A stretch of 25,319 nucleotides of DNA from a virus. Its lineage: Duplodnaviria; Caudoviricetes. The position numbers were made by a program, and so were the translations under genes. The DNA is taken from IMG/VR virus record IMGVR_UViG_3300049601_000003, positions 1 to 25,319 of that record, one strand, 5' to 3'. Of this stretch, positions 1 through 25,319 are shown piece after piece. Positions within the stretch are counted from its first letter, which is position 1; each line of letters begins with the position of its first letter. The notes under the pieces are model-generated. The model searched no databases. It was not told where the DNA came from and saw only the letters and a program-made list of their open reading frames with translations.

Positions 1-2
1 GC

Positions 3-236
3 ACCTACAGCAGCACGGCTGACTGTGTCGAAGTTCTGCAGAGAGCGTGCGGCGGTCGCCTGATTGACGGCGAAGACCCGAGAAGCGTACGCCTCATACG
101 GGACACCAAGAACCCCATGTACGACGCCATTCTCCTTCGCGAAGGTGGCTACACCAAGCTACTCAACAGCATCAAGCGGGGCGAGCTGGACCTGGACAAG
201 CTGGAGAGGTACGCTGGTGAAGGCGCGCAAGAGTAG
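3..236 (+). CDS. DUF397 (BldB-like) family protein, 5' truncated by the window edge
   Basis: Not in the ORF track; translated by hand in frame 3: TYSSTADCVEVLQRACGGRLIDGEDPRSVRLIRDTKNPMYDAILLREGGYTKLLNSIKRGELDLDKLERYAGEGAQE*. Fits the DUF397 pattern S-x-S..CVEV...RD(S/T)K-x-P...(W/Y)..(F/L)...(V/I)K-x-G. Confidence 0.7.
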   Translation, partial: TYSSTADCVEVLQRACGGRLIDGEDPRSVRLIRDTKNPMYDAILLREGGYTKLLNSIKRGELDLDKLERYAGEGAQE

Positions 237-459
237 TTACAGCGAAGCGATGGACTGTGTGCGAGTCATGCAGCGCGAGACCCCAGGACGCCTCCTTGAA
301 GGCGAAGACCCTCGAAAGATCCGTATCATCCAGGACACGAAGCTTCCCTCCTGGGGAGTCATCTTCCTAGGCGAGAGGACGTACCAGAACTTCTTGGCGG
401 ATGTCAAGCGGGGTAGGTACGACCTGGACAAGCTGACCGAGTCAAAGAGTTACGAGTAG
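217..459 (+). CDS. DUF397 (BldB-like) family protein, second tandem paralogue
   Basis: GTG at 217 preceded by GGAGAGG, a better start than 64. MKARKSSYSEAMDCVRV...IQDTKLP...YQNFLADVKRGRYDLDKL contains the RKSSYS..CV and DTK-x-P signatures and aligns with the upstream ORF. Confidence 0.72.
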   Translation: MKARKSSYSEAMDCVRVMQRETPGRLLEGEDPRKIRIIQDTKLPSWGVIFLGERTYQNFLADVKRGRYDLDKLTESKSYE

Positions 460-518
460 GTCAGCAAATGTGTCCACTCAATGATAACTGTTCATGTCAC
501 GAAGATGAAGGAGCACTA

Positions 519-683
519 ATGGCTAAGTCCGACGTCCCGCCGAAGGGTAGCAAGAAGGTCGCGCCGAGCAAGAAGACGGGCAAGGTGCCGCCGGAGTCCA
601 AGCCGGGCAACGCCAAGTCCAAGGAGGCTGGCAGGAAGGGCGCGCAGAAGTCCGGCAACATGGGCTTTGGCAAGAAGAAGTGA
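519..683 (+). CDS. small Lys/Gly-rich basic protein with a KGG-like motif
   Basis: ATG at 519 after RBS GAAGGAG. MAKSDVPPKGSKK...KEAGRKGAQKSGNMGFGKKK; strong GC3 codon bias; GTGA overlap with the next gene. Confidence 0.7.
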   Translation: MAKSDVPPKGSKKVAPSKKTGKVPPESKPGNAKSKEAGRKGAQKSGNMGFGKKK

Positions 684-892
684 AGCAGACGCAGCGCATC
701 GGCTACCGAAAGAGTGCCAGTCCTACCTACCGAGATGGTGCAGCAACCATCATGGGTGTGCAGATGAGTGTCTGCCAGGCAGGTCTGCACATCTGCAAGC
801 ACCGAGGTAGCAAGCCGGATCCGCACGGCAGCAAGCAGCGACGACGTGCACGCAACAAGGTTGCACGTGCCTCCCGCAGAGCTAACCGATGA
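680..892 (+). CDS. hypothetical small Arg-rich protein
   Basis: 70-aa ORF coupled by 4-bp overlaps at both ends (GTGA, ATGA); very basic C-terminus. Confidence 0.65.
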   Translation: MKQTQRIGYRKSASPTYRDGAATIMGVQMSVCQAGLHICKHRGSKPDPHGSKQRRRARNKVARASRRANR

Positions 893-1677
893 CAGCTACT
901 GCAGAGAACACTGGCAAGCTTACGCCTAGCAGCCTTGGCGGGCTAAGGGTTGCTGCTGTTCGGGAGCGGCCCAAGACCATCAACATGCTCGTCTACGGTG
1001 ACTCCGGTGTTGGCAAGACACAGATCACCGGGTCAGCAGACGCTGTGCCTGAGATGCGTCCCATCCTCGTCATCGACGTCGAGGGTGGTACGCTCACACT
1101 GGCTCATACGTACCCGGACGCTGAAGTCGTTCGTGTGCAGAGCTGGGACGACATGCAGCGGCTGTACAACGAGCTGTACCGAGGGGATCATCCCTACAGG
1201 ACCGTTGTCCTGGACTCGCTCGGTGAGATCCAAAAGTTCTCCATGTACCAGATCATGAAGGACCTGGTTGCTCGGGAACCGAGTAGAGACCCGGACATCC
1301 CCAGTATGCGGGAGTGGGGTAAGAACATCGAGCAGATGCGGCTCTTCGTTCGTGCCTTCCGCGACCTGCCCATGAACGCCCTCTTCACCTGTCTTGCCAA
1401 GCAGGACAAGGACCCGAAGACGGGTACAGTGAAGACGCTGCCTCAGCTGCCTGGCAAGCTGGCTAACGAGGTAGCAGCCTTCCTGGACATCGTGACGTAC
1501 ATGTACGTCAAGAACATCAAGGAAGGAGAGGCGTACGTCCGTAAGCGCTTCCTGCTTACGGGTGCAACAGAAACCCAGGTGGCTAAGGACCGCTCAGGCA
1601 GTCTGCCCCTGGTACTAGAGGAACCGACGATGCGTGACATCTACGACTACGCAATCAATCGAAAGGCAAACGCGTGA
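889..1677 (+). CDS. Sak4-like / AAA_24 RecA-fold ATPase (single-strand annealing/recombination)
   Basis: Walker A YGDSGVGKT, IDVEGG, Walker B VVLDSL and C-terminal AKDRSG-x-LP; directly followed by a DUF669-like SSB, the usual Sak4 pairing. Confidence 0.85.
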   Translation: MTATAENTGKLTPSSLGGLRVAAVRERPKTINMLVYGDSGVGKTQITGSADAVPEMRPILVIDVEGGTLTLAHTYPDAEVVRVQSWDDMQRLYNELYRGDHPYRTVVLDSLGEIQKFSMYQIMKDLVAREPSRDPDIPSMREWGKNIEQMRLFVRAFRDLPMNALFTCLAKQDKDPKTGTVKTLPQLPGKLANEVAAFLDIVTYMYVKNIKEGEAYVRKRFLLTGATETQVAKDRSGSLPLVLEEPTMRDIYDYAINRKANA

Positions 1678-2210
1678 GCGACGACCTGATGAGCGGCGAC
1701 GCGATGGACTTCAGTATCGACTTCACCAACGTCGAGACTCGGAACTTCGACCCGATGCCGCTGGGTAAGTACCTGGTGGCGGTTACCGACTTCGAGGCCA
1801 AGGAGTGCGGCCCGAACTCCAAGAACGCTGGAGCGCCCCTCCACCAGTTCGAGTTCACCGTGCAGGAGCCCAAGGAAGTCGACGGCTACGGCAAGGTCGA
1901 GGGCCGCAAGCTCTGGTCCAACATGATGCCGACGGTCTCCGCAACGCTCTTCAACCTGAAGGGCTTCCTCGGAGCTCTCGGCTACGACGTCGAGGGCAAG
2001 CTCGACTACAACCCGACCAGGATCCTCGCTGCACCCTTCGAGGAGCGACTGCTCGTCGTCAAGGTCGTCATCCAGGGACCGCGTCAGGACCCGAGGGACC
2101 CGAGCAAGACGTACGACGCCCGTAACGAGATCAAGGCCTACTTCCCGGCGGAGAGCTGGGATGGTGTGAAGGCCTCGGCGACTAACGAATCCAAGTCGCT
2201 CCTGCCGTAA
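1674..2210 (+). CDS. DUF669-like single-stranded DNA-binding protein
   Basis: N-terminal IDFTNVE..FDPMPLGKY-x-V-x-V, GRKLW, LFNLKGFLGALG and C-terminal RNEIKAY; position after the Sak4-like gene. Confidence 0.75.
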   Translation: MSDDLMSGDAMDFSIDFTNVETRNFDPMPLGKYLVAVTDFEAKECGPNSKNAGAPLHQFEFTVQEPKEVDGYGKVEGRKLWSNMMPTVSATLFNLKGFLGALGYDVEGKLDYNPTRILAAPFEERLLVVKVVIQGPRQDPRDPSKTYDARNEIKAYFPAESWDGVKASATNESKSLLP

Positions 2211-2224
2211 GTAGTGCAGACGGG

Positions 2225-2432
2225 CCGGTGTTGGCTGTGAGCGTTCGTCATACGTTCTACTTCCTTGTCATGGAAGCAGCTAGCGGTAGATGCAGGACCG
2301 GGAGCGGGAGGGTACCCCGCACAACACGGAGGGACCTCGACGAGGTTGCCGTAGTCAAGTCCTAGGCAGAGTGCACTTTGATCCGATGTACTCTATGACG
2401 GGCGGCGCTCAGTAGAGGTTCGAGGTCCCTCC
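2225..2432 (+). ncRNA. candidate structured ncRNA or ssDNA structural element in the SSB-primase spacer
   Basis: The 254-nt gap has no ORF of 60 aa or more. Stems: 2230-2237/2277-2284 closes two hairpins (2239-2257, 2260-2276); hairpin 2304-2320; a perfect 13-bp helix GGAGGGACCTCGA/TCGAGGTCCCTCC (2328-2340/2420-2432) encloses further stems (2348-2352/2402-2406, 2354-2357/2396-2399, 2368-2375/2387-2394). Mismatches in these stems are G-U on the + strand. Confidence 0.55.
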
Positions 2433-2464
2433 TCTCCACCCAGTGCTGTGAAGGGCGGCTATAC

Positions 2465-4657
2465 TTGGCTCATTCTGAGTTCTACGCATCACGCAAGACG
2501 TTCTTCCGAGCGTTGTATAGCGGCACTGAGGGCTACATCGTACTGGCTACAATGGACACTGACCTGAATGACTTTCAGGAGGAGTTCTTCAAGTGGCCAA
2601 GCGAGATGGAGACGTTCCTCGATCGCATCGAAAGCATCGAAGGACGAAACGTTTACTACTGCCCGCAGGTGTTCAACGAGCCACGCAGGCTCAAGAAGAC
2701 GGTAGCGTACACTACCTGTGCATGGGCTGACCTTGACACGTGCCACCCCGATGACCTAGCACTAGAACCATCCATCACAATCATGTCGTCACCTGGTAAG
2801 TACCAGGGCATCTGGTTGTTCGACAGGCTCCTCGAACCCGATGTAGCAGAGAACATCTCGAGGAGAATCGCGGCAGCATACAAGTCCAACGGTGCCGACC
2901 ACTGCTGGAACTTGGGTAGGCTACTTCGTGTCCCGTACACGATGAACTACAAGTACGTGTCACCGCACACAGTGACGGTAGTCAAGACTACTGAAGGCGG
3001 ACGTTTTAGGCCTGCGGAGTTCGATGTCTTCCCGCAGGTGCAAGGCAACGAGTACATGGACATCCCGTTCCCTGGTGACCTCCCCCAGGAGACGGCAGAG
3101 GAACTCATGGAGATACACAAGTACGACATCTCCGACAAGGCGCGCGAACTATACCAGTTCACTCCTCCCCCAGGAGAGTCTTGGTCACACCCCCTGTGGA
3201 GTTTGCTCATGCACCTCTTCGAGGCTGGGCTCACTAAAGAACAGGTGTTCGTCGTAGCCAATGAGGCTGCATGCAACAAGTTCAAGCGTGATCGAAAGCC
3301 TCCGGAGTACCTCTGGTCGGACGTATGCCGCGCCTTCTTTCGCAACAAATTCCACACGGGGGTGATGCGCCCGCGCGGCATAGAGGCAGAGCCGCCACTC
3401 CTAACGGACGCAGAGCAAGCTATCGCTGAACGACAGAACACCTTCGTAGAGAGGTACATCGATTGGGCATCTGGTCTCGGCGACGCCGCACCTCAGTATC
3501 ATCAGGCGGGCGCCTTCGTAAACTTGTCAAGTCTGTTGGCAGGCTCTGTAAAGCTGCCAACGAGCTTTGGGACGGTGGTGCCTAACCTCTGGTTCATGAT
3601 CCTGGCGGACACCACGCTGACTCGTAAGACGACGTCCATGGACATCGCCATGGATATGGCAGGCGAGGTGGATCCAGATGTACTCCTAGCGACTGACGGA
3701 TCCATCGAGGGACTGTTTACCGCCCTTGCAGCCAGGCCTGGAAGACCATCTGTCTTCCTGCGCGACGAGTTCTCTGGTCTCCTAGAACAGATGAACAAGC
3801 GGGACTACATGGCAGGGTTCGCTGAGATGCTAACCAAGCTGTACGACGGTAAGCAGCAGAAGCGACTACTACGACGTGAGGTCGTCGAAGTCAAGAATCC
3901 CGTCGTCATCCTGTACACGGGTGGTATCCGTAGCAAGGTGCAGGAGATCCTGACTGATGAGCAGATCGCATCAGGCTTCCTACCCCGGTTCATCTTCATC
4001 ACAGCTGAGTCGGACATCAACAGGGTCCAGCCACTCGGTCCGCCAACGGAGAAGGACTGGGGCGAGCGAGGTACACTGATGGACGAGCTCCGCGATCTCT
4101 CTGCAGCCTACACTGCTATGGAGCAGGTGAAGGTCAAAGGCAAGCTCGTGACCACGCATAACAAGCGCGTGTGGACCGCAGAGCTCACGTCGCAAGCGTG
4201 GACTAGGTACAACGCGCTTGAGACCTCTCTGATGAAGTCTGGAGTCAAGTCAGAGAAGCCCGAAGTGTTCACGCCCATGTATGACCGACTAGCCAAGTCG
4301 CTGTTGAAGGCAGCAGTGCTGTTGGCCGCGAGTCGGCAAGCTGGCTGCGAACGAGTACTAGTCGAGCTCAGAGACATCGTACATGCTGCACACTACGGAC
4401 AGAAGTGGAGGGAGTACGCTAAGGAAGTAGTCATCAACGTTGGTCACAGCCGTGACGAGAAGCGCATCATGACGATCTACAATGCGATCCTTCGTAGTGC
4501 AGGTATCGCACGTAGCGCACTCATGCAGGCCTACCACCTATCATCTCGAGATGCCAATGCCGCCCTGGAGACACTCGAACAACGTGGACTCATCACGCGC
4601 ACACGAGTTGGCAGAACCGAGATGATCAAGCCCAACATCTCTTCGGAGGAAGAATGA
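2465..4657 (+). CDS. DNA primase/helicase: N-terminal RepB-type primase domain plus C-terminal DUF3987-like P-loop helicase
   Basis: Primase motifs AWADLD, SSPGKYQGIW and LLRVPYTMNYKY; helicase region ADTTLTRKTT (Walker A-like), FLRDEF (Walker B) and SGFLPRF; C-terminal winged-helix-like LETLEQRGLI. Confidence 0.85.
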   Translation: MAHSEFYASRKTFFRALYSGTEGYIVLATMDTDLNDFQEEFFKWPSEMETFLDRIESIEGRNVYYCPQVFNEPRRLKKTVAYTTCAWADLDTCHPDDLALEPSITIMSSPGKYQGIWLFDRLLEPDVAENISRRIAAAYKSNGADHCWNLGRLLRVPYTMNYKYVSPHTVTVVKTTEGGRFRPAEFDVFPQVQGNEYMDIPFPGDLPQETAEELMEIHKYDISDKARELYQFTPPPGESWSHPLWSLLMHLFEAGLTKEQVFVVANEAACNKFKRDRKPPEYLWSDVCRAFFRNKFHTGVMRPRGIEAEPPLLTDAEQAIAERQNTFVERYIDWASGLGDAAPQYHQAGAFVNLSSLLAGSVKLPTSFGTVVPNLWFMILADTTLTRKTTSMDIAMDMAGEVDPDVLLATDGSIEGLFTALAARPGRPSVFLRDEFSGLLEQMNKRDYMAGFAEMLTKLYDGKQQKRLLRREVVEVKNPVVILYTGGIRSKVQEILTDEQIASGFLPRFIFITAESDINRVQPLGPPTEKDWGERGTLMDELRDLSAAYTAMEQVKVKGKLVTTHNKRVWTAELTSQAWTRYNALETSLMKSGVKSEKPEVFTPMYDRLAKSLLKAAVLLAASRQAGCERVLVELRDIVHAAHYGQKWREYAKEVVINVGHSRDEKRIMTIYNAILRSAGIARSALMQAYHLSSRDANAALETLEQRGLITRTRVGRTEMIKPNISSEEE

Positions 4658-5427
4658 CCGACTGCGTCGCCATCGTCTCAGGTGGCCTCGACTCCACGAC
4701 GCTCGCCTACGACCTCGTAGCGGACGGCCACAAGCCGCACCTGCTCGCCTTCGACTACGGTCAGCGTCACAGCAAGGAACTGCAGTATGCACAGCGCACG
4801 GCGACTCAGCTCAAGCTCGACTTCACCCTCGTCGATCTGCGGAGTGTGACCAAGCTCATCAGCAACAGTGCGCTTACCGGGGACGATGATGTCCCTGAGG
4901 GCCACTACGCCGAGAGCAACATGAACCTCACGGTCGTCCCGAACCGCAACATGATCATGCTGTCCATCGCAGCTGGTGCGGCTGTCAACAGCAAGTGTGA
5001 GTTCGTCGCTACTGGCGTACACGCAGGCGATCACTGGGTCTACCCGGATTGCCGTCCGCGCTTCATCTCCTCGGTAGCACGAACTGTCATCCTCGGCAAC
5101 GAAGGCTTCGGTGCCATCCCTACTCTCGATGATGGTGAAGCACCGTCCGATGACTTCATCAGGGCCCCGTACCTGACCTTCCTCAAGGAGGACATCGCCT
5201 ACCGAGCATTCCAGCTGGGCGTTCCGGTTCACGAGACCTGGAGCTGCTACAAGGGTCGAAGCGCTCACTGCGGCCGATGCGGCACCTGCGTCGAGCGCCT
5301 CGAGGCCATCGCTGAGGCTCAGGCGCGATACATGAAGGAGACAGGTAACCTCGAGCTGCCCGACTCCTGGCAGGACTACACGGAGTACGAGGACACCGAG
5401 TACTGGAAGCACGCCATCAGCAAGTAA
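4654..5427 (+). CDS. queC: 7-cyano-7-deazaguanine (preQ0) synthase QueC
   Basis: PP-loop SGGLDSTT, FDYGQRH, VVPNRN, YPDCRP and Zn motif TWSCY-x6-CGRCGTCVER. Confidence 0.96.
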   Translation: MTDCVAIVSGGLDSTTLAYDLVADGHKPHLLAFDYGQRHSKELQYAQRTATQLKLDFTLVDLRSVTKLISNSALTGDDDVPEGHYAESNMNLTVVPNRNMIMLSIAAGAAVNSKCEFVATGVHAGDHWVYPDCRPRFISSVARTVILGNEGFGAIPTLDDGEAPSDDFIRAPYLTFLKEDIAYRAFQLGVPVHETWSCYKGRSAHCGRCGTCVERLEAIAEAQARYMKETGNLELPDSWQDYTEYEDTEYWKHAISK

Positions 5428-5457
5428 GAACAGAACCCACAACAAGGAGAACAAGTC

Positions 5458-5970
5458 ATGAAGTTCGGAAAGCTCATCGCCTCGACCATCGCTACCGCCG
5501 TCGCTACGCTCTCGATGAACGTCGTCGCGCCTACCACTGCGCACGCTGCAGTCAGTAAACAGAGTGCCGTGCAGCAGGCTGCCGCTGCCACGAAGGCCTC
5601 CAAGGCATTGGCTTGGGCCAAGACGCAAGACGACAAGTACTACTGCTACGGCGGTGAGGGACCGCGTTGCTACGACTGCAGTGGCCTGGTCCAGACCGCC
5701 TACAAGAAGCAGGGTATCTCGCTCCCGCGGACGTCCGGGGACCAACGTGCCTCATCAAAGACTGTGCACGTCTCGCGCTACGCTGCTGCACCGGGCGACC
5801 TGGTCTTCAGTAGCAATAACGGCCACGTCGACCTCCTGGCGAAGAAGCCCTACAAGAAGAACGGCAAGTGGTACACCGTAGTCTTCGGAGCAGGCAGTTC
5901 CAAGACCGGGATCCGATACCGTACCTTCTCGTACGTGCCTCACATCGAACGCGTCAAGGGGGCCAGGTGA
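5458..5970 (+). CDS. secreted NlpC/P60 family peptidoglycan hydrolase
   Basis: Signal peptide MKFGK-hydrophobic-AHA; Y-x-YGG-x-GP..YDCSGLVQ-x-AY, LPRTS, PGDLVF and GHV catalytic Cys/His motifs; RBS AAGGAG. Confidence 0.9.
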   Translation: MKFGKLIASTIATAVATLSMNVVAPTTAHAAVSKQSAVQQAAAATKASKALAWAKTQDDKYYCYGGEGPRCYDCSGLVQTAYKKQGISLPRTSGDQRASSKTVHVSRYAAAPGDLVFSSNNGHVDLLAKKPYKKNGKWYTVVFGAGSSKTGIRYRTFSYVPHIERVKGAR

Positions 5971-5971
5971 C

Positions 5972-6088
5972 ATGCCCTGGGGGCAGTTCTTCACCTTCGT
6001 CGGTCAGGTGGCAATAGTCATCTTCCTGCTGTTCATCGTTGCAGCGATGATTAGCGTAGTGATCGACCACTTCAACAAGAGGAACTAG
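5972..6088 (+). CDS. small single-pass membrane protein (38 aa)
   Basis: Hand-translated MPWGQFFTFVGQVAIVIFLLFIVAAMISVVIDHFNKRN*; fills the gap between NlpC/P60 and queD with 1-bp spacing on each side. Confidence 0.65.
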   Translation: MPWGQFFTFVGQVAIVIFLLFIVAAMISVVIDHFNKRN

Positions 6089-6089
6089 T

Positions 6090-6551
6090 ATGGTGCAGAG
6101 CATCTCCGTCAAGCACAACTTCGAAGCAGCGCACAGACTGTATACGACCCCTGGCAAGTGTCAGGCGATTCACGGTCACTCGTTCTGGGCCACGCTGACG
6201 CTGTACGGTCCCGTCGACGCCAACGGGCTAGTGTGCAGCATCGACTTCGGAGATCTCAAGAAGGCGTACAGGTCCTACCTGGACAACAACTTCGACCATC
6301 ACATCCTGCTCAACCAGGATGACCCCTGGGCACAGCCACTCGCACCGAGCAAGGAGCCGTACCACCCGCACGGCGTAGAGTTCGTCCGTCTGCCAGGACT
6401 CAAGCCCGTCCCGGAAGATCCCACGACGGAGAACCTCGCCCGTTGGATTGGTGAGTACATGACCGAGCAGGTCCAGGGGAACAACGTCGAGCGCATCCTG
6501 GTTCAGGTTCAGGAGACGGCCGTCAACGGGGCCTCATGGAGGTCTTCTTAG
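6090..6551 (+). CDS. queD: 6-carboxy-5,6,7,8-tetrahydropterin synthase QueD
   Basis: FEAAHRL, KC-x3-HGHS, IDFGDLK, FDHH-x-LLN, PTTENLA and VQET motifs. Confidence 0.94.
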   Translation: MVQSISVKHNFEAAHRLYTTPGKCQAIHGHSFWATLTLYGPVDANGLVCSIDFGDLKKAYRSYLDNNFDHHILLNQDDPWAQPLAPSKEPYHPHGVEFVRLPGLKPVPEDPTTENLARWIGEYMTEQVQGNNVERILVQVQETAVNGASWRSS

Positions 6552-7006
6552 TGAGACGCTACCTCGAACGGAACGGCCACCTACGGCGTTGGGGTGCCGT
6601 CTACATCCTGACAATTCTGTTCCTGGGTTCATGGCTTGGACAAGCCATCACTATGTGGGACCAGGGCTGGAATGAGTTCTGGGCAGCAACGTTCGAGAAC
6701 TGGCAGTCCGAGTGGCTACAGCTGATCTTCCAGGCAGTACTGCTACTCGGTGCCAAGCACTGGTTGTTCCGTATCGATGCAGAAGACCTCGAGCGGATCG
6801 AACACAAAGTAGACCTGCTACGTCCGGAGCCTACCCCAGGTGTCATCGACCTCGGTGAGGTTGTACCCGGACAACGCATGCTGATCCGAGGAGCACGTTA
6901 CAACGTGACAGAGATCAGCATGGACCTAGGAGGCAACCTCAACATCGGTCTACAGATCGACCTCGTGTATCGCGGGAAGCGTATCTACAGAGAAGGAGGT
7001 CGGTGA
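6536..7006 (+). CDS. membrane protein, DUF6766-like N-terminal part plus a soluble C-terminal extension (start may be GTG 6551)
   Basis: Two hydrophobic segments and the motif FWAATFENWQSEWLQL, resembling the FENWQSE(F/W)LQ signature I recall for DUF6766. Confidence 0.55.
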   Translation: MEVFLVRRYLERNGHLRRWGAVYILTILFLGSWLGQAITMWDQGWNEFWAATFENWQSEWLQLIFQAVLLLGAKHWLFRIDAEDLERIEHKVDLLRPEPTPGVIDLGEVVPGQRMLIRGARYNVTEISMDLGGNLNIGLQIDLVYRGKRIYREGGR

Positions 7007-7734
7007 TGCGTCTACTAGAACACTATGCAAGTGTTCAAGGTGAAGGCCCTCGTACAGGAACACCAACACAGTTCGTACGTTTCGCTGGGTGCAACCTTCG
7101 TTGCCCTGGGTGGCCGTGCGATACGCCGTTCGCCATCGAGCCCAAGCAGTGGCGGAAAGAAGCTCAGTACCCGTCTAACAACGATCTCCTCGACAAGATT
7201 CAACGCATGGCGGAGGAGCAGGGTGCGAGGAACATCTGCCTTACCGGGGGAGAGCCTCTCTTGCAGCCAACCAACGCTATCGTGCGACTAGCACAGCGCG
7301 CTGTGTGCAACCTCGGCTGCACCGTCGAAACATTCACGAACGGCTCACGGCGTATTCCAGCACAGCTGACGACCTGGTCGTCGTTCGTGATGGACTGGAA
7401 GCTTGCTGGCAGTGGTGAGAAGTTCAGTCCCGAGTACGAAAGCAACAGGCGGGCGAACGTCGATCTCCTGAACGTGTATCGCCACAGCGGTACACAGAAC
7501 AGCATCAAGTTCGTCTGCAAGGACGTGGACGACCTCCACGAGGCACTAGACATCTACGAGGAACTGGATCTAGTTGTCTGGTCTGGCAACGTGTACTTCG
7601 GTGTAGTCTGGGGTGGCGACCTCAAGGCTGGAGACCTAGTAGACAGACTCCTCGTCGCGAACCCTGGACGGAACTGGTACCTCAACGTCCAGACTCACAA
7701 CTACATCTTCAATCCGCAGGAGCGTGGTCGATGA
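7003..7734 (+). CDS. queE: 7-carboxy-7-deazaguanine synthase QueE (radical SAM)
   Basis: SVQGEG-x2-TG-x-P-x2-FVRFAGCNLRCPGWPCDT, LTGGEPLLQ, TNGS, IKFV and C-terminal VQTH. Confidence 0.93.
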   Translation: MMRLLEHYASVQGEGPRTGTPTQFVRFAGCNLRCPGWPCDTPFAIEPKQWRKEAQYPSNNDLLDKIQRMAEEQGARNICLTGGEPLLQPTNAIVRLAQRAVCNLGCTVETFTNGSRRIPAQLTTWSSFVMDWKLAGSGEKFSPEYESNRRANVDLLNVYRHSGTQNSIKFVCKDVDDLHEALDIYEELDLVVWSGNVYFGVVWGGDLKAGDLVDRLLVANPGRNWYLNVQTHNYIFNPQERGR

Positions 7735-8294
7735 CTGAAGACTTCATGCAGAGCGAGCTCACGGCTCAGGCTGCCTCGGTGCTATTCCATGCCGCCGGCT
7801 TGGATGTCACAAATCCACACGGGGCGGCTACGCCTGCACGTTTCGTGCGGATGCTTCAGGAGCTCACTACCCCCGAGCCGTTCAAGTTCACGACGTTCCC
7901 GGCTGAGAGCCAGAACATGATCATGCTGAAGGACATCCCGTTCTCCAGCGTGTGTAGCCACCACGTGATTCCGTTCGTGGGATACGCTCACGTGGCCTAC
8001 GTTCCGAACAAGCTCATCGCCGGACTCTCCAAGTTCGCGCGCCTGATCAAGGCGTCGTCGCGTAGCCTTCAGGTGCAGGAGAGCCTCACGATGCAGATCG
8101 CCGACGGCATCGAACATCATCTCGAGCCGCTCGGTGTCGCTGTCATCATGGAGGCAGAGCACCTGTGCATGACCATCCGCGGCGCACAGTCACCTGGCAC
8201 GAAGACGCGTACTGCTGAGATGCGCGGGGTCTTTGCTGATCATGCGAAGACGGCGAAGACTGAGTTCCTCAGCTACGTCAACGGAGGTAAGTGA
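7731..8294 (+). CDS. folE: GTP cyclohydrolase I FolE
   Basis: TPARF, IPFSSVCSHH-x2-PF-x-G-x-AHVAY-x-P, GLSKFAR, LQVQE-x-LT and AEHLCM-x2-RG. Confidence 0.96.
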   Translation: MTEDFMQSELTAQAASVLFHAAGLDVTNPHGAATPARFVRMLQELTTPEPFKFTTFPAESQNMIMLKDIPFSSVCSHHVIPFVGYAHVAYVPNKLIAGLSKFARLIKASSRSLQVQESLTMQIADGIEHHLEPLGVAVIMEAEHLCMTIRGAQSPGTKTRTAEMRGVFADHAKTAKTEFLSYVNGGK

Positions 8295-8950
8295 TGCCAC
8301 TACCCTACCAGCCCGTTCGTCTCCGGTACGGCTACAAGCCCGGCAGCGCCTACCAGGCCATCCCCTGTGTGGATACTGCAGTAGTCATCGGTGAGCCCAC
8401 GGACATCTACTTCGACGAGGACCTCACCGACCCGTACTCGCACCACGCCAACAGTGGTGGTATCTCAATCATCAACGGCCCGGCTAGCCCCAACGGGTAC
8501 TGGGTCGACGGTACCATCTCCCTGTGGATCCGCGACCTCTGGTCGCCGAACAAGGATCACCAGACTGAGTTCCAGGTTCGCCTCCGTAAGTGCACCGTCC
8601 TACCTGACATCGACGGTGTCGTCAAGCCGAACGGTCAGTCTGGTCCGACGCTCAATACGAACAGTACGCTCTTCTCGGACGAAGACTACGGCCCTGTCCA
8701 CTACGACGACCTGCTCTGGGATGCTAACGGCAACGTCTCGCCCGACGAGCCATCACACACCCCCGTCAACAAGCACTACATGTTCGAATTCAAGTGTGAA
8801 GAGGTGAACGCGAACGAGCGCCTGCGCGTGGCGATCAGTCAGTTCCACTCAGCGAACGCCAACGGCAACTTCCTGGTGCCCGGATACGACATGCCCTACC
8901 CGGGCTACATCTGGCGTGCGCAGGCACGTCTCAAGGCCTGGCCCCGGTAA
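8291..8950 (+). CDS. hypothetical beta-rich protein (219 aa)
   Basis: Long ORF with typical codon bias that overlaps the folE stop; no catalytic motif recognised. Confidence 0.75.
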   Translation: MMPLPYQPVRLRYGYKPGSAYQAIPCVDTAVVIGEPTDIYFDEDLTDPYSHHANSGGISIINGPASPNGYWVDGTISLWIRDLWSPNKDHQTEFQVRLRKCTVLPDIDGVVKPNGQSGPTLNTNSTLFSDEDYGPVHYDDLLWDANGNVSPDEPSHTPVNKHYMFEFKCEEVNANERLRVAISQFHSANANGNFLVPGYDMPYPGYIWRAQARLKAWPR

Positions 8951-8952
8951 CG

Positions 8953-9126
8953 ATGGATGAAATCGAAGTCGACACTGTTATAGTCGTCCAGAGTGACGGT
9001 AGCGACTTCGAGTTCAATACCAAGCAGTGCCCGGGGATGGGGGCCTACCTCGTCCCCGGGCTGTCGGAAGACAGCTGCACACTCTGGATTACCATCCCAC
9101 TCAAGAGAGGGCATGACACGACATGA
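8953..9126 (+). CDS. hypothetical protein (57 aa)
   Basis: Hand-translated MDEIEVDTVIVVQSDGSDFEFNTKQCPGMGAYLVPGLSEDSCTLWITIPLKRGHDTT*; fills the gap and has an ATGA overlap with the next gene. Confidence 0.55.
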   Translation: MDEIEVDTVIVVQSDGSDFEFNTKQCPGMGAYLVPGLSEDSCTLWITIPLKRGHDTT

Positions 9127-9434
9127 CGCTTCAGAACCTCGCCAAGCAGGCCGGAGAAGATGGTCACAGGTGGTTCCCCGAGGTGCAGCACCTGCCGCAC
9201 CAGGTGCTCAGCCTCGCCGGGGAGGTTGGCGAGCTGGCCAACCTGGTCAAGAAGGTCGACAGAGGTACGGATACCTTCGATGACCTTAGGCATCAGATGA
9301 TCTCCGAGCTCATGGACGTCTTCGTCTACGCGTTCGCGGCGGCGGCGCTTCTGGGCATCAAGGACCTCGACCAGATGTATGCCAACACGCGGAACCTGAA
9401 CGAGCTGAGGTTCAACAAGTCCTCCATCATATGA
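9123..9434 (+). CDS. MazG-like nucleoside triphosphate pyrophosphohydrolase
   Basis: LSLAGEVGELANLVKK...ISELMDVFVY gives the ExxE...ExxD metal-binding motif of all-alpha NTP-PPases. Confidence 0.85.
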   Translation: MTLQNLAKQAGEDGHRWFPEVQHLPHQVLSLAGEVGELANLVKKVDRGTDTFDDLRHQMISELMDVFVYAFAAAALLGIKDLDQMYANTRNLNELRFNKSSII

Positions 9435-9796
9435 TGGGTTACGAGTTCGAACAGTACGCCAACAAGGAGGACGAGATGCCCGAACAGCCGAGTCTTGCGC
9501 AGCTGATCAACGCTGCGAATAACGAGTACGATGAGCGTACCCAGGAGCGTCACGACGAGGGTGCAGACAAGTACGGGCCGCTGAAGTTCCTCACCGTCAA
9601 CACTCTCGAGGAGGCCATGCAGGAGGTTCTCGACCTGGGCAACTACGCTCGGTACACGTACATCAGACTGTGGCTGCTGAACCACATGCTCGACGATGCC
9701 TACGGTGAGGACGCCCCTCAGAACATTACGTTCTACACGAACCGTCCGGACGTGGTGCCGCCTGCAGACATCGAGACCCCGAAGGGGGAGCAGTAA
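9431..9796 (+). CDS. putative all-alpha NTP pyrophosphatase-like protein
   Basis: R-x2-EG-x2-KYG ... LEEAMQEVLDLGNY (E/ExxD..NY), a pattern seen in phage MazG-fold dNTP diphosphohydrolase-like families; coupled to both neighbours. Confidence 0.55.
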   Translation: MMGYEFEQYANKEDEMPEQPSLAQLINAANNEYDERTQERHDEGADKYGPLKFLTVNTLEEAMQEVLDLGNYARYTYIRLWLLNHMLDDAYGEDAPQNITFYTNRPDVVPPADIETPKGEQ

Positions 9797-10572
9797 TGGC
9801 CAAGCTCGCACTGATCCCGCCCTTCTCTCTGTGCGGTGCATCTGTCAGAGATACCCCCGAAGGGTACTACCTCTACCTGCCTCAGTTGATGGGGCACCCC
9901 CTGTACGACAACTTCGTGTGGCGATCGGACACAGCAGTGTCCTACACGATCCTGGACAACGGCGCATTCGAGGGAGTGTCACTCAACGCTGTCGAACTAC
10001 TCGAGCGAGCCGCACAGCTCAGCGTCAGTGAAGTAGTCATCCCGGACACGCTCGGCGACATGGCTTCAACCCTGGACAAGGTCCAGCACTTCGACAAGGT
10101 CACCCGTCGTAAGCGGATCGAGCTTCTCGAAACGTACCAGGGCATGAACTACATGGCAGTCGTTCAGGGGCGTACGTACGAAGAGCTGGTGCGATGCGTC
10201 GCTGAGTTCACGAAGTACCCCTTCATCACTACGATCGGGATCCCCAAGCACCTAGTCAAGAGTGTCGACAAGAGCGTCCGCTGTCGACTAGCTGAACGCA
10301 TACAGCGGTCGTACGGAGACATGTACCCCGTACACCTCCTCGGAACTGCTCCGCAGCTCCCGGACGAGATCCTGCACATCAGGTACCTGAACTGCGTACG
10401 TGGTATGGACACATCGATGCCGTACGTGTATGCATACCACGGTCTCGATATCAACGAAGCCCACGAGGACCTCAAGCGTCCTGACAACTACTTCGAACTC
10501 GAGCCTGAAGAGTTCAACACCGAGCTACTTACGCATAACATCACCACCCTAGAAGGATGGGCACATGGCTGA
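9796..10572 (+). CDS. TGT/DpdA-like TIM-barrel guanine transglycosylase
   Basis: Ordered motifs ILDNGAFE (cf. TGT DSGGF), VVIPD, MAVVQG (cf. GIVQG), IGIP, VHLLG and RGMDTS; same transcription unit as queC/D/E/folE; TAATG coupling. Confidence 0.7.
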   Translation: MAKLALIPPFSLCGASVRDTPEGYYLYLPQLMGHPLYDNFVWRSDTAVSYTILDNGAFEGVSLNAVELLERAAQLSVSEVVIPDTLGDMASTLDKVQHFDKVTRRKRIELLETYQGMNYMAVVQGRTYEELVRCVAEFTKYPFITTIGIPKHLVKSVDKSVRCRLAERIQRSYGDMYPVHLLGTAPQLPDEILHIRYLNCVRGMDTSMPYVYAYHGLDINEAHEDLKRPDNYFELEPEEFNTELLTHNITTLEGWAHG

Positions 10573-10717
10573 CCTGGAACTCAAGCTCGTACCCGACGCC
10601 GGACGCATCGCGGATGTGCTAGACATCATGTCGTCGCACATGACAGCTGCTGCAAACGAGCTTCGTGAGTACGAGGCGAATCGGGAGGAAGAGTGCGACG
10701 ACGTAAGCGACTCGTAG
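10565..10717 (+). CDS. hypothetical acidic protein (50 aa)
   Basis: Hand-translated MADLELKLVPDAGRIADVLDIMSSHMTAAANELREYEANREEECDDVSDS*; RBS-like GAAGGA; overlaps the upstream stop. Confidence 0.55.
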   Translation: MADLELKLVPDAGRIADVLDIMSSHMTAAANELREYEANREEECDDVSDS

Positions 10718-10811
10718 AGAAGTTCCTCTGCCCGGTATGCTTTCGACTGAAGCGGTCACCATTTCACCTACTCGTCAAGGCTGTGGGCCTCTGTCCGGGG
10801 GAGAACAATCG

Positions 10812-11144
10812 ATGAGAGACCACTTCACGAAGATCGGTGAGCTGGCCGGGTCGTACGCAACCAGCGTCGACGTGACCACGACGCTGACTGTGCGCACCAC
10901 CACAATCTGTGTGAGCGCTACCCTCAAGCCGCATACGCCCAAAGACTTGCGAGACGATAGCACGGTACGTCAACAACTCTTTGAGTCGGCACAAAAGCTT
11001 ATAGCCTCCGTGGAGGCAGAAGGTTACGTGCACAAGCAGCCACCGGCCATCTTTATTGATGGTGAGGTAGTGAGCTCACTGGCTGAGAAGCCCAGCCACA
11101 TCGTCTCTGGTGTACTCGAACTAGAGCTCGGAGCAAATGCGTGA
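10812..11144 (+). CDS. hypothetical protein
   Basis: ATG at 10812 after GGGGAG, preferred to 10737; GTGA overlap with the polymerase start. Confidence 0.6.
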   Translation: MRDHFTKIGELAGSYATSVDVTTTLTVRTTTICVSATLKPHTPKDLRDDSTVRQQLFESAQKLIASVEAEGYVHKQPPAIFIDGEVVSSLAEKPSHIVSGVLELELGANA

Positions 11145-14100
11145 GTGAAGAAGTCGAAGAGGTCGTCCGAAAGCATCCTGCAGCAGAGTGCGAGAACTGC
11201 CCGTTGCAGAAGGACGGCCTCTTCGTCCCTAGCGACGGACCAGCAAAGGCTCGTATCGCCTTCGTAGGCGAAGCTGCAGGGCGTCAAGAGGTAGACGCTG
11301 GCAAGCCCTTCATTGGCGTAAGCGGCCAACTCCTCGACAAGGTAAACAACCACTACAACATCACCCGTCGACAGGTACTCCTCACCAATGCGACGCTCTG
11401 TAGGCCCCCAGGCCTCGAGAACATGTCACCGCCTGCAGGAGCTATCAAGGCATGCAGGCCTCGACTCATCCACGAGCTGACGGAACGTGGTGTTGAGACA
11501 GCAGTCGCTCTCGGGAACGTTGCTTCGCAGTCCCTGCTCGCCAGTGCGGATGGCGTGACCAAACTCCGAGTCGGACCTGGCAAGCCATCACCATACGCAG
11601 AACACATCCGTGTGGTTCCTACCTTCCATCCCGCCGCGTGCCTGCGCAACCCGGACTTCTTCCCTTCACTCGTGAAGGACATCTCCAAGATCAACCGCAA
11701 GCAGGTTCCCTGGGAGCCACCGAAGTACGTAGTATACGACACTGTATCCGAGGCCATCGCCGTCTTAAAGGAGGTCAAGAACCACACGGGGCGGCGGTTG
11801 GTGATCGATATCGAGACGGACATCGAGAAGGACGTAGCGTACGATCATCCCAACAACTACGAGCTCCTGTGTATCGGTCTTGGTTACGACAAGAAGCGTG
11901 TCGTGGTCATCGAGCGCAACGCCCTTCGGGACTCTCGGGTGTTAGCCGCTCTCGGTGATCTGCTTCGAAGTAAGGACCTGACAGCACAGAACGGCAAGTA
12001 CGACATCGCAGGGCTCTACCCTCACGTCGGAGCACTCGAGCTGAAGTTCGATACGATGCTCGCTAGCTACGCCAAGGACGAACGTCGAGGGGTTCACTCC
12101 CTTGACTACCAGGGTATCGAACTGCTGGGCACTCCTGACTGGAAGCACGAGCTCGACAAGTACGAACCGAGGAAGAACGGCTACGGCGTCATCCCGGTAG
12201 ACGAGCTGGATCGATACAACGCGTACGACGTCTCGATCACCTGGGATCTGCAGGACTACTACGAGGAGCGTCTGAGTCCTGACGAGCGCGCGGACCACGA
12301 TCATCGTGTAGCAGCTTCAAACCAGTTGGTGTTCCTGGAGCTCAACGGGATCAAAATCGACGTTGACTACAACACTAAACTGACTACTGAGTACCTGGAT
12401 GTCCTAGAGGGAATCAAGGACAAGCTAGTCAGACTCATCGACGATCCTGAGTGGTCAGACTTCAACCCAAACTCGCCTAAGCAGGTCAAGGAGGTTATCG
12501 AGGACATCTTCAGTATCAGCATCCCCCTCAAGAGGAACCAGAAGGGACAACCAGCTAAGAGCACCGACGAAGAGACGCTGCGGGGTCTGTCAGAGAAGTT
12601 CGACCCCGAATCACGGGAGTTCGACTTCCTATCAACAATGCTGGAGTGGCGAGAGAATGCCAAGCTCTACGGCTGTGTTGATGAGGATACGCAGATCCTC
12701 ACCCAGCGAGGGTGGCTTCGCTTCAACGAGGTCCGCGAGGGCGACCAGACACTCTCAGTCAACCCTGAGACAGGACTCAGTGAATGGGATACAGTTGAAG
12801 GCGTACATCTGTACCCGGGCAGACACAACCTGGTCTCCTGGGAAGGCAAGACCTTCTCTGCGCTGACTACGCACGACCACCGCTGGCTCACTAACCGGCA
12901 ACCGATCAGGTCCGGCGGACGTCACGGCTGGCTCTGGAAGACGACGGACACCGTACGAAGCAACGACAGGATTCCCAAGGCAGTCCCTTGTGCAGACCTC
13001 CCCACGGTACCGAAGTACCGAGACGAGTTCGTAGAGCTCGTTGCCTGGCTCTGGACAGAGGGTAGTGTTGACGGTCCTGGACTCAACATCATCCAATCAC
13101 ATGCTGTCAACGAGCCCAACGTACTCCGTATCCGACGCGCATTGACAACGCTCTACCCCAATCCCGATAGGAACAGACTCTACTGGTCAGAGCGTCAAGC
13201 GACTGAACGCATCACAGAGTTCTACATCGGTGCCAGAATGGCCAACGAATTCAAGGAGGTGTTCCTCAAGCATAAGGTGGTTAACCCGGAGTTCATCCGA
13301 TCGCTCACCAAGGCGCAGCTCCAACTGTTCGTCGACGTCTCCATTCTAGGAGACGGATGTACAAAGGGAGATGCACTAGACAGCATCTCTCAGGAGAACA
13401 CTGAACAGCTGTTCGCAGTGCAGCTAGCCTGTACCCTGCTTGGTATCTCGACTAGCATCGGCTGGTACAACAACGCCTACCGGATGCTCATCCAGAGGGG
13501 CATCTGGCATCAACCACTACAGGCAGCACGAGGCAAGAACGGACTCGAGATCAAGGAGGTGGAGTACACAGGTACTGTCTGGTGTGTGTCGACACGTAAC
13601 GCCAACTGGCTAGCGAGGCGGAATGGAAAACTCTACTACACCGGAAACACGTACGTCAAGGGAATCCGAAAGCGACTCTACCAAGGTCGTGTGTACCCCA
13701 GTTTCCTTCTTCATGGTACAACAACGGGACGGCTCGCTTGCCGGAACCCTAACCTTCAGAATGTCCCCCGAGGAAGCAAGATCCGTTCTCAGTTCATTCC
13801 AGCCTCCGCGGGGAACGTCTTCGTTTCAGTCGACTACAGCCAAGCTGAGCTTCGCGTGCTCACTTGGCTCGCTCAGGAAGAGTACTTTCGGAGCATCTTC
13901 AACGATGGTGATCGGGACCTCTTCAACGAACTCGCTCCTGTTCTCTATGGTGACATATCCCATCTATCGCCTGCCGAGAAAAAAGAAAAGCGAATCCGTG
14001 TCAAGGCCTACGTCTACGGGCTTGGCTACGGCCGAGAGGCACTCTCCATCGCACAGGAATTCAAGATCGGTGTCATGGAAGCCCAATCCGGTATGGATGC

Positions 14101-14509
14101 TTTCTTTGACGTCATCCCTCACATCGTGGCGTACCAGAAGAGCGTCGAAGACGACATCCGCAGCAAGCGCGTCCTCACTACCCCCTTCGGACGACGTAGG
14201 AGATTCCACCTCCTGACAGCACACAACATCAACAAGTGCATCAAGGAAGGACTAGCTTTCCGTCCGCAGAGCATCAGCTCCGATCTCTGTCTTCGTGCGT
14301 TCACCTGGGCTAGGCCTGCTCTCAGAGGCAAGGCACAACTACGCAACATCGTCCACGACAACATCATGGCCGAGTGCCGTGAAAAGGATGCAGAAGAAGT
14401 CGGTCAGGTTCTCAACGATCTGATGCTGAAGTCCGCACAACAGCTGGTAGGGGACTATGTCCAATTCGCAACAGACACCACCGTCGGAGACAGCTGGGGA
14501 GCCGTATAG
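11141..14509 (+). CDS. polA: family A DNA polymerase: N-terminal family-4 uracil-DNA-glycosylase-like domain, 3'-5' exonuclease, polymerase; contains an intein
   Basis: UDG-like: CENCPL, FVGEAAG, GKPFIGVSG, TNATLCRP, VALGNVA, PTFHPAA. Exonuclease: IDIET, QNGKYD, DTMLA, YNAYD. Polymerase: FNPNSPKQ, TTTGRL..NPNLQN, motif A DYSQAELR, motif B RIRVKAYVYGLGYG, motif C VHDN. Confidence 0.95.
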   Translation: MSEEVEEVVRKHPAAECENCPLQKDGLFVPSDGPAKARIAFVGEAAGRQEVDAGKPFIGVSGQLLDKVNNHYNITRRQVLLTNATLCRPPGLENMSPPAGAIKACRPRLIHELTERGVETAVALGNVASQSLLASADGVTKLRVGPGKPSPYAEHIRVVPTFHPAACLRNPDFFPSLVKDISKINRKQVPWEPPKYVVYDTVSEAIAVLKEVKNHTGRRLVIDIETDIEKDVAYDHPNNYELLCIGLGYDKKRVVVIERNALRDSRVLAALGDLLRSKDLTAQNGKYDIAGLYPHVGALELKFDTMLASYAKDERRGVHSLDYQGIELLGTPDWKHELDKYEPRKNGYGVIPVDELDRYNAYDVSITWDLQDYYEERLSPDERADHDHRVAASNQLVFLELNGIKIDVDYNTKLTTEYLDVLEGIKDKLVRLIDDPEWSDFNPNSPKQVKEVIEDIFSISIPLKRNQKGQPAKSTDEETLRGLSEKFDPESREFDFLSTMLEWRENAKLYGCVDEDTQILTQRGWLRFNEVREGDQTLSVNPETGLSEWDTVEGVHLYPGRHNLVSWEGKTFSALTTHDHRWLTNRQPIRSGGRHGWLWKTTDTVRSNDRIPKAVPCADLPTVPKYRDEFVELVAWLWTEGSVDGPGLNIIQSHAVNEPNVLRIRRALTTLYPNPDRNRLYWSERQATERITEFYIGARMANEFKEVFLKHKVVNPEFIRSLTKAQLQLFVDVSILGDGCTKGDALDSISQENTEQLFAVQLACTLLGISTSIGWYNNAYRMLIQRGIWHQPLQAARGKNGLEIKEVEYTGTVWCVSTRNANWLARRNGKLYYTGNTYVKGIRKRLYQGRVYPSFLLHGTTTGRLACRNPNLQNVPRGSKIRSQFIPASAGNVFVSVDYSQAELRVLTWLAQEEYFRSIFNDGDRDLFNELAPVLYGDISHLSPAEKKEKRIRVKAYVYGLGYGREALSIAQEFKIGVMEAQSGMDAFFDVIPHIVAYQKSVEDDIRSKRVLTTPFGRRRRFHLLTAHNINKCIKEGLAFRPQSISSDLCLRAFTWARPALRGKAQLRNIVHDNIMAECREKDAEEVGQVLNDLMLKSAQQLVGDYVQFATDTTVGDSWGAV
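12674..13648 (+). mobile_element. intein (325 aa) with LAGLIDADG-type homing endonuclease, inserted in the DNA polymerase
   Basis: KLYG|CVDEDTQILTQRGW (block A), TTHDHRW (block B), ELVAWLWTEGS and LFVDVSILGDG (LAGLIDADG-like), VWCVST...YYTGN|TYV (blocks F/G). Removal restores the PolA motif KLYGTYVKG. Confidence 0.93.
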
Positions 14510-14843
14510 CAAAGACGTCTGCAAGAACCCACTTTGCAGAAAGACTAGAAAGCGACGACGCAGCTCCAACAAGCTCGAAGGAGCACTCGGTCTCTGCGAG
14601 AGCTGCTACAAGCGATGGGACATGGCAGGTAGACCCAAGGTAGTGCCACCTGCGAGAACAAAGAAGTTCGTACCTACCAACCCGCCCAAGGCCTACGACC
14701 AGTTCCTCCTAGCAGTTAGGAGGAACCCGTACGACACGGTTGCGGAGCAGGCAATCCGTGTTGGTGTCAGCGAACGTACAATCGAACGCTACAGAGCGAG
14801 GATGAGGAAAGATGCCGCCCAGGAAAAAACGCAACGTCGGTGA
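14457..14843 (+). CDS. putative DNA-binding protein (Cys-rich N-terminus plus C-terminal helix-turn-helix)
   Basis: CKNPLC...GLCESCY putative Zn ligands; TVAEQAIRVGVSERTIERYR HTH. The start is uncertain because it overlaps the polymerase end. Confidence 0.65.
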   Translation: MSNSQQTPPSETAGEPYSKDVCKNPLCRKTRKRRRSSNKLEGALGLCESCYKRWDMAGRPKVVPPARTKKFVPTNPPKAYDQFLLAVRRNPYDTVAEQAIRVGVSERTIERYRARMRKDAAQEKTQRR

Positions 14844-15156
14844 CGTCATCGTCTCTCAGAACGGTTACAGCTACACCTACATCGAGGGTGACGACGGCAA
14901 ACCCATAAGGGTAGCAACTCACCACTTGGTGGGTCTCAAGAAGTATGGCCGCAAGCCCCACGCTGACGAGCGCGTCATCTTCCACGACAACGACAGGGCC
15001 AACCTCAGCCCAGACAACATACTCTACGTCAAGAAGACGGACCAGCTCGCCGCCCTCCGAAGGAGGCGTAGTACCGTGATCGACAAGATCAACGAGCTAC
15101 AGGCTGAACTCGATCAGCTCGAGGATGCACTCGTCAAGGCTGGCGTTAAGCTGTGA
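14812..15156 (+). CDS. degenerate HNH-endonuclease-like domain with C-terminal coiled coil
   Basis: NGY-x-Y...THHLV...GRKP...ERVIFHDNDRANLSPDNI resembles HNH_3 (HRLV..GR-x-L...VHH-x-D-x-D-x2-NN-x3-NL); heptad tail KINELQAELDQLE. Confidence 0.6.
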   Translation: MPPRKKRNVGDVIVSQNGYSYTYIEGDDGKPIRVATHHLVGLKKYGRKPHADERVIFHDNDRANLSPDNILYVKKTDQLAALRRRRSTVIDKINELQAELDQLEDALVKAGVKL

Positions 15157-15163
15157 CCGTCCC

Positions 15164-15188
15164 AGCTCACTCGATCTCTGAGTGAGCT
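15164..15188. terminator. 9-bp inverted repeat hairpin, possible terminator or operator
   Basis: AGCTCACTC-gatctct-GAGTGAGCT beginning 8 nt after the upstream stop; no U-tract. Confidence 0.45.
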
Positions 15189-15300
15189 AGCGCGCTAGAG
15201 ACTTATATAAGACTTTACGAGACGCTCAGAGACTTTCGGAACTAGCGAGGTTAACAGCTTAGCTAGCCCCAGAGGATCTTGAGATTCTCAATAAGTCTAA
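15187..15300. repeat. AT-richer spacer with phased AGAC(TT) repeats and several palindromes; candidate origin or regulatory region
   Basis: AGACTT at 15199, 15210 and 15230, AGACGC at 15220; inverted copy ATAAGTCT at 15291-15298; palindromes CTAGCGCGCTAG (15187-15198), CTTATATAAG (15202-15211) and TTGAGA-T-TCTCAA (15279-15291). Confidence 0.55.
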
Positions 15301-15336
15301 TAAGCGCAGTCCGCACAACTGACAAAGTGGGAGACA

Positions 15337-15711
15337 GTGAACAAGATCTGGAAGAGGATAGTGCGTCTTTTTAGACGCAAAGGGTCCTCTGCACTGGACA
15401 CGCAGCCGTCTCGTACGGTGCGAGAACTCACCCTCGTCGTGACAGGTGACTTCAAGCAGTTCCAAACCTGGTGTAAGGAGAACGGCTTCGTAGGACCGAA
15501 GCAGCACCAGGCGATCTACATCCCTCACGGCCGCGCGCAGCAAGTCATCTACGGTCTGGCAACACTGGCATCCAACGGATCGGTCCTGAAGTCCGTCGTG
15601 TACACAGGCGCGTGGGATGTACGACAGGACCTCGACGACATCCGTGATCGCATCGACACACTTACGGTTCTGTACGGACCGGTAAGAACCTACCGATTCG
15701 AGGTCAGATGA
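15337..15711 (+). CDS. hypothetical protein
   Basis: GTG start after GGGAG; ATGA overlap with the next gene. Confidence 0.7.
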   Translation: MNKIWKRIVRLFRRKGSSALDTQPSRTVRELTLVVTGDFKQFQTWCKENGFVGPKQHQAIYIPHGRAQQVIYGLATLASNGSVLKSVVYTGAWDVRQDLDDIRDRIDTLTVLYGPVRTYRFEVR

Positions 15712-16220
15712 CCTACACCATCGTAGTCCTCGGCCTCGACCCCGGAGGCACTACCGGCTGGGCTAAGGTGACCATCACGGCCAAAGACAAGAGCTCCACC
15801 TGGAGCTCAGGTACGCCCTTCTGGGACGCCGGGGAGATCGATCACCCGAACCACTACCTGGCGCTGGACTCCCTCATCAGTACCAAGCTGCGTCCTGCTC
15901 GCCAGGACTCCGAGCTCCACCTCCTCTGCGAAGGCTTTGACAACAGAGCCAACCCCGCAGCTGAGCTGGTCAGCCTCGAGTACATCGGAGTCGTCAAGCG
16001 CTGGGCACAGATGCACCCCCACGTCAAGGCTCAGTACCCTTCCCCCTCTCGCAAGGAGTGGGCCAGCGACAAGAAGCTCAAGGCACTAGGTCTGTACGAG
16101 TCTACTAAGGGAGGGCATCTCAACGACGCACGTAGGCACGTCGTCAGGTATCTCTGCACCGAGAAGCACTTCTACCCCATGCTGGAGCAGCTGCGCGTAG
16201 GCCTCCACGAGGCCATCTGA
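15708..16220 (+). CDS. RuvC-like Holliday junction resolvase (RNase H fold)
   Basis: VLGLDPGGTTGWA, LLCE-x-F, YIGVV and C-terminal HLNDARRH. Confidence 0.8.
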   Translation: MTYTIVVLGLDPGGTTGWAKVTITAKDKSSTWSSGTPFWDAGEIDHPNHYLALDSLISTKLRPARQDSELHLLCEGFDNRANPAAELVSLEYIGVVKRWAQMHPHVKAQYPSPSRKEWASDKKLKALGLYESTKGGHLNDARRHVVRYLCTEKHFYPMLEQLRVGLHEAI

Positions 16221-16522
16221 TGTACTGTGTCTTCTGCTGGATGCGCGGTGACGTCCTCGACGGTCGCAGACTCCGTGTGGACGCGGTACTCGTCATGGGG
16301 GGCGTGTCCGTGTGCGAACTCGCTGTCCACCAAGAGGCTGCCCTACAAGGTAGTGTCCAGGGCGGACTCGAGTTCATTCACCGCTGGGCTGCTGCTACTA
16401 GTCCACCCCCTTCTTCGGGAGAGCAAGACCACACGGGCTGGGGTAACCGAGTCAAGGGTCCTAACGACACGCCTGAAGATGAGATCGCAGAGGACATGAA
16501 GAGTCCTCCTAGCGAACAGTAA
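16220..16522 (+). CDS. hypothetical protein, possible Zn ribbon
   Basis: YCVFCW...SVCELAVH; TGATG coupling; last gene of the + arm. Confidence 0.55.
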   Translation: MYCVFCWMRGDVLDGRRLRVDAVLVMGGVSVCELAVHQEAALQGSVQGGLEFIHRWAAATSPPPSSGEQDHTGWGNRVKGPNDTPEDEIAEDMKSPPSEQ

Positions 16523-16574
16523 GCTGGCCCGCTACTCCGGAAGGGCCTCTGTCGAGGCGGAGTAGCGGGCCAGC
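16523..16574. terminator. 17-bp perfect inverted repeat, probable bidirectional terminator between the convergent arms
   Basis: GCTGGCCCGCTACTCCG-(18 nt)-CGGAGTAGCGGGCCAGC, between the stops at 16522 (+) and 16591 (-). Confidence 0.8.
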
Positions 16575-16590
16575 AGTCTCTGGCAGCGGT

Positions 16591-16803
16591 CTACACGAAC
16601 TTGTCGGGTGTACGCAGCGGCTGAGTGGGAGTAGGACGCTTGGGCTCGTTGGGTACGAGCACTACGCCCAGAGGACCGAGAACAGCGGCGGCGATCTGCC
16701 ACCACTCGGCCGTAGTCACGTTGTCGTCAGCTAGGGCGGTTAGGAGAACCACCAGCCCTGCGATTGCTGCCAGGATGAACTTGCGGTACCTCTTGACGAA
16801 CAT
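16591..16803 (-). CDS. holin (two transmembrane segments)
   Basis: RYRKFILAAIAGLVVLL...VTTAEWWQIAAAVLGPLGVVLVPN; immediately downstream of the endolysin. Confidence 0.8.
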   Translation of the reverse strand: MFVKRYRKFILAAIAGLVVLLTALADDNVTTAEWWQIAAAVLGPLGVVLVPNEPKRPTPTQPLRTPDKFV

Positions 16804-16827
16804 TGCGTTCGCCTCCTTCAGTCGTGC

Positions 16828-17544
16828 TTAGTGCACCCGTAGTAGGACGGGCCACGTCTTCGGGCCGACCTCGCCGTCGGTCTCGATGCCGCCCCAGCGC
16901 TGGACTTCCTTCACAGCTCTTTCGGTGATTGCATCGAACGTACCGTTCATGACCACCTCGGGGTGGCTGCGAGCGTGCAGCAGGCCCTGTAGCGTCTCGA
17001 CGTGCTCGCCGGTGTCGCCCTTCTTCAGAAGCGGAAGCTTCTTCACGATGTCCTCCATCCAGTCACTGTCGCTGTCATCGTACTTGGGCCGTCCGTACCC
17101 TGCGATCTCTGATGCGCCACGAACACGTCGCTTGCATGCGTCGCCGGTGTTGCCCTCGATCGTCTGGACGCGTCCATCACCGAGGACGGCCTCGATGACT
17201 CCAACGTGGTCGATGGCCCCGATGGAGTTGGTAGCACCCCAGTCGAAGAACACGACATCGCCGGGCTTGGCCTTGTTGAGGTTCTGTACGGTACCTGTAT
17301 ACCAGGTGCCCAGCTTCTGGAAGTCCTCGGCGTGCCAGACGGTGTAGGCACGATCACCACCAGGCAGGACTGCTGCAGCGTTACCACTGTGCCTCGCCCA
17401 GTAGGTGACAGCCATGTCACACCACGGCGCCCTGAGGAACACGTCGCCGTGACGCTTGCCGTACTCCCGTGTGATGTAGTTCGGACGTCCCGCGACTCCG
17501 ATAGACTTCCGAGCCTGAGCCAGCATAGCTGCTGCTGTTCCCAT
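16828..17544 (-). CDS. endolysin: CHAP domain plus C-terminal peptidoglycan-binding domain
   Basis: PWCDM, PGDVVFFDW, DHVGVIE and TIEGNT; PG_binding_1-like LKKGDTGEHVETLQ...T-x2-AVKEVQ...DGEVGPKTW. Confidence 0.92.
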   Translation of the reverse strand: MGTAAAMLAQARKSIGVAGRPNYITREYGKRHGDVFLRAPWCDMAVTYWARHSGNAAAVLPGGDRAYTVWHAEDFQKLGTWYTGTVQNLNKAKPGDVVFFDWGATNSIGAIDHVGVIEAVLGDGRVQTIEGNTGDACKRRVRGASEIAGYGRPKYDDSDSDWMEDIVKKLPLLKKGDTGEHVETLQGLLHARSHPEVVMNGTFDAITERAVKEVQRWGGIETDGEVGPKTWPVLLRVH

Positions 17545-17696
17545 CAGGAAGTCTCCCCTCCTGTGTAGTAGCCCAGCTCATCGGGCTCTCCGTAGAGCTC
17601 CTCGAGGACCTCCTCCTCGTCACCCTCTGTCGGCTGGTGAGCTGCTGGGTTCTGGTCGACACGCATGACCAGGTTTTCTTCCTTACGTTCAGTCAT
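17544..17696 (-). CDS. small acidic protein (50 aa) upstream of the endolysin
   Basis: Hand-translated MTERKEENLVMRVDQNPAAHQPTEGDEEEVLEELYGEPDELGYYTGGETS*; ATGA and TGATG coupling on its two sides. Confidence 0.7.
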   Translation of the reverse strand: MTERKEENLVMRVDQNPAAHQPTEGDEEEVLEELYGEPDELGYYTGGETS

Positions 17697-18121
17697 GACT
17701 CTCCATGTCCATTGCTGCCGCCACGCATCTCGTTGATGCGTGCTTGTGCTCGGTCTAACGCTGTTTGGATATCTACCACCTGCCGCCTGAGTATATGAAG
17801 TTCCCGCTCCATCTCAGCGATCCGCATGTCCTTAGCATCGTTGCTAGCCATGAGCTCGCGGATGCGTAGCTTGTCTGCTGCCTGCTCCTGCTTGAGTCCA
17901 CTAAGTTCTTCCTGCGCCCACTGCAGTGAGTTGGTTAGAACAGTGACTGCTTGAGATGCACCGCCTAGCAGTAGTGTACTGACGTCAGCAGGGTTTCGCT
18001 TTTCTTCGAGTTGAATCTGTCGCGAGGTGTTGCGCGCTCCCAGCACCTGTGCGATAGCACCTACGAACCCACCACCCATGATAGCTGTGATCACGGGCAC
18101 TAGCCAAGACTCAGTCGCCAT
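17693..18121 (-). CDS. membrane-anchored coiled-coil protein of the lysis region
   Basis: MATESWLVPVITAIMGGGFVGAIAQVL N-terminal TM followed by a long heptad-rich C-terminus; ATG at 18121 preferred to 18151. Confidence 0.7.
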   Translation of the reverse strand: MATESWLVPVITAIMGGGFVGAIAQVLGARNTSRQIQLEEKRNPADVSTLLLGGASQAVTVLTNSLQWAQEELSGLKQEQAADKLRIRELMASNDAKDMRIAEMERELHILRRQVVDIQTALDRAQARINEMRGGSNGHGES

Positions 18122-18584
18122 TCTGGAGCTTCCTTTCAAGCTCAATGGCATGGCGCATCTTGTGCACTGTACGCTTCAGACTCCTGTAGCGAAAGTAGCA
18201 CGACAGGGACACCATAAGGTACACCAGTATGCTAAAGGTAGCACGGGTGCCCTGAGCAGCAGCAATGCCTAGGCTAAACACTAGCGACCCCGCCCCCAGG
18301 GCGAACAAGCCACCAGCCTCTACATACAGGCCTTCCAGGAACCTACGCCGTGTGGTGAGGTGGCTCATCGTGAGGCCGACTAGTGTCATCAAGCCTCCAA
18401 AGGATAGTAGTCCACCCCAGCATCGTACTGCCCAAGTAGGCAGCTCCGAAACAAGACTACTAGGTTGCGGAATAATACCGAACGCCATAGGCACACCAGT
18501 AATGAGGCACATCGAGGTTAGCAGCACCTCAAACGGCATCTCGTACATTGTACGCTCCAGAGCGCGTACGGCGCGCATCGGCAT
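18111..18584 (-). CDS. four-TM membrane protein of the lysis region
   Basis: Four hydrophobic segments and a basic C-terminus; lies between the tail genes and the endolysin. Confidence 0.7.
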   Translation of the reverse strand: MPMRAVRALERTMYEMPFEVLLTSMCLITGVPMAFGIIPQPSSLVSELPTWAVRCWGGLLSFGGLMTLVGLTMSHLTTRRRFLEGLYVEAGGLFALGAGSLVFSLGIAAAQGTRATFSILVYLMVSLSCYFRYRSLKRTVHKMRHAIELERKLQNGD

Positions 18585-18585
18585 G

Positions 18586-19098
18586 TCAACTACCTTCAGC
18601 TACTCGGTATGCGACCTCTATACGGAGTCTGTCACCCGAAGCTAGGGTGACAGGTACAGTGTTGGTTTGGCCTGATAGTGTGTGCGGCGAACCACTGGTG
18701 GGGAAGAACAATGAGAAGGTGTCGGATGCGCTAATGGCAGCCTGACCGCCATAGCGCGTGCCGCCTGATGTGTTAATGTGTGCAACGCCCACGAACCCGT
18801 AAGCTGCATGAGACGTGAACGGTAGGCTCCAGGTGTAGGTACCAGTACCAAAGGCTGTGTCACCTGCGAAGGTCACATCGATCACGGTGATGCAGGTACT
18901 GGCTATTCTCTGGTAGTGACCAATAGTGGGCCCTGCTGAGCCAAGCGTCGGAGTCGTCCCAGACGACGACCATACAGGGTCGTAGTCGTACCAGGCAGAT
19001 CCGTTCGCCTGCGTTTCGAGATGCCTAGTACGTCGACGCAAATCAATGACGTCACGAACGATATCATTCGGTGGCCAGTTCGGAGGGCGGATGCTCAT
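18586..19098 (-). CDS. minor tail protein, putative receptor-binding head domain
   Basis: Short coil (DLRRRTRHLET), then AW-x2-Y-x-P-x-W...G-x-Y-x-RI...FGTG-x-Y-x-WSLP; Gly/Thr/Ser-rich beta domain. Confidence 0.75.
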   Translation of the reverse strand: MSIRPPNWPPNDIVRDVIDLRRRTRHLETQANGSAWYDYDPVWSSSGTTPTLGSAGPTIGHYQRIASTCITVIDVTFAGDTAFGTGTYTWSLPFTSHAAYGFVGVAHINTSGGTRYGGQAAISASDTFSLFFPTSGSPHTLSGQTNTVPVTLASGDRLRIEVAYRVAEGS

Positions 19099-20192
19099 AC
19101 GTCAGCACCGTCCTCACTGCCCTCGATGACGAGGAGGATCTCTTCGACAGCATCAGAACTCGACGGGGTGATGTTCCATCCCACGACTCTGATTACTGTG
19201 TCGACCCCTTCAGGGAAGCGCGTGTCTACAATCTGTAGCTTGGCATCATCCCCAAGACTGTAGGTACCAAATTCAGGCTGCTCATCGGCCTTGATCTGGA
19301 TCGTCTTGTTATGCTTCGGCAGTGGAGCATTTGCCAGATCCTTTACTGCATGCGCAGTGATAGTTTCGGGCCGCGTCACCCCCTGATGGGAAGTGTGCAC
19401 CTCCATCAGCGGGTAGCCTGAGTACGTAGGCAGAGCAGCGTAACCCACCCTCATGGCACCCTCGTCGCCATCACCTGTAGCCCAGACTGCGTTGGCAGCT
19501 CTCGAGGCGCTCTCCGACCACCAGTAGTTCAGGATGTTACCTGGGTAGTCGACAACCAGATCCGTGAACGCTGCTGGTGTACCTATGCGCGGGTATCCAA
19601 GCACTAGGCGCTTACGTGGGACACCATTCTCCTCGTAGCACTCAATGGTATACTCAGGAGAGTCGTCGAAGTTCAGTAGTGGGTCGTCGATGTGCTCCCC
19701 GTACGACTTGAAGTCCCATGGGTTGACAGTCAGCTCTCTGACAACGTCACCGCTGGGGAGGCTGGCCTCTTCTACGCCGATGCCGCTGTCGATGTTATTC
19801 TGGAGGTCTTTCCAGAGATCGTTGATGATGGCGCACTGCGCCTTGTTGTACTTGATCGTCGTAGTCGGACGGTAGATACGTCTGTATGCGTACGACTCGA
19901 AGGTCTGTCCAGTCATCTGCAATGCTTTGGCTTGCGACTGGTAGGTCCTAGACCAGACGATCCCACCCCAGACGATCTGGTCTTCCCGGTACACGTACAT
20001 CCCTGTACGGCCAGGTTGCGTACACTCGAGCAAGTCCTCGTTGGTGATGATCTCACTGTCGAGGTTGGCTGAGCCCTGCCAGTTGCCCGTCTTGTTGAGT
20101 TGCCTGTCTATCGTTACGCCGTGGAGGGGTACTTCACCCAGCACGCGACCCGTCAGTAGGTCGGTTGCTACGTATGAGTACTTGGCAGCCAC
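19095..20192 (-). CDS. minor tail protein (Gp37-like / baseplate hub type)
   Basis: DLLTGRVLGEVPL, IVWGGIVW-x-R, LGYPRIG, YPGNI-x2-Y, GYPLME and YSLGD motifs typical of actinophage hub proteins. Confidence 0.8.
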   Translation of the reverse strand: MAAKYSYVATDLLTGRVLGEVPLHGVTIDRQLNKTGNWQGSANLDSEIITNEDLLECTQPGRTGMYVYREDQIVWGGIVWSRTYQSQAKALQMTGQTFESYAYRRIYRPTTTIKYNKAQCAIINDLWKDLQNNIDSGIGVEEASLPSGDVVRELTVNPWDFKSYGEHIDDPLLNFDDSPEYTIECYEENGVPRKRLVLGYPRIGTPAAFTDLVVDYPGNILNYWWSESASRAANAVWATGDGDEGAMRVGYAALPTYSGYPLMEVHTSHQGVTRPETITAHAVKDLANAPLPKHNKTIQIKADEQPEFGTYSLGDDAKLQIVDTRFPEGVDTVIRVVGWNITPSSSDAVEEILLVIEGSEDGADV

Positions 20193-20198
20193 GGAGCA

Positions 20199-21260
20199 TC
20201 ACGCCAGTTCTAGGATACCAGTCAGGTGGAATGCCTGACCAGCATCGATGTCTTGACCCCTGTACGAGTCGAGGTCTGCTGCAGAGCCTCCCGTAAGGGG
20301 GAATCGAACACGATCGATCTGTGCTCCCGAGCCGATACTCAGGACAGAACCGACACCTGCGTACCAGGTGTTAGCGCCGTCGTCGAACCTTCCAACGATG
20401 TTCTGTTCGACGCCAGCTCGCGAAGGCGTTGCCGGCAGGCCCACGGCTATGTTCGACGTACCCGTACCGTTGGTTGCCATGATGATGTCGATCCGGATGG
20501 CGATCGTCTTCTCTGCGATGTACTTGTACCGCCCCGCCCGTGTGGTGAACGTGCCTGTACCGAAGCCGGACGTAGTCGGCGTGTAGGCTGTCCAGGCGTT
20601 GTCCGCAATGAACCGCCAAGCCGAACCATCCCAGTAGGACAGCTGCCGACGACCATCAACGTCGGTGACCAGTGTGCCAGTGGCTGGCGTAGTCGGCTTG
20701 AAGCTGGCCGTACCCAGCAGTGTGCCGCCACCAGTGTTCAGCCAGATGCGGGAGTCAGATACCTTGCCGGACAGGTTGGTGATGCTGGGGTCCACGTTGA
20801 TCGTGCTCAGCCAGATGCTCTTGGCAGGCGTACTCGGCAGCGGTGCCGGTGCCGTCGCGTTGTTGGTTCCCTTGACCACGCGGAGCTGCCACGCATCGCT
20901 AGCATCACCATCAGCAGTGTCCAGGATTTCAGCGATGACTACGTCTCGCCTGTACTGCGTGGAGTGTGCAGCGTCGACGCTCAACGTCACGTTGGCATCG
21001 TTGTATGCTGCGTACAGCCCGCCGAAGGCAGCACTATGCGGAATGCCTGCTAGCCCACTAGCTACAGTGACCTGCATCAGAGAGCCACTGCCGGTCACAG
21101 CGAGACGGCCACCCCATGTAGGGTGAACACCACCCTTGGGAACAGTGTCGCCAATGCTGTTCCAGCCGTTGCCAGCAAGAAGCATCGTCTGCCTGCGGTG
21201 CGTCAGTGCTGAGTGATCGGTCCGGGCCTGCATGAATGCAGGCGGGTTAACTGCTGCCAT
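20199..21260 (-). CDS. minor tail protein (baseplate/fibre)
   Basis: MQVTVASG, AAHSTQYRRDVV, VVKGT..APAP..P, YWDGSAW and a C-terminal beta domain. Confidence 0.78.
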   Translation of the reverse strand: MAAVNPPAFMQARTDHSALTHRRQTMLLAGNGWNSIGDTVPKGGVHPTWGGRLAVTGSGSLMQVTVASGLAGIPHSAAFGGLYAAYNDANVTLSVDAAHSTQYRRDVVIAEILDTADGDASDAWQLRVVKGTNNATAPAPLPSTPAKSIWLSTINVDPSITNLSGKVSDSRIWLNTGGGTLLGTASFKPTTPATGTLVTDVDGRRQLSYWDGSAWRFIADNAWTAYTPTTSGFGTGTFTTRAGRYKYIAEKTIAIRIDIIMATNGTGTSNIAVGLPATPSRAGVEQNIVGRFDDGANTWYAGVGSVLSIGSGAQIDRVRFPLTGGSAADLDSYRGQDIDAGQAFHLTGILELA

Positions 21261-21269
21261 TGATGCTCC

Positions 21270-22397
21270 CTAGTAATACGTCGAACGCATAGACACCTGG
21301 AACGTGGCATTGCCTGCGATGACCTTGTCAGTGGTCAGAGGCACCGTCGCAGCACTCGGCGTGAAGAAGATCTGCGTGTTCCCTGTGCCTAGAATAGTCT
21401 TCGAAGTAACCGTGAAGAGCGTCGTCTCTTTCATCACGTTACTGGTATCGTACAGGTGGACCCGATCACCAACGACTACATCACCGGCGTCGGCATCAGT
21501 GACCTCGATGTAGTCCGCAGTAGCACTATCAGCAACGGCGATGGCGCTACCCGTACCGCTGCCTTGCGTGCCTGTCAACTTGATGCTGGATGTGCCTGGC
21601 GGTATCGACCACCATGAGCGAGGGCCAGTCAGCAACGAGCTGCGCTTACTGAATACGCCATTTAGCGTAACACGGTGTCTACGGAAGTCGACTTCGAGCC
21701 AGTCAACGTTTGACAGTGACACATCGAATGCTACGCGCTTACCGGTACTGCTCTCAATCAGCGCAGGCTGAGAGATCGGCCCGTTGATGATCACTGTAGG
21801 GTAGGCAACGTGGTTGCCTGCGTTGAAAACAGCTACGCTGCCGTCGTAGTTATTGTTGCCGCCGAACCCGTAATCGAAGCCGTGGTTGAAGCCGTGGCCA
21901 GTATCCTGCCCGCCCAGGTCACCTATGCCAACGATCTCATCGGCATCGTAGATGTACGGCGTAGGACAAACGATCGTTAGTTGTACGGCAGTGCTACCCC
22001 AACGACGAAGTTGCTCCACGTCATACCGCGCCCCTTGAGCTTTGCCAAACACCACACGGGGCGGTTTGTTGGGGTGCTTGAAGTAGAAGGGCCTGGTCTC
22101 TGACGTGGGGCGGTAGTTGTATCGAAGCGCGTCACAGAGGGTGTCAGCATCTGCAGGGTCAGCGTAGATCGTTCCCTCGAGGACGACAGTCCGCATACTC
22201 ATGAACTCGGAGTCGATGTAACCACCATCGACGCCTTCGTGGTCACGCTGCGCAGTACGGAACTCAGGGCTGTCGAGGCCACTAATCTTGTTCACGTCTA
22301 TCCAGGGCAGCACTGCTGTGACGCCTGCGCTCTCGGCGTTCAGCAACACTCCATCGTCGTCGAGCATGTATTCGTAGTCATTCAGAGTGGGTGCCAT
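21270..22397 (-). CDS. distal tail protein (Dit)
   Basis: Directly downstream of the tape measure; ISGLDSPEFR, RTVVLEG, PTPYIY, NAGN..AYP-x-V-x-I-x-GP, WWSIPPG and terminal RSTYY. Confidence 0.82.
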   Translation of the reverse strand: MAPTLNDYEYMLDDDGVLLNAESAGVTAVLPWIDVNKISGLDSPEFRTAQRDHEGVDGGYIDSEFMSMRTVVLEGTIYADPADADTLCDALRYNYRPTSETRPFYFKHPNKPPRVVFGKAQGARYDVEQLRRWGSTAVQLTIVCPTPYIYDADEIVGIGDLGGQDTGHGFNHGFDYGFGGNNNYDGSVAVFNAGNHVAYPTVIINGPISQPALIESSTGKRVAFDVSLSNVDWLEVDFRRHRVTLNGVFSKRSSLLTGPRSWWSIPPGTSSIKLTGTQGSGTGSAIAVADSATADYIEVTDADAGDVVVGDRVHLYDTSNVMKETTLFTVTSKTILGTGNTQIFFTPSAATVPLTTDKVIAGNATFQVSMRSTYY

Positions 22398-22419
22398 TGG
22401 CTACTCACCACCTTCAGCG

Positions 22420-25319
22420 CTAGACAACTCGGCGCTCCAATTCCCAACCCAGCTGTGCCGCGTGGAGGCGCGGGTCGATTTCGTTCGTGTAGACGTTGAT
22501 CGGCGGCAAGCCCCTGGAACTGCTCTCATACCGGTCGGTCTCGCCAGGACTAAGGATGCGCTCGTTTCGACCCGTCTTGTTCATCACGGCGTTCAAACCC
22601 GGACGCAGGTACCCACCAGTGTCTGCGAGCATGATCCTGTATGCCTTGAGTAGCGGGTTCTCCCTGTCGCGCCTATCGAAGTTGTCTTCGAATATAGCGT
22701 CGACAAGTCCACCAGCCTTGAAGCCCGGACGAAGAACGGTACCGCCGCTTCGGACGCCACGCTTGACTCGGGGGCCTTCGTTGCCGCCGATGGTCCCGTA
22801 CGTTGAACCGCCGAGGATCTTCTCGATGATGTTGATGTGTCCCCAGCCGCCGGGGCCTGATCCTCGGTAGGCCATCAGGTCTCCGGGCCTACCAGAGGTG
22901 GACGACACCCGCCTCATAGCGTTAGCGTACCCAGCCACCGCTGCTGTCGGGTAACCCTTGTACAGCTTCTGTGCCTTGGCAGCCTCCACACAGGAGCTGA
23001 CGAACATGGCACACCACGGCGCACCAGGCATACCCCAGCGACTAGTGAACATGTTGTGGTTGTCGGCACCAGTGTCGCCTACACCCAGCCACCGTTGGGC
23101 TGCCCTTACCACGCCGGTGACGCCAGACATCCCGTACTTCTCGAAGATGGCCTTGAAGCCTTGGACCATCATGTCGATCATCTTACGCGGTGCAGCAGAT
23201 ACAACCTGTCCCCACTTGCTGCCCGTGATCTGGCTTAGGGCACGTAGCGGGTACGACAGAAGCTTCTTAACGGCAGCCATCGGGTTGGTGAAGACGTCCT
23301 TGAGGAAGCCGGCAGCTCCCTTGATCTTCCCAATCAGGCCACCATCCTTGAATCCTGGGATAATGCCTTCCCGCATGAAGCCGCTGTTGATAGCATGCAG
23401 GACCGGAAGCCACTTCTTGGTCTGTGCAGCCTTGACAACGAACTCACCGTTGGACAGCCTCGCAGGGATGGAGTCCGACGTAGCAGTACCAGGGCCACGA
23501 ATGTGTCCACCCGTAGCAACCTTGATACCGCCCAGATGGGGCGCCTTGAACTTGCCAGGCAAGTCGACGATGTCGACGGCAGTGTTCCAGGCCTTGGCAA
23601 TACCGTTATTCCAGATCGTGTTGATCAGGAAGTTGACGGGACCAGCAAGGGGCTTCTTAATCCCGTTCCAGATGGCAATGACAGCATCCTTGCCAGCCCG
23701 GAAGCCCGTCTTCATCGCTCCCCAGAAGCGAGTGACAGCACCCCGAATAGCATTCCATGCAGTCTGTGCCACGCTCTTGATGGGACCGAACATGGAGTTC
23801 CAGATGGACTGGACAACGCGTACGCCAGTCTTTACGTACGGTCCGACCCAACGCCAGAACGTTCCAAAGACAGTCTTGATGACTGCCCAGCCGATCTTCG
23901 TCACCGTGGAGGCGATAGTGAAGGCCCACTTGAAGTACCCGACGATAACGTTCCAGGCACCCTTGATGAAGCCCCAGGCCCACTTGAAGAATTCCCAAAT
24001 GGGTTTGATGAACAGCTTCCACTGGATGATCAGGAAGGTCAGGATGATTGCCAGGATCACCTTGAAGATGATGACTACAGCATTCCAGCCTGCCTTGACT
24101 GCATTCCAGATCGGAGGCCATACGGTCTTGAAGAGGTTGGAAAGGAAGTTCCAGGCACCAACGAACACACCCTTGATGCCGTTCCAGAGCGCTGTGAAGT
24201 ACGGCCCCAGTACATTCCAGTTCTTGATGGTCGCCCAGACCATTACCGCTATCTGGGCGATGGCGGCCACTACGCCTAGGATGATCAAGCCTACAGTACC
24301 GAGACTGACACCTGCAGCCGCAGCGGCACCCACCAGCATTAGGATACCGCCAACGACAACAACAATAGCACCCACGACAAGTGCTAGCACACTCACTATC
24401 GCAGTGGCGTAGCCAATCCACTTCTTAGTCGTTGGACTCAGGTTGTTGAACCAGGTTACCAGCTTCATGGTCCACTGGAGAACCTTCATCAGGGCTGGCA
24501 GCAGCGCCTCGCCCATCTCAACCTTGAGTGCCTCGTAGTTGTTCTTCAGCAGCTGAATCTGTGACTGCGGCTGCTTGAACATAATGTCGTAGGCACTCTT
24601 CATCGCGCCCGACGAGTTCTGCATCGACTTTGTAAGACTATTCAAGTCCGTGAAGTTCTTGACAGCCAAGTCGTAGAAACGTCGAGCCTGAATAGTTCCG
24701 CCACTACCCAGGAAGAGCTCATGCAACGCCTTGGCTCGCTCAGGCGCTGACATGTCTTTCATCTTCTTGCCCAGCTCTGTCATGATGGCAGACATGGGCC
24801 GGAACTCGCCACGAGCGTTCTTGACGTTAATGCCGATTTCTTTGAAGTGCTTAACAGTCTTAGGGTTGGCTAGTGCATCCATAGCACGTGCAGCGGACGT
24901 AGCTGCCATCGCGGTGCTGAGACCGTTACGTGTAAGGAATGCCAGCATGCCCGCGAGGTCTTCGATAGACTGTCCAGCACGTGCTGCAGACGGCGTAGCT
25001 CGACCGATCGTCTTGGCGAACTCTGCGTACGTACCAACACCCTTGCGAACCAGTTCGAACATGACGTCATTGACGCGATTCACGTCTTTAGCTGTCATGT
25101 TGTATGCGTTCAGGATACCGATAGTACCGCGCGCTGCGTCAGCGAGATCAACCTGGCCCGCAACAGCGGCCTTAGAAAACTCTGTCAAGAGCTTCTTTGC
25201 ACCCTTCAGGTCCGTATCCATGGACGAGAAGATAGTGAACAGCGTCTCTTGCATCTGCTCAAAGGGTGCAGGGATGGCCTTGGCTACATCAAGGCCTACC
25301 TTCTTGATCTGCTCCAGGG
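22420..25319 (-). CDS. tape measure protein (TP901-like), 5' truncated by the window edge, with a C-terminal CHAP-like domain
   Basis: The frame stays open past 25254 to the edge (LEQIKKVGLDVAKAIPAPFEQMQ...). Contains a PhageMin_Tail-like region, hydrophobic segments, W/F-periodic repeats, ATGG-x-IRGPGT-x-TSDSIPARLSNGEFV, PWCAMFVS...GHI-x-II...IGGN and DTGG-x-L-x-PG..N-x-TG-x2-E. Confidence 0.92.
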   Translation of the reverse strand, partial: LEQIKKVGLDVAKAIPAPFEQMQETLFTIFSSMDTDLKGAKKLLTEFSKAAVAGQVDLADAARGTIGILNAYNMTAKDVNRVNDVMFELVRKGVGTYAEFAKTIGRATPSAARAGQSIEDLAGMLAFLTRNGLSTAMAATSAARAMDALANPKTVKHFKEIGINVKNARGEFRPMSAIMTELGKKMKDMSAPERAKALHELFLGSGGTIQARRFYDLAVKNFTDLNSLTKSMQNSSGAMKSAYDIMFKQPQSQIQLLKNNYEALKVEMGEALLPALMKVLQWTMKLVTWFNNLSPTTKKWIGYATAIVSVLALVVGAIVVVVGGILMLVGAAAAAGVSLGTVGLIILGVVAAIAQIAVMVWATIKNWNVLGPYFTALWNGIKGVFVGAWNFLSNLFKTVWPPIWNAVKAGWNAVVIIFKVILAIILTFLIIQWKLFIKPIWEFFKWAWGFIKGAWNVIVGYFKWAFTIASTVTKIGWAVIKTVFGTFWRWVGPYVKTGVRVVQSIWNSMFGPIKSVAQTAWNAIRGAVTRFWGAMKTGFRAGKDAVIAIWNGIKKPLAGPVNFLINTIWNNGIAKAWNTAVDIVDLPGKFKAPHLGGIKVATGGHIRGPGTATSDSIPARLSNGEFVVKAAQTKKWLPVLHAINSGFMREGIIPGFKDGGLIGKIKGAAGFLKDVFTNPMAAVKKLLSYPLRALSQITGSKWGQVVSAAPRKMIDMMVQGFKAIFEKYGMSGVTGVVRAAQRWLGVGDTGADNHNMFTSRWGMPGAPWCAMFVSSCVEAAKAQKLYKGYPTAAVAGYANAMRRVSSTSGRPGDLMAYRGSGPGGWGHINIIEKILGGSTYGTIGGNEGPRVKRGVRSGGTVLRPGFKAGGLVDAIFEDNFDRRDRENPLLKAYRIMLADTGGYLRPGLNAVMNKTGRNERILSPGETDRYESSSRGLPPINVYTNEIDPRLHAAQLGWELERRVV

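Follow-up and report, generated by a model that had tools for sequence, protein, structure and literature searches.

A three-way junction with twin UNGUCAU loops in the SSB-primase spacer of a soil phage and of one distant relative

The 25,319-nt stretch of virus DNA analysed here (the window) raises the question of whether a fold predicted between the genes for its single-strand DNA-binding protein (SSB) and its primase is a genuine signal, and what might read it. Bases 2229-2285 of the + (sense) strand fold into a three-way junction, the two loops of which read UCGUCAU and UUGUCAU (Table 1), and the stop codon of the SSB gene lies 18 nt upstream. The sequence and RNAfold both agreed with the original prediction of a three-way junction with two near-identical 7-nt loops, and the 20 nt between the loop starts, as well as the assignment of U33-G34-U35-C36-A37 to hairpin 2 and of C33 to hairpin 1, were read from the sequence as claimed. 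Directly 3' of 2285 the DNA reads GTAGATGCAGG.

Table 1. Features at and around the SSB-primase spacer of the window (positions are those of the window).
Feature	Position	Strand	Details
DUF669-type single-strand DNA-binding protein (SSB)	1674..2210	+	PF05037 E 0.0011 (below cut-off); phrog_378 SSB E 2.4e-4
Outer stem, 5' arm	2229..2237	+	9 bp including 3 G.U (sequence, RNAfold); GTTGGCTG 2230-2237 pairs with CAGCTAGC 2277-2284, lengthened by one U.G pair, 2229/2285
Hairpin 1	2239..2257	+	6-bp stem, one G.U; arms GAGCGT 2239-2244 / ACGTTC 2252-2257; heptaloop UCGUCAU 2245-2251
Hairpin 2	2260..2276	+	5-bp stem; arms CTTCC 2260-2264 / GGAAG 2272-2276; heptaloop UUGUCAU 2265-2271
Outer stem, 3' arm	2277..2285	+	directly abuts the 3' arm of hairpin 2
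Second spacer structure	2328..2432	+	13-bp G-rich/C-rich stem 2328-2340 / 2420-2432, branched interior
Primase, DUF3987 domain	2465..4657	+	TTG start; homologues align from residue 1-10
Hairpin CCTGA-ATGACTT-TCAGG	2562..2580	+	inside primase ORF; loop AUGAC complementary to GUCAU
QueC	4654-5427	+	
NlpC/P60	5458-5970	+	
QueD	6090-6551	+	
QueE	7003-7734	+	
FolE	7731-8294	+	
DpdA-like candidate protein	9796..10572	+	lead from ESM Atlas only

When positions 2226-2288 were folded with RNAfold, the junction was both the minimum-free-energy and the centroid structure (-22.8 kcal/mol). Compared with dinucleotide shuffles, it had a z-score of -2.40, with 3 of 200 shuffles equally stable, and taken by itself it is only weakly beyond chance. 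The whole 254-nt spacer was no more stable than its shuffles (z -0.9 and -0.65 in two runs). Among the 61 occurrences of GTCAT on both strands of the window, three are found in the same register of a 7-nt loop with at least 5 closing pairs, and these are hairpin 1, hairpin 2 and the hairpin inside the primase ORF.

A second instance was found at positions 1183-1245 of the metagenome locus L073, and the window junction is therefore regarded as clearly non-random. The L073 copy has the same architecture, lies in the same SSB-primase spacer and carries UUGUCAU in both loops, in a phage with a primase ~45% identical to that of the window. Its junction is the RNA minimum-free-energy fold at -36.4 kcal/mol, with an ensemble frequency of 0.89 and a z-score of -6.9, and none of 200 shuffles was equally stable. 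All 43 of the 43 pairs in the two junctions combined are standard. Because MAFFT misaligned the window and L073 copies, a script listed the pairs position by position. Counted from the loops and the junction outwards, 17 pairs could be compared, of which 12 are changed on both sides, one on one side and four are the same; this comparison is of two instances with unalignable stems and is not along a tree.

At the DNA level the loops are TCGTCAT and TTGTCAT in the window and TTGTCAT twice in L073, so that 13 of 14 loop letters are identical while the stems have been rewritten (6 and 5 pairs in the window, 3 and 7 pairs in L073). The conservation of the loops, proposed with the original prediction as a check, is thus seen in this relative. 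The loop spacing (20 nt in the window, 17 nt in L073) and the junction nucleotides (U / UA / none in the window versus AA / none / A in L073) also differ. Because L073 keeps the loop letters while the stem pairs differ, selection acts on the loops and not on the stems, and since a distant relative repeats the fold with the same loops and different stems, the element is likely a real regulatory signal.

The distribution of the element was assessed in 151 related sequences, namely the window and 150 unique related loci (roughly 260 further relatives fall outside this set), and only the window and L073 have it. Its absence from about 149 relatives shows that it is dispensable for the phage group. 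Pairs of TYGTCAT 13-30 nt apart were found three times, compared with ~1 expected from the single-site frequency in 1.73 million strand-bases; stems round both loops together with a closing stem occur only in the window and L073, the third pair, in L092, being without stems. A search of 50 whole related viral records for twin TTGTCAT gave one match, likewise stemless, and twin loops were absent from the relatives of L073 (6 loci, and a further set of 80 that added 34 new upstream regions). In viral contigs, TCGTCAT-N12-14-TTGTCAT, searched in 4 of 64 parts, had both stems in 0 of 121 among the matches listed, and GTCATA-N6-14-CTTGTCATGG had both stems in none of 97 loci. An excess of the latter pattern at gap 12 was due to one conserved, unrelated family.

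It is extremely improbable that two unrelated hairpin pairs share these loop letters by chance. The z-score of the window element alone and the existence of stemless twin pairs, as in L092, would allow for such a coincidence, but with ~1 twin pair expected, stems of 3 and at least 5 pairs plus a closing stem of at least 8 pairs have an estimated probability of ~1e-5 (at 3/8 per pair), and the same spacer location is needed too. The searches of viral contigs, with both stems in none of the matches listed or loci, also speak against it.

Generic three-way junctions numbered 55 candidates in 138 upstream regions against 47.9 in shuffles, which is no enrichment. Twin similar loops of any sequence gave 5 pairs versus 1.26 in shuffles, and only those of the window and L009 are intergenic. 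A covariance model built from the window alone (R1) scored L073 at 13.3 bits (E 3), which is at noise level, and was not used for counting. Neither 1674-4657 nor the spacer had a DNA-level match in a phage collection, and single-protein scans of metagenome and genome contigs gave no match. An alignment-based scan of genome contigs returned four MAG contigs, which carry no clue to the host; the protein relatives point to an actinomycete as the probable host. Ten soil runs contain pieces of the stretch, those from X3-X10 being identical to the window with no variant, and no RNA run was listed among the runs containing pieces. The closest relatives, compared as proteins (P0002-P0004, 78-80% identity), occur in Logan assemblies only.

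The motif is rare and new, and is without a counterpart in Rfam, where searches at E up to 10 gave only weak snoRNA-type matches elsewhere than the junction. Several known identities were rejected. A riboswitch (preQ1-I/II/III and others) was dismissed because the window and L073 differ in their junction nucleotides and no Rfam family matched. A T-box specifier (GUC-A) was set aside as there was no T-box match, an armless tRNA with a T-loop as position 5 of the loop is C instead of A, and a hammerhead or other ribozyme as the conserved core is absent.

In both phages, the element starts 7-18 nt past the stop codon of the DUF669 SSB gene, and the primase gene and then queC follow downstream. 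The distance from the end of the junction to the primase start is about 180 nt in the window (2285 to the TTG at 2465) and 13-15 nt in L073 (1245 to the ATG at 1258), where the whole SSB-primase spacer is 82 nt. All genes from 3 to 16522 of the window are on the + strand. No U-tract terminator (0 terminator-like sites) and no sigma-70-type promoter was found in 1600-2700, which, together with the short spacer of L073, fits co-transcription. An intrinsic (U-tract) terminator was also rejected as an identity for the element, as no T run follows the hairpin.

Six of the six G.U pairs are G.U on the + strand and would be C.A mismatches on the opposite strand. The junction is not formed by the reverse strand of the window, and ~10 kcal/mol is lost on the reverse strand of L073. 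The change from 20 to 17 nt in loop spacing is permitted by hairpin arms but would not be by a fixed double-stranded DNA site, and a double-stranded DNA repeat site was dropped on account of this spacing and the strand-specific G.U pairs.

The explanation favoured, though held tentatively and at somewhat less than even confidence, is that this strand-specific, sense-strand junction offers a dimeric protein two handholds to dock on and thereby tunes the downstream primase-que message. The junction would act within the polycistronic replication mRNA, the folded molecule being RNA rather than single-stranded DNA, and both U-N-G-U-C-A-U loops would dock the partner, presumably a dimeric protein. 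The outcome between SSB and primase may be altered termination, processing, stability or translation; a possible rationale is that SSB would be in high demand while primase would be needed sparingly. As the loops are identical in phages whose proteins share 26-46% identity, we favour a conserved host factor as the probable reader over a fast-evolving phage protein. The only candidate reader that can be named is a TGT-family enzyme. Points to be set against docking are the z-score of the window junction alone, the mere 3 pairs of hairpin 1 in L073 and the fact that folding as DNA is also possible. The differing distance to the primase start argues against one simple mechanism of ribosome-site occlusion.

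A comparable arrangement is known from the E. coli thrS translational operator, where the ThrRS dimer binds two anticodon-arm-like hairpins. The element resembles it in having two hairpins with the same anticodon-like heptaloop in an mRNA leader and in the proposed logic of a dimeric reader. Unlike in thrS, the downstream gene encodes a primase and not the reader itself, binding is predicted, a compact three-way junction takes the place of a linker between the hairpins, and the distance to the start codon is variable. Phage RNA hairpins read through their loops include lambda boxB/N, HK022 put and the MS2/PP7 operators. These share with the element short hairpins with the loop as the recognition element, repeated per genome and acting in cis on transcripts (as predicted here), but the size and sequence of the loop are different and Rfam gave no match. 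A conserved factor reading the loops would make this 57-63-nt junction a new and very compact cis-element of phage replication operons, and its two natural versions would separate the letters that matter (U-N-G-U-C-A-U) from those that do not (all stems).

Folding was also calculated with DNA parameters. The junction was the minimum-free-energy fold in L073 (-16 kcal/mol, z -5.2) and in the window core, where it was weak (-8.2 kcal/mol, z -1.6, 13 of 200 shuffles equal). This bears on an unlikely alternative in which the + strand folds while unwound and coated with SSB, and the loops, read by the phage primase-helicase or by host primase, serve as a single-stranded DNA replication signal for priming or as an origin. 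The position between the SSB and primase genes would suit such a role, as would the GTC present in the loops, which is the recognition triplet of T7 primase, although that enzyme belongs to a different primase family. Against it, the 3-bp hairpin 1 of L073 and the six G.T pairs would be poor as DNA, the opposite strand of L073 has no partner, the cumulative GC skew has no minimum at the element, and only 2 of about 150 relatives sharing the primase family have the element.

The primase family includes a RepB-primase-like N-terminal domain (PF16793 E 2.5e-4 in L073, below the cut-off), which is precomputed in many homologues. RepB' of RSF1010 requires the hairpin-forming sites ssiA and ssiB (PMC8567376). 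Like the element, these are strand-specific hairpin signals that lie next to a primase of related type or serve one. However, RepB' reads six 5' single-stranded bases and the hairpin base of ssiA, with no loop recognised, and the ssi sites form an inverted pair on opposite strands, whereas here two hairpins lie on one strand within a closing stem (PMC8567376). Such ssi sites further have a conserved single-stranded 5' flank, and their primer starts 3' of the hairpin. An RSF1010-type ssi site as such was rejected, since the flanks of the window and L073 copies have no common motif and both hairpins are on one strand. If the element were nonetheless a DNA priming signal, it would provide a recognition site for a large, uncharacterised family of soil-phage primase-helicases.

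Folded spacers are general in the group. The 108 unique SSB-primase spacers had a median fold z-score of -3.3, and 82 of the 108 contain an uninterrupted helix of at least 9 pairs, compared with 6.8 in shuffles. The 2328-2432 stem of the window is the counterpart of this long stem of most relatives; in the window the junction is separate from it, while in L073 the twin hairpins cap the long stem. Intercistronic stem-loops are known to set expression ratios within operons, and Actinobacteria have hairpin terminators that lack a U-tract. The element is like these in being a GC-rich stem after the gene for an abundant protein and before a low-demand gene. It could accordingly be viewed as a purely structural hairpin, either a partial terminator or a site of 3'-end protection or processing after SSB, with loops that have no reader. 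The long, stable stems with varied tops in most spacers are what this would predict, and the outer stem of L073 is common to its relative L380 while the interior is different. Yet intercistronic stem-loops need no conserved loop, whereas here the loops are the conserved part, and the identity of 13 of 14 loop letters in stems having nothing in common would be left unexplained. With the U-tract absent and the window junction standing apart from the long stem, this view is distinctly unlikely.

The branched interior of the 2328..2432 structure contains ATGACG (2395-2400), originally pointed out as a possible partner of the first loop. The motif is present, but as a loop partner it has no counterpart in the 82-nt spacer of L073. 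More broadly, the GUCAU loops might kiss AUGAC, which arises wherever AC comes after a start codon, or else the AUGACUU loop at 2567-2573, in antisense regulation in cis or in trans. The latter loop belongs to a hairpin 300 nt downstream on the same mRNA, and genes start with ATGAC at 889, 4654, 7731, 9123 and 15708, although such starts are common in GC-rich genomes. Such RNA-RNA kissing is highly unlikely, given that the 5.6 kb of L073 contain no ATGACAA and no AUGAC in a hairpin loop, that its primase starts with ATGGAA, and that five base pairs are weak and unspecific. Because L073 does not conserve the hairpin in the primase ORF, its membership in the element is uncertain.

The anticodon-like character of the loops was the core of the original prediction. 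It can be read as mimicry of the anticodon arm of tRNA-Asp (GUC). A TGT-family enzyme, host Tgt or the DpdA-like protein of the phage, would bind the hairpins or exchange a base in them; alternatively, another protein that reads tRNA-Asp, for instance AspRS or an anticodon nuclease, would bind them. Being paired, the hairpins would engage both halves of a dimer, making this a specific case of the protein-docking model. Bacterial TGT recognises a stable RNA hairpin by the U-G-U in its loop (PMC1950534), and 3 of the 4 loops (hairpin 2 of the window and both of L073) resemble the substrates of TGT, the anticodon minihelix and a virF mRNA hairpin, in having U-G-U at positions 2-4 of a 7-nt loop. 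By anticodon-loop rules, GUC and A37 (loop position 6) are found in 4/4 loops and U33 in 3/4, and loop identity across phages ~45% apart would suit a conserved host partner.

The details fit less well. U33 is the U of U-G-U, is the most conserved base of real anticodon loops and is needed by TGT and tRNAs; here position 33 is the sole variable one, and is C in hairpin 1 of the window (C-G-U). In bacterial tRNA-Asp, positions 32 and 38 are usually C; the element has U at both. Positions 32 and 36-38 are invariant, though the quoted TGT determinant is U-G-U alone, and the stems have 6, 5, 3 and 7 pairs and not a fixed 5. ARAGORN detected nothing tRNA-like (0 genes in the window, L073, L009, L380, L386 and L387), nor did the tRNA model of Rfam with E values up to 10 allowed, and a decoy at the mRNA level would be much scarcer than tRNA. 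The original interpretation is supported in part, by a real fold with selected loops and by U-G-U in 3 of 4 of them, but the variable position 33 and the invariant 36-38 do not fit, and the mimicry is judged unlikely.

The predicted preQ0/TGT context was largely borne out. The phage encodes QueC, QueD, QueE and FolE, while the TGT-like identity of the 9796-10572 protein is a lead from the ESM Atlas, there being no match in Pfam, NCBIfam or by PDB sequence. As judged by feature score (0.96), the matched cluster has PF23859 in 17% of its members, and as judged by structure (TM 0.70) the matched cluster is 98% DpdA. DpdA enzymes act on DNA (PMC10164549), a point against the mimicry. The suggested tie of the element to the que/deazaguanine pathway did not hold up, as QueC comes next after the primase in 106 of the 120 relatives that are long enough to tell, while the element is confined to 2 of 151 sequences.

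A bolder and rather improbable form of the mimicry is a natural bivalent one, in which the twin tRNA-Asp-like U-G-U-C-A loops would clamp the two active sites of a dimeric transglycosylase, be it host Tgt or the DpdA-like enzyme of the phage, in a phage that would rebuild its DNA with 7-deazaguanine. The enzyme might be sequestered, or the RNA modified, or primase-que expression coupled to occupancy of the enzyme. Engineered dual TAG hairpins, which like the element place two hairpins on one RNA, outcompete single hairpins as TGT substrates (PMC13416341); there, directly joined hairpins (n0) did not fully do so while those with 10-20 nt linkers did, and the natural element differs in having 0-2 nt between its hairpins. 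If a transglycosylase is the reader, mimicry of a queuosine tRNA by RNA would be linked to hypermodification of phage DNA, and the junction would be a natural template for bivalent TGT tags. The bivalent mimic, if true, would give the engineered dual TGT hairpins their first counterpart in nature, and a DNA-deazaguanine system its first RNA regulator.

A three-way junction, in which one closing stem encloses two hairpins with near-identical heptaloops, is present at 2229-2285 between the SSB and primase genes, as described in the original prediction. In RNAfold this junction is the minimum free energy (MFE) structure and also the centroid, at -22.8 kcal/mol with z -2.40 (3 of 200 shuffles equally good). 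The loop starts are 20 nt apart, and the reverse strand did not form the junction. The entire 254-nt spacer showed no extra stability relative to shuffles (z -0.91). Taken alone, the window junction is a real structure with modest statistical support. Among the 61 GTCAT sites on both window strands, three lie in the same register of a heptaloop with at least 5 closing pairs, namely those of hairpins 1 and 2 and of a hairpin at 2562-2580 within the primase ORF. No Rfam family matched the element, no tRNA was found in the window by ARAGORN, and neither a sigma-70-type promoter nor a U-tract terminator was found in 1600-2700.

Genes in the window, a 25,319-base IMG/VR virus record estimated to be 44% complete, were assigned using Pfam and PHROGs. 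Every gene from 3 to 16522 is on the + strand, and the tail and lysis genes lie downstream on the - strand. The preQ0/TGT pathway attributed to this phage is present in its preQ0 half (QueC, QueD, QueE and FolE). The protein encoded at 9796-10572, proposed as the transglycosylase, had no sequence match in Pfam, NCBIfam or PDB; in the ESM Atlas it adjoins DpdA clusters (feature score 0.96), and by structure it reaches a TM of 0.70 against a cluster with 98% PF23859. We take this match as a lead: the protein may be DpdA-like, and the transglycosylase half is likely. The NlpC/P60 peptidase gene is located between QueC and QueD, within the deazaguanine block. The family A DNA polymerase (1122 aa) includes a uracil-DNA-glycosylase-superfamily domain (PF03167) at residues 30-172, and an HNH endonuclease gene (14812-15156) lies 3' of it.

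Features of the window and of the second instance, metagenome locus L073
Sequence	Feature	Position	Strand	Detail
Window	Sak4-like annealing protein	889-1677	+	Pfam/PHROGs
Window	DUF669-type SSB	1674-2210	+	Pfam/PHROGs
Window	SSB-primase spacer	2211-2464
Window	Closing stem	2229-2237 / 2277-2285	+	9 pairs, 3 G.U
Window	Hairpin 1	stem 2239-2244 / 2252-2257; loop 2245-2251	+	loop UCGUCAU
Window	Hairpin 2	stem 2260-2264 / 2272-2276; loop 2265-2271	+	loop UUGUCAU
Window	DUF3987 primase	2465-4657	+	TTG start; Pfam/PHROGs
Window	QueC	4654-5427	+	Pfam/PHROGs
Window	NlpC/P60	5458-5970	+	Pfam/PHROGs
Window	QueD	6090-6551	+	Pfam/PHROGs
Window	QueE	7003-7734	+	Pfam/PHROGs
Window	FolE	7731-8294	+	Pfam/PHROGs
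Window	MazG-like	9123-9434	+	Pfam/PHROGs
Window	Family A polymerase with N-terminal UDG domain	11141-14509	+	Pfam/PHROGs
L073	Closing stem	1183-1195 / 1233-1245		13 bp
L073	First hairpin	loop 1201-1207		3 bp, loop UUGUCAU
L073	Second hairpin	loop 1218-1224		7 bp, loop UUGUCAU

No GenBank phage was similar to the window at the DNA level, and the best phage relatives at the protein level were actinophages (~30% identity). At least 1224 primase relatives (E ≤0.001) were found among 8000 metagenome candidates scored, the closest of which (78-80% identity) occur in Logan assemblies only and lie outside the set of loci compared here. To that set, profile queries contributed 80 metagenome loci (the top-ranked of 197) and 80 viral loci (the top-ranked of 224); with 6 + 80 loci around L073 relatives and 4 from genomes, 150 unique related loci (838,653 bases) remained after duplicate removal. 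Sak4-SSB-primase-QueC is the usual gene order in this group. Ten soil-metagenome runs (X1-X10) from ten studies all hold window positions 1900-2900, whole or in part; no RNA dataset is among them. Contig pieces from X3-X10 were identical to the window wherever they overlap it, so that along this stretch the phage seems both widespread and clonal.

Scanning of the upstream regions for heptaloop hairpins and paired GTCAT identified a second instance in L073, a 5.6-kb metagenome contig with a primase 45-46% identical and an SSB ~26% identical to those of the window. The SSB gene ends at 1175 and the primase gene, followed by QueC, starts at 1258, leaving a spacer of only 82 nt. The L073 junction is the RNA MFE fold (-36.4 kcal/mol, ensemble frequency 0.89, z -6.9), with a stability that none of 200 shuffles equalled. 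When the stems of the two elements were compared position by position, with pairs counted outward from the loops and junction, all 43 base pairs were standard, including 6 G.U pairs that are all G.U on the + strand. For the 17 comparable pairs, both sides were changed in 12, one side in 1 and neither in 4. The four loops are identical at 6 of 7 positions, the second alone varying (C, U, U, U). Conservation of loops with compensated stem changes, sought in homologous spacers, was thus seen across these two instances.

Pairs of TYGTCAT 13-30 nt apart occurred three times in the window and the 150 loci (1.73 million strand-bases), against ~1 expected from the single-site frequency. The pairs in the window and L073 both lie in the SSB-primase spacer, and only these have a stem around each loop together with a closing stem. 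A third pair, in related locus L092, has none of these. By our estimate, a pair arising by chance would come with stems of this kind at a probability of the order of 1e-5, and chance can hardly account for the element. Fifty whole related viral records held one twin TTGTCAT, the stemless one. Both stems were found in 0 of 97 viral contigs matching both loops and the closing pairs, and in 0 of 121 with the loops-only pattern among the matches listed. In the relatives closest to L073 (56-61% identity) the long closing stem is retained, but its top differs. As judged from sequence comparison, recurrence with stems and absence elsewhere indicate a real element with selection on the loops, rare in the group and patchily distributed, with two instances.

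A stem in the spacer is group-wide. Across 108 unique spacers between the SSB and primase genes, with a median length of 111 nt, folds were far more stable than those of shuffles: the median z was -3.3, z was < -2 in 69, and an unbroken helix of at least 9 pairs was observed in 82, against 6.8 in shuffles. The usual form has a G-rich 5' arm and a C-rich 3' arm and ends shortly before the primase start, with tops that differ between phages. Twin hairpins form the top of the long stem in L073, and in the window the long stem (2328-2340 / 2420-2432) is present besides the junction. Generic three-way junctions were not enriched in the related loci. The group-wide stem might act in termination, in processing or as an origin hairpin. 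A purely structural hairpin would agree with it, but would leave the loop identity unexplained, and is quite unlikely.

The original prediction regarded the junction as a tRNA-Asp anticodon-arm mimic for a TGT-family enzyme. Numbering the loop 32-38 as in tRNA, U-G-U is in register in three of the four loops, the exception being C33 in window hairpin 1. G-U-C-A corresponds to the tRNA-Asp anticodon plus a purine at 37, a striking coincidence in a que-encoding phage. However, position 33 is the sole variable loop position, while 32 and 36-38 are invariant though the U-G-U motif, as quoted from PMC1950534, needs none of them. Directly joined hairpins performed worst among the engineered designs (PMC13416341), and DpdA enzymes act on DNA (PMC10164549). 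Nor does the element track the que genes, occurring in 2 of 151 sequences, whereas of the 120 unique loci with at least 900 nt downstream, 106 have QueC starting within 400 nt past the primase. Such mimicry is therefore unlikely.

A single-stranded DNA priming or origin signal would fit the location and the RepB-like primase family, and the L073 element does fold as DNA. However, RepB' recognises the 5' flank and hairpin base, not the loops (PMC8567376), the window DNA fold is weak, and the opposite-strand partner is not conserved, making this reading unlikely. Pairing of the loops with AUGAC is very improbable. Local candidates exist in the window: ATGACG, which is at 2395-2400 as the original prediction states and was proposed there as a partner of the first loop, and the AUGAC in the + strand loop (AUGACUU) of hairpin 2562-2580 (CCTGA-ATGACTT-TCAGG), complementary to the GUCAU loops 300 nt upstream. 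L073 has no candidates, and hairpin 2562-2580 is not conserved there. In the MFE fold, GTCA at 2354-2357 pairs with TGAC of ATGACG inside the long stem; three GUCA motifs and a single AUGAC are thus present in the spacer and could pair alternatively.

We tentatively favour an mRNA element with twin loops that dock a dimeric, probably host-encoded factor. The fold forms on the sense strand only. Loop spacings of 20 and 17 nt would be absorbed by flexible arms, not by a fixed double-stranded binding site. Given that no promoter was found in the spacer, and that the L073 spacer is so short, the element should be co-transcribed with the SSB and primase genes. Identical loop letters despite 26-46% protein identity point to a slowly evolving partner. 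Beyond the sense-strand fold with selected loops, we infer every step: the two loops would bind the factor, and docking would change termination, processing, stability or translation between the SSB and primase-que genes.

Loop-recognised hairpins are a familiar class of element, among which the twin-loop junction, known from two instances, is unusual, compact and new. The available portions of the literature searched on phage anticodon-arm mimics or decoys and on DpdA with hairpins describe no such element.

Related locus L009 includes, at ~500-560 and directly before the primase ATG, two hairpins with loops AUCGGAA and AUCGGAU and stems of 7 and 5 bp. Both loops are readable as U33 / CGG / A37, and in the second hairpin the 3' arm coincides with the GGAGG ribosome-binding site; this is a single case, with no relatives carrying the pair. 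Of the 97 viral contig matches to GTCATA-N-CTTGTCATGG, 40 have a gap of 12 and belong to a single conserved family of sequences shared by unrelated viral contigs (L292, L294, L295, L300 and ~35 more). The AT-rich contigs L285, L335, L288 and L358 carry GTCAT repeat arrays that are iteron-like in appearance.

Follow-up and report, generated by a model that had tools for sequence, protein, structure and literature searches.

A phage DpdA3-type 7-deazaguanine module predicted to replace nearly all guanine, with an orphan helical protein in the position of a nucleotide kinase

Gene content and layout of the module

Between the primase and the polymerase genes of the viral DNA analysed here (25,319 nucleotides, the whole stretch being hereafter called the window) lies a 7-deazaguanine module, whose features are the following:

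2465..4657, + strand: primase-helicase, left boundary of the module (phrog_10514)
4654..5427, + strand: queC, preQ0 synthase (PF06508, E 3e-54; TIGR00364, 172.9 bits, cut-off 150.3)
6090..6551, + strand: queD (PF01242, E 3e-27; phrog_2389)
7003..7734, + strand: queE, radical SAM (phrog_2076, E 2e-34; NCBIfam ranks QueE models first, each under its cut-off)
7731..8294, + strand: folE, GTP cyclohydrolase I (PF01227, E 5e-53; NF006826, above cut-off)
9123..9434, + strand: predicted MazG-type dNTP pyrophosphohydrolase (PHROG, E 6e-10; profile matches; invariant residues)
9431..9796, + strand: PP2, orphan helical protein, candidate dNMP kinase or phosphotransferase (gene position, displacement pattern)
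9796..10572, + strand: predicted DpdA3 guanine transglycosylase, a bare TGT barrel (homology, profiles, fold)
10565..10717 and 10737..11144: two ORFs between dpdA3 and the polymerase
11141..14509, + strand: family-A DNA polymerase with an N-terminal family-4 UDG and proofreading motifs (PF00476, PF03167, NF040953, TIGR00758, motifs)
12674..13648, + strand: intein-like insertion of 325 aa in the polymerase (sequence ends)

The initial annotation had called queC, queD, queE and folE, and all four match their own families (Pfam, PHROG or NCBIfam); it had also reported the lack of queF, arcS and Gat-QueC, for which no match was obtained among the 24 window ORFs scanned, the record being a 25.3-kb fragment. 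The translational coupling of the next three genes is likewise borne out by stop/start overlaps (ATGA at 9123-9126, ATGA at 9431-9434 and TAATG at 9794-9798). This trio was described as lying just upstream of the polymerase, which holds for the relatives, where 83 of 95 dpdA3 genes end at most 60 nt from the polymerase frame, but not for the window, where the two ORFs intervene. Among overlapping loci spanning primase to polymerase the module is present in 207 of 212, and in module-less relatives the primase adjoins the polymerase. Promoter and terminator counts were at chance level.

The polymerase had been described as unusual and possibly selective. Its UDG fusion and its insertion do set it apart, the latter starting with Cys and ending with Asn before Thr, features which, together with the general rules for inteins, we take to mark an intein; the insertion has no Pfam match and, once excised, leaves a protein of 797 aa, like those of the relatives. 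Fusions of UDG and PolA are already known in SPO1, SP-10, N4-like and SP-15-like phages. No signature of selectivity emerged: the score for the DpoZ model NF038380 is 36.8 bits where 500 would be needed, motif B is shared with the module-less phage Amigo, and motifs A, B and C of 14 polymerases hold no module-specific residue. The selective reading was rejected.

The three coupled genes

The product of 9796-10572 is, from its sequence relationships, almost certainly a member of the DpdA3 subfamily. Its best match in an isolate is BSP7 AYJ76173.1 (E 2e-11), classed as DpdA3 in Data S1 of Cui, Hutinet et al. 2023 (PMC10516641), and it aligns with phiST CGPG_00065 (hhalign 99.2%, E 8e-20, 243 columns) and with CP220 gene 56 (profile match 98.7%), which answers the subfamily question that the initial annotation had raised. 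Homology to DpdA1 was not detected (hhalign 22% for CAjan and 2% for Rosebush, over at most 73 columns). The TGT fold, also proposed beforehand, is confirmed by an AlphaFold model (pLDDT 95) with TGT 2ash and DpdA 7ui4 as best Foldseek matches, which VIA superimposes on 1iq8 (Z 16.2, rmsd 3.8, 229 aligned) and on 7ui4 (Z 15.5, rmsd 3.5, 230 aligned). D54, D84, Q124, G125 and D205 are invariant in an alignment of 42 sequences, a set which may, judged by motif and not by residue-level superposition, include the counterparts of the two catalytic aspartates of DpdA, Asp95 and Asp256. The alignment holds no invariant or near-invariant cysteine, and hence no structural zinc site, which both TGT and bacterial DpdA retain. 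The proteins are acidic (median pI 5.3, with a positive net charge in 2 of 42), and this charge, like the missing cysteines a point in favour of the nucleotide-level swap, weighs little because the pI of CP220 DpdA3 (6.1) overlaps with that of CAjan DpdA1 (6.3). Compact size and proximity to the polymerase, previously offered as evidence, do not discriminate either, since CAjan DpdA1, with 306 aa and two genes away from its polymerase, modifies just ~32% of G (Hutinet et al. 2019, PMC6884629).

The MazG-like call for 9123-9434 stands, given the PHROG match, the structural matches and a metal motif (E-x-x-E ... E-x-x-D) whose residues E34, E37, E62 and D65 do not vary across 58 sequences. The family profile matches MazG-like and dCTP pyrophosphatase structures (E 1e-11 to 1e-12), the nearest solved relatives including dCTP pyrophosphatase 1, and the Pfam score lies below the cut-off (18.4 against 22 bits). 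New MazG-anchored loci, 77 in number, fall into two sets: 30 with at least 91 bits, all of which adjoin folE or dpdA3, and 47 with at most 83 bits, none of which does. We infer a module-specific MazG subfamily, with dGTP as its substrate. The gene is missing from 12 of the 96 clade modules, in four of which a PRA-PH-type protein takes its position, and 11 of these 12 retain PP2. Of the 17 module-bearing records that are whole, 6 had no MazG elsewhere by a purpose-built profile, and among 252 candidate ORFs of four MazG-less records, 141 were scanned without a match to MazG, Nudix, HD or kinase families. Whole-record Pfam searches are insensitive, missing MazG in genomes where the purpose-built profile finds it, and absences that rest on them are weak. 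Co-occurrence across phages had been suggested as a check on the module: PP2 is present in 84 of 96 rows, and MazG and PP2 together in 72 of 96.

The interpretation of 9431-9796 as a second all-alpha NTP-PPase found no supporting Pfam family, profile or fold match. Scanning 50 members of PP2 against Pfam gave no consistent family; the best PDB profile match is a weak one to AF_0060 (E 0.064), and comparison with the neighbouring MazG profile gives a probability of 7.6%. Foldseek against BFVD returned no match at E 0.001, and VIA against 48,161 chains reached at best Z 5.1, with coiled coils, a miss that does not exclude a PPase family, the monomer model (pTM 0.51) being a poor fold query. Two Atlas searches yielded nothing nameable, the nearest model falling in the dGTP_diPhyd_N cluster, below the naming bar. 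G44, Y48, G49 and N71 are invariant and R40, E65, D68 and Y72 nearly so; an acidic E-E-x-x-D helix resembles half a MazG site, the second half-motif alone being present, and a Walker A motif is absent. Similarity to DUF3310 was not detectable (hhalign 0.1%). Of 74 new PP2-anchored loci, 73 have PP2 next to dpdA3, and the remaining one ends at a contig edge; no longer or fused forms occur among 7,999 candidates, and none was found in isolated phages.

Extent of guanine replacement

All G is replaced in the three tested DpdA3 phages, namely phiST (dDG), CP220 (dADG) and immuto_2-6A (fdPreQ1), whereas with DpdA1, 2 and 4 no more than ~30% of G is modified (Cui, Hutinet et al. 2023, PMC10516641). 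As a measure of this extent we used the mean log2 observed/expected ratio of G-containing 6-bp palindromes, which reads how much of the DNA is protected and not when it is modified. The window has a ratio of -0.13, and 17 further module-bearing genomes range from -0.03 to -0.21. Six module-less relatives, by contrast, give -0.89 to -2.75 (Mann-Whitney p 7e-6), and the partly modified DpdA1 phages CAjan and Rosebush -1.12 and -1.92, respectively. In phiST there is little avoidance (-0.38), and in 21 kb of BSP7 there is none. Since palindromes are not avoided in 18 module-bearing genomes, the window included, near-complete replacement of G in the phage DNA appears likely, and the high-level substitution put forward in the initial annotation is supported by this contrast together with the DpdA3 membership. 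The modified base is likely to be preQ0 or its amide ADG, because no DpdL, QueF or DpdN was seen; as Data S1 gives CP220 the same five-gene set, it may be dADG and not dPreQ0.

The kinase position and the proposed route

The three phages with proven full replacement all appear to have a P-loop nucleotide kinase beside dpdA3: phiST carries a P-loop AAA_18 protein and MazG, CP220 an HD/AAA_33 protein and an AAA_28 P-loop protein, and immuto_2-6A genes that its record annotates as NTP pyrophosphohydrolase and thymidylate kinase. A P-loop kinase-like gene also lies directly upstream of dpdA3 in BSP7, Youna2, MA9V-3 and L079. In the present lineage PP2 holds this position (the 84 relatives above), and the kinase step would rest on the orphan because neither a P-loop NMP kinase nor DUF3310 was found in 14 whole PP2-bearing records. 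All 12 PP2-less rows contain a substitute (DUF3310 in 4, an NMAD1-like protein in 7, a distant PP2 look-alike in 1), against 10 of the 84 PP2-bearing rows with a member of these families, two of the three having been defined after inspecting the PP2-less loci; a kin-corrected displacement test (3 independent pairs, well-supported branches) was not significant (p 0.25). The NMAD1 label is itself weak (one member matches PF07659 at E 0.007, below cut-off, and two others have no match), and DUF3310 also occurs in the module-less phages Amigo and Nonagon. A conserved 150-aa P-loop family without Pfam match, present in many relatives, was considered as an NMP kinase and set aside as a helicase or terminase fragment by appearance. 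PP2 behaves more like a kinase stand-in than like a recognisable PPase, and its assignment as a dNMP kinase or phosphotransferase, which concerns role and not family membership, is tentative, at well under even odds.

The orphan in the kinase position suggests, without proving, a swap on free nucleotides before replication. In such a route MazG would hydrolyse dGTP to dGMP, both lowering dGTP and supplying substrate; DpdA3 would replace the guanine of dGMP with preQ0; phosphorylation of the modified monophosphate towards the triphosphate would fall to the orphan or to host kinases; and the ordinary UDG-PolA would incorporate the product. This swap is plausible, with the balance tilting slightly in its favour, and agrees with the gene content around dpdA3 in phiST, CP220 and immuto_2-6A. 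What the data establish are the gene identities, the DpdA3 membership, the linkage of the genes and the missing palindrome avoidance. Overall, we favour, with a probability of roughly 0.55, that FolE-QueD-QueE-QueC and DpdA3 replace nearly all G, probably by exchange on free deoxynucleotides before replication. A bolder version is doubtful: DpdA3 would act on free dGMP and not on nucleic acid, 9431-9796 would found a non-P-loop kinase family for 7-deaza-dGMP, DUF3310, NMAD1-like and DUF5664 proteins would fill the same step, and a large uncultured phage lineage would make guanine-free genomes with an ordinary polymerase. No TGT-family enzyme is known to use a free nucleotide. The nucleotide-level idea has already been raised in print for Campylobacter phages, and a nucleoside form of ADG is reported from the cytoplasm of CP220-infected cells; a literature search covering mainly open papers, in which one relevant work mentions DpdA3, returned no published nucleotide-level 7-deazaguanine route or function for these helical families.

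Exchange of every G in newly made DNA by DpdA3, perhaps replisome-borne, with MazG and the orphan tuning pools or recycling released guanine, is possible at well under even odds. The DpdA3-defining paper proposes all 7-deazaguanine marks as post-replicative (Cui, Hutinet et al. 2023, PMC10516641), all characterised DpdA enzymes use DNA as substrate, dpdA3 abuts the polymerase in most relatives, MazG is dispensable, no recognisable kinase was found in the 14 whole records and the palindrome result fits equally well. Against it, the E. coli DNA assay of the same paper detected no activity of DpdA3 genes, the other DpdA subfamilies stop at the partial levels given above, and dpdA3 has kinase-like neighbours in seven phages, the three proven ones among them, whereas MazG, PP2, DUF3310 and kinase profiles have no match in the DpdA1 phages CAjan (49 kb) and Rosebush (62 kb). 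The initial annotation's own version, a sub-case of the nucleotide-level swap in which 9431-9796 is a second hydrolase of dGTP or dGDP and host kinases phosphorylate, is unlikely: the E-E-x-x-D helix, the AF_0060 and Atlas neighbours, the retention of PP2 in MazG-less modules and a dGTP_diPhyd_N family occupying the PP2 position in L083 speak for it, but MazG and PP2 mostly occur together, each position is replaced separately (MazG by PRA-PH-type proteins, PP2 by DUF3310 or others), and PPase profile or fold support is absent. Still less probable is sparse or site-specific modification, or preQ0 made for host tRNA with the DNA mostly unmodified. Although boosting of tRNA has been raised where a phage has no recognised DpdA (Hutinet et al. 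2019, PMC6884629) and no chemical analysis of a lineage member was found in the literature, DpdA3 is intact, with invariant acidic residues, and palindromes are not avoided, unlike in phages with 28-32% modification.

The gene set is of the known DpdA3 type; what is new is the palindrome contrast and a lineage with PP2 in the position of the P-loop kinase. Exchange on finished DNA, the published account of full guanine replacement, is a proposal, and the palindrome test offers a sequence-only way to separate full from partial modification. If the favoured route is true, it would mean a new activity for the TGT fold, an enzymatic route to 7-deaza-dGTP analogues, and a role for several uncharacterised domains that are widespread in phages.

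In the Z-genome pathway, MazZ converts dGTP to dGMP, on which the base is then changed before replication. The favoured route would resemble this system (PurZ, MazZ, DatZ, DpoZ) in outline, and our MazG profile matches MazZ 7ody weakly (E 0.008); unlike there, PurZ and DatZ are absent and the polymerase is far under the DpoZ cut-off. T7 gp1.7, a DUF3310 domain, is reported to be a small non-P-loop dGMP/dTMP kinase; its domain being that of 4 of the 12 PP2-less modules, PP2 would share at most its role. Rosebush and CAjan have the same four biosynthetic genes and the same predicted base, dPreQ0, but differ in their distant enzyme, avoided palindromes and partial modification (28-32% of G). With phiST, CP220 and immuto_2-6A the window shares the DpdA3 subfamily, the FolE-QueD-QueE core, an NTP-hydrolase-type neighbour and an own polymerase, but it has PP2 in place of a P-loop kinase, and no DpdL, QueF or DpdN was seen in it; a search of the three phage records for PP2, run without positive control, gave no match. 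The Bacillus phages BSP7 and BSTP5, classed as DpdA3 in Data S1, and Youna2 of Weizmannia share the order Sak4, SSB, primase, queC, queD, queE, folE, dpdA3, UDG-PolA. The lineage offers a minimal gene set and, in the Bacillus subtilis phage BSP7, a cultured relative with this layout. These three phages differ in that the P-loop kinase-like gene comes directly before dpdA3, the NTP-PPase lies elsewhere and the UDG motifs look degenerate.

A module of the DpdA3 kind

The 25,319-base tailed-phage fragment (GC 57%) has a replication arm reading rightward and a tail and lysis arm reading leftward. Because the closest cultured primases, all below 30% identity, belong to phages of Arthrobacter, Streptomyces, Curtobacterium and Clavibacter, the sequence points to a likely actinobacterial host. 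The queC, queD, queE and folE genes reported in the initial annotation were all found, as was the coupled trio, whose members overlap through their stop and start codons:

9123-9434, MazG-type protein with four invariant acidic residues (58 sequences)
9431-9796, PP2, an orphan helical protein
9796-10572, DpdA3, a predicted TGT barrel (pLDDT 95; VIA Z 16.2, rmsd 3.8, 229 residues)

The first and third agree with the MazG-like and TGT-fold assignments originally proposed; PP2 had been called a second NTP pyrophosphatase, a description that could not be upheld, its placement in a family having failed by every approach tried. Five family-less ORFs within the module (6536-7006, 8291-8950, 8953-9126, 10565-10717 and 10737-11144), whose homologues are nearly absent from related loci, are probably recent insertions. 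Additionally, an NlpC/P60 gene of the secreted type (5458-5970, PF00877), with a match in 1 of 84 related loci, interrupts queC-queD.

Subfamily classification places the 9796-10572 product in DpdA3. Among cultured phages it is matched best by AYJ76173.1 of Bacillus phage BSP7 (28.6%, E 2e-11), listed as DpdA3 in the supplement of Cui et al. 2023 (Data S1, PMC10516641), and a 42-homologue profile gave 99.2% against the founding phiST protein and 98.7% against CP220 gene 56, versus just 22% and 2% against the DpdA1 proteins of CAjan and Rosebush. Given this listing, and an earlier proposal for Campylobacter phages (cited in Hutinet et al. 2019, PMC6884629) of modified dGTP as a polymerase substrate, neither the DpdA3 family nor the nucleotide-level idea is therefore new.

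Among 212 overlapping primase-to-polymerase loci, 207 carry the module, and in the other 5, as in Amigo, the primase adjoins the polymerase, without que genes, MazG, PP2 or dpdA3 between; the 207:5 ratio is not a prevalence, since the loci were retrieved with profiles from module-bearing phages. Of 74 new loci anchored on PP2, 73 have it next to dpdA3, and of 77 new MazG-anchored loci the closest 30 all lie beside folE or dpdA3 and the remaining 47 never do. This co-occurrence across phages, proposed earlier as a check, makes MazG and PP2 both part of the module.

PP2 and the families that take its place

The module is a real member of the known DpdA3 kind, and a candidate variant in which an orphan protein stands in the kinase's place. 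With dpdA3 clustered at 90% identity and only loci reaching from queC to the polymerase retained, 143 distinct sequences gave 102 rows, 96 of them in the window's clade. No P-loop kinase was found in the module in any of these 96 rows, nor elsewhere in 14 whole PP2-bearing records. PP2 is present in 84 of the 96, and the 12 PP2-less rows all have another small helical family instead (DUF3310 in 4, an NMAD1-like protein in 7 and a distant PP2 look-alike in 1). Any of these three families occurs in just 10 of the 84 PP2-bearing rows, against 12/12 (Fisher p 1e-9, which ignores kinship), two of the substitute families having been defined only after the PP2-less loci were inspected, one of them from a single locus. 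For DUF3310 alone, the counts are 4/12 and 1/84 (Fisher p 7e-4, again ignoring kinship). On a fast tree there are 8 PP2 state changes, with 3 independent pairs on well-supported branches, none in the wrong direction (p 0.25). Changes at the MazG position are separate from these: 4 rows have a PRA-PH-type protein there, and 12 have no occupant.

The DUF3310 domain is that of T7 gp1.7, a dTMP and dGMP kinase (PMC9339283, PMC11897194). Read most simply, the pattern reflects two roles: cleavage of dGTP, which is optional, and an always-filled step beside DpdA3, whose occupant is a kinase wherever it can be identified. That PP2 itself is a kinase is a bold yet testable suggestion, which we put forward tentatively: DUF3310 is found in module-less phages too, and no similarity between PP2 and DUF3310 was detected. 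A hydrolase role for PP2 would also fit its half acidic motif and sub-threshold likeness to dGTP_diPhyd_N.

Extent and timing of guanine replacement

High-level substitution, as initially suggested, agrees with the palindrome counts. Neither the window (mean log2 observed/expected -0.13) nor 17 module-bearing records (-0.03 to -0.21, with 0-2 sites below half) avoid G-containing 6-bp palindromes, whereas 6 module-less relatives, two of them covered in part (16 and 26 kb), shun them strongly (-0.89 to -2.75), as do the DpdA1 phages CAjan (-1.12) and Rosebush (-1.92); this comparison uses related genomes irrespective of host, and addresses extent, not timing. On partial sequence, phiST scores -0.38 and BSP7 -0.06. 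For CAjan and Rosebush, 32% and 28% of G is modified, according to Hutinet et al. 2019 (PMC6884629), and replacement is complete in the three DpdA3 phages tested by Cui et al. 2023 (PMC10516641). The module-bearing genome G024 (L404-L406) lacks AATT altogether (observed/expected 0.00) and has TTAA at 0.17; neither site contains a G, so a change of guanine could not protect it. Together with the palindrome pattern, this loss favours near-complete protection, and replacement of G in the DNA of the window phage is probably near-complete.

As to timing, Cui et al. 2023 propose post-replicative insertion, and could not obtain DpdA3 activity in E. coli (PMC10516641). Against this stand the nucleotide-handling genes that flank dpdA3 in the three phages with proven chemistry. 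In phiST they encode MazG and an AAA_18 P-loop protein, in CP220 an AAA_28 protein and an HD/AAA_33 protein, while those of immuto_2-6A carry the annotations NTP pyrophosphohydrolase and thymidylate kinase. A kinase-like P-loop gene lies directly upstream of dpdA3 in BSP7, Youna2, MA9V-3 and the locus L079, with Pfam scores mostly under cut-offs. Profile searches for such nucleotide-handling genes found none in 49 kb of CAjan or 62 kb of Rosebush, although an annotated dUTPase gene lies 15 kb away in CAjan. DpdA3 is acidic and has lost the zinc site, which fits a small-molecule substrate, but these properties overlap with DpdA1. We put the nucleotide-level route for the guanine swap at about 0.55, the flanking genes speaking for this part of the initial annotation and the published post-replicative proposal against it. 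The word "kinase" is absent from the journal main text of Cui et al. 2023 (PMC10516641); phiST CGPG_00066, a dpdA3 neighbour set aside in that paper, matches the AAA_18 P-loop family.

Predicted base, variant loci and polymerase

In DpdA1 phages, FolE, QueD, QueE and QueC yield dPreQ0 where neither QueF nor an amidotransferase is present (Hutinet et al. 2019, PMC6884629); CP220, with dADG, has the identical five genes according to Data S1 of PMC10516641, although the text of that paper has Campylobacter phages stopping at CDG while Data S1 gives CP220 a QueC. Judged from the genes within the fragment, to which the missing genome half could add others, the window base is probably dPreQ0, with dADG less likely.

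Several related loci carry further genes. In about 6 (L012, L039, L042, L044, L048) the module includes a DUF6884 protein paired with a 290-aa protein without Pfam match, and the pair could add a further side-chain step. At L083:7705-9943, dpdA3 is accompanied by queC, a Vut_1/YhhQ transporter, MazG and dGTP_diPhyd_N but folE is not nearby, which suggests precursor salvage. About 8 have a DJ-1/PfpI gene and a small partner inside the module (between queC and queD in L027, L033, L037, L054, L057 and L059), which may have a link with glycated guanine repair.

The polymerase, described initially as an unusual PolA, combines PolA with a family-4 UDG in one protein and carries an intein-like insertion of 325 aa (12674-13648); UDG-PolA fusions are already known (PMC13697223). 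Selectivity of the polymerase was rejected: the DpoZ model gives 36.8 bits where 500 is the cut-off, and among 14 polymerase sequences nothing in motifs A, B and C is exclusive to module-bearing phages. Polymerases are not inhibited by 7-deazaguanines, according to Hutinet et al. 2019 (PMC6884629), and a selective enzyme would be unnecessary if dGTP were depleted or converted. The UDG GEA/GEG motif and His are kept in 10/10 aligned polymerases of the module-bearing clade and outgroup (window UDG 11141-11700); the domain looks degenerate in BSP7, Youna2 and two module-less loci (L299, L302), and Amigo has a remnant of it or none. The BSP7 (L001:10779-13682) and Youna2 (L002:10761-14030) polymerases are annotated as two pieces about 300-700 bp apart, possibly reflecting an intron.
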